Part shown: positions 1 through 64,000 of the stretch, piece after piece | How positions within the stretch are numbered: position 1 is the stretch's first letter | How the letters are laid out: every line of letters begins with the position of its first letter | Source of the DNA: Escherichia phage A7_1 | Length of the DNA: 64,000 nucleotides | Reading direction: 5' to 3' (one strand) | Sequence record: OP795442 | The notes under the pieces: model-generated | What the model saw: only the letters and a program-made list of their open reading frames with translations | The model's database searches: none | Told to the model about the DNA's origin: nothing | Program-made: the position numbers and the translations under genes

Positions 1-440
1 CGATTTTCGTTAGTGGAAAAGAAACCATTTTCCATGCGGCGAATCTCTTCTTTCATCACTTCCTGCATCGTTAATTTAAGGATTTCTTTGTTTAATTTTG
101 GCTTAACTTCACGAAGCTTGTCAAGAAGTTTTTCCATTTCTTCTTTTACTTTTTCTTCCTCATTTTCTATCTCTAATTGGTCCATTGCATCTTTACAAAC
201 ACAGCAATGACCTGTTACTCTTAAAATGTGATTTTGTATAGGTAGTGCTTTTCTACCGCAATACCCACAAAGAATAGAACCACCAGAGTTTCGAGCATCT
301 ACTGTCAATGTAGGTTTAGCCCCTTCTGCTTGAGAATCCCAAGTCTTTTTACCCTGGTAATCATACATAAAGAATTCGTAGGATCTTTCATCAACGTGGT
401 CTTCGAGCATATGTAAAGTTCGTGTATTGAAATGTTTCAT
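1..440 (-). CDS. hypothetical Cys-rich protein (3' end cut by window edge)
   Basis: ATG at 440-438 preceded by GAGGAG; frame stays open to position 1; CGYCG..HCCVC cysteine cluster; not in ORF track because it runs off the window. Confidence 0.5.
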   Translation of the reverse strand, partial: MKHFNTRTLHMLEDHVDERSYEFFMYDYQGKKTWDSQAEGAKPTLTVDARNSGGSILCGYCGRKALPIQNHILRVTGHCCVCKDAMDQLEIENEEEKVKEEMEKLLDKLREVKPKLNKEILKLTMQEVMKEEIRRMENGFFSTNEN

Positions 441-560
441 TTTTAACTCCTCGTCGTTTGTATGTGCTAACTATACGAGAACTTGAGGGGAAGATCAATA
501 CTTGATTTGCATTTTATTTTCATTATACTGTGCACATCTAAAACGAGAAGGAGATAACAA

Positions 561-1124
561 ATGAGTCAAGATAAAGAGTTAGCCATTGCGATATCCGTAG
601 CTGCTTCTGCCCATGTTGACCAAGTAGATAAAGGGGGGAATATCTATATTCTTCATCCTTTGCAGGTGATGCAAACATTGCAGCAAAAGGGAAGGGGAGA
701 TTTAATGGCAGCAGGAGTTTTGCATGATGTGATTGAAGATACTGAAATCACTATGGAACACCTCTTTAAAAAGGGGATTTCAGAAAGAACCTTAGTGATT
801 GTCGATGCAGTGACAAAGAAACGTAAGCAATCTTCATCTGATTACCTAGAGGGGATTTTAGAGAGTGAGGGTGCTTGTCATGTTAAGCTTGCGGATCTTA
901 AACACAACTTAGATATTCTGCGAACTTGTAGCACCACAGAAAAAGACTTGCAACGGGTCAGGAAGTATGTAACAATGCACTTGTTGATTACGGAGATGGT
1001 TGATTGGTATGAAAGTATCGGAAGGTATCTCGATTATTGTGATTCTTTTGCCTATTCTAGCTATCTCGACGAACGTAAAGAATTTGTTCAGAAACTTATT
1101 AAAAAATGGAAGGAGTTTAAATGA
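561..1124 (+). CDS. HD-domain protein, small alarmone ((p)ppGpp) hydrolase-like
   Basis: 187 aa; SD AAGGAG; motifs ..YILHPLQV.. and ..VLHDVIEDT.. match SpoT/Mesh1 hydrolase HD signature. Confidence 0.65.
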   Translation: MSQDKELAIAISVAASAHVDQVDKGGNIYILHPLQVMQTLQQKGRGDLMAAGVLHDVIEDTEITMEHLFKKGISERTLVIVDAVTKKRKQSSSDYLEGILESEGACHVKLADLKHNLDILRTCSTTEKDLQRVRKYVTMHLLITEMVDWYESIGRYLDYCDSFAYSSYLDERKEFVQKLIKKWKEFK

Positions 1125-1654
1125 AAAAGGTATTGAGTATTGAGCCGTTCACAACAACATACTTTGACGATTTGGAACGTCATGGTGATTATGGGGTACA
1201 AGACGCTGATGGTTGGAAAGAATTCCCTGAAGAAACAAAAGGTGACATTACAAAGCTCGGTTGTAAGATCAATGGATCTGAACCAAAAGGTGTTTACACC
1301 ATGTTTTCTTTCCTTGAAGCTATGAACCCAACGTACAAGGGAGATCGGCAATTTGGTTTTTCTTTTGCATCATTCCTTACTTGTAGCTGTGGTCATGGGG
1401 GTTGTGCAGGCTATCATGATAATGTGGTTATTCGACGTAAAAAGAATACCGTGATGGTCATGGGTAAAAAGGGAGATGGTTATGACGAAGGTGTTGTATT
1501 GACAGGTGAATCTGTTGTATACTTCGATAAAAAGCAGTGGGACGGTGTTCTAGAACACTACCTTAAACTCTTCAAAGAAAATCCTGATGGTGTTTTTGAA
1601 GATGCGGGTTTTATGTTTACTGGTCGTTGGGGGACTAAAAATTTTTCAAAATAA
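1121..1654 (+). CDS. hypothetical protein
   Basis: 177 aa ORF, SD GGAGG, start overlaps upstream stop. Confidence 0.6.
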   Translation: MKKVLSIEPFTTTYFDDLERHGDYGVQDADGWKEFPEETKGDITKLGCKINGSEPKGVYTMFSFLEAMNPTYKGDRQFGFSFASFLTCSCGHGGCAGYHDNVVIRRKKNTVMVMGKKGDGYDEGVVLTGESVVYFDKKQWDGVLEHYLKLFKENPDGVFEDAGFMFTGRWGTKNFSK

Positions 1655-1666
1655 TTTAAAAACTTG

Positions 1667-1694
1667 TTGACTTAAGAAATAGAAAAGATATACT
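1667..1694 (+). promoter_or_regulatory. sigma70-like promoter TTGACT-N16-TATACT
   Basis: hexamers read directly; followed by TATCACAT element; upstream of ATPase gene. Confidence 0.45.
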
Positions 1695-1724
1695 TATCAC
1701 ATCAAAAACAAGAGGAGATATAAA

Positions 1725-2954
1725 ATGCAAGCAACTTATCAACGTATGGACCAAACCATGTTCAAAAAACGTATCAGTGTTCGTGATATGGAATCACTGA
1801 TTCGCCTAGGAGCTTCCATCGGAAAGACCGTATTCTTTTTTGGTGGCGCTGGTCTTGGTAAGTCTGAAAAAGTAAAACAGATCGCTGATTCCATGTTCCC
1901 ACATCGTGTAGGTAATAACCTTTGTGATGTTCGTCTGTCGGATAAAGAGCCACAAGATATCGCAGGTATTCCGATTCCGATCTCTTATCCAGATCCGAAA
2001 ACTGGTAAAGAAGTCACTCGTACCGTATATGCAGTTCCAAACTTTTGGCCTACTGATCCTGATTGGGAAGGTATCGTGTTCTTGGATGAACTGCCAAATG
2101 CACCATTGGGCACTCAGCACTCTGCATATCAGGTTATTCTTGATCACGTTGCAGGTGAGCATAAGTTCCCGAAAGGTACTGTGTTTGTAGGTGCAGGTAA
2201 CCGTGATACTGATGGAGCAGGGACTACTTCTATGCCTGGCCCATTGGTTAACCGTATGATCATTGCAGAAGTTGATTATAATCTGGATGTGTGGATCGAA
2301 GACTATGCGATTCCGTTCCGTCTGCACCCGAACATTATTGGTTTCTTGAAGCAGTTTCCAGAGCATTTCTATACTGGTGACGTAGAAAACCGAAGTACTC
2401 CGGTTTATTCATCTCCTCGTCAATGGAAAACAGCATCTGACATTCTGTACAAGTATGATGCGGGTGAGATTAATGAATTTATCGCAGAGGTTGCTCTTGC
2501 AGGTACAGTTGGTGAAGGCCTGGAAGTACAGATCCTTGCTTATCATTTACGTGCTAAAGAACTTCCTCCGATTGAAGATATCTTTAGTGGTGCAGTTGAA
2601 GAACATAAACTTGATCGCAGTAAGAACGACCTTGTTTACGTCCTGGCACAAACTGGCCTTCGTCGCATGGAAGATGAGGTTATGGATAATGACATGACGG
2701 ATGATAAGTTCCTTGAACGTGCAGGTAACTTCCTTACGTTCATGTACAATAACTATTATGCAAACAACAAGGATACGATGATTGCTTTGATCTTGGGCGT
2801 GTTCCGTGGTCCAAACGATAAGCCATCTATCTTGACTGTTAACCCGAAACGTCAGAAAATGATTCCGCTTATGCGTAAGAGTTGCCCGACTGTTTCTGCC
2901 GCAGTTATGGAATACATGACTCGATATGGTCAACTGATTAAAGAATTCGAATAA
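1725..2954 (+). CDS. AAA+ ATPase, MoxR/CobS-like
   Basis: 409 aa; Walker A GGAGLGKS, Walker B IVFLDELPNA; SD AAGAGGAG. Confidence 0.8.
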   Translation: MQATYQRMDQTMFKKRISVRDMESLIRLGASIGKTVFFFGGAGLGKSEKVKQIADSMFPHRVGNNLCDVRLSDKEPQDIAGIPIPISYPDPKTGKEVTRTVYAVPNFWPTDPDWEGIVFLDELPNAPLGTQHSAYQVILDHVAGEHKFPKGTVFVGAGNRDTDGAGTTSMPGPLVNRMIIAEVDYNLDVWIEDYAIPFRLHPNIIGFLKQFPEHFYTGDVENRSTPVYSSPRQWKTASDILYKYDAGEINEFIAEVALAGTVGEGLEVQILAYHLRAKELPPIEDIFSGAVEEHKLDRSKNDLVYVLAQTGLRRMEDEVMDNDMTDDKFLERAGNFLTFMYNNYYANNKDTMIALILGVFRGPNDKPSILTVNPKRQKMIPLMRKSCPTVSAAVMEYMTRYGQLIKEFE

Positions 2955-2958
2955 TCTC

Positions 2959-2987
2959 TTGACAACGAAAAACAGTTAACTTAATAT
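2959..2987 (+). promoter_or_regulatory. promoter-like TTGACA-N17-TAATAT
   Basis: hexamers read directly; immediately followed by terminator hairpin. Confidence 0.3.
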
Positions 2988-2992
2988 AAGGG

Positions 2993-3017
2993 CATCTCGA
3001 AAGAGGTGTCCTTTTTT
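2993..3017 (+). terminator. rho-independent terminator (GAAA tetraloop hairpin + T6)
   Basis: CATCTC-GAAA-GAGGTG stem-loop followed by TCCTTTTTT. Confidence 0.55.
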
Positions 3018-3029
3018 AATTTGGAGAAA

Positions 3030-3524
3030 ATGATGGATTTCATAAAAGAAGGATTTTCTTTCGACCCCCTTGCAAAGTTTCTACTAAGGAGAAATGGAAG
3101 AGAAGTAGGGAATGTAGTAAAGAATCATAAAGGTTATGATAAAGACTATGTACGTGTAACATGGTCAAGGGAAAGGAAAAGAAAATCTGCGTATGCTCAC
3201 AGGATCATTTGGGAATTGCATTATGGCAAGATACCTGATGGTTATTGTATAGACCACATAAATGGAGATGGTTTGGATAACAGGATTGAAAACTTAAGAT
3301 TGGCAACTAAGAGTCAGAATGGTCAAAACAGGAAAAACAACAAGAATAAAAAGGATGGTCTTCCTAAAGGTGTAGTTATGAATCATGGAAAATACACAGG
3401 AAGGGTCTATGTAAATGGAAAAAGGTTACAGAAAATTAGTTCCGACCTTGACGAAATAGTCAATTGGTTGGAGAATAAACGTAAAGAAAATCACGGTGTG
3501 TTCATGAACAATGGAGAACAATAA
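3030..3524 (+). CDS. HNH homing endonuclease
   Basis: motif HRIIWELHYGKIP..IDHINGDGLDNRIENLR (HNH with AP2-like tail); ATG 3030 with GGAG SD; track start 3006 is GTG inside terminator. Confidence 0.75.
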   Translation: MMDFIKEGFSFDPLAKFLLRRNGREVGNVVKNHKGYDKDYVRVTWSRERKRKSAYAHRIIWELHYGKIPDGYCIDHINGDGLDNRIENLRLATKSQNGQNRKNNKNKKDGLPKGVVMNHGKYTGRVYVNGKRLQKISSDLDEIVNWLENKRKENHGVFMNNGEQ

Positions 3525-5062
3525 TGTCAAAAATTAGTCAAGAAGAAAAAGATATGATCGAAATGCAAGTCTTCGAAGCTGAACGTATTATTGAAGCTGC
3601 AAGTCTTCAACTTATGCGCTTCAAAGCGTTCTACGGGGTTATGCTTTCGTCTATGCCTGTTAAAAAGGCGACGGAGTGGTGTAGTACAATGGCGACTGAT
3701 GGACGTAACCTGTATTACCATCCAGAGTTCGTTGCAGGTATGACAGAAGAACGTAAAAAATTGGTACTTGAGCGACTTTCCAAATCTGAGAAAGATCCTA
3801 AAAAGCTGAAAGAGGGTATTGAGTTTATCAATGTCTTCTATCGTCGAAAGACTGCTCGTGAGCTTGCTCTTATTCTTGAGCACGAATGCGATCATGTGAT
3901 CTCTGATCACGCTTCTCGTGGTAAAGGGTTTAATCATGAGCTTTACAATATTGCAGCGGATCATCGTATCAATACAACGGCTGTGCTTATTCACCAGAAA
4001 GGGGATGAGCTAGGTAAAGCCTGGTTCCCTGCCGGAGAGAGAACGGTATTTGATAAAAATGCTGAATTTGGATTTATGGCCTGGTCTTACTGTGATTTCC
4101 GATTCAAAGATATGTATACTGAGCAGATCTATGAAATCCTGAATAAAGAGCAAGATGATAAAGAAAAATCCAAAGGGAAAGGTTCTGGTTCTGGAAGTGG
4201 AGAGGGTGATGGTGAAGAAGGTGGTCAAGGTCGTAAAGGTGTTGATCAACACATGGATCAGAATGGTGATCCAGAAGATTCAGAAGGTGATGATATCGAA
4301 GATGCACTGGGAATCGACCGTAAAGCGAAGCCTAAGCAAACAGCAGAGGAACGCCAGTATAACGATGGGGTTATGCGTCGAGCCATTGAGAATGCCGTAC
4401 AGGCAGCAGGAAGCGGTGCACCGGAAGATGCTCGTCGTTTTGTAGAAGCGGCGGGTAAACCAAAGATTAATTATCTTCGTTTGTTGCGTAAAACTATTGA
4501 ACGTCTGTTCAAAGATGATGTATCATATCGTCGTTTGTCACGCCGTAGTCACTCGTTAACTCGGACTCTTCGTGGCTCGGGTTACTTATCTGGACGACAG
4601 ACGATTGGTTTACCCTCAAAGAATAAACAGAAGACTATTCGTGCAGGTGTCTTCTTCGACGTATCTGGATCATTTAACGATGATCTGTTAAGACCAACAA
4701 TGCGTGAGATTCGTGGATTGTGTAATCTTTACGATGAGTTTGAAGTTACAATGGCTTGCTGGTCAACAAAGGTTGGTAACATTGAAACGTATACGAAGAA
4801 GAATGTGAATGAGATTGCTAACTACAAGATCAAGACCACATTTGGTACGGATGTTTCTTGTGTGTTCGAGGCATTAGATGAAATGAAAGACCCTATGGAT
4901 CAGATCATCATCTACACTGACGGTTACTTTGCTGATGTATCCCAAAAGAAAGATTGGGCCAAAAAGTATGGTAAGAATGTTCTTTGGATTATCCTGGGTC
5001 GTGGGTCTTCGTTCACCCCGCCTTTTGGCAAGGCAATTGATTTTGACAAGTATCTTAAATAA
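3524..5062 (+). CDS. von Willebrand factor A domain protein (CobT/ViaA-like partner of the ATPase)
   Basis: 512 aa; MIDAS-like FFDVSGSFND; acidic Gly/Ser-rich linker. Confidence 0.7.
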   Translation: MSKISQEEKDMIEMQVFEAERIIEAASLQLMRFKAFYGVMLSSMPVKKATEWCSTMATDGRNLYYHPEFVAGMTEERKKLVLERLSKSEKDPKKLKEGIEFINVFYRRKTARELALILEHECDHVISDHASRGKGFNHELYNIAADHRINTTAVLIHQKGDELGKAWFPAGERTVFDKNAEFGFMAWSYCDFRFKDMYTEQIYEILNKEQDDKEKSKGKGSGSGSGEGDGEEGGQGRKGVDQHMDQNGDPEDSEGDDIEDALGIDRKAKPKQTAEERQYNDGVMRRAIENAVQAAGSGAPEDARRFVEAAGKPKINYLRLLRKTIERLFKDDVSYRRLSRRSHSLTRTLRGSGYLSGRQTIGLPSKNKQKTIRAGVFFDVSGSFNDDLLRPTMREIRGLCNLYDEFEVTMACWSTKVGNIETYTKKNVNEIANYKIKTTFGTDVSCVFEALDEMKDPMDQIIIYTDGYFADVSQKKDWAKKYGKNVLWIILGRGSSFTPPFGKAIDFDKYLK

Positions 5063-5071
5063 GGAGGATCT

Positions 5072-5443
5072 TTGAGCGAGTATACTTACAAGTTGTCAGT
5101 CGGTAGGCGTGGAGTGGTTATGACTATCAACATGATTAATGAAAGTGCGGAGGCTGTGAAATGGTGGGCCTCCACCTTTAACGGGAAAGGTTTTACTTTA
5201 TCTCGTCATAAGGTTGGATCAGGAAAGCCAATAGATCTTGTCAAGGAGGACACTTTCTTGTATCCTGATCGTATTGCTGATGAAGATATTGATTTCCTAT
5301 CTGCTACGGTTGGTAGTTTGTTGGATGAGGAGCCAGACATTGTAAGGTTACTCTCTTTACTTACAGCAATGTGGTCAGCAGGTCATGATGAGGAAAGTAT
5401 GCATACGATGGTAAGGAATACGTTGAGACGTTGGTCTAAGTAA
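5072..5443 (+). CDS. hypothetical protein
   Basis: ORF 123 aa, TTG start 4 nt after AAGGAGG. Confidence 0.5.
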   Translation: MSEYTYKLSVGRRGVVMTINMINESAEAVKWWASTFNGKGFTLSRHKVGSGKPIDLVKEDTFLYPDRIADEDIDFLSATVGSLLDEEPDIVRLLSLLTAMWSAGHDEESMHTMVRNTLRRWSK

Positions 5444-5492
5444 CAACATTTCCTTTATGCCCATTTAGGCATACAATACTATATTAGATGAT

Positions 5493-5535
5493 AAACCCCT
5501 CAACCTGCTCGGTTGCTTCGACGGGGTTTATATAT
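5493..5535 (+). terminator. hairpin terminator
   Basis: AAACCCC..GGGGTTT imperfect long hairpin followed by TATATAT. Confidence 0.4.
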
Positions 5536-5602
5536 CTATTAAAAAATTAACCACACTCACATTCGTTCGGTACTTAATTTTTTAAGTCACCACAAAATTG
5601 TG

Positions 5603-5631
5603 TTGACACCACAATGAAACAGATGTAGAGT
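5603..5631 (+). promoter_or_regulatory. sigma70-like promoter TTGACA-N17-TAGAGT
   Basis: hexamers read directly. Confidence 0.4.
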
Positions 5632-5763
5632 TAACAAGAGAAGGAAAGTCAATTGGATAAGTTTTACATATACTGTCTAACATTGGGATTGATCTTCATG
5701 ATTGTTGGATCAGTGGGTAAAGTTTTACTCAATAGTTTTGGAATTTATTAAGAGGAGATCGTA

Positions 5764-6006
5764 ATGAGAGTACGTCAACATCGTGGTACATTGATCGAAA
5801 GTTTGAAAACTGTTAAACAGATTGAAGGTACAAAACAAGCTCTTGTGGATCATATCAACAAAGAGTTAGGTAAACCGTTTAACTTCTCTGTTGATTCGAT
5901 CAGTATTGTGGAAAAAGGAGTTGATGAGCGTATCAACTGGAACAACCATCTGATCCTGATTGATGGATTTGGTGTATTTGGTTATTGTGATCAACATCCT
6001 GTTTAA
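5764..6006 (+). CDS. hypothetical protein
   Basis: 80 aa ORF, SD AAGAGGAG. Confidence 0.55.
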   Translation: MRVRQHRGTLIESLKTVKQIEGTKQALVDHINKELGKPFNFSVDSISIVEKGVDERINWNNHLILIDGFGVFGYCDQHPV

Positions 6007-6126
6007 GAGGTGGTTATGGGTATTAAATGGTGGTTGTTTGTAGTTCCTGCAAATGATAATGCAGGTGGTGATGGTAAACGTGCAGTCGCACAAACCTATG
6101 TCTATGGTCGTCATTAAGGGGTTATT

Positions 6127-6534
6127 ATGGATGCTTTTTTGAGTATGGTGTTTGCACTAACAGTGGTTGATTGGGTATTTATCGGTATCTATTTACTGTG
6201 TATTCCTTTTGTGATCTGGTTTTACATTGACCTTTTGGCAGGTACTGGCAAGGTAAGTGGGATGGATTACTTCATGTTTATTGTTGTGATCCTGATGGGA
6301 CCTTTAGCTTTGTTGTCTTTCCTTATTGCAAACATTGTGGTAAGAGGGGGCGCTATCAAACAAGCCATTCTTTTAAAGGTGAGTGGAACTGATATCGGTA
6401 AGAAGATCATTGTCTGGAACATTACACGTAAGCTTAAGAAGACTGATACCAAATGGGTTAATCCTTTAGAGCGAGCCGTTCAGAAACGTCACAAAGTCTT
6501 AATAGGGAGAAAACATGGGAAATGCAATCCGTAA
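6127..6534 (+). CDS. hypothetical membrane protein
   Basis: 135 aa, three hydrophobic helices in N-terminal half. Confidence 0.55.
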   Translation: MDAFLSMVFALTVVDWVFIGIYLLCIPFVIWFYIDLLAGTGKVSGMDYFMFIVVILMGPLALLSFLIANIVVRGGAIKQAILLKVSGTDIGKKIIVWNITRKLKKTDTKWVNPLERAVQKRHKVLIGRKHGKCNP

Positions 6535-6678
6535 AATCAAGTGGAAGTTTTGGGAATACGCGCTGGTTGTTGCTGGATATCTTTTCGGATACGGTCATGA
6601 AGTGTACTATGGTGTGAAGCATAATCGAAACATGGCGTACTTCGCGTGGAAGTTTCCAGAGCGTAAGGAAAAGAAATG
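6515..6678 (+). CDS. hypothetical small protein
   Basis: 54 aa ORF below track cutoff; SD AGGGAGA; stop overlaps next start (ATGA). Confidence 0.35.
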
Positions 6679-7197
6679 AAAGTCACAGAAAGCTTAGTTA
6701 AAAAGCTTCGAATAGAAGAACTCCAGGAAGAAAGGCTCGATCCTATCGAGGTTATCATTGAGAACTACGAGAATGGTAGAGGTAAGCTTATAGTCACCTC
6801 AAGTGGTAAGTCTTGGGTAGGCCAATGGAATGCAATGGGAGGTAGTGTAGAGTCCTTCATCCAACGGGTAGATAATGACTACCTTATCGGATGTATGGGG
6901 CGAGCGCCTAAATTCATTGAAGACAAGGATGAAGATCCTGTCTTCATTAAGAAGATGATCTTGAAGCAACGCCGGACCGATTCAATAACTAAAGGGCAGG
7001 CGAGATGGGCTTGGGATTATACGGAGACGTTTGCCCCTGACCGTGATCACATCCTTCATGGGGTTCCTTTTGCGCTTCAACCCCTGAGGGAGTTAGAAGA
7101 ACCTTGGTATCTGGACTGGCCCACAAAAATCAATACGGATTATGTACACCAAAGTAAGATCCTGGATGTTGTTCGTAAAGTCATAAAGCCAAATTAA
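6676..7197 (+). CDS. hypothetical protein
   Basis: 173 aa ORF. Confidence 0.6.
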   Translation: MKVTESLVKKLRIEELQEERLDPIEVIIENYENGRGKLIVTSSGKSWVGQWNAMGGSVESFIQRVDNDYLIGCMGRAPKFIEDKDEDPVFIKKMILKQRRTDSITKGQARWAWDYTETFAPDRDHILHGVPFALQPLRELEEPWYLDWPTKINTDYVHQSKILDVVRKVIKPN

Positions 7198-7210
7198 TCA
7201 CAAAAAGGGG

Positions 7211-7239
7211 TTGACGGGAGTCGCCCCTTAAGTTAGACT
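7211..7239 (+). promoter_or_regulatory. promoter-like TTGACG-N17-TAGACT overlapping a GC hairpin
   Basis: hexamers read directly; AAGGGG..CCCCTT hairpin spans -35. Confidence 0.3.
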
Positions 7240-7272
7240 TCAGTTATCGAAACAAAGAGGGGGAAACACATA

Positions 7273-7488
7273 ATGACTAAGATTGTAACTTACGTGTTCG
7301 AAGGTGATTCTGTACCCAGTGAATTTTTTGAAGATGTTTACAGCAATGATCGTGGAGTGGAACCTTTAAAGGTTTTACTTGTTGATGTTACCAACTACGG
7401 TGATGATATCGAAGTCACAGTGCAAGGAACAACCCGAGAAGTCATTGATGAACGTATGAAGTATTGGACACTGTTGCTGAAAAAATAA
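7273..7488 (+). CDS. hypothetical protein
   Basis: 71 aa ORF. Confidence 0.5.
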   Translation: MTKIVTYVFEGDSVPSEFFEDVYSNDRGVEPLKVLLVDVTNYGDDIEVTVQGTTREVIDERMKYWTLLLKK

Positions 7489-7520
7489 AAAAGTTATTTT
7501 AAATTACATAGGAGAAAGAA

Positions 7521-8162
7521 ATGGCTATCTATGCAAAACTGAAAGAAAGTAAGAAAAGTTATTTTATTTCAATGGACCCATCTAACCGACGTATGATTGA
7601 AAATCATGGTGATCGATTCATTGTTCGACCTTCTGAGAATAACGATTCTTACTTACGTCCGGTGGGTCCACGTATTGAGGGTCAGTTCTTAACATCCCGA
7701 GATATCGAAGAGTATTTTACATTCTTCCCTGAATGGTCAGCAGAGTCAGCAGAATACATCGTTAACTTGGCGATCCCGCAGGGTCAGGTGTCTATTGATG
7801 ATCAGTATCTGTTGGGTGATTTAACTGGGGACTATAGAATTAAAACAAGCCACCCGAATATGTGGCGACTCTATAACAACTCTACTAACCCTGATGATTA
7901 TGTCCTAATCAAGCAGAGTAATTTGGAGAAATACTTCACCTTAGAGGAAGATTGCTTAAAGAGAGCATTGAATAAGTTTGACAATTACACCTCTTCTTCT
8001 TCTTCTTCTTCTTCTTCTGTTGAAAAGGAACAGGAACTCGCAGATGATGATGTTTTTGAATTGAAGATTAAACGCACAGTAAGGGTTAAGGATGCAGAAA
8101 TCACAGAGGACAATCTGGATCAGTTCATTGCACAGCTTACTAAACTGGTTAAAGGAGAATAA
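7521..8162 (+). CDS. hypothetical protein with poly-Ser linker
   Basis: 213 aa; SD AGGAGA; (TCT)9 encodes S9. Confidence 0.6.
   Translation: MAIYAKLKESKKSYFISMDPSNRRMIENHGDRFIVRPSENNDSYLRPVGPRIEGQFLTSRDIEEYFTFFPEWSAESAEYIVNLAIPQGQVSIDDQYLLGDLTGDYRIKTSHPNMWRLYNNSTNPDDYVLIKQSNLEKYFTLEEDCLKRALNKFDNYTSSSSSSSSSVEKEQELADDDVFELKIKRTVRVKDAEITEDNLDQFIAQLTKLVKGE
7992..8018 (+). repeat. (TCT)9 trinucleotide microsatellite
   Basis: nine perfect TCT units inside CDS 7521..8162. Confidence 0.9.
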
Positions 8163-8165
8163 AAG

Positions 8166-8480
8166 ATGATTATCGATCAAAGAACGCAAGTAGTTATTGA
8201 CAAGACTTTCAGTGTACGTAAAAGTATCATTGCAGACATTAGTCTTGAGCGTATGACCGAAGAGGGTATTGATACTTCTGTAAACTACCCCTTGATGGAA
8301 GAAGACTTCCTACGTAAAATTATGAAGCAGAGTTTTACCGACTACGTTCGGGTAGAAACGAACAAAGACATGTGGTTAGTCTTTAAACTATCTGCCGATA
8401 CTGATCACGAACAAGAATTCAATGCGGCATTAGCCTGGATTCTTAAATACTGTAATGACAATGATCTGGAGGTAATGTAA
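8166..8480 (+). CDS. hypothetical protein
   Basis: 104 aa ORF. Confidence 0.55.
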   Translation: MIIDQRTQVVIDKTFSVRKSIIADISLERMTEEGIDTSVNYPLMEEDFLRKIMKQSFTDYVRVETNKDMWLVFKLSADTDHEQEFNAALAWILKYCNDNDLEVM

Positions 8481-8707
8481 TGCACAAGCTTCCAAAGAAC
8501 TTTCGATTCTATCGTGATCTGAAATTAAAGTCTGTGCTGTTTGTCGAGAATTTAGAGTTAGAGGAGTTTTATGGTTTTGAATGGTACGAAGGGGATATGG
8601 GAGAGATGAACCTCAAGAATGTTCTCGAATTTTGGGGCAACGATGATGGAGAAGGATACAGCCCCACTCCAAAACACGAGCTTTCCCTTGTTGAGATTAG
8701 ACAGTAA
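8480..8707 (+). CDS. hypothetical protein
   Basis: 75 aa ORF, start overlaps upstream stop. Confidence 0.5.
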   Translation: MHKLPKNFRFYRDLKLKSVLFVENLELEEFYGFEWYEGDMGEMNLKNVLEFWGNDDGEGYSPTPKHELSLVEIRQ

Positions 8708-8812
8708 CAAAAGAAGGGGCCTAAACAGGCCCCTGTAAGCATAAACAAGCACAAGACGATAAATGACCTTACCAAAGATAAAAGGTCCTCACAAACGCAT
8801 ACAGGAGCTTAC

Positions 8813-9631
8813 ATGGCCTATCGTAAATTTGACCCACTAATCATTTATGAAGTTGTCCCAATGAGTGTCTCCAATCCTCATGGTTTGCAATCACCTACCC
8901 CACTTGACCATAAGACAATGATCAGGAATGCAGAGTACACCTTAAGAGATCTTGAGAACGAAGAGATTGAAAGTGCTGTGCATGGATTGAAAGACCTGAT
9001 CCGTGAACTTGATACGGATGATTCTGTTCAAGAATATATTGAAAAGTCAGAGGCGCTAATCACGAAGTTTCATGAGTACCGCACTAAGGTATCGCGTATT
9101 CTTGATGAAGCTTTTGATCCTTCATCAAAAGACCCGATAAATGATGACAAGGCAATAGCCTTACTCAGCCAAATAGCTGACGCTACTGACAGCATGGACC
9201 CTGGTTTTGTAAGGGCTGATCATACCTGTGTAGATCAGTTTCCTTTAGCCTATCTTAAATCCAAAAAAGCATTCGGTAGTCTGGCTTTTGTCTGGGAGTA
9301 TGAGAAAGATTCCCTTACTCGTTACATCAATCGGGTAGGTAAGAAAGATACTTCAGTTACGTTAAATATCTTTTGTGATGGTTCCTTGATGGTCCATAAC
9401 AACTGGACAAAAGAGAGCATCCTCTTTGGTAAAGAAAGAGATCAGAAATTTAAACTGGTAAACTATATCCGTTTCGCAACAGAGGATAGTAAAATGGGTA
9501 AGTCATTTAAAGAGGAGGACTTTAAAACTTTCTTTGAGGATTGGCTTTCCCCAACAGAAGAAGAGATCCAACTCTTCAAGGCTGTAAATGGGGATGTTTC
9601 GTTCGACCTCTACACACTTTTTAATGAGTGA
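8813..9631 (+). CDS. hypothetical protein
   Basis: 272 aa ORF, SD AGGAG. Confidence 0.6.
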   Translation: MAYRKFDPLIIYEVVPMSVSNPHGLQSPTPLDHKTMIRNAEYTLRDLENEEIESAVHGLKDLIRELDTDDSVQEYIEKSEALITKFHEYRTKVSRILDEAFDPSSKDPINDDKAIALLSQIADATDSMDPGFVRADHTCVDQFPLAYLKSKKAFGSLAFVWEYEKDSLTRYINRVGKKDTSVTLNIFCDGSLMVHNNWTKESILFGKERDQKFKLVNYIRFATEDSKMGKSFKEEDFKTFFEDWLSPTEEEIQLFKAVNGDVSFDLYTLFNE

Positions 9632-9652
9632 TATTTGTTCGCTGAAACAAAT

Positions 9653-9748
9653 TCAGATTTCAGATCCAAAATCTATTTGAGATATTTCCCTGTGATATTT
9701 GTTTCATGGGGAATTTTCAGATTTCAATTTGAAATTCTATTTGAGATA
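9653..9748. repeat. two 33-bp direct repeats (TTCAGATTTCA...TCTATTTGAGATA)
   Basis: copies at 9653-9685 and 9716-9748. Confidence 0.7.
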
Positions 9749-9930
9749 AATTTAAGACTCCTGCCACCGTGCCCCATCCATACTGTGTCATTCCTGCATA
9801 CCTGCACCACTAGATCAACTTAGTTGATGCCCCTCTTACAGACTCACCCTCCAGATTCAATACGTTACTGCTCCACTATACATACGATACAAAGCAAACA
9901 TACGACACTCATGACCAGAATAATTTGAGA

Positions 9931-10094
9931 ACTTGAGAGGTTTTTCATTTTTGAGATCGTAACCTGAAAACTGTGCACGAGAACTTGAGAGGTTTTTCGA
10001 TACAGGGATTAGGAACTTGAGAGCTTTTTCATTTTTGAGTTTGCATTTGAACTTGAGAACTTGAGCTACAGGCCAGATACTTGAGAGGTTTTTC
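9931..10094. repeat. five iteron-like direct repeats ACTTGAGAG(G/C)TTTTTC
   Basis: copies at 9931, 9983, 10015, 10051 (degenerate), 10079; irregular 30-50 bp spacing. Confidence 0.75.
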
Positions 10095-10451
10095 AAATTT
10101 CAGTTTCATTTCAAAATTGAAAAATTTTTCATAAGCATAAAAGTATAGAGGTTGTCAAGGTCTTTGATAAGAAATTTTTCAGGGGGTGAGAATTATTCTC
10201 ATTTGCAAAATAGCGGGCAGGGGTGGTGATTGCCTCGTGAAACCGTCCTCATCACCGTGAATATATAATAGCACCGTTTTTGATTCGAAAGCAACAACAT
10301 TTTAAAAATATTTTTCGGTAAATTTTAGGCGAGCTACCAGCGATTATAGCTATCGATGCCCTTCGGCTATCATCACCCAAGTTTAACGCCGTTGGTAGGC
10401 GATTGTTTTCCTATGTAGGCATTATGGCCCCTGGCGGGGCCGTTGTCAACA

Positions 10452-10730
10452 TTATTTTTTATCTTCTTGCCAGGTAAGAACGCCTAACCAAAAATACACG
10501 TCGCCCTTAGCGTTCGGCGGTATCTTGCTTTCTTTCCCGCCAGCACACGCCCAAAGGTAACCATCGGTAAACGTATCAAGGTAGTCCATATCTTCCACCT
10601 TTCGATCCGCCAGGTTAAGGATAGTATTAACGTCTAAGCCTGTTGCGCTTGCTACCTGGTAGACCGTGCCACCTTGCCAGCCTAACGAGTGCATAAGATG
10701 CAAAGTAGTAGTAGTGGTGATGGTAGTCAT
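10452..10730 (-). CDS. hypothetical protein (antisense to flanking blocks)
   Basis: 92 aa ORF; GGCCCC-TGGC-GGGGCC hairpin just downstream. Confidence 0.45.
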   Translation of the reverse strand: MTTITTTTTLHLMHSLGWQGGTVYQVASATGLDVNTILNLADRKVEDMDYLDTFTDGYLWACAGGKESKIPPNAKGDVYFWLGVLTWQEDKK

Positions 10731-10841
10731 AGTATCGCCCTTTCTTCTGTTGTGCGCCCTGGTTGGCGCGGTAAAAAGACTATAAATGATCTTCCTTTAT
10801 ATGGCAAGGAAAAAGAAAATTAAAAAAGATTGAAAATAATG

Positions 10842-10870
10842 TTGACGTGGTGAATCTGGTAGCGTAGTAT
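10842..10870 (+). promoter_or_regulatory. sigma70-like early promoter TTGACG-N17-TAGTAT
   Basis: hexamers read directly. Confidence 0.5.
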
Positions 10871-10927
10871 TCATCTCATCGAACGGCGACATGCCAACAA
10901 GTAAACAAATAAAAGGGCAACAACAAA

Positions 10928-11113
10928 ATGAATAAAAGAATTACAAACGTAAATCCTGGCGAACGTTTCCAACATGAGGGGCATTTGCACACTGTAGTAA
11001 GCAACAAAGAGCATACTGTAAGAGTAAATAGAAATATCTTGCAACTTCGCGATCGTTTTGGTATCGTACAGACTTACACTTTCGAAGCAAATAAAACAGT
11101 TAAAACTTTCTGA
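10928..11113 (+). CDS. hypothetical small protein
   Basis: 61 aa ORF. Confidence 0.45.
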   Translation: MNKRITNVNPGERFQHEGHLHTVVSNKEHTVRVNRNILQLRDRFGIVQTYTFEANKTVKTF

Positions 11114-11124
11114 GGATTTTTAAA

Positions 11125-11460
11125 ATGGCACTAGTCACTAAGTATTTCATTGAAGGCCAGCAAGCGGCGCAACAAGGTTACAGCCGTGTTACTCGTTACA
11201 AGAAAGAAGAAAACAAGATTGAATTTTTCAAGGGTTACGATAGTGTAAACCGTGATGCAATGGTCCTACGCTTCGAATCCGATCCAGTGGGCAAGCCTGT
11301 TACCTCTTACCAGGCATCACCGCAGATTGTTTATGTTGGTACTGTTAAAGAATGTAACGACAAGTTAATCACTTTGAAGCAGGCCGATCGTGCGGGTTAC
11401 TTTGTTGTTTACACTGCTGACGGTAAGCCTTACCAGTACGAAAGCAAATATTTTAAATAA
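11125..11460 (+). CDS. hypothetical protein
   Basis: 111 aa ORF. Confidence 0.55.
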   Translation: MALVTKYFIEGQQAAQQGYSRVTRYKKEENKIEFFKGYDSVNRDAMVLRFESDPVGKPVTSYQASPQIVYVGTVKECNDKLITLKQADRAGYFVVYTADGKPYQYESKYFK

Positions 11461-11466
11461 AAAGTA

Positions 11467-11495
11467 TTGACAGAAAGAAAGAAGTAAATTAAATT
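11467..11495 (+). promoter_or_regulatory. early promoter TTGACA-N17-TAAATT + 5' hairpin
   Basis: followed by GCCGCA-ATCG-TGCGGC hairpin. Confidence 0.45.
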
Positions 11496-11550
11496 ATACC
11501 ACGTAACGCCGCAATCGTGCGGCAATAAAAACTGATAGGAATTGAACAAA

Positions 11551-11763
11551 ATGGCTAAAATCATCATTAAAAAATCCCGTGTATCTTCTGTTGCTCGCGT
11601 CGAAATGGTAAACACTATGCCAGGTTACCGGACTCGCGAGGAAGCCCGAAGCGTTGCAAAACAGATTAAAGCCCGTGGCTTAACTGTAAGTGCACCGACC
11701 AAAACACAAGAAGGATGGAAGGTATCTATTAAATCCGGTACACTGTCAATCAATAAACACTAA
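11551..11763 (+). CDS. hypothetical small basic protein
   Basis: ATG 11551 (track start 11542 is TTG); 70 aa. Confidence 0.5.
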   Translation: MAKIIIKKSRVSSVARVEMVNTMPGYRTREEARSVAKQIKARGLTVSAPTKTQEGWKVSIKSGTLSINKH

Positions 11764-11825
11764 TAGCCAAAACATTAACGGGGCAACTTTGCCCTCATTA
11801 AATAACATTATCCAGGAGTATTAAC

Positions 11826-11984
11826 ATGACTAGCCAAAACACTAACATTGAAAAAATCAACATTACTAAAGAGCGTAAAGCATGGAATGAAACATTAAAT
11901 CTCAAAGGTAAGAAGCTGAATAAAACTAAACGCGATCGCAGTACAAAGCGGGCCTTTTGTGAATTTACAGCGGATCAAGAGTGA
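11826..11984 (+). CDS. hypothetical small basic protein
   Basis: 52 aa, below track cutoff; SD AGGAG. Confidence 0.4.
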   Translation: MTSQNTNIEKINITKERKAWNETLNLKGKKLNKTKRDRSTKRAFCEFTADQE

Positions 11985-12175
11985 TGATTAAAGTTATTGC
12001 ACTTACTGCTTTATTGTGTATACCATTTTTGGCGCACGGTACTAAGTTTTACGGTGCTAACTTGATAGATTGTAAAGCTCATATGCTGGACCATGAAACA
12101 GGCAACAAATTTCTTAAGCCTTTCCAGATCAATCCAGCGGCATTTAGTGACCGGTGTTTTGTATCAGGAAGGTAA
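11984..12175 (+). CDS. hypothetical small protein with N-terminal signal-like helix
   Basis: ATG overlaps upstream TGA; MIKVIALTALLCIPFLAHG. Confidence 0.4.
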   Translation: MIKVIALTALLCIPFLAHGTKFYGANLIDCKAHMLDHETGNKFLKPFQINPAAFSDRCFVSGR

Positions 12176-12288
12176 AGCCAGTACGCTGATAATGCATTAC
12201 GATCCGACAACAAAGAAAGGTAGTCTATCAATCCAGGTTGGAGAGGTGGAAGAGTTTTCCGGTGAAATAGTCTGTAATTAATATCTTG

Positions 12289-12320
12289 AGGCCCGTCATT
12301 GTACGGGCCTTTTTCTTTTA
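12289..12320 (+). terminator. rho-independent terminator
   Basis: AGGCCCG..CGGGCCT hairpin + TTTTCTTTT. Confidence 0.6.
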
Positions 12321-12343
12321 TGAAAATAATTTTGAAAATGTTG

Positions 12344-12371
12344 TTGACAGTAAAATCGATTCTGTTAAGAT
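12344..12371 (+). promoter_or_regulatory. early promoter TTGACA-N16-TAAGAT + hairpin
   Basis: followed by GTATCACAT and ACGGGGA..TCCCCGT hairpin. Confidence 0.5.
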
Positions 12372-12470
12372 GTATCACATCAGGACGGGGAACGAAGTAA
12401 ACACTCCCCGTTAAGTAGTCCAGGAGTAAGACATACGAAAAACTCCCCTGATAAAAAGATTTAAAAGTGG

Positions 12471-12498
12471 TTGACACAAAATTAAAAACTGTTAAGAT
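12471..12498 (+). promoter_or_regulatory. early promoter TTGACA-N16-TAAGAT + hairpin
   Basis: followed by GTATCACAT and GGCGGCAATAGTGCCGCC hairpin (12510-12527). Confidence 0.55.
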
Positions 12499-12547
12499 GT
12501 ATCACATACGGCGGCAATAGTGCCGCCTCCAACAAAGAGAAATTATC

Positions 12548-12799
12548 ATGGCTAACAAAACTAAAACCACTAAAACTTATAACGGTCACAAAAACAAAAA
12601 TCATTGGAACGTTTCTCTATGGCTTAACAATGATTCATCACTTTACCAGCTGGCGAAAGAATTTATTAACGCTAACACTAATCGTAATGATGCGGCGCGG
12701 GATATGATGATTTTTCTGGAACAAACTGGACAATATAAAACTCCAGACGGTTTCAAGTACAGCACTACGGCGATCCGTGCTGCAATGGTTGGAATGTAA
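12548..12799 (+). CDS. hypothetical protein, paralogue of 14366..14605
   Basis: 83 aa; shares HKNK.HWNVSLW and C-terminal TPDGFKYSTTAIRAAMVGM with 14366..14605. Confidence 0.6.
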   Translation: MANKTKTTKTYNGHKNKNHWNVSLWLNNDSSLYQLAKEFINANTNRNDAARDMMIFLEQTGQYKTPDGFKYSTTAIRAAMVGM

Positions 12800-12855
12800 T
12801 ATTCAATACTGTAACAATGGCGGGATTAGTTCCCGCCTTTGCGGAGAAATATCTA

Positions 12856-13143
12856 ATGAGCAAAGTAATTGACTGTAAAGTGTTAACCAAATCATTGTCA
12901 ATCAGTGAGTGCACCAATGGTTATTGGCTTTATGATGAAACACGCGGCATGAATCTAGCTATGGAAGCTAAAACGGCTGAGGCGGCGTATGTGCAAGCCC
13001 TGGAATACTACCAGAGACGTTTAAAGGAAGTAGAAAACAATTATCAGAATCTCAAAGAGAAAGTAGATCATTTCGTTGGTCAATTCGTTGACGATGACGA
13101 GGAAGACGGGCACTACTGCAACCGCTGCGGATCTTACAGTTAA
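12856..13143 (+). CDS. hypothetical protein
   Basis: ATG 12856 with SD GGAGAAA; track start 12817 lies in hairpin element. Confidence 0.5.
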   Translation: MSKVIDCKVLTKSLSISECTNGYWLYDETRGMNLAMEAKTAEAAYVQALEYYQRRLKEVENNYQNLKEKVDHFVGQFVDDDEEDGHYCNRCGSYS

Positions 13144-13147
13144 GTAC

Positions 13148-13175
13148 TTGCAATTAGTTTTAAGTACTGTATAAT
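13148..13175 (+). promoter_or_regulatory. early promoter TTGCAA-N16-TATAAT + hairpin
   Basis: followed by GCGGGAATAGTTCCCGC hairpin. Confidence 0.5.
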
Positions 13176-13229
13176 GTTTTACATCGAGAGCGGGAATAGT
13201 TCCCGCCTCACATCAAAGAGATTAAAATT

Positions 13230-13457
13230 ATGGCTATCCTTATTGTTCGTGTATCCGGTACAGTTGGTAACTCCCAGGTTGTAGCAGTTGTAACAAGCAA
13301 AAAGATTAATGAATCTTCTAAAATCTTGAACGAATGGGCCGTTGCTAACTTTGGTCAATGGTCGAGCGTCGAGTATCTCGAATCTTACCAGGTGCCAACT
13401 ATTAGCCTAACCGATCTCAATGTTGATCGCCTGTTATGCCTGGATGAATTGATTTAA
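13230..13457 (+). CDS. hypothetical protein
   Basis: 75 aa ORF. Confidence 0.5.
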   Translation: MAILIVRVSGTVGNSQVVAVVTSKKINESSKILNEWAVANFGQWSSVEYLESYQVPTISLTDLNVDRLLCLDELI

Positions 13458-13464
13458 AAAGTAG

Positions 13465-13492
13465 TTGCAAAGTAAAACGAATAAAGTATAAT
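13465..13492 (+). promoter_or_regulatory. early promoter TTGCAA-N16-TATAAT + hairpin
   Basis: followed by GGGGGAGAAATGATTCTCCCC hairpin. Confidence 0.5.
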
Positions 13493-13541
13493 ACATTACA
13501 TCAGGGGGAGAAATGATTCTCCCCACTAAAAGGAAACTAAA

Positions 13542-13685
13542 ATGAAAACTTGTCAGTGTGGTAAAAAGTCTATTGCTGGTCTGCGTCGCGGTGTTGCTTT
13601 ATGCCAGTATCATTACAATAGTCAAGTATGGGGTAAAACGTGGGCTGACCAGGTTGAAGCAGCAAAGAAAGCAAAAAGTAATTGA
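13542..13685 (+). CDS. hypothetical small Cys-containing protein
   Basis: 47 aa below track cutoff; SD AAAAGGAAA; CQCG...LCQYH. Confidence 0.4.
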   Translation: MKTCQCGKKSIAGLRRGVALCQYHYNSQVWGKTWADQVEAAKKAKSN

Positions 13686-13709
13686 CAGCAAGAAGAAAAA
13701 GAGTAAACT
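13682..13709 (+). promoter_or_regulatory. early promoter TTGACA-N16-TAAACT + hairpin
   Basis: followed by GTATTACGTAG and GGCGGCAATAGCGCCGCC. Confidence 0.5.
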
Positions 13710-13762
13710 GTATTACGTAGGGCGGCAATAGCGCCGCCACATCAAAGATAGAGAGAATCAAA

Positions 13763-13981
13763 ATGGCCAATATCCGCACTGTACTGAAAAATGCAAAACA
13801 AGTTTTATTTTCTGACGATGAATATTTTAATCGCAATATCAAAGGCGTTCGGAACATTGAGGATGTAAAGGAATTATTTGGAATCAAAGGTAACGTATAT
13901 CGTAAAGGATTGCACGGTAATAATTTTGAATATAAGTTGGCTGATAGTGATTATAATTTTACACTGACCACCATTAGTTGA
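13763..13981 (+). CDS. hypothetical protein
   Basis: 72 aa ORF. Confidence 0.55.
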   Translation: MANIRTVLKNAKQVLFSDDEYFNRNIKGVRNIEDVKELFGIKGNVYRKGLHGNNFEYKLADSDYNFTLTTIS

Positions 13982-14000
13982 AAGTTTTAACCTAGCGCTA

Positions 14001-14029
14001 TTGACTTAAGCCGATAGTGCTGGCATAAT
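14001..14029 (+). promoter_or_regulatory. early promoter TTGACT-N17-CATAAT
   Basis: hexamers read directly. Confidence 0.5.
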
Positions 14030-14061
14030 AACTTTTATCAAGAACATCAAAGGAAAGTAAA

Positions 14062-14274
14062 ATGGCTATCATTACTAAAATCAAAGTAAACAAAACACTG
14101 GTTAAGCTGGAAGAAGTGAAAGCAGGTTATAAAGTATCTTGGTGTGGCATGTATCGGATGTTCACAGATATAGACGATGCAATCAATTACTACACTAACA
14201 CGATTAAAAACTTTGTTCGTGCTGATGTGATTATTGCAGTGGAAGCACATAAAGCATCGAAAGAAAGTAAGTAA
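14062..14274 (+). CDS. hypothetical protein
   Basis: 70 aa ORF. Confidence 0.55.
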   Translation: MAIITKIKVNKTLVKLEEVKAGYKVSWCGMYRMFTDIDDAINYYTNTIKNFVRADVIIAVEAHKASKESK

Positions 14275-14293
14275 AATTATTACCACAGTACTA

Positions 14294-14322
14294 TTGACAA
14301 CTACTGATAGTACTGACATAAT
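14294..14322 (+). promoter_or_regulatory. early promoter TTGACA-N17-CATAAT
   Basis: near-duplicate of promoter at 14001. Confidence 0.5.
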
Positions 14323-14365
14323 AACTTTTATCAAGTAGTACAAATCAAAAAGAGAGAATATCATC

Positions 14366-14605
14366 ATGGCTAAATCTAAAACTTTCAACGATCACAAAAA
14401 CAAAACTCATTGGAATGTTTCCTTGTGGATTAATAATGGTGAAGCACTGTATCGGCTTGCTCAAAATTGCATTGCACAAAGTAAAACTAAAGATATTGCT
14501 GCGGAATGTATGTACCGCAGATTAAAAGCGAACGGCACTACAACAACGCCGGACGGATTTAAGTATAGCACCACTGCGATCCGTGCCGCGATGGTTGGAA
14601 TGTAA
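14366..14605 (+). CDS. hypothetical protein, paralogue of 12548..12799
   Basis: 79 aa; identical C-terminal 19 residues to 12548..12799 product. Confidence 0.6.
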   Translation: MAKSKTFNDHKNKTHWNVSLWINNGEALYRLAQNCIAQSKTKDIAAECMYRRLKANGTTTTPDGFKYSTTAIRAAMVGM

Positions 14606-14624
14606 AAAGAAAAAGTAAAAGTAG

Positions 14625-14653
14625 TTGACACAAAGAAACAAAACAAGTAAATT
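14625..14653 (+). promoter_or_regulatory. early promoter TTGACA-N17-TAAATT + hairpin
   Basis: followed by ATCACATCAG and GCGGGGAATGGCCCCGC. Confidence 0.5.
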
Positions 14654-14703
14654 AATCACATCAGGCGGGGAATGGCCCCGCTAAAAGAGAAGAGAGAAAT
14701 CAA

Positions 14704-15036
14704 ATGAGCTTTTTATCTATCGTGCAGACTAACTTTGAAAATGATTTTATTGCTCAAGCTATCAACATTGACAAAGGTATCCCAAATATCAATTTTGGTT
14801 TTAATAGTGGTGGTTATGAGAGATACCAGTATTTTGTAACTGACGATGGAAGTGTTTTAGGTATCAATACGGTGATGGCTAATATCCAAAACATTAATTT
14901 CAATGATCCCGATGAGCGCTCATTCTATATCGTCGGTATCCAGGTGAACTACAATGATGACTCTTTAATCGATGATTACACTGGCGAGACGTTAGAGAGT
15001 GCTTACGGTGATGAATCAGAAGAAGAAGAAGAATAA
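14704..15036 (+). CDS. hypothetical acidic protein
   Basis: 110 aa; C-terminal poly-Glu from (GAA)5. Confidence 0.55.
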   Translation: MSFLSIVQTNFENDFIAQAINIDKGIPNINFGFNSGGYERYQYFVTDDGSVLGINTVMANIQNINFNDPDERSFYIVGIQVNYNDDSLIDDYTGETLESAYGDESEEEEE

Positions 15037-15050
15037 GATTAAAAAAGTAG

Positions 15051-15079
15051 TTGACTGAAAGAGTATAAAGAAGTAAGAT
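15051..15079 (+). promoter_or_regulatory. early promoter TTGACT-N17-TAAGAT + hairpin
   Basis: followed by GGGGGAAACATCTTCCCCC. Confidence 0.5.
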
Positions 15080-15136
15080 AATTAACGAATAGGGGGAAAC
15101 ATCTTCCCCCATAAACAAAAGAAAGAGAGATTAAAA

Positions 15137-15319
15137 ATGACAGAACTGATTGCAACTACAAAGATCGAAGGCGTTAACGATGTTACTTTGTCCTATGATC
15201 CTTCTACTCTGGTTTATGTTGTGAAATATGGCAGAATGATCGCAGAACTTGATTGCATTGATGAGGCTTTCGAAAAATATTTCGAACTTATCAATATTGC
15301 TTATGATGACTACCGTTAA
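15137..15319 (+). CDS. hypothetical protein
   Basis: 60 aa ORF. Confidence 0.5.
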   Translation: MTELIATTKIEGVNDVTLSYDPSTLVYVVKYGRMIAELDCIDEAFEKYFELINIAYDDYR

Positions 15320-15349
15320 TATACAACGCAAAAATAGAAAGGTGATAAA

Positions 15350-15559
15350 ATGATCAATGAAAAAACAATCAATGACGTTCGAGAGGAAGTTTTAGCCGTT
15401 GCCGTAGAATCTGGCGCACGTCAGGCATTTTGGAAAGCTACTGATCTTTACCCTGAGCAAGCCGAAAATATTCTCAATCAGGTCAGCGTTAAACTTGAAA
15501 AAATGGGAAAACTGAAAACAAGTGAGCGCCTCGACCAAATCATTAAAGAAAGTTTTTGA
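15350..15559 (+). CDS. hypothetical protein
   Basis: 69 aa ORF, SD AAAGGTGA. Confidence 0.5.
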   Translation: MINEKTINDVREEVLAVAVESGARQAFWKATDLYPEQAENILNQVSVKLEKMGKLKTSERLDQIIKESF

Positions 15560-15588
15560 TTGACTTTTAACATTGCCCCTATTAGTAT
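15560..15588 (+). promoter_or_regulatory. early promoter TTGACT-N17-TAGTAT with hairpin overlapping -10
   Basis: GCCCCT..AGGGGC stem-loop 15575-15596. Confidence 0.45.
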
Positions 15589-15623
15589 TCAGGGGCAAGA
15601 TTAAAAGAAACAAGGACACAAAG

Positions 15624-15935
15624 ATGAATGATATTGTTAGCATCATAGGTTTACTCGGCATAGGTTACATCGCCACATCAATTACAATGAGTTACTTCAA
15701 TAAAAGGCGTGATAAAATGTTTTGTTACTTTGAATACCGTTACCGTGGTAAGGTTGGATCATCCCGTGACTATGGTCCGATGTTAGAGATTGATGCGGTA
15801 GGAGCAATGCAGTATCGCCAGTCACTTGGGGCTGAGATAATTTTTGAAGTGTACCGCAGTACAGAAGAAGAGATCCACGACATTATTGACGAGCGTCAAT
15901 ATTACCACGAACAACAAACTAAACGCAGGGCTTAA
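15624..15935 (+). CDS. hypothetical membrane protein
   Basis: ATG 15624 (SD AAGGA); N-terminal hydrophobic helix; track start 15573 lies in promoter. Confidence 0.5.
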   Translation: MNDIVSIIGLLGIGYIATSITMSYFNKRRDKMFCYFEYRYRGKVGSSRDYGPMLEIDAVGAMQYRQSLGAEIIFEVYRSTEEEIHDIIDERQYYHEQQTKRRA

Positions 15936-16085
15936 CATATGACTAATACAAACCGACAAAAAATCATCAAAACTAAAAAACTTGATTTCAATACTTATCA
16001 AGAATGTAAGAAGAAGAAAGTAAAAGATAAGCGAGAGAACAAGCGGCACGAATGGATCACTAATACAATCGATCTTTAACAATCA

Positions 16086-16115
16086 AGGCCCGCTATAATG
16101 TGGGCCTTTCTTTAT
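16086..16115 (+). terminator. rho-independent terminator
   Basis: AGGCCCGC..GTGGGCCT hairpin + TTCTTTA. Confidence 0.55.
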
Positions 16116-16126
16116 GGAGAACAGAC

Positions 16127-16354
16127 ATGATTAATATTCTTTCACTTACAGAAGTGATCCGCTTCCTCAAAAACAACGCCCTGGGAACGTCTATAGCGTA
16201 TCTAATCCCTCAAGGTAAAGATTATGCCAGCGTTACACGTTCAATCACTGCTACGGCTTCCAGGGAAGAAATAAAGGTCAGCGTAAGCCAATTGTTGATT
16301 GTTGATCCATCATCTTGCGAGACTATCCAGGCAGTAAAGATAATTAGAAAATAA
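16127..16354 (+). CDS. hypothetical protein
   Basis: ATG 16127 with SD GGAGAA. Confidence 0.5.
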   Translation: MINILSLTEVIRFLKNNALGTSIAYLIPQGKDYASVTRSITATASREEIKVSVSQLLIVDPSSCETIQAVKIIRK

Positions 16355-16367
16355 TTTAAAAAACTTC

Positions 16368-16396
16368 TTGCATCCATTATTGAGAGGATGTATATT
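16368..16396 (+). promoter_or_regulatory. early promoter TTGCAT-N17-TATATT
   Basis: hexamers read directly. Confidence 0.45.
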
Positions 16397-16440
16397 AGTT
16401 TCATCAAGACGAAATGATGATAATCAAAAGGTGATTGCTA

Positions 16441-16733
16441 TGTTATACGAAGTTTTTGCAGGTTTCTGTTTTTATGGTGCTGCCGCCGTTCGCCAGTGTG
16501 ATGATTATGTAGTTGAATCATTCGATGATCCTTTGGCGTGTGAGATTGTTACTACGGCGTATGAGCAAGATCGCCGTTGGATTAATCCGGCCTGTATCGC
16601 ATCGCCTGAGGTTGAACCTATGCCGGAAGGTGAGGAATTAACAGAGGAAGACTTGCAAGAAGTAAAAGAAGTTATGAGCTACATGATTGATAATCTGGAC
16701 GCTGAAAACTTACAACGTGCATTGCAAAAATAA
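16441..16733 (+). CDS. hypothetical acidic protein
   Basis: ATG 16441 with SD AAGGTGA. Confidence 0.5.
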
Positions 16734-16748
16734 TTTAAAAAAAAGTAG

Positions 16749-16777
16749 TTGACTCGAAGAAACAAAACAAGTAAATT
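16749..16777 (+). promoter_or_regulatory. early promoter TTGACT-N17-TAAATT + hairpin
   Basis: near-copy of promoter at 14625 incl. GCGGGGAATGGCCCCGC. Confidence 0.5.
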
Positions 16778-16821
16778 ATTCACATCAGGCGGGGAATGGC
16801 CCCGCTGAACAAAAAGAGATT

Positions 16822-17202
16822 ATGAAAATGGCTAAAAATACTAACGTTTGTGATTACGCTGATCTGGTTACTCTGAATGCAGATTCTAAAATCAACCTGT
16901 CAAACGTGGAAGCGGTGCACGTCCTGGCCCGCCGCTGGTTCCAAAAGTTATATGGTAATACTTATTTCTCTTTAAGTGTAGATGTGGAGATCGCTGGTAA
17001 ATTGGTAGAAGTAGTTAACGTCCCGTTTACATATGGTTATGGTGATCATTTCGATACCGTGGCACTGGAAGAATTTAGCAAGGTTATCAACATGGAAGGA
17101 AAAGAGTTTTCAGAGTATAGTTACCTTTCCCGTTTTTGCCGTGACAATAACATCCCTGTTTATTCGAACGCTGTTGATGTTAAACGCAAAAAAGATATGT
17201 AA
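16822..17202 (+). CDS. hypothetical protein
   Basis: 126 aa ORF. Confidence 0.6.
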   Translation: MKMAKNTNVCDYADLVTLNADSKINLSNVEAVHVLARRWFQKLYGNTYFSLSVDVEIAGKLVEVVNVPFTYGYGDHFDTVALEEFSKVINMEGKEFSEYSYLSRFCRDNNIPVYSNAVDVKRKKDM

Positions 17203-17208
17203 TTATTA

Positions 17209-17236
17209 TTGACAGTACATAGAAAACAAGTAAACG
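17209..17236 (+). promoter_or_regulatory. early promoter TTGACA-N16-TAAACG + hairpin
   Basis: followed by GTATTACATAG and GCGGGAACACTTCCCGC. Confidence 0.45.
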
Positions 17237-17289
17237 GTATTACATAGAAAGCGGGAACACTTCCCGCTTATATTCCAGGAGTAAGAGAA

Positions 17290-17541
17290 ATGATCGAACA
17301 AATCAAAACTACGACGGCTAATGTAACGGGTACAATATCGCACTTTATTAGTGATGAATCGCGGGGCGTTCCTTATTGTGCAGTACATGTAAACAAAAAT
17401 GGCGACTACTGGTTAACGGCGTATGGATCTTATTCTTTCGGACGTAGTGCACACCAAAAGATCCTGGATAAAGTACAACCAACGGGTAAAAATATTACCG
17501 CTGAGATGTTTAATAAATCACTTGCAAAGTTAAAAGCGTAA
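17290..17541 (+). CDS. hypothetical protein
   Basis: 83 aa, SD CCAGGAG. Confidence 0.55.
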   Translation: MIEQIKTTTANVTGTISHFISDESRGVPYCAVHVNKNGDYWLTAYGSYSFGRSAHQKILDKVQPTGKNITAEMFNKSLAKLKA

Positions 17542-17549
17542 AGTATAAT
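17522..17549 (+). promoter_or_regulatory. early promoter TTGCAA-N16-TATAAT + hairpin
   Basis: overlaps end of upstream CDS; followed by GGCGGGGAGTGTTTCCCCGCC. Confidence 0.45.
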
Positions 17550-17602
17550 ACATCACATCAGGCGGGGAGTGTTTCCCCGCCACAAAATGAAAGGCCAACA
17601 AA

Positions 17603-17782
17603 ATGAAATCAAGCATGATGGTAGCGACTGTAAACATTATCATTGGTAACGGAACTGGACACCACGAAATCATAAAAAACAAGGCTTACTCTATTAGCTC
17701 CCTCAAAAACGACATGCGTTTATCTTTGGGCCAAATCCGCGCTTACTTTCGTGAAGGCTATCAGAAAAAAGTAGCAAATTAA
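17603..17782 (+). CDS. hypothetical small protein
   Basis: 59 aa, just below track cutoff. Confidence 0.4.
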   Translation: MKSSMMVATVNIIIGNGTGHHEIIKNKAYSISSLKNDMRLSLGQIRAYFREGYQKKVAN

Positions 17783-17785
17783 TAG

Positions 17786-17814
17786 TTGACGCAAAGGTCA
17801 TTTTAATTTAATCT
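17786..17814 (+). promoter_or_regulatory. promoter-like TTGACG-N17-TAATCT
   Basis: hexamers read directly. Confidence 0.35.
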
Positions 17815-17842
17815 ATAACAAATCGACAAATGAGGCATAATC

Positions 17843-18145
17843 ATGTTTACCAAAGCAAATGAGTATTTCTTTTTAGATTTACTTGATGAAAGTATCTTTG
17901 TAGCTATGGGCAAAAAGTCAATGGTCTTTAAACGCAAAAAAGATAATGGTGACTTTGAAGATAGCGAAGCCGTGCTAACAGTCAAGGAAGGTAAAGATCC
18001 TGCAACGTCTGTTTTAATCTACACCTTGACCAACGGCGGTGAAGTTATCGCATCAGGGAGTAGCCATCCGATCCCAAAATCGGAAGTGAACACTGTAATT
18101 ATTGGTTTTGTTGCAGCTTGTTTCTACGAGGAAAAAAGCAAATGA
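17843..18145 (+). CDS. hypothetical protein
   Basis: 100 aa ORF. Confidence 0.55.
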   Translation: MFTKANEYFFLDLLDESIFVAMGKKSMVFKRKKDNGDFEDSEAVLTVKEGKDPATSVLIYTLTNGGEVIASGSSHPIPKSEVNTVIIGFVAACFYEEKSK

Positions 18146-18306
18146 ATCCGCAAAATTTATCTTATGTAAACTGGCCCAATAAGGCTGAGAAGAAAGAAAA
18201 CTTGAAACGTCTGGTTAACTTTTATCGTGAAGCTGGTCATAGTAAAGTAACAGCGGTTAAAATGGCAAAGCGCCACCTTAACAAGCCAAGTACTAAACTA
18301 ATTTAA
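18142..18306 (+). CDS. hypothetical small basic protein
   Basis: ATG 18142 with SD GAGGAAAA. Confidence 0.45.
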   Translation: MNPQNLSYVNWPNKAEKKENLKRLVNFYREAGHSKVTAVKMAKRHLNKPSTKLI

Positions 18307-18314
18307 AAAACTTG

Positions 18315-36821: not shown

Positions 36822-36979
36822 TTGATGTACCGAGCAGCAGCCGTACCGATAAGTAAACCAGCAGGAACTGCGACAATGATAGCTTCAATCATTTTGAGAT
36901 CTGCTGCAACACATGCTGCACCAACAACAACAGAACCAGCCCAGATAGCAATTACACGTTTCAAAAATTTAGTATTCAT
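36818..36979 (-). CDS. hypothetical small membrane protein
   Basis: 53 aa below track cutoff; SD CAGGAGA; hydrophobic core. Confidence 0.4.
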   Translation of the reverse strand: MNTKFLKRVIAIWAGSVVVGAACVAADLKMIEAIIVAVPAGLLIGTAAARYIK

Positions 36980-36982
36980 TTG

Positions 36983-37222
36983 TTAGTCTCCTGATTTTGT
37001 TAAGTTTTCTTTTATTTTTACGTACTCGATTAAAGATTTTGCGAGATCACCATCGATTTTCTCACAAACCATGAGTATCTCTCTTACCTTTTCGGGATGA
37101 ACAGATTCATAGAATTTCCAATCCTCTGTTCTCCCTTCTGTGGTTTGGGAAGTGAAGTATTCTTCTCTGTCCCGCTCCGGTAAGAGATAATATACAAGAC
37201 TTAGCTTCCTCTCGTCAAGCAT
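36983..37222 (-). CDS. hypothetical protein (RDREEYFTS..EGRTEDW family)
   Basis: 79 aa; paralogue of 36513..36821. Confidence 0.5.
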   Translation of the reverse strand: MLDERKLSLVYYLLPERDREEYFTSQTTEGRTEDWKFYESVHPEKVREILMVCEKIDGDLAKSLIEYVKIKENLTKSGD

Positions 37223-37231
37223 TTTATCACC

Positions 37232-37606
37232 TTATTCGTAAAAAACCTTATCCGCTTGTTCTTTCAGCCACCCCTGTCGGAAAGCACTCTTAAGTATTTC
37301 TGCCCACTTCGGATTTGCTGCCTCTAAGAGAAGTACCTCTTCTTTCTCTATGTTCATAGGGTCAGCAAAGAAATCCAAAATCTGCTCATTGAAGACACCC
37401 TCTATCAAGATCCCTTTGTATTTCAACGTCAAACGTTTTGCCATAAAACCTTGAGATAATAAAGCCTCATCTAGATCGAGTTTCGTAGTTGGAGGGTTTG
37501 GAAAAGGAAAACCCTGCATCGGTGTTGGTGATGCACCTGTCTTCACAAAAGTGTTCCCACCAGTTTTATTGAAGAAACCTTTCATATTTTTATCGTACAA
37601 TGACAT
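37232..37606 (-). CDS. hypothetical protein
   Basis: 124 aa ORF. Confidence 0.55.
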   Translation of the reverse strand: MSLYDKNMKGFFNKTGGNTFVKTGASPTPMQGFPFPNPPTTKLDLDEALLSQGFMAKRLTLKYKGILIEGVFNEQILDFFADPMNIEKEEVLLLEAANPKWAEILKSAFRQGWLKEQADKVFYE

Positions 37607-38045
37607 TTTCTACCCTCTCTTGAATTTTTATCTCTGCCTCATCTAAAGCTTCCCCCATTGCAAGGAGATACCTTGAAATTTCAGGGAACAACGCTTCAAA
37701 CATCTCCACCTCATCTTCAAGGATATCCGTTGGATCGAGGAAATACTCTTCAAGGACTATTCGCTTTGTCACGCTCTTGTTGCCGTAAGTAACAAAAACG
37801 AAACGATCAGGTTTCCCAATAGAATCTTTGGAGGTTCTCCATTGGAAAAGATGCCTGTTTGAACTTATGTTTATCCTTTTGTCAGCCTTGTCCAGCGGGA
37901 TTCTAAAACTTACGGATGCTGACATTCCTTCGGATTGAGTCCATTTTTCACTCTTCTTAAAAATATTGTTCCGGTATCTGTTTTTACCTAAGGCATTAAA
38001 AGTCCACTGCCTGCTCAATCTCTCGATTATCTCTTTAGTTTTCAA
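37590..38045 (-). CDS. hypothetical protein (C-terminal PTDILEDEVEMFEALFPE motif)
   Basis: 151 aa ORF. Confidence 0.55.
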   Translation of the reverse strand: MKTKEIIERLSRQWTFNALGKNRYRNNIFKKSEKWTQSEGMSASVSFRIPLDKADKRINISSNRHLFQWRTSKDSIGKPDRFVFVTYGNKSVTKRIVLEEYFLDPTDILEDEVEMFEALFPEISRYLLAMGEALDEAEIKIQERVENVIVR

Positions 38046-38563
38046 AACGGTATGTCCTCGTCAACAATAAATTTTATAGCATTCTTTACAGCCGCTTTAT
38101 TCAGATGTTGAACACGCTGGAAGAACATTAGGTTCAAGTCAAGAAGAATATCATCATCTCCGTACAACGCCGTGAAAAGATCAAGCTCTTCATCTGTCGG
38201 ATGCGTGGGATTCTCAAATAAGCCCTCAAACACCACCTGGGCCTCATTTCTTTTAGCCAGCGTGGTTGAGTCTCGATAGATATTTAATACCGTGTGTACA
38301 TCATCTACGCTTAGGATTTTGACACATTCCAGATCTCCTGTGTCACCATTGAGATAAAGAGTGATCGCAGGAGTTGACCAATTTGATTCACTTATTGCAT
38401 AAACGTAGATGCTTTTGCGATTACCAACTGCAATAGACTCTTCAATTTTCTTTTCTGCCGCCTTAAAGAAAGGTTGGTGTTTGATCCAATGCTCCCAACC
38501 AATCCAACGAGCACCCTTACCATACGCATTCAGCACATGATTCTCAATGTTACGTTTACTCAT
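38042..38563 (-). CDS. hypothetical protein (C-terminal PTDEELDLFTALY motif)
   Basis: 173 aa, SD GGGGG. Confidence 0.6.
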   Translation of the reverse strand: MSKRNIENHVLNAYGKGARWIGWEHWIKHQPFFKAAEKKIEESIAVGNRKSIYVYAISESNWSTPAITLYLNGDTGDLECVKILSVDDVHTVLNIYRDSTTLAKRNEAQVVFEGLFENPTHPTDEELDLFTALYGDDDILLDLNLMFFQRVQHLNKAAVKNAIKFIVDEDIPF

Positions 38564-38577
38564 TTAAAACCCCCATA

Positions 38578-38610
38578 AAAGAAAAGCCAGCCACCTTTCG
38601 GTGACTGGCC
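38578..38610 (-). terminator. rho-independent terminator
   Basis: minus strand GCCAGTCACC-GAAA-GGTGGCTGGC + TTTTCTTTT. Confidence 0.55.
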
Positions 38611-38615
38611 TAGAG

Positions 38616-39113
38616 TTAGCTACTAATCACCACGAATGCAGTAACTATAGCATACAGAAATCCAATTGCAACAAAAATTATCATAATGGGGTCAGAGGTT
38701 ACTCGCTTAAGTTTTCCTAAGAAAGTTGATCGGTATTTGTGTTCCTTCTCCATTTTGTTTATCAAAATGATGAAAGAGTTGATATGAATATCTTCAGCAC
38801 TCTCTGCAAAAGGTGTGTACTTAAACGTACCTTCTGTGTTTGCGACGAAGCTGCTGTGATACTTTTTACCATCATAACTTTCTATGAGAAGACCATCCTT
38901 TGTCACCCGATAACTGACCGAACGGAACTTGTCATAAAAAACGTATGCTCTAAATCCTTCCTGATCGGGACTGGCCCTTCTGACGAATCCGTCAAAAAAC
39001 TCCAATCTCTTTCCAGAATTTAGTTCCACGTTGTCAGCTAACATAGGGAGTTGACTTACATATGTAAAGTACATAATGACCATCCTTCCACTAAGCTGAA
39101 CACATTTTATCAT
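38616..39113 (-). CDS. hypothetical protein with C-terminal membrane anchor
   Basis: 165 aa; hydrophobic C-terminal helix. Confidence 0.5.
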   Translation of the reverse strand: MIKCVQLSGRMVIMYFTYVSQLPMLADNVELNSGKRLEFFDGFVRRASPDQEGFRAYVFYDKFRSVSYRVTKDGLLIESYDGKKYHSSFVANTEGTFKYTPFAESAEDIHINSFIILINKMEKEHKYRSTFLGKLKRVTSDPIMIIFVAIGFLYAIVTAFVVISS

Positions 39114-39214
39114 ATTATGAAAAAATACAACAGCGAAGATCGGTCATGAACACTATGTTGTTAATTTTTACAACAAGACTCCAAAAAAGTATTTAAATAA
39201 CTTAAATCGATTTT

Positions 39215-39255
39215 AATACATAGAAAATACCTATGGACCAGATCTGACCCATAGG
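39215..39255 (-). terminator. hairpin terminator
   Basis: CCTATGG..CCATAGG stem with palindromic loop + T-rich tail. Confidence 0.45.
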
Positions 39256-39275
39256 GTATACCTTAATGTGAAATT

Positions 39276-39854
39276 TTATTCATTTCCTCGATATTTTTGA
39301 ATCGCGATCGAAGTCCTTGGTTCAGCCAGGCCAGTTCCGTATGCATACCATTTACCAGTGAGTGTTTTTCGAGCACCGTAGGACCCAATCTCCATATCGT
39401 CACAATAAACATCGTAACCGATCGGAGTCTTAATTAAAAAGAGTACGTCACGAGGAATCCCTAAGAGGGTAAACATCGATATGGCATCTTTTGCGATCTC
39501 GTGAGAAATCTTCTCTGCATTCTTTTTACTACTGGCACTTCTAAACAGTTCCATCTTTAAGAAGATATTGAAATGAATATCATCAAGAACCATCTCATCA
39601 CGAAAGCATGGGGTCACAGCCATCCAACTGCCATCTTCCAACTTCCCCTCTTTGTCGAGTTGAAGGAATGATTGCTCTGCGGAAGCTACTGCGTATTTCC
39701 CGTTCTGGACAATGCGAAGATCAGTAACATCTTCGGGGCATGTATGGTCCATAGCATCATCATCCACATAGCTTGGGACAACCTTATCATTGAAACCTTT
39801 ACATTTCCACCAACTATGAGCATCAATAAACAATGTGAAGTCAATGTTTGACAT
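39276..39854 (-). CDS. hypothetical protein with class-II aaRS motif-2-like TPCFRDE
   Basis: ATG 39854; function not assigned. Confidence 0.5.
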   Translation of the reverse strand: MSNIDFTLFIDAHSWWKCKGFNDKVVPSYVDDDAMDHTCPEDVTDLRIVQNGKYAVASAEQSFLQLDKEGKLEDGSWMAVTPCFRDEMVLDDIHFNIFLKMELFRSASSKKNAEKISHEIAKDAISMFTLLGIPRDVLFLIKTPIGYDVYCDDMEIGSYGARKTLTGKWYAYGTGLAEPRTSIAIQKYRGNE

Positions 39855-39855
39855 T

Positions 39856-40359
39856 TTAGCCTCGCTTACCATTCTGGAATGCACGTTTAGTGATTTTTGA
39901 CATAACCATCAGGTCTTCCAGTGAAGTGCTCGGATGATGCTTATTCAAGTAGGCTTCCACAGCACCAACCAGATCAGAAAGCTCTACCAACTCCATGATC
40001 TTGCATTTTTGTTTGGCTGCATCCTTAAGTTCATCAAGTTCTTCTTGAATCTTAGTGATCTCTCCAAGTTCTCCACGAGGGAAAGTATCCAGATGATAAC
40101 CTGGTTTTTGTTCTTCGATCTCTTCATGTCCGACAACACGAAATTTTCCGGCAGCGAAACGCCAAACACCTTCAAAATACACAATGTAATGTTCCGACTC
40201 TACAATGAAGATAGTGTCGAAATTTTTAAATTTGAAAAATCCTTCAACAAGATTATCTTCTGTACTGAAACTTCCTAAGAAGTTGAGTTCTTGCTCCGTA
40301 TGAAATTCGATAACCATATTTTCGTTCTGGAGTTTCGTCAGCAATTTTAAAATTTTCAT
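39856..40359 (-). CDS. hypothetical protein (weak MazG-like C-terminal helix)
   Basis: ATG 40359 after AAGAGGAGAG; track N-terminal extension rejected. Confidence 0.5.
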   Translation of the reverse strand: MKILKLLTKLQNENMVIEFHTEQELNFLGSFSTEDNLVEGFFKFKNFDTIFIVESEHYIVYFEGVWRFAAGKFRVVGHEEIEEQKPGYHLDTFPRGELGEITKIQEELDELKDAAKQKCKIMELVELSDLVGAVEAYLNKHHPSTSLEDLMVMSKITKRAFQNGKRG

Positions 40360-40370
40360 TTTCTCTCCTC

Positions 40371-40859
40371 TTATGGGCAACACCGTGGAGATCTTCCACA
40401 GAAGAATTGCCAATTGGTTTCTGAATCTTTGTGGTTTACAAAACCTATCCTTCCGCACCCTTTCCCACTACAAACCGCTTCACGAGGATGATAGTCTATA
40501 CTGCAAGAGTGGGGATGATCAAATGCCTCCTGTATTTCAACACAGAGTCTACTTAACCAAGCGAACATTTTTGGCATAGAAGCTTCAAGGAGTTTAAGTT
40601 CATCGACCGTAGGTTTGTCTTTCTCCATGAAGAAGTCATTTATCTCGGAAAACAAAATCACGTTTTGAACTATACCGCTGCTTACCTTGTAAGAGAACTC
40701 CTCAGTAAGTCTCACAGTAACTTCCTCTATCAATTCTTTTTCATTATCTTGATCTTTTGCTAATCTTTCTTCAATCCATCGGATAACGAAGAATCTTTCT
40801 CTCTGAACATCCATGTTCAAAGTATTGATTATTTTTTCATAGATTAGGTTTCCTTCCAT
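40371..40859 (-). CDS. hypothetical protein with C-terminal Cys cluster (PTVDELKLLEASMP motif)
   Basis: 162 aa ORF. Confidence 0.5.
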   Translation of the reverse strand: MEGNLIYEKIINTLNMDVQRERFFVIRWIEERLAKDQDNEKELIEEVTVRLTEEFSYKVSSGIVQNVILFSEINDFFMEKDKPTVDELKLLEASMPKMFAWLSRLCVEIQEAFDHPHSCSIDYHPREAVCSGKGCGRIGFVNHKDSETNWQFFCGRSPRCCP

Positions 40860-41971
40860 ACCTTGTCTTGTGCCTCCAGGATAAGTTTTTCAACAATCTT
40901 CAGATCTGTTTTCTTTGGTAAGCTCGATTGCTTATAAAGAACATCTGTGATCATTTTATCTTTTTCTTCAGCCCACTCAACAATTTCTTCATAGCGGTAT
41001 TCACCATTTCGGATTGCGAGGAGTTCTTCAGCGTCTGGTCGATTCACTAAAACTTTACCTTCTGTGAGGATTTCTTCACCCATCCGAAGAAGCCGGACCA
41101 AATGCATAGCATGTTTAGTGTCGTAACCGAACTTCTCTTCCAGTTCATGACGCTTCTCGTTACGATTCTTAACCCACTCCCAGTAGTTGTGGTGTTTCTC
41201 CTTGGCCCATTTATGATCGTCAGCACAATACTTAACAATCATCAGAGTCTTGCCTCTTTTAACTTCCTCTGGGATTTCTTCATAGTCTAGCTTACGGATA
41301 GAACCATCTTTATTAAACATTGGTTGAACATCTTCACTACGATCTTCTACAACACCGTAAATGTTACCACCGTAAGGAACCAAAGTACAGAAGCCTTCCA
41401 TGTTTTTAAATTTACGAACAAAGTCTTCGTACTTCAACTCACCTTCTCCGAGATAGCTCTGCACCAGACGGAAATAGTCAAATTGAGTTGGTGGCTCTTT
41501 TGGTTGCGGATTATTAATGTGTTTGTTGTGACCCTTGATCCGCTTTAACTGAGACATTGCATAACCACTGAAGCGAAATGCAACTTCACGAGACAGTAAG
41601 GAGTAGAAATGTTCTTTCATCTCTTTCCAAGCTTCGTGCTCGTACAATGTGGCTTTCGGATCAGTAAAACCCAGTTCAATGATATTTGGGTTCATCTTCG
41701 AAAACAGTTGAAGGAAAGTTCCCAATTCGTAGATCTTGGCATCCTCTTCACCAGGGATGTTTAATTCAGTAACCTCTTTGAATGGGGTACGAACCACATT
41801 TGGGGTTGCAACAAAAACCCCACGGATATCAATATCACTACCTTCGTTATTCGTACCATACGCATGAGATCCTGCCAGACTCAACATCAGTACCTTCGCT
41901 ACGTCTGGATGCTTTTCCATCTTCTCTACGATACTTTTTACCTTTCCAGCACTCACAACTGAATTTTCCAT
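40844..41971 (-). CDS. Pol-beta superfamily nucleotidyltransferase
   Basis: 375 aa; G-S-x9-D-I-D-I motif (LAGSHAYGTNNEGSDIDIRGVFV). Confidence 0.6.
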   Translation of the reverse strand: MENSVVSAGKVKSIVEKMEKHPDVAKVLMLSLAGSHAYGTNNEGSDIDIRGVFVATPNVVRTPFKEVTELNIPGEEDAKIYELGTFLQLFSKMNPNIIELGFTDPKATLYEHEAWKEMKEHFYSLLSREVAFRFSGYAMSQLKRIKGHNKHINNPQPKEPPTQFDYFRLVQSYLGEGELKYEDFVRKFKNMEGFCTLVPYGGNIYGVVEDRSEDVQPMFNKDGSIRKLDYEEIPEEVKRGKTLMIVKYCADDHKWAKEKHHNYWEWVKNRNEKRHELEEKFGYDTKHAMHLVRLLRMGEEILTEGKVLVNRPDAEELLAIRNGEYRYEEIVEWAEEKDKMITDVLYKQSSLPKKTDLKIVEKLILEAQDKVWKET

Positions 41972-42061
41972 TTATCCTCCAATCATGTAAGTCACACAAG
42001 CCAACCCAGTTGGCCTGTTTAATCTTTATAAAGTTTACGCAGCTTGTGCAATCTTTTTTAT

Positions 42062-42457
42062 TTATAGGCATTTCACACCATAAATGATCATCAACACAAC
42101 AAGTGTCAACGTATAAAAGAAGCTCCCGTAAAGTCCATAACTGGTAATTTTAAGCTTTTTCTTAAAGCACATCATTGTACTATAAATTACACCAGTCCAG
42201 TGAATCACTAAAATCGCGGTGGCAATATCTGAAACATTACCCGCCCAAAGCATCAGAGAGTATGAGAGGTACATTGCAAAACCTGATAGCAAGAATGTAA
42301 ACAAATAACCAATTACACTTTTCTTTTTCTGATCTACGATTTTATTTTTCATGGTATCGATATTCAGATTGTAGTAGGCAACCACCACCATCTGGATAAT
42401 CAACCCCAGGATAAAGAAAGAGATCAGTGTAACGTATTCAAAAATTGGTGCAGTCAT
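42062..42457 (-). CDS. hypothetical membrane protein (about 4 helices)
   Basis: 131 aa, hydrophobic throughout. Confidence 0.55.
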   Translation of the reverse strand: MTAPIFEYVTLISFFILGLIIQMVVVAYYNLNIDTMKNKIVDQKKKSVIGYLFTFLLSGFAMYLSYSLMLWAGNVSDIATAILVIHWTGVIYSTMMCFKKKLKITSYGLYGSFFYTLTLVVLMIIYGVKCL

Positions 42458-42855
42458 TATAATTTCTCCTCAATAATTTCAGAAATGAGATTCGAGATCT
42501 CGAAAGTTTCTAACTCTTCGACGTGTGACAAGCGCCGGAGGCGCTCGATAACAAAGTCTTTCTTCACAAACACATCCGACAGATGCTCAATGTCCTGCTT
42601 ACCACGCATTCCGCTAACCAACTGCTTGTATCGGATGAGTTCAATATACTCTTCTTTGGACATTACTGTCAAGCGTTCATCTGCACAAATATGCAAAAAT
42701 ACTTGCTTGCTGTCCCAGTCGAACCCATTGTGCACTGCTTCTACTTCACGGTGAGGTGTCCCGCCAATTGTTACATGACCAACCTCAACGGGGATAGATA
42801 CCTGATCATCAGGTCGGCACTGCTGCAACTCCTCAATCAATTCAGATACTTTCAT
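42457..42855 (-). CDS. hypothetical protein
   Basis: 132 aa ORF. Confidence 0.55.
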   Translation of the reverse strand: MKVSELIEELQQCRPDDQVSIPVEVGHVTIGGTPHREVEAVHNGFDWDSKQVFLHICADERLTVMSKEEYIELIRYKQLVSGMRGKQDIEHLSDVFVKKDFVIERLRRLSHVEELETFEISNLISEIIEEKL

Positions 42856-42857
42856 AG

Positions 42858-43313
42858 TTACCCCTGTTTAAGCTTAAAAGATTTAAAGGCTTCGATAAAG
42901 TCCATTTCTTTTTGCGTGTATTTGTGGTCAATTGTATCAGCGAAAAGAGGGCAACGACCATCAACCAACTTCACATCCCACAGATGTTGAGGGAGAATAA
43001 ATGCAATGGCTGTAAGTGCACCATTCAAAGAATCATTCTCCTCGCAGAAAAATGCGTAAGGAATCTTCTCTATGTTTGGAGCTAAAAATCCTTCTGCAAA
43101 ATTAAGCATCTTAGATTGATAGCCTCCGTTCAACAAGATCATTGTTTGGTCTTTGCTTTGCCACTGATCTACAAGGTTGTATCTGTCATCATATCGATCG
43201 GCATAGGCAAAGCCATAATGACCTACAAGGTTTGCTGCTGCATGTGCTGCTTGGATACCTGCTTGGATTCCCATCATGTAGCTGTTTACCAATACGTACA
43301 TCCGAGTTTTCAA
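42858..43313 (-). CDS. hypothetical protein, possibly peptidyl-tRNA hydrolase (Pth2)-like
   Basis: 151 aa; N-terminal VLVNSYMMGIQAGIQAAHAA resembles Pth2 core; low-confidence function. Confidence 0.5.
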   Translation of the reverse strand: MKTRMYVLVNSYMMGIQAGIQAAHAAANLVGHYGFAYADRYDDRYNLVDQWQSKDQTMILLNGGYQSKMLNFAEGFLAPNIEKIPYAFFCEENDSLNGALTAIAFILPQHLWDVKLVDGRCPLFADTIDHKYTQKEMDFIEAFKSFKLKQG

Positions 43314-43630
43314 TTCTTACCTCCGAAAATTCTTTTTGCAAATTTTTCATTACCTAACGTCATGTTGTAGAAAACTATAATTGAATAGACAATCCACGCA
43401 AGGACATAAAATAAAATCAAGAAAGGCCAGCCCACAAACCAAAACACTGTCATTATTAACCAGCCCGTCATAAGGAGTTTATAATTAACATTCCCGTGAT
43501 TTAAAGGGTCAAGTAAGTTACTGTTCTCTGGCAGGGTGATACGAAACCCACCTTGACGAAGCTTGATCAAAAAGAACCAAGCAGCAGAACTTATAATGCA
43601 ACATAAAATATATATCAGTAATCCTGTCAT
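43310..43630 (-). CDS. hypothetical membrane protein, tandem paralogue A
   Basis: 106 aa; shares FLIKLRQ.GF..P and helix layout with 43627..43956. Confidence 0.55.
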   Translation of the reverse strand: MTGLLIYILCCIISSAAWFFLIKLRQGGFRITLPENSNLLDPLNHGNVNYKLLMTGWLIMTVFWFVGWPFLILFYVLAWIVYSIIVFYNMTLGNEKFAKRIFGGKN

Positions 43631-43956
43631 TTTTTAACTCCGAAGATCTTAGATAGTAATTTATCATTCCCGATAGTTACACCACAAAAACTTTTTACTC
43701 CGTATACTAGATACGACCCGATTGTAACACAGATAATGATCGGATAAACAAGATACCAAAAGAATGTTGCAAGTATCCACCCTGCCATCACCATACGTAA
43801 ATTTACATTTTCGTTATTCAGTGGCTCCAGGATATAAATATCCTCACAATCTTTTGGGAAGGGGATGTTAAAACCCTTCTGTCGTAATTTGATCAGTAAG
43901 AACCAAAGCGGGCAACTGATAAAACAACCGATCAAATAACCTTCAACCATTTTCAC
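43627..43956 (-). CDS. hypothetical membrane protein, tandem paralogue B
   Basis: 109 aa; paralogue of 43310..43630. Confidence 0.55.
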   Translation of the reverse strand: MKMVEGYLIGCFISCPLWFLLIKLRQKGFNIPFPKDCEDIYILEPLNNENVNLRMVMAGWILATFFWYLVYPIIICVTIGSYLVYGVKSFCGVTIGNDKLLSKIFGVKK

Positions 43957-45193
43957 TCTCCTTCAATTTGTCAAGATATTGTGTAACGTATCTTACTTTT
44001 ACATTTCGGATTCTATTCTTGATCTCTTCTGGACGTCCAGCAAATCTTTCAGAGATCTCTTTACTTTCTTTTGAGATTGCAACGCTGTTTTGAACAATCC
44101 CCGCCAGTGCTGAGAATAATACCAAAGGTTGAGTGTAGCTGTCAAACATTTTTTCAGGACCCCGACCACGAGCATCACAGATGCAAGCATCAATAAATTC
44201 AGAGAGGAATGCTTGGTCCTTTTCACCACGTAAGGCTACTAACAAGTCATAAACTTTCTTTGGCTTCATTTCTTTGATACGGTGAAGTCGTGTATGATGC
44301 TCAGTTACAGCTAAAGCCAACTTCTTCCAATTATTGGGGACACCAAAGCGATCACAAACTTGTTCAGTTAACTTGATACCATGTTCTTCGTGACCGTGCA
44401 GTTTACCCGTTACCCAATAAATACATTTACCTAAGTCGTGACACAGAACTGCCCACTTCACAGCTTCACTTGCACGAGTCGCCTGGGCATAATCCATGCA
44501 AAGTAAAGTGTGAACAAATGCATCACCTTCAGGATGGTGCTCCTTGGGTTGAACAACATCGTATAAATCCACAAGCTCAGGAAATTCCCCCAGTTGAGTC
44601 AACATACGGATCATTACCGAAGGTTTATTCATTTCTGACTGATCACTAAAGCATTTCTTAATCTCTGCAAATTTACGCTCTTTTGGTAATGCACTTAAAT
44701 CAACATCCTTGCACATTCCCCAAGTGTCAGGATCAATTGTAAACTCGCCTCCGTATCTGGCATGTAATCTGGCTAATCGATATACACGTAAAGGGTCTTC
44801 GATAAATGCCTTAATAGATACACAACGTAACCGACGAAGTTCAATATCAAGTGCACCACCGCAAGGGTCAATAATTTCACCCGTAGAAATATCCTTAGCG
44901 ATCGCATTAATGGTCAAATCTCTTCGCATCAGGTCTTGTTCGATTGTAACGTCTGGAGAGAACACAACTTCGAAGTCGTGATAACCAGGACCTGTTGATC
45001 TTTCTGTCCGAGCAAGAGCATACTCTTCCTTTGTCTCGGGGTGAAGGTACACAGGGAAAGCTGCACCAACCTTAGTAAATCCCTTCTCAATCATTTCTTC
45101 ATGGGTCGCTCCAACTACAACGTAGTCACGATCCTTGCTTTCAACACTCATTAGTTCATCGCGAACTGCACCACCTACCAAGTAAACTTTCAT
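43943..45193 (-). CDS. cca: CCA-adding tRNA nucleotidyltransferase with HD domain
   Basis: MKVYLVGGAVRD..DRD..YALARTER..RRDLTINA..DPLRV..CHDLGK closely follows E. coli Cca; ATG 45193 after AAGGA. Confidence 0.85.
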   Translation of the reverse strand: MKVYLVGGAVRDELMSVESKDRDYVVVGATHEEMIEKGFTKVGAAFPVYLHPETKEEYALARTERSTGPGYHDFEVVFSPDVTIEQDLMRRDLTINAIAKDISTGEIIDPCGGALDIELRRLRCVSIKAFIEDPLRVYRLARLHARYGGEFTIDPDTWGMCKDVDLSALPKERKFAEIKKCFSDQSEMNKPSVMIRMLTQLGEFPELVDLYDVVQPKEHHPEGDAFVHTLLCMDYAQATRASEAVKWAVLCHDLGKCIYWVTGKLHGHEEHGIKLTEQVCDRFGVPNNWKKLALAVTEHHTRLHRIKEMKPKKVYDLLVALRGEKDQAFLSEFIDACICDARGRGPEKMFDSYTQPLVLFSALAGIVQNSVAISKESKEISERFAGRPEEIKNRIRNVKVRYVTQYLDKLKESENG

Positions 45194-45231
45194 TCCTTCT
45201 TCTTCCATTCTTTCCAATTCTGCATGCCCGC

Positions 45232-45396
45232 TCATAGCCATCCCCTTTCTTTATACCCTTTTGTAAATCCTGATTCCCAATCTTGAAATTGCTCCGGCAT
45301 GGTGTTTGGATTATACGGGTTGTTTCTCTTGAACATCCCAAACTTGAATCCAGCGGCTCGGCCCTTCTCGTATGCTGAACTGCTTTTTCTTGTCAT
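45232..45396 (-). CDS. hypothetical small basic protein
   Basis: ATG 45396 after GAGGAG. Confidence 0.4.
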   Translation of the reverse strand: MTRKSSSAYEKGRAAGFKFGMFKRNNPYNPNTMPEQFQDWESGFTKGYKERGWL

Positions 45397-45722
45397 ACTC
45401 TTTCTCCTCTTAAATTTAAAGACCAATCTTTTATTTCTTCTTTCCAGTTTGTATTTCTCTTAATGTCTTGCTTTTGACCGCGAAGATAGTTAATGATCTC
45501 AAGCGGGTCTTGCTTAACAAAAGAAATATTGTCGATCGGGCACTCAACTAACTTAAGCATCCTTTCAAAACGATTATACTCATCTTCCGACTTTGGTGCA
45601 ACAGGAATAACATCATAATCTTCAAGATTATCGAGAGTTTCAAGAGTCACCTTCATCTCGTAGCCTTCTAATTTCTTTGTCTTAATACCAAATACTCTTC
45701 GAAAGTAAATGTAATATTTCAT
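45393..45722 (-). CDS. hypothetical protein
   Basis: 109 aa, SD AGGAGAA. Confidence 0.5.
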   Translation of the reverse strand: MKYYIYFRRVFGIKTKKLEGYEMKVTLETLDNLEDYDVIPVAPKSEDEYNRFERMLKLVECPIDNISFVKQDPLEIINYLRGQKQDIKRNTNWKEEIKDWSLNLRGERV

Positions 45723-45747
45723 CGTATTCTCCTAGTTGATGACTATC

Positions 45748-45775
45748 ATTATACACATCCCCGAATTCAAGTCAA
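45748..45775 (-). promoter_or_regulatory. sigma70-like promoter TTGACT-N16-TATAAT (minus strand)
   Basis: read on reverse complement. Confidence 0.5.
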
Positions 45776-45801
45776 CAAAAAAGGCCACCCGAAGGTGACC
45801 T
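45773..45801 (-). terminator. rho-independent terminator
   Basis: minus strand AGGTCACC-TTCG-GGTGGCCT + TTTTTT. Confidence 0.55.
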
Positions 45802-45807
45802 TTAAAT

Positions 45808-46317
45808 TTAAGGGTGAATCCAGTAAAAAGGTTTTGTTAAACCAAGCTTACCTTTCGGGTCCCAAATGAAGTAGGCATACGCCGCACCATCTGTTTTCCC
45901 ATCCTCAGTAAAAGAGGGTCGCTTGGATAGAGTAACCAAATGATCAACAGGATATTCCTTCCAGAACTCCACACGTTTGGTACTCTCAAGGAAACCTAAA
46001 CGAAGCAGCATTATCACCACATCAGCATCCTTGTGAGCCTTCTCTACAAACTCTTGAGCTAAATTATAAGGTGGGTTAGTTAACACACAATCTACCTTAT
46101 TGTATTTAGTTGCAAGATAATCAACACCTTCTTGAATCTCTCCCCAAGCTGAACCAATTGGCATTTCATTATAAAAACGTCCAGAGGCTCTGCAAGGTTC
46201 CAGATAAGTCCAATCCTGACGGATTGGAACTAAATTCAAGAAAGCATCTACTGCCCATTTCGGAGTTTCATAGCGATCATTTTCACGGCGTTCTGCTTTA
46301 GGTTTCAATGCTGCCAC
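45808..46317 (-). CDS. DNA N6-adenine methyltransferase (small orphan MTase)
   Basis: RYETPKWAVDAF, motif I-like EPCRASGRF, motif IV DCVLTNPPY. Confidence 0.7.
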   Translation of the reverse strand: MAALKPKAERRENDRYETPKWAVDAFLNLVPIRQDWTYLEPCRASGRFYNEMPIGSAWGEIQEGVDYLATKYNKVDCVLTNPPYNLAQEFVEKAHKDADVVIMLLRLGFLESTKRVEFWKEYPVDHLVTLSKRPSFTEDGKTDGAAYAYFIWDPKGKLGLTKPFYWIHP

Positions 46318-46319
46318 TC

Positions 46320-47165
46320 TTATTTGCCCCCTTCTTTTGCCGCAGTGATGATCTGCTCAATCAATTCATCACGATAATAAACATACTGTTCAACACCGAA
46401 ACATTCTGCAATCTCGTCTAACTCTTCGAGGTTGTATTCGTCAAAGTCTCGCGGGTTAAGAGTGAAGATGTTGAATTTTTTGGCGTAGCCTTCGTCAAGG
46501 ACGATTTCAAATTCTCCTTCTCCGATTTCCTTCTCATCATCAACATTACTCGATTCGATTGGCTCTTCAACCTTAATCCCCCCTGTATTTTGTTGATCGG
46601 CTTCCATTTGCTTTTTAATTGCTTCATCTTCAGCGGTCAGACGGGCTTGCATCTGAGAGGAAGTAAAGTAAATTTCGCCAGCACGATCAAACAGTTCAAC
46701 GAGTTCATCTTCTGTCATAACACCCTTGTACAGATCGTAGTATTTCTCTTTGAACAGGTCTTTGTAGAAATCGCTACGTTTAAATACCAGTGCCGAGTCA
46801 CCGCCCATACTCATCTGAACGTTGTGGAACATATAATGAGAACCTGGACGACAAATTCGAACATGACCGGATAAGAAGATCATTGTTGCAGCACTTGCCA
46901 CTTCACCAATACCGTGTGTTACAACAGTCGCCTTTGTTTCAGAGATCGCTGTCATGTACATATCGGCGATATCACAATAACCACCACAAGAAGTAATGTA
47001 TAGATTTACAATATCACCTTCGGGCGCTGAACGAATCAGGTCAACAGCCTCGATATGTGCTTCAGGTGAATTGTGCAGGTCCGTAACATAAATACGCCAA
47101 TCGTTAGAAGTTACTGGAGACACCCAAATGTTTTTTGCCGGACCATTCATTACGATTTCTTCCAT
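46320..47165 (-). CDS. ClpP-like serine protease (S14) with acidic C-terminal extension
   Basis: ITSCGGYCD..VTHGIGEVASAATMIFLSG..GSHYMFH resembles ClpP catalytic core. Confidence 0.55.
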   Translation of the reverse strand: MEEIVMNGPAKNIWVSPVTSNDWRIYVTDLHNSPEAHIEAVDLIRSAPEGDIVNLYITSCGGYCDIADMYMTAISETKATVVTHGIGEVASAATMIFLSGHVRICRPGSHYMFHNVQMSMGGDSALVFKRSDFYKDLFKEKYYDLYKGVMTEDELVELFDRAGEIYFTSSQMQARLTAEDEAIKKQMEADQQNTGGIKVEEPIESSNVDDEKEIGEGEFEIVLDEGYAKKFNIFTLNPRDFDEYNLEELDEIAECFGVEQYVYYRDELIEQIITAAKEGGK

Positions 47166-47176
47166 ATTAATTCCCC

Positions 47177-47647
47177 TTAGCTAATTAAAGTACGGATGCG
47201 GGTAGCGTTTTGCAGAACCCAGTCTACTACGACAGAATGATCAGAGTCAACAATTACTTCATGATGACGTTTGAACATATCAAGAATCTTTGCTGCTTCG
47301 GCAGTGTAAAGTGCCGCACGATCTAAAAAGATAATCTGCTCTTTAAGTTCTTCCGTGATTGGACATAACTTACTTGGGACCTCAATGGCTGATAAATGCT
47401 CTATCAACTCCGCTCTGGTAGAGAACATAATATCAACTTCCTGATCGATACTAAGAGAGCCTAAGAATAAGCGAGAAAACCATCCACGATACTCATCGTT
47501 GTTTTTACGCAAAGTCTTAATTCCAAATCTTAACTCTTCGAACAGGGCTGTTGCAATTTCTTCAATACGATCAGGAACAATAGCCCCACAATTTTTCAAT
47601 TCCATCAGTTTACGATGATCAACTGTTGCGTACATACCCTTATCCAT
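47177..47647 (-). CDS. hypothetical protein
   Basis: 156 aa ORF. Confidence 0.55.
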   Translation of the reverse strand: MDKGMYATVDHRKLMELKNCGAIVPDRIEEIATALFEELRFGIKTLRKNNDEYRGWFSRLFLGSLSIDQEVDIMFSTRAELIEHLSAIEVPSKLCPITEELKEQIIFLDRAALYTAEAAKILDMFKRHHEVIVDSDHSVVVDWVLQNATRIRTLIS

Positions 47648-47655
47648 ATCACCCC

Positions 47656-47973
47656 TTAAATTCCGATTAAATATTTAAACTTCCCGTCGTTCTCTGCGAT
47701 CTTGTGGATTACATAGAACCAATTTTCAATTCCGTCTTCATCTTCCTCTTTCACACGATCACCAGTTTTCAACTCAACCTCGGAAACGTACTCCTTACTT
47801 TCAAGGAAATACTTCCACTGAACCATGTCTTTAAAATTACAGATTAGTTTATTTTTGCCATCAGTCGTCCAAAGGTCCTGATTGACCCACATACCAACAA
47901 CGAAATTCTTTTCTTTCTTAGGACGACCAAGTGCATAAGTGTTGTTTAACATCTTTGCTTTATCTAAGACCAC
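47656..47973 (-). CDS. hypothetical protein
   Basis: 105 aa ORF. Confidence 0.5.
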   Translation of the reverse strand: MVLDKAKMLNNTYALGRPKKEKNFVVGMWVNQDLWTTDGKNKLICNFKDMVQWKYFLESKEYVSEVELKTGDRVKEEDEDGIENWFYVIHKIAENDGKFKYLIGI

Positions 47974-48616
47974 GTTTTGACTCCAAGTTAACTAAGAAAC
48001 TCTCAAGCACTGCGATGTTGTCTTCTTTCCAAAGATTAAGTGTTCTTACACCATTCTTCTTTGCCAGATTGACTGCTGTTGCAGTGCCGCCTTTAGGATT
48101 ACCCGTCTTTGTTTCCTTTGCGTAGTATATCACAAATTTACTTTGCATCAAGTAGGCATTTGAAAGATTTTTACCAAAAATTTGGTGTACGTTTCTTTCG
48201 TGTAATTTCCTTGCCCCTTGACTCAACTTGTCCCATCCACCATGAACTTCCTTTATCCATTCCCATCGCATTTCTGTATGTTCTGGAAATTCTTTATCAA
48301 TCGTGTTCAGGGAGATATTATACAGATCTTTAAGTCCTTGTCCACCTTTAAAGTTGTCCCAAGGAACATATATCTCTGCAAGTTTGCTCGGTGATTGAGT
48401 CATATTGCAATCTTCATGAAACTTCTGCATACCTCTTTGGAAAGCTGCATCTGCACCATCTGCACCGCCAGATCGTAATGTATATCCGACCCTTGCTAAT
48501 CTCCAACCCGCATCTTCCATAATTTTTAATACTTCTTCAGGGGCCTCCCTTGAACCTATTCCTGTATAAGCTGGCACTTTAACCTCCTTCATCTTCAGTT
48601 GACCAGTACCCATTAA
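47960..48616 (-). CDS. DprA/Smf-like (SLOG superfamily) Rossmann-fold protein
   Basis: YTGIGSRE..GYTLRSGGADGADAAFQRG resembles DprA GxAxGxD core; start uncertain (track start overlaps nrdG by 113 nt). Confidence 0.45.
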   Translation of the reverse strand, partial: LMGTGQLKMKEVKVPAYTGIGSREAPEEVLKIMEDAGWRLARVGYTLRSGGADGADAAFQRGMQKFHEDCNMTQSPSKLAEIYVPWDNFKGGQGLKDLYNISLNTIDKEFPEHTEMRWEWIKEVHGGWDKLSQGARKLHERNVHQIFGKNLSNAYLMQSKFVIYYAKETKTGNPKGGTATAVNLAKKNGVRTLNLWKEDNIAVLESFLVNLESKRGLR

Positions 48617-49061
48617 CTTTTTTCCAAAGTCTTTGGTTATCTGATCCCCTGAATCTTTTAGTTGTAGGTTTGTTTTCATCATACTTGCCATCCATGATTA
48701 AGTCAACGTATTTCTTTATTTCCTCATCTAAGTCTTGAAAAAGATACCCTGTCCACACCATGATATCTTTACTCTCACCAAAGCACGACTTTACTTCCTT
48801 GATAATTCTTTTTACAACATCAATATTCTCATGGTCAAGAGGTTCTCCACCCATAATTGACAATCCACTGATAAAATTTCGAGAAAGATCTTTTTTCAAA
48901 CTCTCCATATCTTCATCTGTGAATTCTTTCCCATACCTATATGACCAAGCCTTTTGGTTAAAACAACCCTTACACTTATGACTGCATCCACTAACCCAGA
49001 GAGAGGTTCTTACCCCCTCTCCATTGATGAAGTCTGTGCTTTCATATCCGCAAATGTTCAA
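48579..49061 (-). CDS. nrdG: anaerobic ribonucleotide reductase activating protein (radical SAM)
   Basis: C-x3-C-x2-C (GCSHKCKGC); adjacent to nrdD. Confidence 0.8.
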   Translation of the reverse strand: MNICGYESTDFINGEGVRTSLWVSGCSHKCKGCFNQKAWSYRYGKEFTDEDMESLKKDLSRNFISGLSIMGGEPLDHENIDVVKRIIKEVKSCFGESKDIMVWTGYLFQDLDEEIKKYVDLIMDGKYDENKPTTKRFRGSDNQRLWKKVNGYWSTEDEGG

Positions 49062-51136
49062 ACGTGTTTTTCCCTTTGTAAGACCTCCTGCATCTTACCT
49101 TTGTTATAAGGTCTTGCATTTGGTGCAGATAAATAACCAGAAACCCTTCGGATTACTGAAATTGTTCCCTCTTCTTTGTTCCCGCAACAAGGGCATTCAA
49201 AACCTTTTGCTGTTGCATGAAACTCACCACTAAAGTTACACTTAAAGCACTGGTCCACAGGTTGATTGACACCAAAGTAAGGTATCGTATCATAACCATA
49301 GTCGATCAATGTTTCAAGCGCCTTAATGTTATTTTTCAAGTTTGGCGTTTCAACGTACCCGATATTACCACCAGAACTTATTGTTGCAAAACCTGACTCG
49401 TACTTCCATTTGCTGAAAGGATCTGAATGTTCCCAAACAGGTGCATGAAAGGAGTTTGTAAGGTAATCCCGATCAAGCACCTCTGGATATTTTTCCTTAA
49501 GCTTAGTAGCGAAACGATAACATAAACTCTCAGCAGGTGTTCCGTAGAGGCTAAAGGAAATACGTGAGCGCTCTTTAAATTCATCACATTTTATTTTCAT
49601 GTGATTGAGGATCATTACCGCCAAACCCTTATCCTTTTTCCCAACAATAATCTCAACAGTTTCAGATAATCCCACATACCCGACACTGATTGAGGCATAC
49701 CCATCATAGAATAACTTACCTATCTTTTCGTTAGCTCCCAGTCTTGCCAAAGCTCCTTCCATAAAAAGCGTGGGGTTTTGAGAAGCTTTTACATTTTTAA
49801 GTCGGTTGACACGAACCATATGCGATTCATATGCGTTTTCCATGTGCTGGTCAAGAAGTGCATAAAAATCACCACCTTTTGCTTTGTACTCTGCTGCAAT
49901 CAGCGGTAAATTTATAGAGACAACACCTAAATTGAATCGACCATCATACTTCTCTCCATGTTCTGTCGTAAATTTGGAAAGGAAGCTCCTACAACCCATA
50001 CTTGTAACTTTCCCATCTGAAGATCCAGTAACCTCTTTATTTAATGGCACAGAGATGAAGTCAGGATAGATCCTTTCAACACAGCACTGCATTGCCATTT
50101 GTTTAAGGTTATAATTAACATCACCAGGTTTCAGGTTTACACCATCTTGCAAAAAGAAGACAACCTTCGGAAAAACTGGAGTTACCTTATCCTTGCCAAG
50201 CCCCTCAGTATGGACCTTTAGATAGTTTTTGGTAATCATTCTACCAAACTCTGAAGTTTCAAGACCCATACTGATCGTAATGAAAGGCGATTGACCGTTA
50301 ACACTCATTAAAGTATTAACCTGATAAACCAGTGTCTGCATTGCATCATATACATCACGATCTGTCATTTCCATTGCTAAAGATTCATTAGGTTTTCCGA
50401 TCTTTTCTAAAAACTCAATATTCTTTTTGTGGCTCATCTCAACATATGTTTTCAAACCCTCATCGATATGAGCACATGTTTGTCCTCCGTATTGACTGGA
50501 TGCCACAGCCTGAATGATTTGAGTCAGAACTGTTGTTGCAACACCAATCGACTTAGGTTTTTCGATCTTCGCATTTCCAATCTTAAAACCATTTTCAAGC
50601 ATGTCCCGATAGTTAACAAGACAACAGTTAGTTAATGGACTAACCAAATAATCCAAGTCGTGAATGTGACCATAACCTTCATTGTGCCAAGCAGCGAGGT
50701 CTTTTGGCAAGATCTGGTTAATACTGACATGCTTGCTTAAAATACCTGCCAGCAAGTCCCGATGAGTATTTACCAAATTGCTAGGTTTGTTTGCATTCTC
50801 ACGAGTAAATTCTTCAGCCGTCTGATCCAAAAATCCGCTAATATCTGAATAAAGTTTACCTTTGCCTTCACGAACTGAATCCCGATCATGACGGTATTCA
50901 ATATAGCATCTGGCAGCATCTTGAAGATTTTTCTGACTCATTAAGGTATTCTCAACAACCTTATGAATCTCTTCTACAGATATACGATCTTTATCTTCAA
51001 TCTGACTAACGACTTCAGTAATGAGTTTATCAACATCGGCTTTAGTGCCTGCGGATAAAAGAGCGCCCCGAAGGGCTGCTCCGATCTTATCCGTGCACAA
51101 GGTTTCTTCACGCCCGTCACGTTTTGCAATAATCAA
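49058..51136 (-). CDS. nrdD: anaerobic ribonucleoside-triphosphate reductase
   Basis: 692 aa; C-terminal glycyl-radical motif RVSGYL and CPCCG zinc ribbon. Confidence 0.9.
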   Translation of the reverse strand: MIIAKRDGREETLCTDKIGAALRGALLSAGTKADVDKLITEVVSQIEDKDRISVEEIHKVVENTLMSQKNLQDAARCYIEYRHDRDSVREGKGKLYSDISGFLDQTAEEFTRENANKPSNLVNTHRDLLAGILSKHVSINQILPKDLAAWHNEGYGHIHDLDYLVSPLTNCCLVNYRDMLENGFKIGNAKIEKPKSIGVATTVLTQIIQAVASSQYGGQTCAHIDEGLKTYVEMSHKKNIEFLEKIGKPNESLAMEMTDRDVYDAMQTLVYQVNTLMSVNGQSPFITISMGLETSEFGRMITKNYLKVHTEGLGKDKVTPVFPKVVFFLQDGVNLKPGDVNYNLKQMAMQCCVERIYPDFISVPLNKEVTGSSDGKVTSMGCRSFLSKFTTEHGEKYDGRFNLGVVSINLPLIAAEYKAKGGDFYALLDQHMENAYESHMVRVNRLKNVKASQNPTLFMEGALARLGANEKIGKLFYDGYASISVGYVGLSETVEIIVGKKDKGLAVMILNHMKIKCDEFKERSRISFSLYGTPAESLCYRFATKLKEKYPEVLDRDYLTNSFHAPVWEHSDPFSKWKYESGFATISSGGNIGYVETPNLKNNIKALETLIDYGYDTIPYFGVNQPVDQCFKCNFSGEFHATAKGFECPCCGNKEEGTISVIRRVSGYLSAPNARPYNKGKMQEVLQREKHV

Positions 51137-51138
51137 CC

Positions 51139-51885
51139 TTAATTACCCCCTTTAAGATCCTTTTCACGAGCCTTGACAACTGCCTTACAGAATGGACTAC
51201 GAACGATTTCTTCACTAGTCGCTTCAACATAATCGGCAAAGTCGTAAAGTTCATGACGATCAATGAATTCGATTGCCCATTCTAATCCAGTTTCACGATT
51301 ACGCATATCGTTCTGTGTGATATCGCCTAAGCAGAACAGCTTAGAACTTTCACCTTTACGAGTCATGATCGTGTAAGCCGTATCTTCATCTGTGTTCTGA
51401 AACTCATCGACAATAACAACCGCATTATCGAAAGAACGTCCACGGATATATTCCAGAGGAACAAATTCAATGTTACCACAACCCAACTGAGTTTCAAAGA
51501 AACCGTGACCGTAGCGTTGCTGAATAACCTGAATAAGTGCCTGAAGGAAAGGCTCGAATTTCTCACGGATAGTCCCAGGTAGTAACCCGAGGCTGTTCCC
51601 CATTCCCAATGTTGGTCGAGTAAGGACGATCTTTTCAATCTTACCTTGCTTCAGCCAATCAATAACGGTACTCATAATGACAAATGTCTTACCTGTACCC
51701 GCCGGAGCGTTAACGAAAACAACTTCCTTCTCGTTAACCAGAGATAACAATTCCTTTTGGAATCGGTTCTTTGGAGTAATAGGTTTTTTCAACTCTTCAT
51801 AGGCTTTAGGTGTTACCTGACGGCCTTTTGAACGCTTCTCTTCACGACGATCCTGACGAGATTTACGATTAGTATGACGTTGCAT
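51139..51885 (-). CDS. phoH: PhoH-like ATPase
   Basis: Walker A NAPAGTGKT, Walker B VVIVDEFQN. Confidence 0.85.
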   Translation of the reverse strand: MQRHTNRKSRQDRREEKRSKGRQVTPKAYEELKKPITPKNRFQKELLSLVNEKEVVFVNAPAGTGKTFVIMSTVIDWLKQGKIEKIVLTRPTLGMGNSLGLLPGTIREKFEPFLQALIQVIQQRYGHGFFETQLGCGNIEFVPLEYIRGRSFDNAVVIVDEFQNTDEDTAYTIMTRKGESSKLFCLGDITQNDMRNRETGLEWAIEFIDRHELYDFADYVEATSEEIVRSPFCKAVVKAREKDLKGGN

Positions 51886-51900
51886 AGAGTACCTCGCTTC

Positions 51901-52284
51901 TTAAGGGTAGAGTTTATGAGGGAGTTGGAAATGAGGACCATCTTTAAATGAAGTCCAATCACCGCCCCACTCAATCGGGATGTTTAATTCTTTTGCTGCA
52001 TCCTTAACAGCTTCTGCCATCGGGTAATAATATTTCCAGTCCCAAGTAACCGATCCGTTAACCAAAGGCCACAAATCTACAGCATGTCCGGTCAGATGAC
52101 GACTATTCATCGTTTTACTCTTACCTTCTGCAACATACTTACGTTGGGTTTCTATTGTACGTAGACCTTCACCAACAGTAAAGTCAATCGCACTCTTTTT
52201 GATTGCCAGTTTCACAACTTCAACCAAGTCGGGATGAACGCCCTTAAGACGTTCAATACTCCGTTTACCTAATACAAATCCCAT
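51901..52284 (-). CDS. L-alanyl-D-glutamate peptidase (M15 family), endolysin-like
   Basis: 127 aa; H..D zinc ligands in SRHLTGHAVDL; size and motifs like T5-type endolysin. Confidence 0.6.
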   Translation of the reverse strand: MGFVLGKRSIERLKGVHPDLVEVVKLAIKKSAIDFTVGEGLRTIETQRKYVAEGKSKTMNSRHLTGHAVDLWPLVNGSVTWDWKYYYPMAEAVKDAAKELNIPIEWGGDWTSFKDGPHFQLPHKLYP

Positions 52285-52292
52285 TAAGTCTC

Positions 52293-52703
52293 CTAGTGAG
52301 TAACTTCAGTTTTTACATACCCCAAGATCAAATCATCTTGGATCTCTTTCATCGCCACAGACATTTTCAACTGAACTTCAGCGATAGCTTCTGAATATTC
52401 AATTTCGTCTAGAAAGCGTTGAAGATGTTCAGTGGATAACGAATCCATATTTTCCACGATCGCATTCTGCATTACCTTTTCGTAATTTTCAGAAGTCATC
52501 GCTTCAACGATCTTCTGTTGATTTCGGACCTTAATGATATCTTCTTCTGTCTTATCTTCAATACCTTTCAGGAAGTCCAGCGTCATCACTGCCACTTCAA
52601 GATTTGCGTCAATCGCCTTGCCAACAACGTACTTTGCAATTTTATGAAGCAGACGCTCACGATCAGTCAGTTCTTTTTCAATTTTATCAACGGTATTAGT
52701 CAT
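52293..52703 (-). CDS. hypothetical protein
   Basis: 136 aa ORF. Confidence 0.55.
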   Translation of the reverse strand: MTNTVDKIEKELTDRERLLHKIAKYVVGKAIDANLEVAVMTLDFLKGIEDKTEEDIIKVRNQQKIVEAMTSENYEKVMQNAIVENMDSLSTEHLQRFLDEIEYSEAIAEVQLKMSVAMKEIQDDLILGYVKTEVTH

Positions 52704-52996
52704 TACAGATCTCCCAGGTCATCGTTATTGAAGTCAAGTTCTACTTTGCTCGGCAAATTCTTTGCTACCAGTTCAGTGTAGCCTCCAACGTACTCGCTGT
52801 CAATAAAAATCTGAGGAACTGTACGTGGAACATAACCAACAGCATCGCTTACCTTTTTAACCATCTCTTGCAGATTGCCAGAGTTTGCACCCACGTCAAT
52901 ATACTCATACTCATAACCTTTCTGATCAAGGAGGGTTTTTGCATTGTCACAGAACGGGCAGTTTACTTTACCAAAAATCACATTACTCATTATCAA
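52703..52996 (-). CDS. nrdC: glutaredoxin (T4 NrdC-like)
   Basis: CPFCDNAK active site; TVPQIF..GG fold motif. Confidence 0.75.
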   Translation of the reverse strand: MIMSNVIFGKVNCPFCDNAKTLLDQKGYEYEYIDVGANSGNLQEMVKKVSDAVGYVPRTVPQIFIDSEYVGGYTELVAKNLPSKVELDFNNDDLGDL

Positions 52997-53027
52997 TCTC
53001 CCTTATACAGAAAACAAAACTATTTAA

Positions 53028-53258
53028 TCATGCTTCTTTGAACGTTGCAAGCACTGTTGATTCAATTTCGTAATAATTTTCACGAACTTTAATATCTTCA
53101 TTCAATGCCCAAGGTACACCAAGATCAGTGCTCACATATTGGAGATCATCTGATCCCTCATAAACAGAATTCTGTTCAAACACAAAACCTTCCACTGCAA
53201 AAGTACAAATCAGCTTTTTCACTTTTATAATCTCCAGGTTAAGGGCCTTTCGGCCCAT
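53028..53258 (-). CDS. hypothetical protein
   Basis: ATG 53258 four nt after nrdB stop. Confidence 0.4.
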   Translation of the reverse strand: MGRKALNLEIIKVKKLICTFAVEGFVFEQNSVYEGSDDLQYVSTDLGVPWALNEDIKVRENYYEIESTVLATFKEA

Positions 53259-53262
53259 TTTA

Positions 53263-54360
53263 TTAAAGTTCGAAATCGAAGTCAGATGCACTCACTGAAG
53301 AGTCAACCTGACCCGACAGATATTGACCATTTTCTAGTTCCTGTGGGGTTACCTGAACGTTTTTGGTATTCAGGTGGCTATTGATCCAAGGAATAGGGTT
53401 CTTCAGCGGTTTATCAATGAAACTATCTAAACCAACTGCTCGCATACGTTGATCAGCCATATAATCTACGTATTGCCACAGAATCTCTTTATTCAGTCCA
53501 ACCATCGAACCATCTTTGAACAGGTATTCTGCCCAATCACGTTCTTGCTGTCGTGCCTGCAAGAACAATTCACGAGCCTCATCTTTGCAATCTTCTGCAA
53601 CTCGTGCAATAAGGTCACCTTCACGACCACTTTGCATTTCATTAAGAATATACTGAGTACCAGACAAATGCAAGGCTTCATCACGGGCGATCAGTTCAAT
53701 AATGTTGGTGTTACCAGTCATGATACTACGCTCACCAAATGCAAACGAACATGCAAAGCTCACATAGAAACGAATTGCTTCCAGAGCATTAATACTGTGC
53801 ATACACAGGTACAGTGCTCGTGCATGTGCATAACGATCAACTGGCAGGTTCAAAGCGTAACGACTATTCAACTGGAATAAATCGTCATACAACTTCGTAA
53901 CCGCATCAGCACGTTCCAGAATTTCTGGAGTTTTCATGATCTCATCAAGAATTGCAGAAGGATCACTAAATACATTTCGAATAATGTGTGTATATGAACG
54001 ACTGTGGATTGTTTCACTGAAACCCCAAGTCTCAATCCAAGTTTCCAAAGCTGGATCGGAAACGATTGGAAGTAATACTGCATTCGGACCACGCCCTTGA
54101 ACGGAATCAAGCAACGTTTGATACTTAAGATTACTAATGAAAATATGTTTTTCATGGTCAGGCAATCCCATAAAGTCAATTCGATCACGGGTTACATCGA
54201 TCTCTTCCGGTCGCCAGAAGAATGCCAACTGCTTTTCTGTCAGCTTTTCAAATTTGTTATGTTTTTGCTTGTCGTAACGAGAAACGTTAACAGACTCACC
54301 AAAGAACATCGGTTGTTCCATGAAATCAAACTGGTTTTTATTAAAAGTCGTGTAGCTCAC
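53263..54360 (-). CDS. nrdB: ribonucleotide reductase class Ia beta subunit
   Basis: 365 aa; ferritin-like di-iron core; adjacent to nrdA. Confidence 0.85.
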
Positions 54361-54415
54361 TTATTATCTCCTCTTCGTTAATCTGAAAACCATTATACCT
54401 GAACTTACCAAGAAA

Positions 54416-54757
54416 TCAATAGTTATTTCTTAAAATTTCAATCCCATACCGCTTAAAGACTTCCTTTGCTGCCATAAACTTTTGTGCTGCACTTGGATTT
54501 GAAGTGTGAACAAACAGAACAGCAGGATACAGGATCGGTTTGCCAAACACAAGTTTTTCTTCTAACATTTCTAAGCAGCGGTAACCTTCTTTTGAATCTT
54601 CACCAAGGTCATTGTCGAAGTGCCATTCTGTTACCCGACGATACATTTTATTGGGGTCATCAAGGAACTCGATAAACTGGTCAGAATTTTTAAACCAGAT
54701 GGCATCATCATGCCCGTAATCTTTTGGATCTCTCAAATCATCAAGCCAAATCTTCAT
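54416..54757 (-). CDS. hypothetical protein
   Basis: 113 aa ORF. Confidence 0.55.
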   Translation of the reverse strand: MKIWLDDLRDPKDYGHDDAIWFKNSDQFIEFLDDPNKMYRRVTEWHFDNDLGEDSKEGYRCLEMLEEKLVFGKPILYPAVLFVHTSNPSAAQKFMAAKEVFKRYGIEILRNNY

Positions 54758-54813
54758 CTTTTCCTCCTGTCTCGTTTATGTGGTTTATTATACGGATTAC
54801 CTTACCAAAGTCA

Positions 54814-54840
54814 ATAAAAAACCGCCCCGAAGGGCGGTTA
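54814..54840 (-). terminator. terminator hairpin AACCGCCCCGAAGGGCGGTT (family copy)
   Basis: on minus strand followed by TTTTTT. Confidence 0.6.
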
Positions 54841-54843
54841 ATT

Positions 54844-55032
54844 TTAATTGTACTTGTTGAGAATGTTAAACATATCTTTTGCAATATATTTATTGTCTCG
54901 ACAACCAGCAAGGTTGTTACGAAGTGCAGCCACATAGATCTCTGTGCCGCAACCTGGGTAGGATGTGCCGAATCTTTTTGCCTGTCTTTTAAATGTCCAA
55001 CGATCAATAAAGAACCAAGAGATAAATTTCAT
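54844..55032 (-). CDS. hypothetical small protein flanked by two identical hairpins
   Basis: 62 aa; SD GAGGAGGAA. Confidence 0.45.
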   Translation of the reverse strand: MKFISWFFIDRWTFKRQAKRFGTSYPGCGTEIYVAALRNNLAGCRDNKYIAKDMFNILNKYN

Positions 55033-55043
55033 ATTCCTCCTCA

Positions 55044-55063
55044 GAACCGCCCCGAAGGGCGGT
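55044..55063 (-). terminator. hairpin AACCGCCCCGAAGGGCGGTT between nrdA and small gene
   Basis: identical stem-loop; no clear T-run on minus strand, so attenuator or stability element is equally possible. Confidence 0.4.
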
Positions 55064-55072
55064 TATTTATTG

Positions 55073-57331
55073 TCACAGTTTACAAGCGCCAGATTCGCAG
55101 CCTTCATCCTCTTCATCTTCACCATCGCGAGTTTCTTGATAGTAAACAGTCTTCAGGCCAATCTTGTAAGCATACATCAGGTCACGCAGCACAATCTTAA
55201 TCGGCAGTTTGCCACCTGGATAATCCCAAGGTTTGTAGAAGGTATTGGTCGAGATCGATTGGTCAATAAACTTCTGGATGATAGCCATCAGGTTAAGATA
55301 AGCTGTCGGTCCATTCATATCCCATTTGTACTCGTACACCACACCTTCCTCACCAACACCAGGAACCAGCGTCGGAAGCATACCCGCAGGTGACTTCTTA
55401 AACGTCACTGGACCACGAGGAGGTTCAATGCCGTTGGTAGAGTTAGTAATCTGGCTTGATGTTTCACAAGGCATCATTGTGGACAACGTTGAGTTACGTA
55501 ATCCGTGCAATGCGATATCCAGACGCAAACTTTCCCAATCTTGTTGCAATTCTGCGGTATGCAACTGATCAACTTCTTTCTTGTAGCGATCGATAGGTAA
55601 GATGCCACGAGAATAAGATGTTTGATCGTACCACTCACAAGAACCACGCTCTTTCGCTAACTGAACAGAAGCTTTCAGCAGGTAGAACTGGAATGCTTCC
55701 GCAAGTTTATGAACTTCATTGGCAGCTTCCGGTGAACTATATTTAAGTCCACGTTTAGCTAAGTAATACGCCAAGTTAGTCCAGCCAATACCCAAGGTAC
55801 GACGCAGTAACGTTTTCTCTGCTGCAAGAACAGGGTAGTTCTGATAATCAAGCAGGTTATCAAGAGCACGTACCGTGATCATAACAGGTTCTTCTAAATC
55901 TTCAAGCTTCTCAATCTTCCCGAGGTTGATTGCTGATAAAGTACACAGTGCAACTTCACCAGAATCTTTCGGGTCCTTAATGTTATTGATCGGAGCCGTA
56001 GGTAATGCAATTTCCATACACAGGTTAGATTGCTTAATCGGAGCCACTTCAGGAAGGAACGGACTGTTGCTGTTGCAATGGTCAACGTTCTGAATATAAA
56101 TACGACCTGTCTGGCTACGTTCTTGAGCTAAACGAGTGAAAGCATCAGTCGCTTCAAGCTCTTTGCGAGGAATGGAAGGGTCTGCTTCCAATTTCTCATA
56201 CAGTTCTGCAAATGCTTCTTGATCCGAGAAGAAGTATTTATACAGATCACCGTTTGCTACGTTTGGATGGAAGAAACTGATCTTGCCACCTTTCTGTAAG
56301 CGAGTATAGAAGAACTTGTTGATCTGAACACCATAATCAACATGTCGTGCACGGGTGCTTTCAGTACCACGGTTGTTCTTCATTACGATCAGGTTTTCAA
56401 AGTCCCAGTGCCAAATCGGGTAGAAGTAGTTAGCTGAAGCTTTACGCAGACCACCTTGAGATGCCCAACCTAAAGATTCTTGATACATTCGAACAATGCC
56501 AACCGTACCTGCATGTTTAACTTCCCCGCCGCGAATAGGAGCGTCCTGTCCACGAATAGCACCAAAGTTCAAACCGATACCTGCTCGCTGTGCTGCATAC
56601 TTACCTTGTGCTTCAACTGCTGCAAAGATCTGGTTAATATCATCACCGGACTCAATCAGTACACAAGAACTGAATTGTCGAGTCGGAGTTCGTACACCAC
56701 CCATAATCGGAGTAGGCAGAGAAACCTTCATGGTAGAAACCATATTGTACAGATCAATCACTTTTTGTAGACGCTTCTTAGGATCTTCTTTACTCATCAA
56801 GCACATTGCGATCAGCATCAGTGCTGTCTGAGGAGATTCAAAGATTTCACCTGTTACACGATCCTTGACTAGATATTTATCTTCGTACTGACGCATAGCT
56901 GCGTAAGTGTAATCAAAATCACGGTCATGATCGATAACTGTATCTAAAAATTCAATCTCTTCTTTCGTGTAATCTGAAATAAGATGTTCATCGTATTTAC
57001 CGCGAGCTACAGTCATAAGAATGTGAGCGTACAGTGGACGAGGTTCAAAACCACCATAAGCCTGCTTACGCAGTTTAAACAGAAGCAGACGTGCTGCTGG
57101 ATACTGATAGTTTGGACTTTCTACACTAATTAGGTCCGCTGCGGACTTGATCAGGGTATCGTGAATCGCGTCGGTTTCTACACCATCATACATCTGAATC
57201 TGAGATTTCATCAGGATATCAGAAGGACTTACATCATTAACCCCTTCACAAGACCAAACTACAACACGGTTGATCTTCTCAGCTTCGAATTTCTCTACAG
57301 AACCATTACGCTTACGAACAGTAATACCCAA
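55073..57331 (-). CDS. nrdA: ribonucleotide reductase class Ia alpha subunit
   Basis: 752 aa; N-terminal ATP-cone; C-terminal Cys pair; SD AAGGAGAA. Confidence 0.9.
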   Translation of the reverse strand: MGITVRKRNGSVEKFEAEKINRVVVWSCEGVNDVSPSDILMKSQIQMYDGVETDAIHDTLIKSAADLISVESPNYQYPAARLLLFKLRKQAYGGFEPRPLYAHILMTVARGKYDEHLISDYTKEEIEFLDTVIDHDRDFDYTYAAMRQYEDKYLVKDRVTGEIFESPQTALMLIAMCLMSKEDPKKRLQKVIDLYNMVSTMKVSLPTPIMGGVRTPTRQFSSCVLIESGDDINQIFAAVEAQGKYAAQRAGIGLNFGAIRGQDAPIRGGEVKHAGTVGIVRMYQESLGWASQGGLRKASANYFYPIWHWDFENLIVMKNNRGTESTRARHVDYGVQINKFFYTRLQKGGKISFFHPNVANGDLYKYFFSDQEAFAELYEKLEADPSIPRKELEATDAFTRLAQERSQTGRIYIQNVDHCNSNSPFLPEVAPIKQSNLCMEIALPTAPINNIKDPKDSGEVALCTLSAINLGKIEKLEDLEEPVMITVRALDNLLDYQNYPVLAAEKTLLRRTLGIGWTNLAYYLAKRGLKYSSPEAANEVHKLAEAFQFYLLKASVQLAKERGSCEWYDQTSYSRGILPIDRYKKEVDQLHTAELQQDWESLRLDIALHGLRNSTLSTMMPCETSSQITNSTNGIEPPRGPVTFKKSPAGMLPTLVPGVGEEGVVYEYKWDMNGPTAYLNLMAIIQKFIDQSISTNTFYKPWDYPGGKLPIKIVLRDLMYAYKIGLKTVYYQETRDGEDEEDEGCESGACKL

Positions 57332-57342
57332 TTTATTTCTCC

Positions 57343-57591
57343 TTATTTAGTTTCAGTTTTAGTTGCAGACTTGTTGATCAGGGTATCATATTTATCGACA
57401 TTTTCAAGTGTCGGTTCACCTAATCGAACAGTCAATCCAGAATACTGATCGTGGTAAGTATCGTCATAACCAAACGAATCATCAACCAGATCATTAAACT
57501 GCAACCAACCTAAGTATTCATGCTTACTTGCAAAACCACGCTGGAACCATTTAGTTTGCTCAACCGGAACTGTCAATTTAGCTTTACCCAT
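57343..57591 (-). CDS. hypothetical protein
   Basis: 82 aa, SD AAGGAGAA. Confidence 0.5.
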   Translation of the reverse strand: MGKAKLTVPVEQTKWFQRGFASKHEYLGWLQFNDLVDDSFGYDDTYHDQYSGLTVRLGEPTLENVDKYDTLINKSATKTETK

Positions 57592-57605
57592 AATATTTCT
57601 CCTTA

Positions 57606-58079
57606 TTATTTAATCAGTGTCTCAGAAAACTCAGGAAGATCCATAACGATTGTTTCGGAACGATCTTCTTTTCGTGTGTATTTACGGGTATTCACTTTTT
57701 CAACAACCGGAATATCAAAATCCAAAGAATTAACAAAAGCCGTCGCTTTAGAACTACTAACATCTAGGATATCCATCTTTTCGTAGATATCTACAAGTGG
57801 GAATTCTGATTTGTCACGTAGACGTCCAGAAAACACTGTTGTTTCACGACAAAGGTACGGCTTATCGATACAACGTACATTCACTCGATTAATTCGATCA
57901 ATCTGACAAGGCTTATACTCTCCAGTTTCTTCATTAAGAATAGATACTTGAAATCCGATTAGGTGAAGAACTTTACGAAGCGTTTTATCATCCTTTGGAT
58001 CAAACTTCATGATTTTTGCACATTCCAGAATGAAATCCAGAGTTACTGCACCGTATTTGACTTCTTTCTTAAAACCCAT
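57606..58079 (-). CDS. hypothetical protein
   Basis: 157 aa ORF. Confidence 0.55.
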   Translation of the reverse strand: MGFKKEVKYGAVTLDFILECAKIMKFDPKDDKTLRKVLHLIGFQVSILNEETGEYKPCQIDRINRVNVRCIDKPYLCRETTVFSGRLRDKSEFPLVDIYEKMDILDVSSSKATAFVNSLDFDIPVVEKVNTRKYTRKEDRSETIVMDLPEFSETLIK

Positions 58080-58166
58080 AATTTTCTCCTCGACAACTCT
58101 TTAAAAGAGGGAGCTAATTGCTCCCATTCCTCGTATAATATAAAATTAACTAACCAATGTCAAACA

Positions 58167-59204
58167 TTATTTTGCAACATTTCCAGGAATTAGTTGTCGA
58201 TGCTGGACAAAACCTTTCAAGTTACCACTCCAGAAATTACCATCACGATCTACATGAGTAATTCCTTCTTCCCAACTGGTAGGGTCCCAAGCCACATTCA
58301 CCATTGGAACATTAGGGATAAAATCTTCCTCTGTTTCAGCGATCTCTTTAGCTTGGTGTTCAAAAGGGGACGCGTGTACCTTTTTACCACCCACAAGTCG
58401 AGAATAAATATCTAAAGCTTTATCTTTTGTACTGTCAAGTCGGCGATAACTTACCTGACCGCAGCAAGAAGAGGAAATTCGTAAAGCCTCTTCTTCACTG
58501 AGCATAACAGGCTTGCCATCTTCATCCTCTACATAATAACCAAAGAATACGAAAAAGTCATCACCAAACAATCCAATATTTTCGTAAGCATGTTCAACAT
58601 AGGGAGTATGCCAAACCCCAGGCTCCAATTTTTCTGGATGAGAAGCATCATACGCTTCTTTCATTTTCTTTGCAAGCACTTCGATTGTTGGATCTGCATC
58701 TGCATCTACACGCAACCAGAAGAAATTTTCAAACTCGGTTGCTGTGACTACCGTCTTCATCATTTGGAAAGGTTCAATCAGGCGGTTGGCAATTTGCTTA
58801 TGATACCCTGCCGTCTCAAATCGTTCAGCCCATTCAGATGCAGACTCTGCCGCTTTAACCCAAGCTTCTCGGCCTGTACAGAAAAGATTGTGAGCCAGAC
58901 CATCTTCACCATCAACCCAATCATACCAAACTTTACCGTCGTGTTCCACACCATGATCTTGCATACCTGGTTTGTTAGCCCCAAATCGAACAGGCATTGC
59001 TGTGTTATTACGAACAAGCTCAATCATCTTCTTGATCGGAACTGCACGAGAAGACATTGCGTTTCGACTAAACAGTCGATGGGTCATCAACTCAGAATGA
59101 ATAAAACGAGGATACGTCAATTCAAAAGTTGTGATTCGAGAATTTGTTACCGTACCAATAGAGTCTGCAATAATTTTAACTTCAATTTGATTCAGCTTGT
59201 CCAC
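58167..59204 (-). CDS. ThyX-like flavin-dependent thymidylate synthase (divergent)
   Basis: THRLFSRNAMSSRA aligns with ThyX RHRxxSxxxxSxRY signature (first Arg replaced by Thr); long C-terminal extension. Confidence 0.5.
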   Translation of the reverse strand: MDKLNQIEVKIIADSIGTVTNSRITTFELTYPRFIHSELMTHRLFSRNAMSSRAVPIKKMIELVRNNTAMPVRFGANKPGMQDHGVEHDGKVWYDWVDGEDGLAHNLFCTGREAWVKAAESASEWAERFETAGYHKQIANRLIEPFQMMKTVVTATEFENFFWLRVDADADPTIEVLAKKMKEAYDASHPEKLEPGVWHTPYVEHAYENIGLFGDDFFVFFGYYVEDEDGKPVMLSEEEALRISSSCCGQVSYRRLDSTKDKALDIYSRLVGGKKVHASPFEHQAKEIAETEEDFIPNVPMVNVAWDPTSWEEGITHVDRDGNFWSGNLKGFVQHRQLIPGNVAK

Positions 59205-59207
59205 TTA

Positions 59208-59435
59208 TTACTCCTTATTCTTTTCTTTAAGTACATTCAAATTATATGGTAGATAGCCTTCTAATTCTAACCAATCACCTTTTTCATTAATATATTCTAA
59301 AGATTCAATCTTGTCACCCTTTTTCTTTAGAACATTTAAAACTTGATCAACATCAAGAGAGTTATCGGAAAGCTGAAGTTTATCATCAACATACATACCT
59401 TCCCAATCATATCCTCGGAATATTACAATTTTCAT
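59208..59435 (-). CDS. hypothetical protein
   Basis: 75 aa ORF. Confidence 0.45.
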   Translation of the reverse strand: MKIVIFRGYDWEGMYVDDKLQLSDNSLDVDQVLNVLKKKGDKIESLEYINEKGDWLELEGYLPYNLNVLKEKNKE

Positions 59436-59617
59436 TTTATTTTCCTGATTTTGTAATCAACACGAACATCATACATAACGTGAAGATACATGTCAAACAT
59501 TTCTTTGCACATATCGCTTTTTACTTTGAAGGAAGCCAAAAGGCTTCCATTTTCTTTAGAAAGGATCTCTACATAATCCCCTTCCCTAACTACCCACCTT
59601 CCTTTACCACATCTCAA
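59432..59617 (-). CDS. hypothetical protein
   Basis: 61 aa ORF. Confidence 0.4.
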   Translation of the reverse strand: MRCGKGRWVVREGDYVEILSKENGSLLASFKVKSDMCKEMFDMYLHVMYDVRVDYKIRKIK

Positions 59618-60219
59618 GATTCTCTCTCCAAAATAAATTCAGCAATCGATGCCCAATCGCTAGTTACCAAGTCGTAACATCCGATCTCTTCTTCATCTTG
59701 ACTGAAGGGTGTATCATACTTGATTTTTACTACCTTGTCACTAAATTGATTCAAAAATTTATTACGATCATCAATGATGTAATCACCCGAAACTCCAGCC
59801 TTGTACTTTGTAGCATAAAAACCACACCCGTCTGTTCCATTTTCAAGGTCCAGGTTAGGGAAGTGTCGCTTCAAGAAACGAACCTTACTGCTAAAATGAC
59901 CTTTCTTGCAATAAGAAACAAACCGAATAGGGAATCCTGCGGCATGTAACTTGTTGATTGCATCTACCGCTCCCGCAATAGGGAACATCTTATCATACAA
60001 GAAAGGATCTTCCCAATAATCATAAGGAGGGATAGCCTTCTTACAGCGATCAGGGAAGTACCGAGAAAGATTGTAATCAAAATACCCATTCTCGCTAATG
60101 TCCTTGTCCATAAGGTCAGAATCAGCCTCCATATTATAGATGCTTTCCATCCAGTGCAACCAAGGCCATCCAGAATCAACGATAGTTAAGTCAACATCCA
60201 CAATGATCGCTTTTTTCAT
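59614..60219 (-). CDS. HAD-superfamily phosphatase, 5' nucleotidase-like
   Basis: N-terminal DVDLT (DxDxT) motif. Confidence 0.55.
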   Translation of the reverse strand: MKKAIIVDVDLTIVDSGWPWLHWMESIYNMEADSDLMDKDISENGYFDYNLSRYFPDRCKKAIPPYDYWEDPFLYDKMFPIAGAVDAINKLHAAGFPIRFVSYCKKGHFSSKVRFLKRHFPNLDLENGTDGCGFYATKYKAGVSGDYIIDDRNKFLNQFSDKVVKIKYDTPFSQDEEEIGCYDLVTSDWASIAEFILERES

Positions 60220-60858
60220 TTACTCTTTCCCCTCTGAGAGTTTGATAATTAATTTTGCAGTTTCAGTTAGCTTACCATTAACGTTTTCAACGTCGAAATC
60301 TCTAGGTCGTGCACTTTCAGGGAAATTCTCAGAGTAAATATAATTACGAGAATCACCTTCAAAAGTTAATTTATTACCTGTTCGTGGATCAGTACGATGT
60401 AAACGGATCAGGGTGTAATCACCATTTACCGCTTTAACTACCGGAACACTTTCATGAATAAATCCACCATCAGAGCTAATAAATGTACAAGTATAACCAT
60501 CCATTTCCATACTTTTCGCAATATCTTTAACACGCTTGGCAAGAGCAACACCGAAGTATTCTTCCCCGAAGAGAGGCTTCGCAACATTCTCCGAGATGTG
60601 GATCAGCCAGTTACGTGGGGACACTTGTTTACCTGCAACATTAAAATATGGTTGAGGTACTTCTTTATAATCACGGTGGTAAAGTGCATCCCACAGTTCA
60701 CGATTAATACCTGCAATACGAATAGCTAGATCGATAAGGGAACCTTTAAACTCCACATGAATACCCACGTTGTTGCCTACGGTAACTAACTGAGCGATCT
60801 CACCAGCAAGAGCATCTTTACCAGAAAAAGCAGGACCATTCAAATTGATAAATTTCAT
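60220..60858 (-). CDS. deoxynucleoside monophosphate kinase (T4 gp1-like)
   Basis: P-loop LNGPAFSGKD near N-terminus. Confidence 0.6.
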   Translation of the reverse strand: MKFINLNGPAFSGKDALAGEIAQLVTVGNNVGIHVEFKGSLIDLAIRIAGINRELWDALYHRDYKEVPQPYFNVAGKQVSPRNWLIHISENVAKPLFGEEYFGVALAKRVKDIAKSMEMDGYTCTFISSDGGFIHESVPVVKAVNGDYTLIRLHRTDPRTGNKLTFEGDSRNYIYSENFPESARPRDFDVENVNGKLTETAKLIIKLSEGKE

Positions 60859-60881
60859 ATTAATCTCCTCTCAGTTTCACA

Positions 60882-60908
60882 ATAAAAAACCGCCCCGAAG
60901 GGCGGTTA
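60882..60908 (-). terminator. terminator hairpin AACCGCCCCGAAGGGCGGTT (family copy)
   Basis: on minus strand followed by TTTTTT. Confidence 0.6.
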
Positions 60909-60916
60909 AATCAAAA

Positions 60917-62011
60917 TTACAGAATGTTTGCCAGCGTTTTCTTCATCGCTGCCTTCTCGCGAACATTCTGACGATCTCGTGCACAAGAACCACATTCTTG
61001 ACAACGATAAATCTTGAACTTAGACAAGAACGTTACTGCTGACTTACCTTCCTCAATAACCAGGTCGTCACTACCACAACGAACACAACGCATTGCCGTC
61101 TGATCTTTGTGGAACAATGCAATGTTCGGATGTTTACGCATGAAAGGTCGTACAGTCAGATACAGTTCTTCCAGCGTTGGAATATCACCAATGTTATATT
61201 CTTCCATCTCTTCAAATGCGGTTGGGTCACCTTCAACACAACGTCGCCACAGACTGAAACCTTCGTGCGACAGCTTACGACTATCAAGTTCAAAATAGTT
61301 ACATGCGGCTTCAAGTGCATTTGAAGGAAGAGAGAAAGCTTCTTTCAGTGCAGCCAATGTATCGATCGTAATGTAAGGACTTGGTGGTTGCATACCGTAA
61401 TATGCGAAACGCTGATTTGCCCAACCACGGTCAAAGCGAGCATTATGTGCGATGAAGATATCACATTCATCCAGAACTTTCCACAGGTCTTCGATCAACT
61501 TACGATCTGACTGGTGATCTCGTGCAAACTCTTCTGGATAATCCGTCAGCTTGCGGCTGAAGATCGACGGGTTGTGCAACCACTTACCAGCGAATGTCAG
61601 CATGTACGGTTCCATAATTACCTGCTTCGGTGCAATGAACTGTTTAAATCGTCCAAACGAATATGCAACAGAAGGAGATGTTTCAACGTCACCAAGGAAA
61701 ACTTTAGCACCTGGGTTCTGCTCTTTGATCTTTTCAATGAAATCTTTTTGAATCTTAGCAACAGGTTCACCACCCGACTCTTTCTGCTGCATATATTCTG
61801 CATAGTTTTCGTAATCTTCATACGCCGGAGTCATTTCAAGGAGTTCTTTAACACTTGAAACATCATTCTTTTCAATTTCACGACGGATCATATTACGAAC
61901 CGTGGATTCCTGAGACTCTTTACCCAATTGGCGAGCTACTTCGCGCTGAGACAGACCGTGTTTCATCAGTTGCAGAACTTGTTCAACAGTAAAAGTTACT
62001 TTATTAGTCAC
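60917..62011 (-). CDS. DEDDh 3'-5' exonuclease with N-terminal HTH and C-terminal zinc ribbon
   Basis: Exo I D-x-E (LGDVETSP), Exo III H-x4-D (IAHNARFD), CxxC..CxxC tail. Confidence 0.65.
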   Translation of the reverse strand: MTNKVTFTVEQVLQLMKHGLSQREVARQLGKESQESTVRNMIRREIEKNDVSSVKELLEMTPAYEDYENYAEYMQQKESGGEPVAKIQKDFIEKIKEQNPGAKVFLGDVETSPSVAYSFGRFKQFIAPKQVIMEPYMLTFAGKWLHNPSIFSRKLTDYPEEFARDHQSDRKLIEDLWKVLDECDIFIAHNARFDRGWANQRFAYYGMQPPSPYITIDTLAALKEAFSLPSNALEAACNYFELDSRKLSHEGFSLWRRCVEGDPTAFEEMEEYNIGDIPTLEELYLTVRPFMRKHPNIALFHKDQTAMRCVRCGSDDLVIEEGKSAVTFLSKFKIYRCQECGSCARDRQNVREKAAMKKTLANIL

Positions 62012-62021
62012 TAAAAACTCC

Positions 62022-62267
62022 TTATTTAAAAAATTCGATTACATCGGCAACAGCAAAGTCACGGATATCTTGTTTATCTACATCATACGCTTTCATAAAC
62101 CACTGTTCGCCACGATGATACGGCGATTCACCATACCACATCACTGGCGTTCCAGTTACAGTACGATAACCACACTCACCTTTCCAATTGCGATAATAAA
62201 ACCGCAGGGTTGGTAAACCGTAGGTGTTATGGTCAACTTCTTGACTCATACAAATAACCCTCCTCAA
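62022..62267 (-). CDS. hypothetical protein
   Basis: 81 aa ORF. Confidence 0.45.
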   Translation of the reverse strand: MRRVICMSQEVDHNTYGLPTLRFYYRNWKGECGYRTVTGTPVMWYGESPYHRGEQWFMKAYDVDKQDIRDFAVADVIEFFK

Positions 62268-62811
62268 GTTTATCGATAAACGCTTTTACATAAAGAGTTA
62301 TCATCTCCCCTTTATCCAAGCTCTCATCGATAACTACATTGTATCTCAATAAAGCGTTCGTTGCAATTGTTTCTTTCTTTAATCTCTTCAAATATTTTTT
62401 CAGGTCAGCAACAATCTCACCATGAAATTTCCTTGAAGAGTAATCCCTTTCGAGATAGTCAGCCATTCTACGCAGAACTTCACTCATTGTCAAGTCTGTT
62501 TTATCTTCCATATGTTTAGACCAAAGTTTTTGTACACCACCTTCGAAAAGGTTAAGAGTGCTTCCAATAACGCCCCTTACCTTTCCGTCGAAGTGGTCAT
62601 GGTCCAAACAAGGCTTCTCCATAACTTCACCCAGTATAGCACAAACTCCTTGTTGGTCAAGCAATATTTCATCACGATATTTTGCTATTTCTTTTGACCC
62701 ACTTACCCAAAGATCCTTATTTAGTTTCACACGGATAGGTGTAGTCGCCTTATCCTTTGCTGTGAATAGAGGCCTCTTTGACCGCCGCTTCCTCACTCTC
62801 GGTACTCGCAT
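62233..62811 (-). CDS. endonuclease VII-like junction resolvase (T4 gp49-like)
   Basis: CLDHDHFDGKVRGVIGSTLN matches T4 endo VII HLDHDHELNGPKAGKVRGLLCNLCN core; N-terminal start uncertain. Confidence 0.7.
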   Translation of the reverse strand: MRVPRVRKRRSKRPLFTAKDKATTPIRVKLNKDLWVSGSKEIAKYRDEILLDQQGVCAILGEVMEKPCLDHDHFDGKVRGVIGSTLNLFEGGVQKLWSKHMEDKTDLTMSEVLRRMADYLERDYSSRKFHGEIVADLKKYLKRLKKETIATNALLRYNVVIDESLDKGEMITLYVKAFIDKLEEGYLYESRS

Positions 62812-63418
62812 GTACTCCCTCCAAGGCTAAAGCCATTAATAACTCACCATGTGTTGGTTCAAGAGGGTTTTCAAAATACTCTTCCATTCCGAAACGATAA
62901 AGTGACATTGGGAAGTTTATACTACTAAACAAGCTGTTGTCAACATTATTTTTAAATTCCGGTGGAACGTTCGTATCAAATTCCCTAAAGAATTCAGATC
63001 GACTAGAGTTTATAAAAACCCTTAGAGCATTATCAAAAATTGGATTACCTTTTTGCTTAGTCAGATAAAGCAATTCTTTTAGCGAAGCCTTATCAGAAAC
63101 AGACTTAAAAGAATATCCACTAATGATGATCTCGTCAAAACACATACCTCTAACTTTTTGCCAAAAAGACCACTGTGCAGAACTGATCGTCTGAATATGC
63201 ATGTTCAGCTTAGATCGTTCATTAAACAGGTTTATATCGTAACCACTACGATCTTTCTGATAAGAACCAAACCCCAAGCTATTTGCAGTGTGCTTCAGTT
63301 TAGCAATGAAATCCCCCCTTTCGAGGGTATTCCAACAGATCACTAATTTCTTACTCTGGTAAAACTCTTCAGATTCATAGCGTTCAATAACCGTTTCGTT
63401 CAAGGTAGCATCTCCCAA
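62750..63418 (-). CDS. hypothetical protein
   Basis: 222 aa ORF. Confidence 0.5.
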   Translation of the reverse strand: MGDATLNETVIERYESEEFYQSKKLVICWNTLERGDFIAKLKHTANSLGFGSYQKDRSGYDINLFNERSKLNMHIQTISSAQWSFWQKVRGMCFDEIIISGYSFKSVSDKASLKELLYLTKQKGNPIFDNALRVFINSSRSEFFREFDTNVPPEFKNNVDNSLFSSINFPMSLYRFGMEEYFENPLEPTHGELLMALALEGVHASTESEEAAVKEASIHSKG

Positions 63419-63962
63419 TTAAGTAGGCATCTGCAAGATCTGTAGACCCGCCGTTCTTACCTGTCTTTGAATATCCAGCTAAAAACCCAGGTTCCATCAA
63501 CTCGCAAACCTTCATCATTTGATCTTTATCCATTTTAATTTTTTCCATCTTCGTACCTTTTGCATTCATCACTTCTTGTTCTTCACCAGGTAACTTACCT
63601 CGTGCCCAAGATTTAACGGATGTTGGTGCAATTGTGTGTATGTTGTCCATACTATACCCATCTCGAAGCAGTGTCAACTGAATACAGAAAAATAATCCTG
63701 CAAGATCCCTTGTCGCATTACCAGCAGAGCCGAAACTCAAAGACTCCAATACGATCTTCTCAACCTTAAAAGATTCACAAATATCTGCAATGTGTCTAGA
63801 GATGTATGCCATCTGCTCGACAGGGTTGTCAAATCGAATCTGCCAGTCCTTGGCATTTGCAGATCCGGTGGTTTTTAATACCTCTTTAAAGATCGGTTCA
63901 TTACCGTCAAAAACTACACATGCACAAGAAGCCATACTCTGATCGATGGATAAAATTTTCAC
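63384..63962 (-). CDS. RuvC-like Holliday junction resolvase
   Basis: N-terminal ILSIDQS...ACVVFD and C-terminal TDLADAYLIG resemble RuvC catalytic motifs. Confidence 0.55.
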   Translation of the reverse strand: MKILSIDQSMASCACVVFDGNEPIFKEVLKTTGSANAKDWQIRFDNPVEQMAYISRHIADICESFKVEKIVLESLSFGSAGNATRDLAGLFFCIQLTLLRDGYSMDNIHTIAPTSVKSWARGKLPGEEQEVMNAKGTKMEKIKMDKDQMMKVCELMEPGFLAGYSKTGKNGGSTDLADAYLIGRCYLERNGY

Positions 63963-64000
63963 GCTGATTCCCCTTCTTCGGTATTATCAAGATAATGATA

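Follow-up and report, generated by a model that had tools for sequence, protein, structure and literature searches.

The 64,000-nucleotide stretch of Escherichia phage A7_1 DNA analysed here (sequence record OP795442; hereafter the window) contains on its + strand, at 561..1124, an open reading frame that runs from an ATG to a TGA stop, the latter included in the end coordinate. It encodes exactly the 187-aa HD protein that the initial annotation had placed there as a small alarmone hydrolase-like protein (hereafter SAH). A Shine-Dalgarno-like GAAGGAG, read directly from the sequence at 549..555 (+), lies 5 nt 5′ of the ATG; the gene is real and its ribosome-binding site a good one. Within the divergent intergenic region of 120 bp there are both a sigma-70-like promoter candidate (TTGATT-16-TATACT, 9/12; 502..529, +) and a mirror candidate facing the leftward gene (498-470, −). 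The 6 promoter-like sites in the region are, however, no excess over the 4.5 ± 2.0 expected from shuffled sequence, and we therefore do not take the candidates as support for early SAH expression.

The window and Escherichia phage A5-4, a lytic myovirus of the Vequintavirinae, show 99.0% identity over 6 kb, and the relative UPEC06 is classified in the same subfamily, which bears out the lytic setting assumed earlier. Close relatives that carry the SAH gene are A5-4, A73, W70, UPEC06 and LTH01, where it is annotated as a "GTP pyrophosphokinase" (UPEC06) or a "hypothetical protein" (the other four); these labels are wrong or uninformative and could be replaced. Both A5-4 and A73 come from isolations on K-12. 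SAH homologues were found in 283-347 phage records.

The upstream neighbor of SAH belongs to phrog_13698, with no assigned function and no Pfam match. The downstream gene (1121..1654, +), which encodes a 177-aa phrog_8242 protein with an invariant TCSCGHGGCAGYH motif, begins with an ATG that overlaps the SAH stop codon (ATGA), and because of this overlap it is probably co-translated with SAH. Its product is 57% identical to CR8_114, and a word-indexed search returned only 2 homologues. We considered this protein as a partner or hidden toxin of SAH; it has 0 Pfam matches and a PHROG without assigned function, and its AF2 model (pLDDT 59.8, with residues 69-121 below 50) was unusable. No tRNA genes, sought as support for a tRNA-centred role, were found within the 64-kb window.

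Pfam PF13328 (HD_4) matches SAH with 30.7 bits against a curated cut-off of 27.2, PHROG 990 ("metal-dependent phosphohydrolase") does so with E 1.3e-51, and the match to TIGR00691 (spoT_relA) is confined to the N-terminal hydrolase part of that model (positions 1-85 of 687). No synthetase, TGS or ACT domain was found in the 187 aa, for which Pfam gave only HD_4 and a weak generic HD match, in keeping with the earlier description of a stand-alone hydrolase lacking a synthetase part. By its sequence, SAH is a single-domain RelA/SpoT-type HD hydrolase, with a signal far beyond chance.

The H..HPL and LHDVIEDT motifs on which the initial annotation was built are indeed present, as A-H18...I-L-H32-P-L and L54-H55-D56-V-I-E59-D60-T61, and the codons of the latter could be read directly as CAT GAT at 723-728 (H55-D56) and GAA GAT at 735-740 (E59-D60). 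They lie in an N-terminal active-site segment (612..740, +) that comprises H18 (612-614), D23 (627-629, equivalent to the Aph1 specificity residue D24), K24, H32 (654-656), H55-D56 and E59-D60. A C-terminal segment (894..968, +) combining active-site and Aph-signature residues was assigned by pairwise alignment to 7SMG, whose numbering agrees with that used for the key residues in the publication on Aph1. It contains D112 (894-896), N116 (906-908), D118 (912-914, Aph1 D116), R121 (921-923, Aph1 R119) and K135-Y136 (963-968, Aph1 K133-Y134). H32, H55, D56, E59, D60, D112 and N116 are all intact in SAH and invariant both in 43/43 aligned relatives and in 150/150 of the best-matching representatives out of 1.84 billion, so that the catalytic His and Asp residues are conserved on alignment.

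Both the sequence and the predicted structure place SAH nearest to Aph1, the founding (p)ppApp-specific hydrolase, and not to SpoT or MESH1, so the SpoT/Mesh1-type (p)ppGpp hydrolase label of the initial annotation has to be revised. The top sequence match in the PDB is Aph1 itself (7SMG, E 1.4e-21, aa 8-143), whereas Rel and SpoT reach about 1e-11, in most cases with an alignment limited to the N-terminal motif, and the values for MESH1 are 7e-8 to 7e-7. AlphaFold2 predicted a structure for SAH with a pLDDT of 92.8 and a pTM of 0.89, and in a Foldseek search with that model the four 7SMG chains rank first (TMt 0.89-0.92, rmsd 1.3-1.6 Å, 33-34% identity), compared with a TMt of 0.67, an rmsd of 3.7 Å and 24-26% identity for MESH1. 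The MESH1, SpoT and Rel domains and PaSAH do have the fold of the HD superfamily and the H...HD...ED...D...N set of catalytic residues in common with SAH, but as a group they are much further from it (E 1e-11 to 1e-6; TMt 0.19-0.74, rmsd 3-15 Å) and show no detectable similarity to its C-terminal half. That half is informative, since the Aph family was defined via an HD-less C-terminal region (Aph1 Y90-E143) that separates it from the (p)ppGpp hydrolases (Ahmad et al., PNAS 2023, PMC10083569). When SAH aa 90-150 alone were searched against the PDB, 7SMG (E 9.9e-5) was the sole RSH hydrolase to appear at E<=10.

The same authors described a six-residue Aph signature (D24, R96, D116, R119, K133 and Y134; PMC10083569). 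SAH residues D23, D118, R121, K135 and Y136 align to Aph1 D24, D116, R119, K133 and Y134, so that five of the six are common to the two proteins, including the D24 and R119 that set (p)ppApp specificity. Rel enzymes, in contrast, have R, R and K where SAH has D23, D118 and R121, with the Arg at the D23 position lying in a YRKSG context, and the guanine-binding R43/R44/S45 of TtRel become D23/K24/G25 in SAH. The exception is R96, which is distal from the active site and is replaced by Gly98 in SAH, in the PVP-SE1 and CR8 proteins and in the whole Vequintavirinae clade; Arg occupies this position in 26/43 relatives and in 91/150 of the best representatives. D23 is found in 39/43 relatives and, among the best 150 representatives of the 1.84 billion, in 143, with R121 and Y136 each present in 149; judged by these residues, the best 150 are uniformly Aph-type. 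Aph1 (from Bacteroides caccae) and SAH have the same metal-binding and catalytic residues and are both phage-borne, but their sequence identity is only 33-34%, and whereas Aph1 belongs to a temperate phage and provides immunity to the MuF-Apk2 toxin encoded next to it, SAH stands alone in a lytic phage.

The sole unusual feature of SAH is a rare helical extension of about 40 aa at its C-terminus (aa 145-187; 993..1121, +), delimited from the secondary structure of the model and missing from Aph1. In the AF2 model the last core helix is prolonged (127-157) and followed by an extra helix (aa 162-186). The extension is common to CR8_111 and P0002, but among the best 150 representatives the match reaches query aa ~177-181 in only 3, and PVP-SE1 gp220 stops near query aa 154. 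Aph1 was described as a compact eight-helix protein, and its tetramer reportedly depends on the absence of a C-terminal helix 9 (PMC10083569). The SAH model does not match that compact fold without helix 9, although its core superposes on Aph1 (TMt ~0.9), and because of the extra helix the quaternary structure of SAH probably differs from that of Aph1.

Among phage relatives, gp220 of PVP-SE1 is 47% identical to SAH over 154 aa (E 3e-44). Jimmy et al. (2020) found that the PVP-SE1 SAH, which they described as stand-alone and classed as PbcSpo, neutralises the CapRel, PhRel2, FaRel2, PhRel and FaRel toxins (5/5 toxic alarmone synthetases, or toxSAS, tested) in E. coli, and they proposed that phage SAHs bypass alarmone-based (toxSAS) defence. 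Because gp220 is the only RSH-HD gene in PVP-SE1, we take it to be the protein they assayed. As a proxy for PbcSpo membership of our SAH we use its 47% identity to this protein, in place of a subfamily phylogeny or HMM. Both proteins come from Vequintavirinae, stand alone in lytic phages, share a gene location a few genes 5′ of a MoxR-like ATPase, and have an identical D/G/D/R/K/Y pattern at the signature positions. They differ in that gp220 has 169 aa, is without the extra C-terminal helix and is preceded by a thymidylate kinase gene, whereas the SAH gene comes first in a block of its own and is probably coupled in translation to the phrog_8242 gene; no phrog_8242 homologue lies beside SAH in PVP-SE1 or SSE121, and the similar-sized downstream ORF of SSE121 is unrelated.

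The position a few genes 5′ of the MoxR-like ATPase is kept in Certrevirus and Seunavirus phages. Cronobacter phage CR8 gp111 is 43% identical to SAH over its full length, including the C-terminal extension, and its gene occupies the same divergent-junction position; a phrog_8242 gene follows there too, but two small ORFs intervene where the window has a direct overlap. Like the other Certrevirus homologues, it is an uncharacterised "putative metal dependent phosphohydrolase".

Taken together with these analogies, the sequence and the model lead us to favor, with a probability of roughly 0.6, the reading that SAH is an Aph1/PbcSpo-type 3′-pyrophosphohydrolase that would remove the 3′-pyrophosphate added by toxSAS enzymes and so act in counter-defence. 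Hydrolysis of an adenosine 3′-pyrophosphate seems its most likely activity because SAH is nearest to Aph1, retains the signature residues and has a 47%-identical homologue that neutralises toxSAS. SAH would be a metal-dependent (Mn2+/Mg2+) 3′-pyrophosphohydrolase of the RelA/SpoT-homologue HD family that coordinates its metal through H32, H55, D56 and D112, activates water with E59/D60 and touches the ribose with N116. The base pocket, shaped by D23 and R121, would accept adenine and disfavor guanine, and a preference for (p)ppApp with little (p)ppGpp hydrolysis is predicted from five residues, chiefly these two. During infection, the enzyme would most likely remove 3′-pyrophosphate from ATP/ADP and from the last adenosine of the tRNA CCA end, placed there by toxSAS of the host or of a prophage, such as CapRel, or by (p)ppApp-making toxins; ATP pools and tRNA charging would then be restored and an abortive-infection defence defeated.

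We infer the substrates of SAH and its role in infection from sequence comparison and by analogy to several characterised systems. MESH1 and ATfaRel remove the 3′-pyrophosphate from tRNA CCA ends and restore aminoacylation in vitro, and the toxicity rescue by the PVP-SE1 SAH suggests that it too may de-pyrophosphorylate tRNA. CapRelSJ46 protects E. coli against phages. In the literature we found no report of a phage SAH improving plating on a toxSAS-carrying host, and no published trial in which Vequintavirinae faced toxSAS defence or a phage SAH was assayed in the course of an infection. The possibility, raised in the initial annotation, that the protein degrades nucleotides made by defence systems agrees with the neutralisation data for the PVP-SE1 enzyme.

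The other function proposed at the outset, collapse of the stringent response, would follow if SAH hydrolysed (p)ppGpp, lowering host ppGpp so that the response is prevented or reversed and transcription, translation and nucleotide synthesis remain high for the phage. Phages do gain from lower ppGpp, since according to a 2026 preprint the stringent response restricts infection and the T7 portal protein inhibits RelA/SpoT. (p)ppGpp is also the classical substrate of the RSH HD superfamily to which SAH belongs, and, although several databases name homologues "guanosine-3′,5′-bis(diphosphate) 3′-pyrophosphohydrolase", such names are automatic transfers and not tests. Several features make this reading unlikely to us: Asp23 stands where Rel has its guanine-stacking Arg, SAH has the Aph-specific Arg121, the C-terminal half matches Aph1 only, and in both sequence and fold MESH1, SpoT and Rel are far more remote from SAH than Aph1 is. 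Hydrolysis of ppGpp is undetectable with wild-type Aph1, which needed both D24R and R119A to gain it, and although 2/12 assayed Aph1 homologues showed modest ppGpp activity, 12/12 hydrolysed ppApp efficiently (PMC10083569). The collapse of the stringent response is accordingly disfavored. Strict adenine specificity of SAH is nevertheless not guaranteed, because those two homologues do cut ppGpp and because ATfaRel, classed as PbcSpo like the SAH of PVP-SE1, lowered ppGpp in cells and counteracts its accumulation there. (p)ppApp is a substrate of MESH1 and PaSAH too, and MESH1 in addition takes off the tRNA 3′-pyrophosphate.

That last activity is the center of a more specialised, tentative reading, which we likewise doubt, in which the pocket of SAH is tuned to tRNA A76 over free (p)ppApp and the protein is a tRNA 3′-end "de-pyrophosphorylase". 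It would then partner two nucleotidyltransferases of the phage, the CCA-adding tRNA nucleotidyltransferase (43943-45241) and an RlaP-type RNA-repair enzyme (40844-41971), in a set of enzymes that keeps tRNA ends intact when abortive infection of the CapRel type is triggered, with the C-terminal extension supplying tRNA or toxSAS contacts that are missing in the short Aph enzymes. Considerably less probable is that SAH acts mainly on some other 3′-phosphorylated metabolite, NADPH or one of the pGp/pAp/PAPS type, in nucleotide or cofactor economy. MESH1 is a documented NADPH phosphatase for which crystal structures with NADPH and with PAPS exist, and an "orphan" bacterial SAH is reported to be metabolically promiscuous (PMC9765508), but MESH1 is distant from SAH in the comparison given above and every tested member of the Aph1 family cuts ppApp efficiently (PMC10083569). 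The genomic setting can be read both ways: the window phage is rich in nucleotide metabolism (NrdA/B/D, ThyX, NT5C) and the SAH gene adjoins thymidylate kinase in Seunavirus and Mydovirus phages, but in the window phage and in CR8 it has no nucleotide-metabolism neighbors. We give least credence of all to the idea that SAH confers immunity to a (p)ppApp synthetase toxin of its own phage, as Aph1 does to the MuF-fused Apk2 of its Bacteroides prophage. Aph1, the closest characterised relative, does have such a role, and its gene lies directly downstream of the toxin gene in a temperate phage (PMC10083569), but the neighbors of SAH, phrog_13698 and phrog_8242, are not synthetases. Neither a RelA_SpoT synthetase (PF04607) nor MuF was found by Pfam among the 46 window ORFs of at least 128 aa, scanned as concatenated pseudo-proteins, with ~81 kb of the genome lying outside the window. 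A tblastn search of all phage records with the E. coli RelA synthetase domain (E<=1) gave 61 matches and 0 in Escherichia phages, a weak negative for the toxin in that the probe missed known mycobacteriophage toxSAS. With no adjacent RSH-type synthetase toxin in the window, we reject a pair of the Apk2-Aph1 type, and it weighs in the same direction that the PVP-SE1 enzyme is stand-alone (Jimmy et al., 2020) and that a MuF gene lies near only 0.4% of Aph homologues (PMC10083569).

Read as an Aph1/PbcSpo-type counter-defence enzyme, SAH is a well-supported yet unremarkable addition to an established class. The concept is not new, phage SAHs having been tested and discussed as counter-defence in 2020 (Jimmy et al.), and the find is less novel than the initial annotation implied. 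A lytic coliphage with an Aph-signature SAH encoded by a deletable gene is nonetheless a clean test case, in which two questions from the literature could be addressed: whether a phage SAH rescues infection from toxSAS, and whether Aph-type enzymes act on pyrophosphorylated tRNA besides (p)ppApp. If the predicted activity holds, SAH would be a natural counter-defence against toxSAS (CapRel and its relatives) and (p)ppApp-producing toxins, and this would account for its retention in most Vequintavirinae lineages except the rV5-type.

The initial annotation described the ORF at 561..1124(+) as a SpoT/Mesh1-type (p)ppGpp hydrolase of 187 residues in a lytic phage, which holds at the level of the family but proves imprecise on the subfamily and likely substrate: the nearest characterized relative is Aph1, the (p)ppApp-specific hydrolase of Bacteroides caccae (PDB 7SMG), and D23 and R121 follow it. 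The ORF runs from ATG to TGA exactly as claimed, with GAAGGAG (549-555, +) lying 5 nt 5′ of the ATG, and both of the H..HPL and LHDVIEDT motifs are there (H18; I-L-H32-P-L; L-H55-D56-V-I-E59-D60-T), the codons CAT GAT and GAA GAT being read directly at 723-728 and 735-740. Its family matches lie well beyond chance expectation: the Pfam HD_4 score is 30.7 bits (cut-off 27.2), PHROG 990 (“metal-dependent phosphohydrolase”) matches with E 1.3e-51, and NCBIfam spoT_relA aligns only over the first 85 of its 687 positions, which are the hydrolase part. Pfam/NCBIfam profile comparison revealed no synthetase, TGS or ACT region in the 187 residues, in keeping with a stand-alone small alarmone hydrolase (SAH).

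Searching all PDB sequences, we found the best match in 7SMG, deposited as a “(p)ppApp hydrolase” (E 1.4e-21, query residues 8-143). Rel/SpoT enzymes came next at ~1e-11, for the most part aligned over the N-terminal motif region, and MESH1 scored 7e-8 to 7e-7. AlphaFold2 gave a confident model from 61 sequences (pLDDT 92.8, pTM 0.89), for which Foldseek against the PDB ranked the four 7SMG chains at the top (target-normalised TM 0.89-0.92, rmsd 1.3-1.6 Å, 33-34% identity), then MESH1 (TM 0.67, rmsd 3.7 Å), with SpoT, PaSAH, RelH and Rel below it.

To tell Aph proteins apart from (p)ppGpp hydrolases, Ahmad et al. (2023) took as search probe the 53 C-terminal, HD-less residues of Aph1, and they defined a signature of six residues, D24, R96, D116, R119, K133 and Y134, of which all except R96 line the active site (PMC10083569). 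We re-applied the logic of both tests. When residues 90-150 alone were searched against the PDB at E<=10, the sole RSH hydrolase recovered was Aph1 (E 9.9e-5). In a HMMER alignment to 7SMG, whose numbering agrees with the paper’s D24, K25, A26, N114, D116, R119, K133 and Y134, the window protein carries D23, K24, G25, N116, D118, R121, K135 and Y136 at these positions; the sole unmatched signature residue is R96, which is Gly98 here and in the PVP-SE1 and CR8 phage homologues. Rel enzymes in the same search have Arg at the D23 site (YRKSG), and Arg and Lys at the D118 and R121 sites (NMRTLK), agreeing with the substitutions described in the Aph1 paper.

An exhaustive phmmer run against 1.84 billion cluster representatives returned 14,106 relatives at E<=1e-3 (3,383 at <=1e-10 but only 4 at <=1e-30). 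The catalytic residues survive the alignment, H32, H55, D56, E59, D60, D112 and N116 being present in 150/150 of the best of these 14,106. Among the same best 150, D23 is found in 143, R121 in 149 and the two together in 143; Y136 is found in 149; D118, found in 114, is replaced by Asn in 20, and K135, found in 109, by Arg in 24. As judged from sequence, these counts place the window protein firmly among Aph-type sequences.

The C-terminus is its one non-standard feature. Aph1 is a compact eight-helix protein whose authors ascribe its tetramer to its lacking the C-terminal helix that dimeric SAHs have (PMC10083569). In our AlphaFold2 model the last core helix reaches residue 157 and is followed by an extra helix (162-186), which probably alters the oligomeric state. 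Cronobacter phage CR8 gp111 (43% identical over its full length, at the same divergent junction) and one further homologue (P0002) share this tail. The PVP-SE1 protein, gp220, stops near query residue 154, and of the 150 closest representatives (best 150 of 14,106) only 3 match through query residues ~177-181.

Escherichia phage A5-4 (145 kb) is 99.0% identical to the first 6 kb of the window, and LTH01, A73, UPEC06 and W70 are 94-97% identical to that stretch; UPEC06 is classified in the Vequintavirinae, a subfamily of lytic myoviruses, which bears out the lytic setting. Searches place homologues in 283-347 phage records, among them phages of Aeromonas, Klebsiella, Streptococcus, Pseudomonas, Cronobacter and Salmonella. 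The gene seems to be present in Seunavirus, Mydovirus, Certrevirus, Avunavirus-like and A5-4-like lineages and missing from rV5 proper, because our phage collection search found only 15 Escherichia phage records with a homologue; on assumed record numbers, far more would be expected if the well-sampled rV5-type Vequintavirus genus carried it. Public annotation across five records is wrong or empty: the UPEC06 gene (MW250786, 6561-7124) is a “GTP pyrophosphokinase”, which is wrong because it puts a synthetase name on a hydrolase-only protein, and the A5-4, A73, W70 and LTH01 copies are “hypothetical protein”. Phage genome papers nowadays routinely label such genes SAHs.

The SAH stop overlaps the start of a probably translationally coupled phrog_8242 gene (1121-1654, +, 177 aa; ATGA at 1121-1124) with an invariant Cys/His motif, TCSCGHGGCAGYH. 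This protein has only two homologues in a word-indexed search of 5.8 billion proteins, its counterpart in CR8 is CR8_114 (57% identity), and its structure is poorly predicted (pLDDT 59.8); in SSE121 the SAH gene is followed by an ORF of similar size that is unrelated to this protein. On the other side, a 120-bp intergenic region is common to the SAH gene and a divergent ORF matching phrog_13698 (3-440, −) that runs off the left end of the window and whose product has clustered Cys residues (CGYCG...GHCCVC) and a coiled-coil-like, acidic tail.

Elsewhere in the window, an HNH_3 homing endonuclease gene (3006-3524, +; Pfam E 4.7e-22) is inserted between genes for a MoxR-like ATPase (1725-2954) and a DUF2201 metallopeptidase/VWA protein (3524-5062). 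It is present in A5-4 and, by annotation, absent from UPEC06. The match to LTH01, A73 and W70 is likewise in two pieces at 91-92%. The insertion looks like a recent homing event. Three adjacent ORFs of 234, 159 and 415 aa (29364-31818, −) with RCC1-like repeat/beta-propeller matches (PF25390, below the gathering score, and PF13540) may be one frameshift-split gene or else a protein family that is tail-associated or binds receptors. Between ~5400 and 29000 about 70 very short ORFs (45-140 aa) are densely packed, and the few ORFs of at least 128 aa there had no Pfam match. Phages of such size often carry tRNA genes; ARAGORN found none in the 64 kb.

An anti-toxSAS role, directed against toxic small alarmone synthetases, is not a new concept: a 2020 paper put it forward and tested it in part, using a protein 47% identical to ours from the same phage subfamily. 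Jimmy et al. assayed two “stand-alone phage-encoded SAHs”, one of PVP-SE1 (PbcSpo subfamily) and one of SSU5 (PaSpo), both Salmonella phages. Each SAH neutralised 5/5 toxSAS in E. coli (CapRel, PhRel2, FaRel2, PhRel and FaRel), and the authors proposed that such genes could let incoming phages evade alarmone-mediated defence (PMC7229694). Gene 220 (YP_004894027.1) is the sole RSH-type HD match in the genome of PVP-SE1, a Vequintavirinae phage; its product is 47% identical to the window protein in a 154-residue alignment (E 3e-44) and agrees with it at the signature positions, including Gly at the R96 site. The gene occupies the corresponding region, upstream of the MoxR-like ATPase gene by a few genes. 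Later work showed that four of the five toxSAS families tested do not produce alarmones, and CapRelSJ46 is a phage-triggered defence functional in E. coli.

The window protein thus combines an intact RSH HD active site with a fold and base pocket resembling those of Aph1, and it is homologous to a phage enzyme able to neutralise toxSAS toxins. We consider it most likely (probability about 0.6) that it would hydrolyse the 3′-pyrophosphate of adenosine nucleotides such as (p)ppApp, and probably also that of the terminal adenosine of pyrophosphorylated tRNA, allowing the phage to escape toxSAS abortive infection or (p)ppApp-producing toxins of competitors or prophages. Both substrates carry an adenosine 3′-pyrophosphate, which fits an adenine-selective pocket and the rescue of cells from both toxSAS classes by the Aph-signature PVP-SE1 enzyme. 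That it instead blunts the stringent response as a ppGpp hydrolase appears unlikely given D23 and R121: wild-type Aph1 has no detectable ppGpp hydrolysis, which the D24R+R119A double mutant gains (PMC10083569). Such a role is plausible in principle, since a 2026 preprint reports that the stringent response restricts phage and that T7 counters it; ATfaRel lowered ppGpp in cells, and 2/12 Aph homologues had modest ppGpp activity (PMC10083569).

Action on another 3′-phosphorylated metabolite, such as NADPH for MESH1, seems quite improbable, the sole contextual hint being linkage of the SAH gene to thymidylate kinase in Seunavirus. Immunity to a synthetase toxin of the phage itself, modeled on Aph1 and its adjacent MuF-Apk2 toxin, is highly improbable: neither the SAH neighbours nor any of the 46 window ORFs of at least 128 aa has a RelA_SpoT or MuF domain (~81 kb beyond the window lay outside this profile scan), and tblastn with a RelA domain, a probe insensitive to divergent toxSAS, matched no Escherichia phage record.

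A cluster at 40844-45241(−) looks, by its domain matches, like RNA-end repair: it encodes an RlaP “RNA repair pathway” nucleotidyltransferase (40844-41971, −; PF10127, 1e-17), a phrog_3668 “hydrolase” (42858-43313, −) and a CCA-adding-type tRNA nucleotidyltransferase with a PolyA_pol head and an HD domain (43943-45241, −; phrog_2244, 5e-132). Speculatively, this cluster and an SAH that may strip tRNA 3′-pyrophosphate could form a tRNA 3′-end maintenance kit. In the literature we found no test of any phage SAH during real infection, nor of toxSAS defence against Vequintavirinae. For an anti-toxSAS role so far shown by co-expression only, the window SAH offers a tractable coliphage system for tests in infection.

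Follow-up and report, generated by a model that had tools for sequence, protein, structure and literature searches.

The free-standing homing endonucleases of phage T4 occupy intergenic positions, cleave away from the site at which they are inserted, and show co-conversion; seven of them are promoter-less cassettes that harness upstream promoters, and the HNH enzymes MobA and MobE act by nicking (PMC2988022). A second point of reference is I-HmuI (PDB 1U3E), an HNH nicking enzyme of Bacillus phage SPO1 that lies within a group I intron and carries a helix-turn-helix C-terminal domain. Phage endonucleases that join an HNH_3 domain to an AP2 domain (HNH-AP2) were reportedly described by Magnani et al. 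in 2004. Among phages closer to the one considered here, CB7_109 is listed as a free-standing HNH homing endonuclease that is common to phiTE and is not found in CR3 (PMC7344957).

The gene examined here lies in a 64,000-nucleotide stretch of Escherichia phage A7_1 (sequence record OP795442), which we call the window. It shares several properties with the T4 mob genes (MobA-MobE): an intergenic position between conserved genes, the lack of a promoter of its own and reliance on a resident transcript, an HNH core followed by a separate (here putative) C-terminal DNA-binding region, presence in some relatives and absence from others, and a predicted target that is situated in a neighboring conserved gene, away from the insertion point, with the interval between the two apparently co-converted. 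Unlike the mob genes, with which it shares nothing recognizable in sequence apart from the HNH motif, it resides in a different phage family (Vequintavirinae), and its predicted cleavage site is only ~100 bp off, compared with hundreds to thousands of base pairs in T4. I-HmuI provides the closest core structure, although the present enzyme is free-standing rather than intron-borne and has an AP2/integrase-DBD-like domain in place of the helix-turn-helix. Its HNH_3 core is followed by a three-strand-plus-helix domain that matches AP2 domains, and the enzyme may in this respect resemble the HNH-AP2 phage endonucleases.

Orthologues are present at the identical site in A5-4 (A5-4_50, 100% amino acid identity) and in CB7 and phiTE (CB7_109 / phiTE_059, 69%). 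The type of gene is already known, being annotated in the A5-4 record and represented by an orthologue in the CB7 paper, and for annotation purposes it is routine: one more free-standing HNH homing endonuclease. The published records of these orthologues do not include a target, a base-resolution comparison with empty sites, or an analysis of co-conversion. To what is known, the present comparison adds the assignment of the promoter, hairpin and Shine-Dalgarno (SD) sequence to the host gene, the element itself being a promoter-less cassette that spares downstream translation, and a concrete prediction of the target (codons 32-37 of the downstream VWA gene) and of its resistant allele, drawn from three replicate clades and from possible short conversion footprints. 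We put the probability that the ORF is a selfish free-standing HNH homing endonuclease at roughly 0.85. The locus appears to display each of the sequence-level features of that class, namely nuclease family, intergenic position, sporadic presence with precise empty sites, and a co-conversion signal.

Gene content of the locus

The HNH ORF is located between the stop codon of an ATPase gene (2954) and the ATG of a VWA gene (3524), and both neighbors were confirmed at the coordinates assigned by the first-pass annotation. The three genes are as follows.

1725..2954, + strand: AAA-type ATPase gene, 409 aa; matches phrog_1297 "ATPase" (E = 2.8e-100); outside the mobile element
3030..3524, + strand: HNH endonuclease ORF; matches HNH_3 and phrog_99; 100% amino acid identity to A5-4_50
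3524..5062, + strand: VWA gene, 512 aa, HExxH metallopeptidase-like plus VWA-like; PF13203 and PF09967

The ORF runs from an ATG at 3030, or from a second ATG at 3033, to a TAA at 3522-3524; the product is 164 or 163 aa long, not 165 aa as first reported, and the shorter form starts at the ATG with the better SD spacing. Its designation as an HNH endonuclease held up, with matches to HNH_3 in Pfam (E = 3.2e-23) and to phrog_99, "HNH endonuclease", in PHROGs (E = 6e-44). A tblastn search revealed no paralogue elsewhere in the 64-kb window.

The neighboring genes had also been described as a MoxR/CobS-CobT-like pair. The VWA half of that description agrees with the Pfam domains of the protein, which comprise DUF2201_N (HExxH; PF13203, E = 6.5e-25) and the DUF2201 VWA-like domain (PF09967, E = 7.9e-8); the protein is identical to UZZ64014.1 of Escherichia phage A7_1. 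The ATPase half is another matter: the sequence contains a Walker A motif (GGAGLGKS) and a Walker B motif (VFLDE), but Pfam, NCBIfam and a PDB sequence search gave no match, and "MoxR" is the depositors' annotation label only. NCBIfam returned no match for the HNH or VWA proteins either. An exact-sequence look-up of the ATPase returned A5-4 alone, and one for a 177-aa protein encoded upstream in the window matched no record.

The phage is a Vequintavirinae (Septuagintavirus-type) coliphage with about 97-99% identity to phage A5-4. A5-4, a member of the Vequintavirinae, aligned by megablast with positions 1700-5100 over their full length at 98.9% identity, and is collinear with the whole window at 93-97.5% identity.

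Empty sites among related phages

The first-pass annotation had read the gene as a homing-endonuclease insertion and had proposed that relatives be checked for adjacent ATPase and VWA genes. We aligned positions 2880-3620 with five GenBank relatives (A5-4, LTH01, A73, UPEC06 and W70), and in the last four the two genes adjoin, with exactly one segment absent.

3034..3522, + strand: segment missing from the empty-site alleles, 489 bp; defined by alignment, with ends ambiguous by a few bases (ATGA/AATG shared)

The flanks are 94-98% identical in nucleotide sequence to these empty-site relatives, and the ATPase and VWA ORFs are intact with and without the HNH gene. Megablast of positions 1700-5100 against the same four genomes yielded two pieces with 94-97% identity and 85-86% query cover. 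We then estimated the ATPase-to-VWA span of each record by tblastn with both proteins joined end to end.

Span ~3.33 kb (occupied): A5-4, phiTE, CB7, PcCB7V, P7_Pc
Span ~3.23 kb: DU_PP_I, DU_PP_IV
Span 2.84-2.86 kb (empty): LTH01, A73, W70, UPEC06, CR3, CR8, PBES02, CR9, F1M1E group, POP15/17/18, KaOmega, SSBI34

The span of A5-4 is 3335 bp; in LTH01, A73, W70 and UPEC06 it is 2840-2846 bp. Far from all relatives carrying the gene, most other Vequintavirinae are empty at this site. A large protein collection supplied further occupied loci, four of them with 96-100% amino acid identity (L017, L018, L029, L030) and three with 63% (L019, L031, L032), as well as seven empty ones (L022-L028). Presence is sporadic, in that the site is empty in four GenBank phages and in several metagenomic contigs and filled at nine loci, and alleles with and without the gene (HNH+ and HNH-) coexist among phages whose flanks are 97-100% identical. 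A scan of IMG/VR with the HNH protein produced a single partial match at 61% (L016), and neither the empty junction nor a conserved VWA segment turned up when IMG/VR and the JGI metagenomes were scanned for exact patterns.

Because empty-site alleles exist, the reading as a homing-endonuclease insertion is supported, and the fold, the foreign codon usage, the decayed copies and the HNH-linked flanking tract described below point the same way. We also observed that the HNH protein has diverged between clades (63-69% amino acid identity) at least as far as the flanking genes have (65-82%), and therefore much of the history of the gene could consist of vertical inheritance and recurrent loss, with transfer being infrequent.

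Expression signals and cassette structure

A promoter-like sequence and a terminator had been credited to the HNH gene by the first-pass annotation. Both are present, and both lie upstream of the ORF, followed by an SD sequence; a further SD sequence is found inside the ORF.

2959..2987, + strand: sigma-70-like site, TTGACA-17-TAATAT; 10/12 in a pattern scan; the resident promoter of the VWA gene
2988..3019, + strand: stem-loop (hairpin 2988-3013) and T-run; 11-bp stem, MFE -16.5 kcal/mol, z = -3.4
3023..3026, + strand: GGAG Shine-Dalgarno, read from the sequence; originally that of the VWA gene, now that of the HNH ORF
3513..3516, + strand: replacement GGAG Shine-Dalgarno for the VWA gene, within the last HNH codons, read from the sequence

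The 3' end of the ATPase gene, the promoter, the hairpin, the T-run and the first GGAG are identical in all six aligned sequences, empty or occupied. Since four of these are the HNH-less relatives, the signals upstream of the HNH ORF are the VWA gene's own, and their attribution to the HNH gene does not stand. A module of promoter, hairpin and SD, with other hairpin sequences, also precedes the VWA gene in CR3, CR9, F1M1E, POP15, SSBI34 and metagenomic relatives, and a sigma70-like early promoter is common to the genus of CB7 (PMC7344957). There is no terminator-like structure 3' of the HNH ORF. In the occupied allele the resident promoter now serves both HNH and VWA, and the stem-loop at 2988..3019 would terminate read-through from the ATPase gene and form a 5' stem-loop on transcripts from the adjacent promoter.

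Translation signals are found at both ends of the ORF. In empty alleles the order is GGAG-N8-ATG, with the ATG being that of the VWA gene; in the occupied allele the same GGAG stands ahead of the HNH start codons as GGAG-N3/N6-ATG. At the other end, the HNH stop overlaps the VWA start in the sequence TAATG (3522-3526; TAA 3522-3524, ATG 3524-3526), and the embedded GGAG at 3513-3516 is 7 nt ahead of the VWA ATG. An embedded SD is kept in the orthologues as GGAGG-N5-ATG in CB7/phiTE and as GAGGG-N7-ATG in the metagenomic L019. Because the last HNH codons carry a replacement SD, expression of the VWA gene is preserved. The HNH gene is thus a promoter-less cassette inserted precisely at the VWA start codon.

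The HNH protein

Two regions of the HNH product could be delimited.

3192..3323, + strand: catalytic core of the HNH (His-Me finger) type, spanning residues 55-98 and containing D75-H76 (3252-3257), N88 and N97
3360..3503, + strand: C-terminal domain of three strands plus a helix; putative DNA-binding module of AP2 / integrase-DBD-like type

An AlphaFold model (pLDDT 80.5), for which seven sequences were aligned, matched the I-HmuI-like fold over the core. Residues D75, H76, N88 and N97 do not vary in the alignment, and they line up with the motif of I-HmuI. By sequence, the best match in the PDB was also I-HmuI, at an E value of only 0.13. The C-terminal domain matches plant and apicomplexan AP2 domains, and a neighboring HNH in PcCB7V has a weak Pfam AP2 match (E 0.017).

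The type of fold bears on whether the protein might serve in packaging, as a terminase-associated nuclease that cuts concatemers in the manner of HK97-like phages. The HNH motif itself is the one feature that would suggest this, such roles for some HNH proteins being mentioned in the CB7 paper (PMC7344957). We consider a packaging role extremely improbable, given that the protein combines an HNH_3 / I-HmuI-like nuclease with an AP2-like domain, that the terminase and portal genes are not adjacent, and that the closest relatives, from which the gene is absent, package normally. An intron-encoded enzyme was likewise rejected: a search of positions 2700-3800 against Rfam gave no group I or other intron at E ≤ 1, and neither neighboring gene is interrupted. 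A match to SIB_RNA over the promoter and hairpin, also from Rfam, was set aside as chance (20 bits versus a gathering score of 56).

The HNH gene is compositionally foreign. AGR codons specify 12 of its 14 arginines, compared with 0/21 and 2/34 in the neighboring genes, its GC content is 0.358, and none of the window's 37 ORFs of 150 aa or more is more extreme in composition. Despite this composition, the protein is under purifying selection, with a dN/dS of 0.08 against the 96%-identical allele of L017.

A diverged tract at the start of the VWA gene

Comparison of HNH+ and empty coliphage alleles revealed that the difference between them does not end with the HNH gene. Over the first ~90-105 bp of the VWA gene the two kinds of allele share 75-76% nucleotide identity, versus 94-98% elsewhere.

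3524..3613, + strand: HNH-linked tract covering VWA nucleotides 1-90; inherited together with the HNH gene in every case

We counted fixed differences between HNH+ and HNH- loci from gene-by-gene alignments in three clades. Within coliphage sub-clade 1 (6 HNH+ and 5 HNH- loci), all 19 of the fixed differences in 2712 bp fell within VWA nucleotides 1-90 (P ~ 1e-27). Sub-clade 2, which is metagenomic, had 21 of 36 within nucleotides 1-105 (P ~ 7e-21), and in Certrevirus 13 of 16 lay within nucleotides 1-125 (P ~ 2e-15). On the ATPase flank there were 0 fixed differences across 1200 bp. The tract is one-sided, and it ends at the same codons in all three clades.

Synonymous divergence is ten-fold higher in the tract (dS 1.79) than in the rest of the VWA gene (0.17), and the tract is therefore best understood as a far older piece of DNA that was brought in from elsewhere and moves along with the HNH gene. 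At the protein level, HNH+ loci encode VWA N-termini that begin MSKISQEEKD or MKVSEKEL, and HNH- loci encode ones that begin MAKLTIEESN or MIDQKEKD. When the N-terminal type was used to predict the presence of the HNH gene ahead of a context look-up, the prediction was right for 3/3 new contigs, all called as HNH+. Such natural variation suggests that a flanking marker has been co-converted with the HNH gene.

A putative target site

Beyond the end of the tract, a short stretch of the VWA gene also varies with the HNH gene, and we asked where in this neighborhood the enzyme might act. With somewhat better than even confidence we place the target at VWA codons 32-37, ~95-110 bp downstream of the insertion point.

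3619..3634, + strand: putative recognition/cleavage region in its resistant form, VWA codons 32-37, CGC TTC AAA GCG TTC TAC (Ala35); as read from natural variation

Residue 35 of the VWA protein is Ala in 9/9 HNH+ loci of the coliphage-type clades, compared with Pro in 7 and Ala in 4 of the HNH- loci (Fisher P = 0.005, a value not corrected for relatedness). These HNH+ loci have CGC/CGA TTC AAA GCG/GCA, and none has Pro35; the Pro35-type site reads CGT TTT AAA CCC. The sample is small, the loci are not phylogenetically independent, and several are metagenomic contigs. Certrevirus HNH+ alleles retain Pro35, with differences in neighboring codons instead (AGG TAT versus CGN TAC, and Val to Ile four codons on), and the proposed site is therefore not marked by one universal change.

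Residue 35 is Pro in every HNH-less sequence examined except for a few that carry isolated patches of the resistant type. Only four positions (+96, +99, +103 and +105) separate the HNH-less L022 from LTH01 over the surrounding 581 bp. Similarly, the HNH-less L028 differs from L027, over 1081 bp, only at +102, +105, +109, +111 and +117. Both of these 10-16-bp patches reproduce the HNH+ sequence CGC TTC AAA GCG (TTC TAC), synonymous positions included, and the HNH-less L025/26 have GCA (P35A), as in the sub-clade-2 HNH+ allele. Recurrence of patches at one 16-bp spot in separate backgrounds makes chance unlikely. The patches in L022, L028 and L025/26 may be the traces left where the endonuclease attacked and short-tract conversion repaired the damage, an interpretation that we advance tentatively and at somewhat less than even odds. 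Mosaic recombination is pervasive in these phages, and any single patch or linked tract could be the result of ordinary recombination.

With the tract and patches in hand, it is possible to weigh whether the HNH gene is instead ancestral, having been fixed in the Vequintavirinae ancestor, immobile and repeatedly lost, with the linked tract reflecting old lineage structure. The depth of HNH divergence (63-69%, similar to or above the 65-82% of the ATPase and VWA proteins), the existence of decayed copies and the pervasive mosaicism would all be in keeping with such a history. It is harder to reconcile with empty sites that are exact and have a VWA start that is intact but differently sequenced, which each deletion would need to regenerate, or with the coexistence of HNH+ and HNH- alleles among phages with 97-100% identical flanks. 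Nor does it readily account for a one-sided tract with the same end codons in three clades and ten-fold dS, for purifying selection on the protein (dN/dS 0.08), or for resistant-type patches in HNH-less backgrounds. We regard repeated loss of an immobile ancestral gene as unlikely.

Proposed route of intronless homing

Under the preferred reading of a selfish homing endonuclease, an HNH+ phage and an HNH-less relative would infect the same cell, where the enzyme would nick or cut the HNH-less allele in the 5' end of the VWA gene, likeliest at codons 32-37 (MRFK-P-FY). Recombinational repair from the HNH+ genome would then copy the resistant site, the ~90-bp tract and the HNH gene, which amounts to intronless homing with co-conversion. 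Shorter repair tracts would give rise to HNH-less phages with the resistant patch only. The HNH+ genome would itself be immune, as its own site differs (CGC TTC AAA GCG, Pro35 to Ala). Cutting at the equivalent of 3619-3634, followed by repair, would explain the linkage of +1 to +90, the end of that linkage at the patch, and the free upstream flank.

If this scheme is correct, wild gut-phage populations record an ongoing contest, in which the endonuclease spreads itself and also "vaccinates" its competitors when only the resistant target is passed on. It would further follow that a target can be read from metagenomes without biochemistry. Isolates with the gene (A5-4) and without it (A73, W70) grow on the same K-12 host and constitute a natural system for the study of intronless homing outside T4.

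Decayed copies and a second HNH gene

In the Pectobacterium certreviruses, genes encoding 67-69% orthologues are found at the same point, preceded by a hairpin and SD and directly adjoining the VWA start, and A5-4_50 is annotated as "HNH homing endonuclease". Two copies of the gene have decayed. DU_PP_IV has a 107-bp frameshifting deletion that takes out residues immediately before the catalytic DH motif, and in PcCB7V a single base pair is missing close to the 5' end of the gene.

Decay of this kind is relevant to whether the HNH protein has been domesticated, either as a functional part of the ATPase-VWA module or its regulator (the effector nuclease of a MoxR-VWA-type conflict system, for instance), or as a weapon against competitors that benefits its carrier. 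Translational coupling to the VWA gene (through the stop/start overlap and embedded SD), purifying selection, and the same position in several genera could each be expected of a resident partner, and a phage can gain from marker exclusion by a free-standing endonuclease that it carries (PMC2988022). Such a competitive benefit is, however, compatible with homing and is not a rival to it. Moreover, in most phages that possess the ATPase and VWA genes, among them the closest relatives and jumbo phages, no gene intervenes between the two, and copies of the HNH gene decay while the neighboring genes persist. Domestication is, in our judgment, very unlikely.

A further observation comes from P7_Pc, in which the opposite end of the same spacer holds another HNH_3 gene, only 39% identical over 85 aa, that overlaps the stop codon of the ATPase gene. 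This gene represents an independent invasion, as expected of opportunistic invaders.

Further HNH genes in the ATPase-VWA neighbourhood

Examination of the loci of Pectobacterium phages revealed two further HNH_3 genes beside the ATPase and VWA genes, one in P7_Pc and one in PcCB7V.

L010 (P7_Pc): 1533-2030, second HNH_3 gene, at the 5' end of the ATPase-VWA spacer
L008 (PcCB7V): 1215-1700, further HNH_3 gene, directly upstream of the ATPase gene

The P7_Pc gene overlaps the ATPase stop codon, and the resident promoter, hairpin and SD remain downstream of it. It is unrelated to the window HNH gene (39% identity over 85 aa) and represents an independent invasion of the spacer that is occupied in the window. 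The PcCB7V gene, which has a weak AP2 match (E 0.017), occupies the position of a hypothetical gene (176-177 aa) in CB7 and the window. From these placements, the ATPase-VWA neighbourhood seems to be a hot spot of HNH_3 insertion.

A single relative of the window HNH protein was present in IMG/VR, on a 29-kb contig (L016:3001-3177, IMGVR_UViG_3300028840_001973); the match is partial, covering residues 50-115 at 61% identity.

A promoter-terminator overlap upstream of the VWA gene

The VWA gene is preceded by a compact module in which a -10 hexamer abuts a strong stem-loop and T-run, followed by the SD.

Window: 2959-3026, promoter-terminator overlap module, with equivalents in compared loci L011-L015 and the HNH-less loci L023-L028

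The overlap is kept across the subfamily, and the stem sequence itself varies; in SSBI34, the stem arms are swapped relative to those of the window. With this arrangement, the stem-loop would form the 5' start of transcripts initiated at the resident promoter, and transcription that continues past the ATPase gene would run into a terminator at the same stem-loop.

Annotation of the ATPase and VWA proteins

ATPase and VWA genes adjoin in 353 phage records, jumbo phages among them. Walker A and B motifs can be seen in the window ATPase (1725-2954), which is called "MoxR" in the annotation of several records; the protein had no match in Pfam (even at E<=10), NCBIfam, or PDB sequences at E<=0.01.

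The partner family carries the label "HNH endonuclease" in PHROG (phrog_1314) and in the RefSeq entries of CR3, CR8, CR9, PBES02, phiTE_060, GAP32, RaK2 and K64-1.

Window: 3524-5062 (+), metallopeptidase-VWA (DUF2201) protein; also at L007:3491-5041, L011:1607-3163 and L014:1594-3147 in compared loci
Window: approximately 4150-4310, acidic Gly/Ser-rich low-complexity linker (VWA residues ~210-262)

This label looks like a propagated mis-annotation, since Pfam gives no HNH match for the protein, which contains an HExxH motif together with a VWA-like domain. The linker separates the metallopeptidase-like half from the VWA-like half, and its length varies slightly, in frame, between relatives (by 6 bp in UPEC06, for example).

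Comparison with coliphage relatives

Annotation of the 50 kb of A5-4 that corresponds to the first 50 kb of the window includes no other HNH-family gene. The sole stretches of that part of the window without a megablast alignment to A5-4, 27346-27660 and 45193-45389, are small replacements or insertions in a genome that is otherwise collinear with A5-4. Block-wise mosaicism is pervasive among the coliphages: across window positions 1-6600, compared with five relatives (L001-L005), identity in 100-bp windows switches between 82-90% and 100%, at places that differ by relative.

Follow-up and report, generated by a model that had tools for sequence, protein, structure and literature searches.

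A syntenic non-coding block of rV5- and phi92-like phages, probably a composite control region at the head of the early-gene array

The 64,000-nucleotide stretch analysed here (hereafter, the window; record OP795442, Escherichia phage A7_1) comes from a Septuagintavirus-type phage of the Vequintavirinae and shares 99.7% identity with Escherichia phage A5-4. At 9632-10451 it carries a block without a convincing gene, bounded by a + strand gene (8813..9631) and an antisense ORF (10452..10730). The block combines a co-oriented repeat array, an AT-rich tract, one Fur-type palindrome, ~250 bp of conserved DNA and a predicted leftward promoter (hereafter, P_left). Judging from these sequence features, it is probably a composite DNA control region that acts in cis and stands where the early-gene array begins, and its role is probably that of a replication origin or an early control region. 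Our best guess, with a probability of about 35%, is that it is the primary replication origin of the phage, of the transcription-activated kind; an early transcription-control hub appears nearly as likely.

Results

Position and layout of the block in relatives

A preliminary description of this DNA had reported direct repeats, interpreted them as a protein-binding array instead of a CRISPR, offered an origin, a transcription-factor array or an injection stop as its function, and named a lack of conservation in relatives as grounds for giving up that idea. The repeats are real, and they are part of a ~800-bp non-coding region that hundreds of rV5- and phi92-like phages carry at this position and that is bordered on the right, as described, by the lone antisense gene. 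Position, copy number and architecture are kept across the Vequintavirinae and Stephanstirmvirinae, and the general idea of a protein-binding array seems to hold. A CRISPR array, which would consist of identical 24-48-bp repeats at regular intervals, separated by unique spacers about as long, was rightly dismissed: the units are 16-20 bp long, their spacing is uneven (32-64 bp), and the "spacers" are themselves partly repeated. The position near 10 kb had also raised the possibility of a T5-like phage, which was rejected given the assignment to the Vequintavirinae.

At least 10 lineages from two subfamilies (window-type, Hena1, PVP-SE1, CR3/KaOmega/phiTE, rV5, phi92/BME3, phiWec179/Schickermooser and three IMG/VR lineages) share this layout and its syntenic position. 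Its order is GATATTTG boxes, a spacer, three to five genus-specific units (with a period of 63-78 bp in the relatives), one to five Fur-type palindromes, ~250 bp of conserved DNA and a leftward sigma-70 promoter. The sub-blocks share 74-84% nucleotide identity between genera, and the flanking proteins are much less conserved (16-21% identity for the 272-aa protein and ~48% for a 111-aa protein). Between phage W70 and the window phage, the non-coding block is 94.6% identical and the adjacent antisense gene is, by eye, far more diverged. The plasmid and E. coli collections searched gave no match beyond one of 74 bp in a 137.6-kb "plasmid", which is probably an rV5-like phage. Most records of the family annotate nothing in the block or call small ORFs, which look spurious in this lineage.

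Left edge and spacer

The left edge consists of two 57-nt direct repeats on the + strand (module A; 9628-9684 and 9692-9748), 75% identical in the repeat analysis, each with a GTGATATTTGT box at its start and CAGATTTCA and TCTATTTGAGATA motifs after it. The two 33-bp units described earlier at 9653-9748 are the cores of these repeats, so the repetition was seen correctly and its length was underestimated. In alignment, 9653-9747 showed 74-77% identity to un-annotated DNA of Certrevirus phages, and in every genus examined the homologous block has GATATTT boxes on its left edge or a short way inside it. Elsewhere in the window, paired GATATTTG boxes are present only at 26316 and 26339.

The following spacer (module B; 9750..9920) is G-poor, with 12% G and 33% C on the + strand, and differs in sequence from genus to genus. 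In rV5 the spacer is likewise G-poor; by eye, rV5, PVP-SE1 and phiWec179 also have C-rich spacers, and phi92 and Hena1 do not. Within module B, the palindrome ATCAACT-T-AGTTGAT occupies 9814-9828; its arms had been recognised before (at about 9811), with a TAG spacer that is in fact a single nucleotide. A73 and W70, both close relatives, have no intact copy of the palindrome, which is therefore probably a chance occurrence.

The iteron-like array and the AT-rich tract

The array (module C; 9927..10094, + strand) comprises four copies of (GAGA)ACTTGAGAG[G/C]TTTTTC and a truncated doublet. The ACTTGAGAG[G/C]TTTTTC sequences start at 9931, 9983, 10015 and 10079, and the extended unit GAGAACTTGAGAGGTTTTTC occupies 9927-9946, 9979-9998, 10011-10030 and 10075-10094 (spacing 52/32/64). 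Five copies had been counted previously; four are full, and the supposed fifth is the truncated doublet ACTTGAGA-ACTTGAGC (ACTTGAGAACTTGAGC; 10051-10066), which has no TTTTTC tail. The rest of the 64 kb contains only one match to the extended unit, with 3 mismatches. A general promoter motif was rejected as an explanation, as the iteron itself is found nowhere else in the window. The bias in orientation is extreme: between 9632 and 10100 (469 bp), the + strand carries 11 copies of TTGAG and the - strand none, against an expectation of 0.45 (Poisson P ~3e-12), and this is the densest such cluster in the window.

Among the relatives, the unit core is of the ACTTGAGAG, TCTCGATCG or TTATTTAAAG type. 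The core of Erwinia phage Hena1 is identical to that of the window, and units of 63-78 bp based on GTTCTCGATCG...ATCGTATT...GAAAAATTTTT are present in rV5, PVP-SE1, CR3, KaOmega and the three IMG/VR lineages. The core thus varies between genera while the unit tail and the copy number persist, as expected of a site that co-evolves with a specificity protein. The array sites may descend from a GTTCTCGATCGAGAAC-type palindrome that in this lineage became GAGAAC-TTGAGAG, and such a descent would point to a dimeric, sequence-specific protein. The window units are degenerate compared with those of relatives, with the ATCGTA sub-motif in the first only and the GAAAAATTTTTC dyad in the last only.

An AT-rich tract (10095..10183) with TTTTTC/GAAAAA dyads (inverted repeats I4 and I6; for example TGAAAAATTTTTCA at 10118-10131) adjoins the array. 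Its segment 10101-10183 (83 bp) is 73% A+T, in a phage that is AT-rich throughout (~60%). A GAAAAA(A)TTTTTC palindrome closes each repeat unit in PVP-SE1, Hena1 and rV5. Coding sequences are annotated over the array in A5-4, A73, W70 and LTH01; the overlapping ORF in the window (9857..10096) has a TTG start and no ribosome-binding site, and it is split in UPEC06. A small protein gene over the iterons or in the conserved DNA further right was rejected, given that the ORFs are not conserved and the loop-length indels are not multiples of 3.

A Fur-box-type palindrome

Next to the AT-rich tract is a perfect 7-1-7 palindrome of the Fur-box type, TGAGAATTATTCTCA (module D; 10187..10201), which the preliminary description had missed. 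By sequence it matches the Fur-box consensus, and the 64 kb contain no other perfect match to TGAKAATNATTMTCA. One to five Fur-type boxes were found at the same relative position in all nine blocks compared (9/9). The palindrome of the relatives, AATGAGAATCATTCTCATT, is exactly the consensus published for the Xanthomonas Fur box, AATGAgAATcATTctCATT (PMC1790865), and an iron box given for Gram-negative bacteria reads GATAATGAGAATCATTATT (PMC10665472). On a crude E. coli-type matrix, TGAGAATTATTCTCA scored 13.3 bits, which is at the bottom of the training range and ranks 5-6 in the window; the window copy GGTGAGAATTATTCTCATT agrees with the E. coli 19-mer at 14 of 19 positions (manual count).

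Module D has the same 7-1-7 geometry as Fur boxes (19-bp GATAATGATAATCATTATC; 7-1-7 form TGATAATnATTATCA), and the relatives' blocks, with up to five boxes, resemble strong Fur operators, where boxes are clustered. Unlike Fur operators, it is located in the non-coding DNA of a virulent phage with no clear overlapping promoter, which is unusual. Candidate promoter hexamers flank the box on both strands and are poorly conserved; they would form a weak promoter over it, either on the + strand (TTGAAT-18-CAGAAT in most genera) or on the - strand (GAGACA-18-TATTCT). A phage-encoded protein may recognise the same dyad as Fur. Neither Fur-type palindromes nor GATATTTG boxes are confined to the block: further examples lie within or close to the Schickermooser terminal repeat, close to where the BME3 record begins and at 26.3 kb of the window, suggesting that both are general regulatory motifs and not origin-specific.

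The conserved core and its promoters

The preliminary description had treated the last 300 bp simply as non-coding sequence. Non-coding it is, and it is also the most widely conserved part of the block, which had been overlooked: a 291-bp query, the homologous segment of PVP-SE1, matched 361 phage records (211 over ≥80%), most of them unannotated there. Within this core (module E; 10202..10420), conservation is widest at 10202-10274 (TTTGCAAAATAGCGGGCAGGGGTGGTGATTGCCTC...). The patch at 10345-10398 is specific to the window phage and A5-4, with one hairpin substituted for another. A stretch of ~50 bp from the Fur-type box through CAGAATAGCGGGCAGG to GGTGATTGTCTC is conserved in primary sequence and has no conserved pairing partner. 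This unit is tandemly duplicated in rV5, which retains the block except for the GC-rich part of module E.

A stable RNA fold for module E was rejected. Its folding energy had a z-score of ~0 relative to shuffled sequence on both strands, the RNAalifold consensus was weak with a covariation term of only -0.38 kcal/mol, and covariation was modest (3 pairs changed on both sides, chiefly AU:16/GC:7 at one pair). An Rfam 15 scan of the window block and four relatives yielded no relevant match at E ≤1.

P_left (10449..10421, - strand), likewise missed earlier, is a predicted early sigma-70 promoter, TTGACA-17-CATAAT (11/12 match), with an upstream AAAATAATG motif and an UP-like tract. Its predicted start is near 10414, and it reads leftward into the block. 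The upstream motif is shared with the + strand promoter at 10842 (inverted repeat I1). The early-promoter consensus of Certrevirus is AAAA-N3-TGTTGAC-N19-TATAAT (PMC7344957); P_left and the promoter at 10842-10870 are assigned to this family because both have AAAATAATG-TTGAC and the -10 hexamer. P_left differs from the rest of these promoters in that no conserved gene follows it and in its leftward direction, which is unique in the early region: among ~25 such promoters in 10.8-24.4 kb, no other is on the - strand. It is kept in KaOmega, CR3, phi92 and rV5, again with no conserved ORF downstream, and persists in lineages that have no antisense gene. To the right of that gene lies a predicted divergent pair, TTGCCA-17-TATAGT (10807..10779, - strand) for the antisense gene and TTGACG-17-TAGTAT (10842-10870, + strand) as the first promoter of the early-gene array. 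The segment 10779..10870 is nearly invariant among close relatives and has 79.5% identity in phiWec179. The promoter/terminator scan found no terminator.

Flanking genes

The lone antisense gene (10452..10730, - strand; 92 aa) neighbours the block and probably lies outside its core. The protein had tblastn matches in 151 phage records and belongs to phrog_19316 (unknown function). It had been proposed as a candidate DNA-binding protein for the repeats, and the comparison speaks against this: the gene is absent from Certrevirus (KaOmega, CR3) and unannotated there in rV5, and the block is kept in both. Moreover, the protein is ~75% identical to that of phi92-like phages, whose units differ completely, and its AF2 model (pLDDT 91.5) resembles no DNA-binding fold, with no significant match in the PDB.

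The upstream protein (272 aa here; ~275 aa in syntenic relatives) precedes the block in every case compared. It has no Pfam or PDB relative, is in phrog_12463 (unknown function), and had one homologue cluster in a large protein search; its single-sequence AF2 model (pLDDT 38) is unusable. These results give no support to a role as initiator. Its divergence does not track the iteron type, given that the window phage and Hena1 share the core and their proteins are 16% identical.

The genome terminus

The genome terminus probably lies at ~24-27 kb of the window, not at the block; the terminal repeat is predicted at about 25-27 kb, in the neighbourhood of the GATATTTG pair at 26316/26339. The terminal repeats of Gotham (459 bp, annotated) and Schickermooser (328 bp) are flanked by genes that map to 22.1-24.3 kb, and in Schickermooser the block is ~13.5 kb from the terminal repeat. 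The LTH01 record is cut at a point corresponding to window position ~10335, and some records start nearby; a terminus or terminal repeat at the block, suspected from that cut, was rejected on the basis of the mapped genes. The RUS_R7 record carries an "attL" annotation.

Discussion

In the family literature examined we found no description of origins, early switches or non-coding elements; the Septuagintavirus paper mentions neither termini, promoters, direct repeats nor an origin of replication, and the literature search turned up no relevant transcriptome of these phages. In the reading that we favour, the AT-rich and iteron DNA would be opened or primed by early transcription starting at P_left, and the G-poor template beyond it (9750-9920) would help the transcript to stay stably hybridised to the DNA. 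An iteron-binding protein, and possibly host Fur as well, may shape or gate the site. This reading is supported by a motif cluster that is unique in the 64 kb and strongly oriented, by the conserved order of the modules at a syntenic position with three to five units throughout, and by non-coding DNA that outlasts the flanking genes. It is also consistent with P_left pointing into DNA without a conserved ORF, with the 73% A+T tract adjoining the array and the 12% G segment downstream in the direction of P_left, and with the block not being the terminus. Against it, the host-origin hallmarks are missing: eight of nine homologous blocks had no conserved match to the DnaA box TTATCCACA at ≤1 mismatch (some had none at all), and the IHF consensus WATCAANNNNTTR was found in 0 of 9. 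The unit spacing, unlike that of classical iterons (~22 bp), and the Fur-type and GATATTTG motifs elsewhere weaken it further. GC skew showed no inflection at the block, a measure confounded here by gene orientation, and no recognisable initiator gene was found nearby.

T4 ori(uvsY) and ori(34), the T7 primary origin and ColE1 all rely on a promoter that transcribes into non-coding, AT-rich DNA. The block resembles these origins (in ColE1, RNA II) in having a strong host-type promoter, here a predicted one, that faces non-coding AT-rich DNA, in a G-poor downstream template from which the RNA would be G-rich, and in being a single-copy element in the window. It differs in its iteron array and Fur-type boxes, which those origins do not have, and its promoter is known from sequence alone. 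Lambda ori has four dyad-symmetric O-binding sites and an AT-rich tract, and P1 oriR and pSC101/R6K are iteron origins. With these the block shares three to five dyad-derived, binding-type repeats next to an AT-rich tract, as well as a lineage-specific repeat sequence in a conserved layout. Iteron origins have a period of ~20-22 bp, compared with 32-64 bp here and 63-78 bp in the relatives; the pattern of at least three direct repeats of ~17-22 bp in helical phase (~11 or 22 bp) is not seen in the block. Unlike iteron origins, the block also has no DnaA or IHF site, no adjoining recognisable initiator gene and no similarity to plasmids.

A tentative alternative is that the block is a hub for early transcription control, with operator arrays for a phage regulator (the iterons) and host Fur (the palindromes) that would act on P_left, on the divergent promoters or on the weak promoter overlapping the Fur-type box, and would set the timing of the early-to-middle switch or couple it to iron status. 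The block stands between two gene arrays that both run rightward and bears three predicted promoters, and the ~50-bp stretch from the Fur-type box to GGTGATTGTCTC is conserved in the manner of a promoter-operator. Motifs of the palindrome and GATATTTG types are seen again in the other large stretch of non-coding DNA, close to the terminus, which also fits such a hub better than a unique origin. However, the promoters over the box are poorly conserved (the window has no -35, and several lineages lack the A at -10 position 2), the array is far for operators (320-490 bp from P_left and ~750-940 bp from the early-array promoter), and P_left has no evident product to express. It is possible, at rather long odds, that the early control or origin region of the Vequintavirinae and Stephanstirmvirinae (several hundred genomes) has recruited host Fur. 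In that case iron would gate early transcription or replication, or phage DNA would titrate Fur and so derepress host iron uptake, through clusters of one to five boxes beside lineage-specific iterons and an early promoter, in some genera also in or beside the terminal repeats. Less likely than the hub is a non-coding RNA locus, where P_left would make an early untranslated RNA with the conserved 5' part, module E, as the functional unit. Such an RNA might act in cis, as a leader or antitermination-type element, or in trans as a small RNA, and the repeats could be RNA-level motifs (a protein or RNA sponge). A consensus early promoter without a downstream ORF is what such a locus would have, and the ~100 nt just downstream of P_left are 75-87% identical across two subfamilies. 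One hairpin keeps its pairing through the two-sided AU/GC changes and through loop-length variation, and in the window phage it is swapped for GATAGCC-GAAG-GGCATC; the tested structure pairs in 92.9% of cells, compared with 16-42% for slid partners. The shuffled-sequence folding energies, the slight covariation with two-sided changes in 3 pairs only, the empty Rfam and terminator results and the loss of the GC-rich part in rV5 argue against an RNA, as does the uneven repeat spacing, which is unlike that of ToxI-type repeat RNAs. ToxI or pseudo-ToxI repeats were rejected because of this irregularity and because the phiTE block homologue is at ~39.6 kb and the pseudo-ToxI locus at 106.7 kb.

Two further explanations have much lower probability. 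In phage T5, the first-step-transfer DNA makes up ~8% of the genome, and non-coding DNA rich in repeats lies at its end. A comparable pause in DNA entry, with the early array entering first and transfer halting at the block until early proteins are made, appears very improbable here. The points in its favour are positional. The block does share with the T5 injection stop region a repeat-rich non-coding character, a position ~8-10% from the end and a place at the boundary of promoter-dense small early genes: it lies ~14-16 kb (~10% of a 145-kb genome) from the predicted terminus, and the DNA between is packed with ~25 host-type early promoters transcribing toward the end. In contrast to T5, these phages have terminal repeats of ~330-510 bp, not ~10 kb, and the block has no DnaA boxes; the genes upstream of it have host-type promoters too, and the family literature examined does not mention two-step transfer. 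Hardly credible at all is the idea that the repeats are decaying or due to chance, as remnants of duplications or of a degraded gene for which the overlapping ORF 9857..10096 might stand. The degenerate window units and the coding sequences annotated over the array would fit decay, and it already fails because the block is conserved in distant relatives, with its architecture kept over two subfamilies. The TTGAG enrichment and strand bias, the higher conservation of the block than of the antisense gene between W70 and the window phage, repeat spacings that are not multiples of 3, and the split ORF with its TTG start all contradict it as well.

Phages of this family (rV5-, PVP-SE1-, CR3-, phAPEC8- and phi92-like) are among the coliphages and phages of Salmonella, Klebsiella and Cronobacter that are isolated most frequently for therapy or biocontrol. 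A defined, conserved cis-element would give a target for mapping the replication origin of these phages, would let mis-annotated ORFs be fixed in hundreds of records, and would serve as an engineering handle, for example for safe insertion sites or replication-dependent reporters. If the Fur-type boxes are real, they would constitute an unexpected tie between host iron physiology and the development of lytic phages.

A repeat-bearing non-coding block in the early region

In the window, the genes between 0.5 and 24.3 kb read rightward and those between 28 and 64 kb leftward. No convincing gene was found in an 820-bp gap (9632-10451, hereafter the block), which is flanked by a gene for a 272-aa protein (8813..9631, + strand) and a lone antisense gene (10452..10730, - strand). 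Over 9400-10900, Escherichia phage A5-4 was 99.7% identical to the window, and UPEC06, A73, W70 and LTH01 (all Vequintavirinae) were 88-96% identical. The clade of the window phage was described as 'Septuagintavirus' (PMC11370258), in a paper with no mention of termini, promoters, direct repeats or a replication origin.

The direct repeats seen here in a preliminary description are real, and they reach wider than could be seen from the sequence alone, being part of a widely conserved, putative control block. The array reported as five units comprises four extended units, GAGAACTTGAGAGGTTTTTC, at 9927, 9979, 10011 and 10075 (spacing 52/32/64), and one truncated doublet, ACTTGAGA-ACTTGAGC, at 10051-10066. 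With up to three mismatches allowed to the 16-mer, the whole 64 kb otherwise held a single match, with three mismatches. In 469 bp, the + strand had 11 copies of the TTGAG core (expected 0.45, P about 3e-12) and the - strand had none; elsewhere in the window, 470-bp stretches of either strand came nowhere near this density. The two repeats reported as 33 bp long belong, as cores, to a pair of 57-nt repeats (75% identical), and a reported palindrome has a spacer of T rather than TAG (ATCAACT-T-AGTTGAT, 9814-9828); because substitutions in A73 and W70 break this palindrome, we treat it as chance. At 10187-10201 is a perfect palindrome of 7-1-7 form, TGAGAATTATTCTCA, and nothing else in the window matches TGAKAATNATTMTCA perfectly. 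The block also has an AT-rich tract (10101-10183, 73% A+T) with GAAAAA/TTTTTC dyads and a G-poor segment (9750-9920; G 12%, C 33%).

A CDS annotated over the array (A54_61, 9857..10096, - strand) is probably not a real gene, because the distances between the repeats are not divisible by three and UPEC06 has the ORF in split form. Hypothetical-protein ORFs over the repeat arrays, at 9857-10096 (-) and 9635-9823 (+), are annotated in A5-4, A73, W70, LTH01 or UPEC06; given their TTG starts, the lack of a ribosome-binding site and the lack of frame conservation, they are probably annotation artefacts.

Conservation of the block across genera

A distant blastn search with the block revealed two islands, 9653-9747 and 10170-10274, kept in un-annotated DNA of other genera. 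We compared the syntenic gaps of KaOmega, CR3, PVP-SE1, phi92, Hena1, phiWec179, BME3, Schickermooser, phiTE, rV5 and 15 IMG/VR contigs, and the module order was identical in all of them. GATATTT(G) boxes come first, no more than about 80 bp from the upstream gene's stop codon; next are a spacer of little conservation, rich in C in several lineages, and an array of three to five repeat units. These are followed by between one and five 7-1-7 palindromes, some 250 bp of conserved DNA and, last, the leftward promoter. The repeat units of relatives have a period of 63-78 bp and in most lineages are built on GTTCTCGATCG...ATCGTATT...GAAAAATTTTT, some copies being the full palindrome TCTCGATCGAGA; phi92-like phages use TTATTTAAAGTTTTT in its place. 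The core ACTTGAGrGGTTTTTC is common to the window and Erwinia phage Hena1, which belongs to a different genus, and GAGAAC-TTGAGAG in the window retains the right half-site (C)GAGAAC of the ancestral palindrome.

Module E is the conserved non-coding core (10202..10420 in the window). Its PVP-SE1 version, of 291 bp, matched 361 phage records, and in 211 of these the match covered at least 80% of that length. Between genera, non-coding identity (74-84%) exceeded that of the flanking proteins (16-21% for the syntenic ~275-aa protein, about 48% for a 111-aa early protein). The preliminary description had counted a lack of repeat conservation in relatives, together with a lack of binding or replication activity, as evidence against a protein-binding array; since both the architecture and the non-coding DNA are conserved between genera, such conservation is clearly present. 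One record matched by the PVP-SE1 query, PQ002170.1 (vB_Sen_SG_WM_RUS_R7), has a Demerecviridae taxonomy line, matches as closely as other PVP-SE1-type Seunavirus records, and carries an 'attL' repeat_region (12-91), odd in a virulent phage.

Promoters and neighboring genes

P_left, a predicted leftward promoter (10449..10421, - strand), has the form TTGACA-17-CATAAT (11/12 matches). It is conserved with or without the antisense gene in the lineage, and the ~100 nt downstream are highly conserved. A long inverted repeat (10445-10468/10823-10846) consists of two opposed copies of AAAATAATGTTGAC, a motif that spans the upstream and -35 parts of the early promoters and fits the Certrevirus early-promoter consensus (PMC7344957). 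About 25 such predicted promoters lie on the + strand at 10.8-24.4 kb, and the one at 10449 is the sole left-facing one. The early region (10800-24400) is very promoter-dense, with about one of these sigma-70-type promoters, preceded by AT-rich tracts, per small gene; several overlap hairpins resembling the terminator of the preceding gene (e.g. 15560, 18315).

The 92-aa antisense product, proposed earlier as a possible binder of the repeats, is present in 151 phage records, most of them from Stephanstirmvirinae; we found no family assignment for it, and its predicted fold (pLDDT 91.5) had no significant PDB match. It is a poor candidate, because its gene is missing from Certrevirus and not annotated there in rV5, both of which retain the block, and because it does not co-vary with iteron type. 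By eye, the W70 antisense gene is far more diverged from window 10452-10730 than its surroundings are, and the non-coding DNA on both sides is ~95% identical to the window, giving a sharp mosaic boundary. The antisense gene may be autoregulated at two dyads that are also conserved in phi92 and phiWec179: GCGCC-CTGGTT-GGCGC, in its 5' leader (10736-10775), and TTCCTT-N9-AAGGAA, over the -35 in its promoter region.

The 272-aa protein encoded upstream of the block evolves fast and belongs to a syntenic family without assigned function. Farther upstream (1725-5062), an HNH endonuclease gene splits genes that encode an ATPase (phrog_1297) and a protein with VWA-like and DUF2201 metallopeptidase-like domains; the ATPase-endonuclease pair also occurs upstream of the block in phi92.

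Fur-box-type palindromes

The commonest palindrome in relatives, AATGAGAATCATTCTCATT, has the 7-1-7 geometry of Fur-family operators and is letter for letter the Xanthomonas campestris Fur-box consensus, AATGAgAATcATTctCATT (PMC1790865); a published list of Gram-negative iron boxes includes GATAATGAGAATCATTATT (PMC10665472). One or more such boxes were present at a similar offset in every block examined, with five in phi92. With a crude matrix from 11 listed boxes, the window copy scored 13.3 bits, at the lower limit of the training range, and the window also had four chance sites with equal or higher scores. The box is kept across phages with greatly diverged proteins, which is compatible with, and no proof of, a conserved host protein as its reader. 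Perfect Fur-type 7-1-7 palindromes also lie inside or next to terminal repeats in Stephanstirmvirinae: they occur within the Schickermooser repeat (1-330 and 2172-2500 of the sequence segments L016 and L017), where one is directly beside a GATATTTG box, and near the start of the BME3 record (55-69 and 250-264).

Possible roles of the block

Published terminal repeats of these phages are short: 458-459 bp for Vequintavirus, 514 bp for KPP-1, 328 bp for Schickermooser and 342 bp for BME3. The block was rejected as the genome end: the genes that adjoin the annotated Gotham repeat and the Schickermooser repeat have homologues at 22.1-24.3 kb of the window, which places the expected terminus within the large non-coding stretch at ~24.4-27 kb, some 14-16 kb right of the block. 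This stretch between the rightward and leftward gene blocks (24300-27150, ~2.8 kb without convincing genes) should hold the physical end and a short terminal repeat; it has repeat families of its own, with 30-mers at 25533, 26348 and 26383, tandem 21-mers at 26065-26106, a dyad-like pair at 26169 and 26198, and a GATATTTG box pair at 26316 and 26339 that resembles GATATTTGGGAAT inside the Schickermooser terminal repeat.

The geometry of the repeats excludes CRISPR, as already proposed, and the phiTE pseudo-ToxI locus was rejected as the identity of the block. No known Rfam family matched, the DnaA and IHF consensus sequences were absent from nine homologous blocks examined, and plasmid and E. 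coli chromosomal sequences held no relative apart from one probable phage record. The latter (CP057073.1), a 137.6-kb E. coli 'plasmid' from cattle faeces that matched in the conserved core, is probably the genome of an rV5-like phage that was deposited as a plasmid.

The comparisons establish a conserved, single-copy, multi-module cis-element with strongly orientation-biased, lineage-specific repeat cores and a conserved predicted early promoter that reads into gene-less DNA. We tentatively rank first a transcription-activated origin (probability about 0.35), in which a strong early promoter would fire into non-coding, AT-rich, repeat-laden DNA and then a G-poor template, because this would explain the aim of the promoter, the G-poor template, and the uniqueness of the element and its conservation above that of flanking genes. 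An early transcription-control hub is possible and nearly as likely as the origin, a reading favored by the fact that the palindrome and the GATATTTG box recur near the terminus.

A functional early non-coding RNA is possible but less likely, and a T5-like entry pause is improbable. Support for RNA structure in module E is modest: one hairpin has a compensatory change (AU:16/GC:7) and varying loop length, folding energies are those of shuffled sequence, and the consensus fold is weak. A 50-bp patch in the window and A5-4 (10345-10398) has an unrelated hairpin in place of the conserved one. Shared with A5-4 alone, the patch is wholly different from the majority sequence (GATCCACCTT...GTTAGCCCCGCC) of UPEC06, A73, W70 and LTH01 and can still form a hairpin; the similarity of its flanks to the Hena1 version (ACCAACGGCG) suggests recombination with a Hena1-like lineage, one that also has the ACTTGAGAGG repeat core. 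Adjoining the palindrome, CAGAATAGCGGGCAGG..GGTGATTGTCTC is conserved in primary sequence with no conserved pairing partner and is duplicated along with its box in rV5, which points to recognition at the DNA level; weak promoter-like hexamers are readable there on either strand.

We found no description of this widely conserved, candidate control block in the literature cited on these phages, and its most surprising possibility is the putative Fur-box reading.

Follow-up and report, generated by a model that had tools for sequence, protein, structure and literature searches.

Phage T4 repairs tRNA-Lys cleaved by PrrC with Pnkp and Rnl1, a kinase-phosphatase and a ligase which heal and seal the anticodon loop and thereby defeat a host suicide nuclease. 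The RlaP family, in turn, owes its name and definition to its association with RNA ligases. [quoted passage not shown] For jumbo phages, section 3.4.9 of Iyer et al. 2021 (Viruses 13:63; PMC7824862) counts RlaP, CCA-adding enzyme, Thg1, and PTH2 among the means by which phages counter host RNases, and reports the presence or absence of the families, RlaP mirroring RNA ligases.

In this study, we analysed a window (the whole 64-kb stretch of DNA) from a Vequintavirinae coliphage with 96% identity to phage A73. Families of the toolkit described in that section on jumbo phages are present here as well, but the genome of the window's phage is 140 kb, no RNA ligase was detected, the genes for the CCA enzyme, a Pth2-like protein, and RlaP form a contiguous unit, and the Pth2-like family falls below the Pfam threshold and has a remodelled loop. 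Phage-encoded tRNA repair would be common to this phage and T4, whereas the module in the window contains neither kinase-phosphatase nor ligase and appears to be built on the 3' acceptor end. A single transcription unit of 6.5 kb is predicted to contain the whole cluster; it runs from about 45.78 to 39.23 kb on the minus strand and has the following features:

45803-45780, minus strand: terminator-like hairpin (consensus scan only)
45775-45748, minus strand: promoter-like site TTGACT-16-TATAAT, 11/12, directly after that hairpin; predicted start of the unit (consensus scan only)
45393..45722, minus strand: 109-aa protein, first gene of the unit (ORF, match to phrog_12008)
45232..45426, minus strand: 64-aa protein (ORF, match to phrog_26347)
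43943..45193, minus strand: class II CCA-adding enzyme of E. coli Cca type with C-terminal HD phosphohydrolase domain (Pfam, NCBIfam, motifs)
43627-43956 and 43310-43630, minus strand: two tandem paralogous small predicted membrane proteins, phrog_17692
42858..43313, minus strand: Pth2-fold (Pth2-like) protein (fold, motif reading)
42457..42855, minus strand: 132-aa protein, phrog_12566, position kept in Vequintavirinae-like loci
42062..42457, minus strand: 131-aa membrane protein (ORF, match to phrog_12739)
41847..42071, minus strand: small candidate ORF with CxxC...C/H, overlapping the RlaP start (ORF reading)
40844..41971, minus strand: RlaP-family Pol-beta nucleotidyltransferase, 375 aa (Pfam, phrog_388)
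40371..40859, minus strand: 162-aa protein with C-terminal zinc ribbon, ...CGRSPRCCP (sequence)
39856..40362, minus strand: 168-aa protein, probable MazG/HisE-like domain in the C-terminal ~85 aa (signature, neighbourhood)
39276..39854, minus strand: 192-aa minimal class II aminoacyl-tRNA synthetase (aaRS) catalytic core, closest to SerRS (motifs, alignments)
39230..39255, minus strand: terminator-like hairpin of 11 pairs with T-run; predicted end of the unit (consensus scan only)

Spacing between successive genes of the unit ranges from -34 to +90 nt, a terminator-like hairpin and a strong promoter-like site precede the first gene, and the last hairpin comes 20 nt past the aaRS-like stop codon; the genes for the tRNA-end enzymes look like one operon. 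An earlier note on this DNA had singled out four of these ORFs (CCA enzyme, Pth2-like protein, nucleotidyltransferase, and aaRS-like protein), and all four proved real, on the minus strand and at the coordinates it gave. Its proposal that they make up a single module did not survive, since the aaRS-like gene pairs with a MazG/HisE-like gene which the note had overlooked. Judged from sequence, the cluster instead splits into two conserved sub-modules: the triad of CCA enzyme, Pth2-like protein, and RlaP, and the MazG/HisE-like protein with the SerRS-like core. Among the remaining genes, the phrog_17692 paralogues are predicted to be membrane proteins because of their hydrophobic sequences; homologues were detected only among the closest relatives of the window, and the two are probably outside the repair chemistry. 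The 41847..42071 ORF is kept in ABPH49 and a CR3-like contig, and is unannotated in A73 and UPEC06. Other aaRS-like proteins (P0111, P0116) carry the zinc ribbon of the 162-aa protein as a fusion, and at one locus (L014) a homologue of this protein comes after the aaRS-like gene.

The CCA-adding enzyme, already recognized in the note as E. coli-type with an HD domain, is assigned by its matches to the PolyA_pol head domain (PF01743, 3e-19), to the HD domain (2.2e-8, residues 228-316), and to PRK10885, the 'multifunctional CCA addition/repair protein' of NCBIfam (E=1e-114). It is colinear with PRK10885 over the whole length (protein 1-408, model 1-405 of 409 positions) and shares with E. coli Cca all head-domain motifs, GGAVRD...DRD, RRDLTINA (motif B), and EDPLR (motif D), as well as the HD motif CHDLGK; an alternative ATG lies upstream at 45241. 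Its score of 383.5 bits, however, falls short of the equivalog threshold (451), and it is thus a homologue rather than a certified equivalog. CCA addition and phosphatase/cyclic phosphodiesterase activity are predicted for the phage enzyme by analogy. Unlike E. coli Cca, it belongs to a phage whose own tRNAs would need no CCA synthesis. The earlier note had remarked on the lack of tRNA genes, and neither tRNA genes nor Rfam families were detected within the 64-kb window, but this is an artefact of the window: in A73 there are genes for five tRNAs (Met, Tyr, Gly, Gln, and Pro), apparently sited outside the window-equivalent part as judged by coordinate offset. Because CCA is encoded in all five of them, the phage enzyme would serve repair and not primary maturation.

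The Pol-beta nucleotidyltransferase resolves to RlaP, scoring 69 bits where PF10127 requires 23 (E=6.5e-19) and a phrog_388 match spanning the entire protein (1.2e-79). The PF10127 match covers model positions 9-140 of 249 only, in the N-terminal 131 residues, where the nucleotidyltransferase core G[GS]...DxD is present (AGSHAYGTNNEGSDIDI in the translation). [quoted passage not shown] The phage protein has PF10127 in common with the bacterial RtcB-RlaP-RtcA operons and, like Pseudomonas RlaP, combines an N-terminal nucleotidyltransferase with a long C-terminal region, which is helical in the solved RlaP (preprint PMC12776372), but its partners are the CCA enzyme and the Pth2-like protein instead of RtcB and RtcA. 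In a non-exhaustive search, no RNA ligase turned up in the window ORFs of at least 180 aa or in ten large A73 ORFs that lack annotation, and phmmer queries with two phage RNA ligases found none either; polynucleotide kinase and Thg1 were likewise not found in the window or in A73.

The third member has the Pth2 alpha/beta fold, as the earlier note had suspected, although hydrolase activity does not follow from it. It retains the Q..HA helix motif and W51, and by motif reading also the acidic E91 and T101/P108, albeit with 16.4 bits on PF01981 against a gathering score of 23 (E=0.011); matches were likewise weak in 13 of 26 homologues (best E=0.0012). K14, K16, R7, and D9 are invariant across the five solved Pth2 sequences compared, whereas the phage family lacks these GKGK loop lysines and the strand-1 R-x-D. 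In the hhalign register the second GKGK lysine aligns to Q17, a position occupied by Q, H, or A in the sequences of the family and in none of them by K. In S. solfataricus Pth2, Lys18 and Asp86 are presumably catalytic, and the invariant E91 probably represents the retained acidic residue (motif reading, not alignment). Without the GKGK lysines, peptidyl-tRNA hydrolase activity should not be assumed, and the family, which lacks R-x-D as well, may hydrolyse a different substrate. Furthermore, the phage protein has only 14% sequence identity to archaeal and eukaryotic Pth2 (PF01981; 1wn2, 1xty, 1q7s) and carries ~40 additional C-terminal residues.

The class II motif noticed in the last gene of the unit is part of a class II catalytic fold in which motifs 1, 2, and 3 are all present. 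The protein begins a few residues ahead of motif 1; of its 192 residues, 181-185 align, all of them within the catalytic domain. Besides motifs 1-3 it has two elements typical of SerRS, F-x-K-x-E and E..S..R, in common with the SerRS catalytic domain and the SerRS-like amino acid:carrier-protein ligases (Bll0957, 3mey). However, the aligned chains have roughly 300 or more residues, and the phage core lacks the N-terminal coiled-coil tRNA-binding arm, has a shortened motif-2 loop (6-residue deletion relative to 2dq3), scores 19 bits on the serS equivalog TIGR00414 against a cut-off of 301.65, and is near-obligately paired or fused with the MazG/HisE-like domain. The latter is probably an all-alpha NTP pyrophosphohydrolase: it carries the EExxE...ExxD metal-binding signature, with E24, E25, E28, E44, and D47 invariant in 34 sequences, and 31 of these 34 matched PRA-PH PF01503, none of them strongly (best E=3.7e-4). 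With 15.8 bits, the protein in the window itself stayed below the cut-off of 21.3, and the family profile had no match in PDB. In 75 of 80 viral loci (48 of 51 clusters), the aaRS-like gene is accompanied by a MazG-like gene in the same orientation and no more than 2.5 kb away, and the two are fused in three proteins (P0263, P0264, and L145). The pair most likely makes an aminoacyl-adenylate, probably a seryl one, and would be a second, near-obligate two-protein enzyme only loosely tied to the triad; section 3.4.9 of the jumbo-phage account makes no mention of it (PMC7824862). It may be a small-molecule or nucleotide enzyme unrelated to tRNA and merely co-located in Vequintavirinae, for example one making a seryl-adenylate-derived metabolite, synthesizing and hydrolysing dinucleoside polyphosphates, or charging a non-tRNA acceptor as carrier-protein ligases do, and we put the chance of this at somewhat less than even. 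A Pth2-like, RNA ligase, CCA enzyme, or Thg1 gene is found within 5 kb of the pair in 25 of 80 loci, a moderate link to tRNA repair, and no such gene in the other 55. Against a role apart from tRNA stand those 25 loci, which include lineages beyond Vequintavirinae, the position of RlaP as the commonest neighbour after the partner itself (9 loci, 6 clusters), and the fact that no carrier-protein gene was noticed among the handful of annotated neighbourhoods inspected. The theme of tRNA repair or recycling put forward in the note holds for three of its four genes, on RlaP biochemistry, triad contiguity, and the neighbour tally.

For the unit, we favour with moderate confidence a phage-encoded ligase-less system that would keep tRNA 3' ends usable during infection, with the triad as its conserved core. 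Its enzymes probably rebuild and unblock these ends, in a division of labour which we infer from the biochemistry of the families. The Pth2-fold protein would free the 3' end by taking an acyl, aminoacyl, peptidyl, or related group off the terminal ribose, and the HD domain of the Cca-type enzyme would then take off 2',3'-cyclic or 3'/2' phosphates. If trimming had passed CCA into the discriminator or acceptor strand, RlaP would restore one or two nucleotides; alternatively, it could fill a broken loop for host RtcB to seal. The CCA enzyme would finally rebuild C74-C75-A76. Since RlaP shows little NTP specificity in vitro (preprint PMC12776372), faithful restoration of the discriminator base by RlaP is questionable. 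Also counting against this reading are the lack of any RNA ligase among the ORFs screened and the fact that common descent within Vequintavirinae accounts for part of the synteny (ClpP, methyltransferase, CCA...).

The same biochemistry would also serve translational housekeeping, which differs from this system in purpose alone. Here the enzymes would meet the phage's heavy translation load with no host toxin involved: the CCA enzyme would mend ends nibbled by host exonucleases during processing of the five phage tRNAs, and the Pth2-like protein would supplement limiting host Pth by clearing dropped-off peptidyl-tRNA. The five tRNA genes in the closest complete genome are consistent with such a role, as is the setting of the cluster among an ordinary set of nucleotide-metabolism and replication genes (ClpP, PhoH, ribonucleotide reductases). 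Lambda growth fails in E. coli pth(rap) mutants because peptidyl-tRNA accumulates, a further point in its favour. However, CCA is already encoded in the phage tRNAs, the host E. coli itself supplies cca and pth, and the recurrent partners RlaP and Thg1 repair ends short of nucleotides, a rare product of routine turnover. We consider housekeeping unlikely, though it deserves weight.

Far less probable is a coincidental cluster, in which unrelated genes of the early or middle class ended up side by side in a single phage lineage without functional coupling. Unrelated genes do crowd together in the early regions of phages, and genes for membrane proteins and uncharacterized proteins specific to the lineage are scattered through the cluster. 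Nevertheless, CCA enzyme, Pth2-like protein, and RlaP are encoded by three successive genes in unrelated phages, namely Rheinheimera phage Barba19A and Vibrio phage 496E54-1. In Vibrio phage Va1 the CCA gene adjoins the Pth2-like gene with an RNA ligase 4 kb upstream, in jumbo phage Xoo-sp13 the Pth2-like gene adjoins an RlaP, and in marine phage contigs it is followed directly by Thg1. In an unbiased tally of same-strand neighbours within 3 kb, made for 73 Pth2-like loci that form 47 clusters at 60% identity, the top three families were CCA enzyme (22 loci/10 clusters), RlaP (14/7), and Thg1 (10/7), all of them tRNA-end nucleotidyltransferases. On the side of coincidence, partners are absent at about half of the loci, at least one of CCA enzyme, RlaP, Thg1, and RNA ligase being found within 6 kb in 27 of 61 IMG/VR loci and no tRNA-end enzyme detected in 34. 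The occurrence of the aaRS-like pair as gene fusions argues against it. As for the nucleotidyltransferase, the alternative in the note, in which it would be a CD-NTase with a signalling role or else an antitoxin-like, minimal MNT-type enzyme, has next to no chance and is disfavoured by the RlaP and full-length phrog_388 scores and by size, given that the marginal MntA_antitoxin match (E=0.00096) covers residues 26-49 only, in the generic G[GS]...DxD region, the PDB match to an Mnt-family antitoxin is weak (E=0.65 over 35 residues), PADLOC gave no CD-NTase match (best E=0.018, an unrelated candidate), and MNT proteins of ~106-140 aa are far smaller than a 375-aa protein whose long C-terminal region fits the RlaP two-domain build (nucleotidyltransferase plus C-terminal helical domain).

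The general idea of a phage tRNA repair toolkit has already been published for jumbo phages (PMC7824862, section 3.4.9). For the ligase-less system proposed here, the likely purpose, as we infer it, would be defence against host toxins and abortive-infection nucleases whose targets are tRNA ends.

The 5.9-kb region is covered over its full length, at 96.3% identity, by Escherichia phages A73 and W70, and at 95% identity by UPEC06, A5-4 and LTH01. These relatives are 137-145-kb myoviruses of the subfamily Vequintavirinae, and the species of A5-4 is called Septuagintavirus sv54 in a single source. In their GenBank records, three of the four genes considered here are labelled 'multifunctional CCA addition/repair protein', 'nucleotidyltransferase' and 'putative seryl-tRNA synthetase', and the fourth, Pth2-like gene is labelled 'hypothetical' or 'hydrolase'. 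From about 26 to 64 kb, every gene of the window is on the minus strand; at about 24000-26000, a flip in the sign of the GC skew and a switch of gene orientation from plus to minus mark a divergent junction of gene blocks. Within the minus-strand block, the following signals were recognised by their match to consensus:

45803-45780, minus strand, terminator-like hairpin
45775-45748, minus strand, promoter-like site (TTGACT-16-TATAAT), the best of the region, directly after the hairpin
39255-39230, minus strand, second terminator-like hairpin, 20 nt past the stop codon of the aaRS-like gene

Twelve genes with junctions of -34 to +90 nt lie between the two hairpins, and the cluster is predicted to form a single transcription unit. 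About 3 kb upstream of it is a gene for a 243-aa DprA-like/SLOG-type protein (47960-48691, minus strand; phrog_768, 1.2e-63; weak Pfam matches to DNA_processg_A and LDcluster4), with genes for a ClpP-like protease (46320-47165) and a DNA methyltransferase (45808-46317) in between. Elsewhere in the window, three successive paralogous RCC1-repeat-like proteins of 234, 415 and 410 aa are encoded at 29364-32953 on the minus strand (phrog_4219, 'regulator of chromosome condensation').

The identification of the product of 43943-45193 as a CCA-adding enzyme with an HD domain, made in the earlier note, is borne out by matches to the PolyA_pol head (3e-19) and the HD domain (2.2e-8) and by colinearity with E. 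coli Cca (PRK10885, E=1e-114; residues 1-408 against model positions 1-405 of 409), with a score of 383.5 bits that is below the equivalog cut-off of 451. Its translation contains the motifs GGAVRD...DRD, RRDLTINA, EDPLR and CHDLGK. ARAGORN found no tRNA gene in the window and an Rfam scan of it found no RNA family, so that the described lack of tRNA genes holds for the window but not as a trait of the phage, as A73 has genes for tRNA-Met, -Tyr, -Gly, -Gln and -Pro at 139.4-141.1 kb. Judging from the coordinate offset of the matched region, the window spans the equivalent of about 60.8-124.8 kb in A73, and these five genes therefore appear to lie outside it. All five encode the terminal CCA, on which ground a role of the enzyme in maturing CCA-less phage tRNAs is rejected; de novo CCA synthesis by the phage enzyme is thus unneeded, and this points to repair. 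Right after tRNA-Tyr of A73 (about 26390-26470 of the retrieved locus L005, outside the window), we noticed by eye a tRNA-like stretch, uncalled by ARAGORN, which ends in ...ACGGAAACCA with GGTTCGAATCC as T-arm and could be a sixth tRNA of degenerate or unusual form.

The Pol-beta superfamily nucleotidyltransferase at 40844-41971 belongs to the Pfam family RlaP ('RNA repair pathway DNA polymerase beta family'), scoring 69 bits against a cut-off of 23, and phrog_388 spans its full length. The alternatives of a CD-NTase or an MNT-type enzyme are rejected given this match, the marginal 24-residue match to MntA and the lack of a CD-NTase match in PADLOC; a match to an Mnt-family PDB entry was likewise weak (E=0.65). 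In a December 2025 preprint, two Pseudomonas RlaPs were reported to add one or two NMPs to the 3'-OH of RNA, to use RNA rather than DNA, to prefer a mimic of cleaved tRNA and to show little NTP specificity; its authors proposed that, ahead of ligation, RlaP replaces nucleotides that 'smart' ribotoxins such as RloC have cut out (PMC12776372). NrdC.11 of T4 is an RlaP too. Neither an RNA ligase nor a polynucleotide kinase nor Thg1 turned up when the window and A73 were searched, non-exhaustively, by PHROGs on large ORFs and by phmmer using Rnl and Thg1 sequences of phages. Because none of these was found and the conserved partners of RlaP are 3'-end enzymes, we infer that RlaP works at the acceptor 3' end before the CCA enzyme, or depends on host RtcB. 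A 74-aa ORF with a CxxC...C..H..C pattern (41847-42071, minus strand) begins within the 90 nt that separate RlaP from the gene upstream, and runs about 125 nt past the RlaP start. It is unannotated in A73 and UPEC06, but Acinetobacter phage ABPH49 (46% identity) and the CR3-like contig L025 share its N-terminal ~50 residues, and it is possibly a small zinc-finger gene that annotation has overlooked.

Run as single sequences against PDB sequences, the Pth2-like, aaRS-like and nucleotidyltransferase proteins gave no useful match, so that family profiles and structure prediction were needed. By profile-profile comparison, we aligned five solved Pth2 sequences from the PDB to the phage family of the Pth2-like protein (42858-43313). 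The Q..HA motif of helix 1 (Q21, H24, A25) and W51 are kept, and by motif reading only, T101/P108 and an acidic E91 after strand 3 (Asp in Pth2) appear to be kept as well. The GKGK loop lysines and the strand-1 R-x-D, both invariant in the five solved sequences, are absent, and at position 17 the phage family has Q, H or A but in no case K. In S. solfataricus Pth2, Lys18 and Asp86 are catalytic. Thus, of the suggested Pth2-like hydrolase the Pth2 fold stands, but with the GKGK lysines and R-x-D lost the protein falls outside the Pth2 enzyme family on a defining feature, and its substrate may differ.

In the window, the CCA enzyme, Pth2-like and RlaP genes are parted by lineage-specific small genes, namely two tandem paralogues, a gene for an unknown 132-aa protein and a gene for a 131-aa membrane protein. 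In other phages they are contiguous or almost so: CCA enzyme, Pth2-like protein and RlaP are gp063, gp062 and gp061 of Rheinheimera phage Barba19A (84.6 kb, Barbavirus), and Vibrio phage 496E54-1 has the same order. The CCA gene overlaps the Pth2-like gene in Vibrio phage Va1, where an RNA ligase is encoded 4 kb upstream, RlaP adjoins the Pth2-like gene in jumbo phage Xoo-sp13, and Thg1, a 3'-5' polymerase that repairs tRNA 5' ends, is encoded directly after the Pth2-like gene in marine phage contigs. For an unbiased tally at 73 Pth2-like loci (47 clusters at 60% identity), we clustered every ORF on the same strand up to 3 kb away; the three neighbour families with the widest spread were those of the CCA enzyme (22 loci, 10 clusters), RlaP (14 loci, 7 clusters) and Thg1 (10 loci, 7 clusters), ahead of PhoH, ClpP, SpoVR, ThyA and DNA ligase. 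At least one tRNA-end or RNA-repair enzyme (CCA enzyme, RlaP, Thg1 or an RNA ligase) is encoded within 6 kb of the Pth2-like gene in 27 of 61 IMG/VR loci and none in the other 34; the link is strong, though not universal.

The tandem paralogues of the window (43310-43956, minus strand; phrog_17692) are ~107-aa proteins whose hydrophobic sequence looks membrane-spanning. Small genes fill the same interval between the CCA enzyme and Pth2-like genes in other Vequintavirinae-like loci (L009, L018), and the paralogues are absent where the three genes are contiguous. PhoH and ClpP recur beside Pth2-like genes in several lineages. Three marine contigs (L006, L007, L011) share a conserved block with peptide deformylase, PrkA, DUF444, SpoVR and PhoH upstream of the Pth2-like gene and thymidylate synthase, DHFR and Acb1 downstream; an aaRS-like gene near the Pth2-like gene was looked for in the marine contigs and was absent.

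The protein at 39276-39854, noted before for a motif 2 like that of class II aaRS, indeed proved to be a SerRS-like core. It keeps the motif-2 and motif-3 arginines together with the SerRS-typical F-x-K-x-E and E..S..R, has no tRNA-binding arm and carries a 6-residue deletion in the motif-2 loop. Its invariant E102 and T174 presumably correspond to the serine-hydroxyl-binding residues of T. thermophilus SerRS, and the core would be an active adenylate-forming enzyme, probably for serine. Just upstream, the gene at 39856-40362 encodes a C-terminal helical domain of ~85 aa with an invariant EExxE...ExxD, and its homologues match Pfam PRA-PH (HisE) in 31 of 34 cases, all weakly (best 3.7e-4), and MazG in 2 of 34. 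A search with a four-sequence profile, which was distorted by long insertions, and one with a clean 34-sequence domain profile against the PDB gave no match. As the Pfam matches are weak and the PDB profile search was negative, membership in the MazG/HisE superfamily is probable, not proven; since the profile searches found nothing, the assignment rests on the motif and the consistent weak Pfam matches.

The MazG-like gene abuts the aaRS-like gene in every context examined (loci L012, L013, L014/15, L022 and L024), lies within 2.5 kb of it on the same strand, on either side, in 75 of 80 IMG/VR loci (48 of 51 clusters), and is fused to it in homologues P0263 and P0264 and in locus L145. A 162-aa zinc-ribbon protein (40371-40859) is a looser third partner: a homologue comes after the aaRS-like gene in L014 and its CGxSPRCCP ribbon is fused to the aaRS-like proteins P0111 and P0116. 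The next-commonest neighbour of the pair is RlaP (9 loci, 6 clusters), and an RNA-repair gene (CCA enzyme, RlaP, Pth2-like, Thg1 or RNA ligase) is found within 5 kb of the aaRS-like gene in 25 of 80 loci, some of them outside Vequintavirinae. The tie of the pair to RNA-repair genes is thus moderate, not firm, and of the earlier proposal that all four genes form a tRNA repair or recycling module, the part resting on the CCA enzyme, Pth2-like and RlaP genes holds better than that concerning the aaRS-like gene.

In two Burkholderia-associated phage-like contigs (L022 6001-7547, L024 6001-7550), the pair is followed by a CTP_transf_like (PF01467) nucleotidyltransferase gene in the neighbourhood of genes for an AAA ATPase, a DUF1643 protein and an RCC1-repeat protein. 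Four homologues of 270-280 aa (P0188, P0200, P0232, P0235) have the MazG/HisE-like domain fused to another N-terminal domain of ~180 aa (WFGLGF.QLKL...HFWHP...HDHRY...FHR), some on contigs hundreds of kb long (P0200, 570 kb; P0232, 259 kb), and this fusion to a different domain implies that the MazG/HisE-like domain has more than one enzyme partner.

tRNA is the target of many bacterial toxins and abortive-infection systems, among them anticodon nucleases, acceptor-stem nucleases and nucleotidyltransferase toxins, and others pyrophosphorylate or acetylate the tRNA 3' end or the attached amino acid. What is shown here is the fold and family of the proteins, the operon-like packing of their genes, the conservation of gene neighbourhoods and the existence of gene fusions; going by the biochemistry of the families, the Pth2-like protein would free a 3' end that is blocked or acylated, the HD domain would strip terminal phosphates, RlaP would put back one or two nucleotides lost beyond CCA, and the CCA enzyme would remake the end. 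The damage would most likely come from tRNA-aimed host toxins or abortive-infection nucleases. The main rival to such a defence is housekeeping for heavy phage translation, in which the chemistry would be unchanged and only the purpose different.

For the pair, on which literature searches found nothing relevant, a role unrelated to tRNA is about as likely as one in tRNA metabolism. It would be a long shot that the pair is an undescribed two-component enzyme of large phages acting directly on the tRNA acceptor end, which together with the CCA enzyme, Pth2-like protein and RlaP would make up a complete ligase-free 3'-end rescue pathway. Such an enzyme could recognise A76 and remove or replace a toxin-installed 3' modification, for example the pyrophosphate that toxSAS/CapRel-type toxins put on the tRNA 3' end. 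Alternatively, it could re-aminoacylate repaired tRNA without the usual identity elements.

Passages of Iyer et al. 2021 already count RlaP, the CCA enzyme, Thg1 and PTH2 among the RNA-repair and ribosome-rescue genes of jumbo phages (PMC7824862), so that the theme itself is known. Four points seem to extend past those passages: the arrangement of CCA enzyme, Pth2-like protein and RlaP as one contiguous unit, in which Thg1 is an alternative partner; the presence of this unit where no ligase was detected; the altered active-site loop of this Pth2-fold family; and the near-obligate SerRS-like/MazG-like pair. Burroughs and Aravind 2016 reportedly defined RlaP neighbourhoods, and may cover part of these novelties.

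To our knowledge, the heal-and-seal pathway of T4 is the sole well-understood phage answer to tRNA-acting toxins. If real, the ligase-free 3'-end unit of CCA enzyme, Pth2-like protein and RlaP, with Thg1 as alternative, would be a second and testable type of phage tRNA repair, and would give the Pth2-fold family and phage RlaPs a concrete job. Since A73, W70, UPEC06 and their relatives grow on E. coli K-12, genetics should be easy. At 190 aa, the aaRS-like protein is a natural class II synthetase core that retains every catalytic motif; it is almost always coupled to a pyrophosphatase-like domain and occurs in hundreds of large phages, and such a minimal core is relevant to the evolution of synthetases and to the search for new aminoacyl-transfer chemistry.

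Follow-up and report, generated by a model that had tools for sequence, protein, structure and literature searches.

Five closely spaced genes of Escherichia phage A7_1 (sequence record OP795442) encode an adenine methyltransferase (MTase), a ClpP-like protease, a DprA/SLOG-like protein and two conserved proteins to which no function was assigned. As an earlier note on this DNA had treated them together, the locus raises the question of whether these genes constitute one functional module, or independent genes that happen to be neighbours. We addressed this question by computational analysis of a 64,000-nucleotide stretch of the A7_1 DNA, hereafter the window.

Gene organisation of the locus

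The source phage is a Vequintavirinae-like (rV5-like) E. coli myophage. Between positions 45808 and 48691 of the window we found five ORFs, all on the minus strand. Following the direction of transcription, these encode the DprA/SLOG-like protein (47960–48577, 205 aa when read from its GTG codon; the longest ORF spans 47960–48691), a conserved small protein of 105 aa (p105; 47656–47973, phrog_5456), a conserved protein of 156 aa (p156; 47177–47647, phrog_7224), the ClpP-like protein (46320–47165, 281 aa) and the MTase-like protein (45808–46317, 169 aa). The locus is 94–98% identical to five deposited phage genomes, with 98% for Escherichia phages A73 and W70, and homologues are numerous (170 for the MTase, 650 for the SLOG protein and 36 for p156). 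On the strength of these counts and of the identity to the five deposited genomes, the ORFs are real genes and do not arise by chance, and the five-gene set of the earlier note, including its two unassigned members, stands.

The SLOG gene starts with the GTG at position 48577, which lies 1 nt after the NrdG stop codon and is preceded, 5 nt upstream, by a GAAGGAGG ribosome-binding site. Since this site and the spacing from the NrdG stop agree with the A73 annotation, in which the same start is given, we consider the assignment almost certain. The end coordinate given earlier, 48616, falls 39 nt upstream of the SLOG start, inside nrdG. For p105, the protein would be 98 aa long if the internal ATG annotated in phage UPEC06 is the start codon.

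The gene order is PhoH–NrdD–NrdG–SLOG–p105–p156–ClpP–MTase–terminator, with intergenic distances of −4 (NrdD/NrdG), 1 (NrdG/SLOG), −14 (SLOG/p105), 8 (p105/p156), 11 (p156/ClpP) and 2 nt (ClpP/MTase), followed by 85 nt to the gene after the MTase. A hairpin resembling an intrinsic terminator (45780–45803, minus strand), made of a 10-bp GC-rich stem followed by TTTTGTT, begins 5 nt past the MTase stop codon and is predicted to be the point where the transcription unit ends. Beyond it, a near-consensus sigma-70-like promoter (45748–45775, minus strand; TTGACT, 16 nt, TATAAT; 11/12 matches) is predicted to serve the next transcription unit, which contains small ORFs and a CCA-adding enzyme. Besides the latter, the neighbours include NrdG, NrdD, PhoH, an endolysin, a class Ia RNR, ThyX and a polymerase/exonuclease. 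Neither the large ORFs of the window nor the annotated corresponding regions of the relatives include a recognisable capsid gene; the non-structural context, with its nucleotide-metabolism and replication neighbours, is thus as had been supposed.

By tblastn and inspection of gene contexts, the order SLOG–small protein–protein of about 160 aa–ClpP–MTase was also found after PhoH in phages GAP31 and ABPH49, whose ClpP-like proteins share 33% and 32% identity, respectively, with that of A7_1 (tblastn). The positional homologues of p105 in these two phages are 31–34% identical to it. p156 is restricted to Vequintavirinae-like phages and contains two invariant motifs, H11-R-K-L-M-E-L-K-N-C-G and L-D-M-F-K-R-H-H-E-V-I-V-D; it weakly resembles the archaeal RNAP Rpo4/F region (NCBIfam E 0.004; PDB profile E 0.23).

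The ClpP-like protein: catalytic core and acidic C-terminal extension

The ClpP-like protein is a true ClpP homologue, namely a ClpP-family serine peptidase whose catalytic residues are intact. The Pfam CLP_protease model matches it with an E-value of 3.5e-8 and 34.0 bits, above the gathering cut-off of 20.2, and its PHROG is phrog_5410 (E 1.4e-77). In addition, the family profile matches 109 solved ClpP sequences in the PDB (best E 2.7e-19) over profile positions 24–175, in an alignment that covers the handle and the third catalytic position. Both results confirm the ClpP fold that had been called from the sequence. The NCBIfam equivalog and subfamily cut-offs for ClpP were not reached (29.7 vs 251, 28.9 vs 228, 24 vs 249 and 13.4 vs 308.6 bits).

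The core encompasses residues 1–185. Specifically, Ser91 (codon at 46893–46895, minus strand) and His114 (46824–46826, minus strand) align with Ser111 and His136 of E. coli ClpP and are conserved in all 150 family representatives. The third triad position is acidic in 139 of the 150 (Asp in 88, Glu in 51), and in A7_1 it is occupied by Glu164 (46674–46676, minus strand), which aligns with the catalytic Asp. The protein would most likely be an active Ser-His-Glu peptidase assembled in a ClpP-type barrel, the latter being predicted because the handle region aligns with that of ClpP. A scan of window proteins revealed no phage-encoded unfoldase. The family comprises at least 1,827 representative clusters at 50% identity, and our literature searches found no published function for it.

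The long acidic tail described earlier is evident in residues 186–281 (96 residues), with 27 Asp/Glu against 8 Lys/Arg and a pI of about 4.05. It consists of two parts. The first, residues 186–225 (46491–46610, minus strand), is an acidic low-complexity linker (14 Asp/Glu vs 2 Lys/Arg) which differs both in length and in sequence between homologues. The second, residues 226–281 (46323–46490, minus strand), is a conserved domain of about 55 aa delineated by phmmer and alignments, with the pattern F-x-I-x-L-D-x-G-Y ... L-x-x-x-D-F-x-E-Y-N-x-x-E-L-x-E-I. A phmmer search with the C-terminal segment recovered this domain in the tails of about ten distant homologues (E 1e-15 to 2e-4), and it is alignable in GAP31, ABPH49 and ICP1 gp211. 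The domain may be HeH/Rho_N-like, as a weak Pfam Rho_N match suggests (E 0.025). Together with the linker, it would provide a tether or a module for recognition of substrates or partners.

As to the physiological setting, the operon position of the gene and data from the close relative UPEC06 indicate that the protein is not the prohead protease of the capsid module. In UPEC06, a gene at 58.0 kb, flanked by those for the portal and the major capsid protein, codes for a Peptidase_S78_2 prohead protease (E 3e-15) and lies about 37 kb from the ClpP-like gene at 20.9 kb; the same capsid module is described in PMC8879037. The earlier remark that the protein is not obviously a prohead protease is thereby strengthened. 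In every other lineage examined, namely T5-like phages, ICP1, Otagovirus, Vibrio D17, K575 and F95, the homologues lie among nucleotide-metabolism, replication or lysis genes and were never found beside capsid genes. The protein would act on cytoplasmic proteins of host or phage, not on the prohead, and would be made together with the replication genes, not with the capsid genes.

The adenine methyltransferase

The MTase is a minimal gamma-type (TaqI-like) N6-adenine methyltransferase catalytic domain of 169 aa. The AF2 model (pLDDT 92.6) adopts a class I Rossmann-like MTase fold, and the sequence contains D14-x-Y16-x-T18-P19, motif I (E40-P-C-R-A-S-G-R-F48; family consensus EPCxGDG), W58-G-E60-I, D66-Y-L and, downstream of motif I, motif IV (T80-N-P-P-Y84; 46066–46077, minus strand), in which N81, P82 and P83 are invariant across 47 sequences. 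When the family was compared with PDB profiles, DpnA, TaqI and type I M subunits were matched, DpnA and a type I M subunit ranking first. Among Pfam models, EcoRI_methylase was matched by 26 of the 47 members and Dam by 20, always weakly (best E 5.8e-5), and RNA MTase models gave essentially no matches among these sequences. The A7_1 protein itself scores below every curated cut-off (Dam 13.8 vs 28.1 bits, Eco57I 13.3 vs 25.3, TIGR01712 13.6 vs 97). Model, motifs and profile matches nevertheless confirm the N6-adenine-type fold that had been called.

The enzyme would most likely transfer a methyl group from SAM to the N6 of DNA adenine. Because a target-recognition domain is absent, its specificity is expected to be for a short or relaxed sequence. 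GATC occurs in the window exactly as often as expected (observed/expected 1.00), with no sign of avoidance, which is uninformative on DNA methylation.

The likely anti-restriction role proposed in the earlier note did not find support. Vequintavirinae and their relatives were reported as 'exceptionally susceptible' to restriction–modification (RM) systems in plating data (PMC8594841), and two BASEL-collection phages of this RM-sensitive group encode MTase homologues of 61% and 44% identity. The sensitivity of relatives, some of which carry such homologues, argues against a general anti-restriction function.

The DprA/SLOG-like protein

The SLOG protein is a stand-alone, single-domain DprA-type Rossmann-like protein, as indicated by superposition of the structures and by DprA signature motifs, in agreement with the fold that had been assigned. 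About 135–145 of its 204 residues superpose on DprA. We recognised G-I-G-S-R9, R34-S-G-G-A-D-G-A-D42, E-I-Y-V-P71-W72, H111, L124-H-E-R127-N-V-H-Q131 and G162-G-T-A-T166. Pfam DNA_processg_A (PF02481) is weakly matched by 30 of the 52 family members (best E 6.8e-6), and the A7_1 protein remains below the cut-offs (19.6 vs 29.6 bits for PF02481, 17.3 vs 191 for TIGR00732). With hhalign, the family aligned to E. coli Smf over the first 40 columns and no more. The domains that flank the Rossmann fold in DprA, a SAM-like one at the N-terminus and the winged-helix DML1 at the C-terminus, are absent from this protein of 205 aa, as against 374 aa in E. coli Smf. The label 'DprA-like' is fold-based, and the two roles raised in the earlier note, recombination mediator and sequestration of nucleotide signals, are candidate functions.

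In H. pylori DprA, R52 and R143 are needed for ssDNA binding, as are the equivalent R139 and R234 of ShosA (PMC12961424), the DprA-like antitoxin of the ShosTA defence system, in which a single Rossmann domain binds ssDNA and RecA (PMC12961424). In the phage family, the arginine of the GSR motif (R9) is near-invariant and R127 of the RN motif is invariant, the equivalence of R127 with DprA R143 being based on motif and topology and not on structural superposition. The protein has a pI of 9.0. It would most likely bind ssDNA through these conserved GSR and RN arginines, and would act in phage recombination or replication-fork transactions.

Independent genes or one module

The assignments given above have to be weighed against other readings of the same proteins. 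For the SLOG protein, it appears unlikely that the ligand is a nucleotide-derived small molecule, bound or hydrolysed, instead of ssDNA; the protein could then sequester or degrade an immune signal, in the style of anti-Thoeris or anti-CBASS proteins, or be a nucleotide N-glycosidase tied to the adjacent nucleotide-metabolism genes. Residues W72, H111, H125, N128 and Q131, invariant and specific to the family, do have more the character of a small-molecule pocket; the gene comes immediately after nrdD and nrdG; and in phage PaP1 the genes for PRPP synthetase and nicotinamide phosphoribosyltransferase are found a few genes upstream of the homologue. DprA is, however, the closest fold and the sole Pfam family matched by most members, the protein is basic, and the characterised ShosA binds ssDNA and RecA (PMC12961424). 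Membership in the LOG phosphoribohydrolase branch was rejected, as the catalytic PGGxGTxxE motif is not kept: the sequence here reads P-K-G-G-T-A-T-A-V-N, with Asn in place of Glu. We give little credence to an MTase that modifies the N6 of rRNA or tRNA adenine within a phage set for tRNA/RNA maintenance, even if a DNA target-recognition domain is absent, a CCA-adding enzyme and an RlaP-type RNA-repair nucleotidyltransferase are encoded just downstream, and RM protection is not seen in relatives that include carriers of MTase homologues. Indeed, those RNA-related genes lie past the terminator, in the next transcription unit, the family matches DNA and essentially no RNA MTase models, DpnA and a type I M subunit lead the PDB profile search, and the order and wording of the motifs are those of M.TaqI. 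Very improbable, in our view, is a protease for virion assembly whose gene lies apart from the capsid module, either a second prohead protease or a processor of internal or ejection proteins, in which the acidic linker and C-terminal domain would form a scaffold-like capsid-targeting tail. A protease with an acidic helical C-terminal tail does recall protease–scaffold fusions, which are known from lambda C/Nu3-type arrangements; secondary PHROG matches are to head-maturation proteases (phrog_1684, E 2.5e-17; phrog_94, E 7e-12), and the best NCBIfam match is Clp_rel_HeadMat (E 1.5e-7). The latter nonetheless reaches 31.5 bits where the cut-off is 120, the best PHROGs are non-structural 'ATP-dependent protease' families (E 1e-77 and 1e-35), and the capsid module of a near-identical relative has its own S78 prohead protease. 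To this are added the replication/nucleotide-metabolism operon and the homologues in seven other lineages, which never adjoin capsid genes.

On the question of the module, the five genes, or at least p105–p156–ClpP, would form one capsid-independent proteolytic unit that degrades host defence or regulatory proteins, with the small proteins as adaptors or regulators and energy from the PhoH ATPase or from host ClpX/ClpA. We consider this reading rather unlikely. GAP31 and ABPH49 keep the gene order at about 30–35% identity, the overlaps and tight spacing between the genes would fit translational coupling, p156 is confined to phages with the ClpP subtype of A7_1, and in four lineages, namely Vequintavirinae, ICP1, Vibrio F95 and Otagovirus phiPsa315, the ClpP-like gene is a neighbour of phoH or at most three genes away from it. 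On the other hand, T5-like phages, Vibrio D17 and K575 have a ClpP-like gene without adjacent PhoH, p156, p105, SLOG or MTase; in ICP1 the corresponding place is taken by gp209, which has no relationship to SLOG or p156; PhoH does not belong to the AAA+ unfoldases; and whole-genome synteny in the phage subfamily accounts for the order without a shared function. Homologues of the SLOG protein, the ClpP-like protein and the MTase were found in 1,511, 1,214 and 565 phage records, respectively, with different taxon spectra and contexts. As each of the three families is found in unrelated phages where the other two do not occur, they are unlikely to share a mechanism. The association implied by the earlier note is best explained by conserved subfamily synteny rather than by one machine, the genes being adjacent because the gene order is conserved across the subfamily.

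In conclusion, the locus is probably the 3′ end of a middle-gene DNA/nucleotide-metabolism operon, with genes for three accessory proteins whose mechanisms are independent, plus two lineage-specific proteins of unassigned function. The five-gene order is still seen where protein identity has fallen to about 33%, as a functional module would be expected to show too.

Significance

The MTase, the ClpP-like protein and the SLOG protein are members of widespread, already catalogued phage families, and their roles here are predicted. What the earlier note offers is for the most part an accurate annotation of these families, and the gain is one of clarity: the ClpP-like protein is not the capsid protease, and the MTase is unlikely to give broad protection from restriction. 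Of broader interest is the ClpP-like family itself, catalytically intact and non-structural, which spreads over T5-like, ICP1-like, rV5-like and marine Vibrio phages; in many virulent phages that are not related to one another, its genes recur beside those for nucleotide metabolism, PhoH and lysis. A bolder proposal, which we hold to be distinctly doubtful, is that the ClpP-like protein, alone or in combination with p156, p105 and/or its recurrent neighbour, the PhoH ATPase, would be a capsid-independent protease that reshapes the host proteome or destroys defence proteins during the replication phase, its conserved, possibly HeH-like C-terminal domain serving as the targeting module. The ClpP-like protein could also be a phage protease activity sensed by CBASS CD-NTases in Vequintavirinae. 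If it does degrade host or defence proteins, or trigger CBASS, it would represent a general, overlooked layer of phage–host conflict, and its homologues in genetically tractable model phages (T5-like, ICP1, BASEL Vequintavirinae) make the idea directly testable.

Comparison with known systems

Like bacterial ClpP (MEROPS S14), the phage protein shows homology over the whole ClpP core, handle included, with invariant Ser and His and an acidic third residue. It differs from E. coli ClpP in its identity of about 20%, in the Glu that replaces the triad Asp and in scores far below the NCBIfam ClpP thresholds; its C-terminal extension has no counterpart in bacterial ClpP or in the short versions of T5-like phages and Otagovirus. 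In all phage lineages examined, it shares a non-capsid setting with the T5-like, ICP1 gp211 and PVP-SE1/GAP31 genes annotated as 'ATP-dependent Clp protease / Clp-like protease'. With the ClpP-related head-maturation proteases (NF045542; PHROGs 1684 and 94) it has in common the fold, the Ser-His chemistry and a C-terminal tail after the core, through weak profile matches; unlike these, its gene lies outside the capsid module, its score is 31.5 vs 120 bits and its lineage has an S78-type prohead protease of its own.

The MTase follows M.TaqI and the gamma class in the order of its elements, namely the TP motif, E-P-C-x-x-x-G-x-F (motif I), an acidic residue, D-(Y/F)-L and N-P-P-Y. It departs from them in the very short stretch between motifs I and IV and in lacking the C-terminal target-recognition domain that TaqI carries. 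At about 170 aa it resembles the small phage Dam-type MTases (PF05869, TIGR01712), and it is an orphan, since no restriction-enzyme gene adjoins it among the annotated neighbours.

The SLOG protein differs from DprA at about residues 72–146, where W72, H111, H125 and Q131 are invariant, and in the DprA G-I-D-x-x-A-H motif, whose His is replaced by Phe. It is basic like the ssDNA-binding DprA and ShosA (PMC12961424), and it shares with DprA/Smf and ShosA the G-S-R after the first strand, S-G-x-A-x-G-x-D, the R-N helix before strand 4 and the G-G-(S/T)-x-x-T loop.

Gene organisation and transcription unit

The five genes that the earlier note placed in this part of the phage A7_1 genome were all found in the window, on the minus strand, and only the start of the DprA/SLOG-like gene (SLOG) had to be corrected. 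The surrounding region (45000–49200) shares 98% identity with Escherichia phages A73 and W70, and 94–95% with LTH01, UPEC06 and A5-4, all classified in the Vequintavirinae. According to the composition skew of the window, transcription proceeds from the minus strand from about 25 kb on, along a stretch encoding polymerase/exonuclease, ThyX, class Ia RNR, glutaredoxin, endolysin, PhoH, NrdD and NrdG. NrdG is followed by SLOG, two conserved proteins of 105 and 156 aa (p105 and p156), the ClpP-like protease and the N6-adenine methyltransferase-like protein (MTase), and then by a CCA-adding enzyme and an RlaP-type nucleotidyltransferase.

The longest SLOG ORF (47960–48691) has 113 nt in common with nrdG. 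A GTG start at 48577, with the Shine-Dalgarno sequence GAAGGAGG 5 nt before it and the nrdG stop 1 nt before it, agrees with the A73 annotation and gives a product of 205 aa.

From nrdD to MTase the genes are tightly packed, with intergenic gaps of -4, 1, -14, 8, 11 and 2 nt. Five nucleotides after the MTase stop lies a terminator-like hairpin (45803–45780, minus strand), consisting of a 10-bp GC-rich stem and a T-run, directly followed by a near-consensus sigma-70 promoter, TTGACT-16-TATAAT (45775–45748, minus strand); the strong hairpin and the promoter (45748–45803) form a clean operon boundary between MTase and the next gene. On the basis of the tight gaps, the hairpin with its T-run and the promoter, we conclude that the five genes close one transcription unit, and that the RNA-repair genes downstream of MTase are part of the next one.

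This downstream unit contains a CCA-adding tRNA nucleotidyltransferase (43943–45241, minus strand), despite the absence of tRNA genes from the 64-kb window, and an RlaP-type 'RNA repair pathway' nucleotidyltransferase (40844–41971, minus strand; E 6.5e-19). No Rfam family was detected between 40 and 53 kb.

An orphan methyltransferase

The MTase protein is matched by PHROG 799 ('DNA methyltransferase') with an E-value of 4e-63, and the curated models Dam (Pfam, E 0.046), Eco57I (0.09) and TIGR01712 (0.036) see only its NPPY region. The alignment of its family (170 homologues of about 160–230 aa) shows an invariant T-P near the N-terminus, an E-P-C followed by a glycine-containing loop (E40-P-C-R-A-S-G-R-F in the window protein), conserved G64, D66 and D76, an invariant T-N-P-P-(Y/F) and a conserved R-P-S-F. 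A PDB profile search with this family gave E-values of 0.004–0.06 for its matches to DpnA, a type I M subunit and TaqI, and scans of individual members matched EcoRI_methylase in 26 and Dam in 20 out of 47 cases. We conclude that the protein is a bare gamma-type amino-methyltransferase catalytic domain, devoid of a recognition domain. Its substrate is more likely to be DNA, rRNA or tRNA being compatible with the fold alone.

Since no restriction gene adjoins it, the enzyme is an orphan, as had been claimed. The accompanying proposal of a likely anti-restriction role meets contrary evidence: the Vequintavirinae and their relatives are described as 'exceptionally susceptible' to restriction-modification systems (PMC8594841). 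Two phages of this group in the BASEL collection, JohannBauhin and PaulScherrer, carry MTase homologues (60.6% and 43.7% identity, respectively). Protection against some other restriction specificity is possible.

Palindrome frequencies over the whole window were considered as a guide to the methylation motif and dropped, as the pattern is not diagnostic. GATC is not avoided (375 sites, observed/expected 1.00); CTAG (0.49), CGCG (0.55), CCGG (0.58) and CATG (0.71) are depleted, and CCATGG, CACGTG, CGTACG and CTCGAG do not occur, against about 5–6 expected of each.

A ClpP-like protease distinct from the prohead protease

The 281-aa protease matches the Pfam CLP_protease model above threshold, and a profile of 51 family members matched 109 solved ClpP sequences (best E 2.7e-19) across profile positions 24–175, including the handle and the third catalytic position. 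PDB 9uxt ('Clp protease'), a candidate phage relative from a single-sequence search, was not among the 60 best matches of the family profile and was rejected. An exhaustive HMMER search brought the family to 1,827 representative clusters at 50% identity. When the best 150 of these were aligned with E. coli ClpP, Ser91 and His114 were kept in 150/150, and the catalytic-Asp position was occupied by Asp in 88 and by Glu in 51, the window protein having Glu164.

The long acidic C-terminal tail noticed earlier is borne out by composition, with 27 Asp/Glu vs 8 Lys/Arg in residues 186–281. Beyond the core, a variable acidic linker leads to a conserved domain of about 55 residues, common to GAP31, ABPH49, ICP1 gp211 and about 10 metagenomic homologues. 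The one fold hint for this domain was a weak Rho_N (HeH) match (E 0.025).

The protease had also been described as not obviously a prohead protease, a view to be checked by looking for a capsid module beside it. Neither the scan of large ORFs of the window nor the annotation of the relatives' matching stretches revealed a capsid gene. In the near-identical UPEC06, the capsid module lies at 55–61 kb, in the order terminase, portal (Portal_Mu), protease, 364-aa protein, decoration protein and major capsid protein, away from the ClpP-like gene at 20.9 kb, and it includes a separate prohead protease of 189 aa (Peptidase_S78_2, E 3e-15). SSBI34 and CR9 have the same capsid module (PMC8879037). In addition, the curated ClpP-related head-maturation model scored 31.5 bits vs a cut-off of 120, and the best PHROGs are non-structural 'ATP-dependent protease' families. 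In conclusion, the ClpP-like protein is not the prohead protease.

Homologues were found by tblastn in 1,214 phage records, and in every context opened the gene is set among nucleotide-metabolism, replication or lysis genes: dNMP kinase-Clp-holin-endolysin in T5-like phages, dNMP kinase-x-Clp-endolysin in Vibrio D17, DHFR-Clp-repair protein in the KVP40-like K575, lysozyme-PhoH-x-x-ClpP in ICP1, PhoH-x-ClpP in Vibrio F95 and PhoH-ClpP in Otagovirus phiPsa315. Lysis genes thus adjoin the protease gene in T5-like phages and D17. By simple tally, phoH adjoins it or lies at most three genes off in four lineages, namely the Vequintavirinae (window 46320–51885), ICP1, F95 and phiPsa315.

No phage ClpX-like unfoldase was detected by Pfam among the ten large upstream ORFs of the window, and literature searches yielded nothing relevant on a characterised phage-encoded non-capsid ClpP or on this family. 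CBASS senses phage protease activity, and it defends against the Bas48–59 Vequintavirinae with a loop specificity unlike that for T4 gp21, the Vequintavirinae protease sensed being unnamed (10.64898/2026.03.04.709575, preprint). A role of the ClpP-like family as a phage protease that is independent of the capsid and targets host or defence proteins is, in our judgement, quite improbable.

Synteny and significance of the gene group

In GAP31 (Seunavirus) and ABPH49, the order SLOG, small protein, protein of about 160 aa, ClpP and MTase is kept after PhoH, at about 30–35% protein identity; the lineage of the window carries an insertion of nrdD and nrdG between phoH and SLOG. The p105 protein (phrog_5456) has positional homologues in both phages. 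The p156 protein (phrog_7224), of which Escherichia phage A7_1 has a 100% identical copy in the databases, has 36 homologous clusters, all from Vequintavirinae-like contigs, with the strongly conserved motifs H-R-K-L-M-E-L-K-N-C-G and L-D-M-F-K-R-H-H-E-V-I-V-D. Residues ~79–128 of p156 (47177–47647, minus strand) matched the HRDC-like region of archaeal RNAP subunit Rpo4/F repeatedly but weakly (E 0.004 with NCBIfam and 0.23 with a PDB profile), a similarity too faint for any claim.

The retained gene order fits either subfamily-wide synteny or a functional module in which p105, p156 and ClpP, possibly with PhoH, act together. Synteny is favoured, because the three annotated families (SLOG, ClpP-like and MTase) occur apart in many other lineages and the ICP1 genes between PhoH and ClpP are unrelated to those of the window; gp209, tried as a homologue of SLOG or p156, is one of these. 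We therefore regard a module as unlikely.

PADLOC returned only weak motif-level matches, one to MTase_II and one to PsyrA (E 3.9e-5, over the motif SGGAxGxD), and no defence or anti-defence function was assigned. All together, the observation in the earlier note is confirmed and its interpretation partly supported. MTase, the protease and SLOG belong to large phage families already labelled as such in public annotation; the only unusual, and modestly interesting, feature among the three is the C-terminal domain of the protease.

Other features of the window

At 1725–5062 (plus strand), a 409-aa ORF without Pfam match is followed by a 512-aa protein with a DUF2201_N putative metallopeptidase domain (E 6.5e-25) and a VWA-like DUF2201 domain (E 7.9e-8), an HNH_3 homing-endonuclease ORF (3006–3524, E 3.6e-23) lying between them. 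Relatives annotate an 'ATPase' in this stretch, and the arrangement looks like a MoxR/VWA-type pair split by a mobile HNH gene. Upstream, an HD_4 domain resembling RelA/SpoT-type hydrolases (E 3e-7) is present in a 187-aa protein (561–1124, plus strand). The annotation of relatives includes a 'GTP pyrophosphokinase' and a PRPP synthetase at some point of the corresponding 25 kb, which, with the HD_4 protein, may suggest that the phage manipulates (p)ppGpp or nucleotide pools.

On the minus strand, two adjoining ORFs of about 410 aa, overlapping as listed (30571–32953), carry RCC1-like repeat (beta-propeller) domains, unusual for a phage early region; their Pfam WD40_RLD matches (E 3.7e-10 and 2.5e-23) are both below the curated cut-off. 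At 43310–43956 (minus strand), tandem paralogous small hydrophobic proteins (106 and 109 aa) have similar C-termini and the motif F-L-I-K-L-R-Q-(G/K)-G-F in common, and are probably membrane proteins derived from a local duplication.

The SLOG protein compared with DprA and LOG

The SLOG protein is matched by PHROG 768 ('DprA-like') at E 1e-63; the curated models are sub-threshold (DNA_processg_A E 5.7e-4, LDcluster4 0.05, TIGR00732 0.002). Matches in the BFVD viral fold library were uncharacterised or 'DprA-like' phage proteins only. Homologues occur in 1,511 phage records, covering Pakpunavirus, RB49-like and other Straboviridae, N4-like, Aeromonas and Vibrio phages, in mutually unrelated contexts; for example, in a Krischvirus the gene lies between hoc and gp24, and in PaP1 near PRPP synthetase and NAMPT genes.

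In the family of 650 homologues, G-x-G-S-R is near-invariant and R-S-G-x-A-x-G-x-D invariant; P71-W72, H111, L124-H-x-R127-N-x-x-Q131-x-x-G and G-G-T-x-T are also conserved. The protein is basic (pI 9.0). In DprA and ShosA, ssDNA binding needs the arginine of G-S-R and an arginine of a later helix (PMC12961424). Alignment of the family with E. coli Smf, by hhalign and pairwise local comparison, is credible for the first 40 columns only, so that the equivalence of R127 to the DprA arginine is one that we infer.

Superposition with DprA covers only about 135–145 of 204 residues, and the flanking domains of DprA are absent from the SLOG protein; the catalytic motif of LOG is likewise not kept. 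The family does keep R9 and R127, in motifs matching those of the ssDNA-binding arginines of DprA and ShosA. On balance, the SLOG protein would be somewhat more likely to bind ssDNA, as DprA and ShosA do, than to bind or turn over a small molecule.
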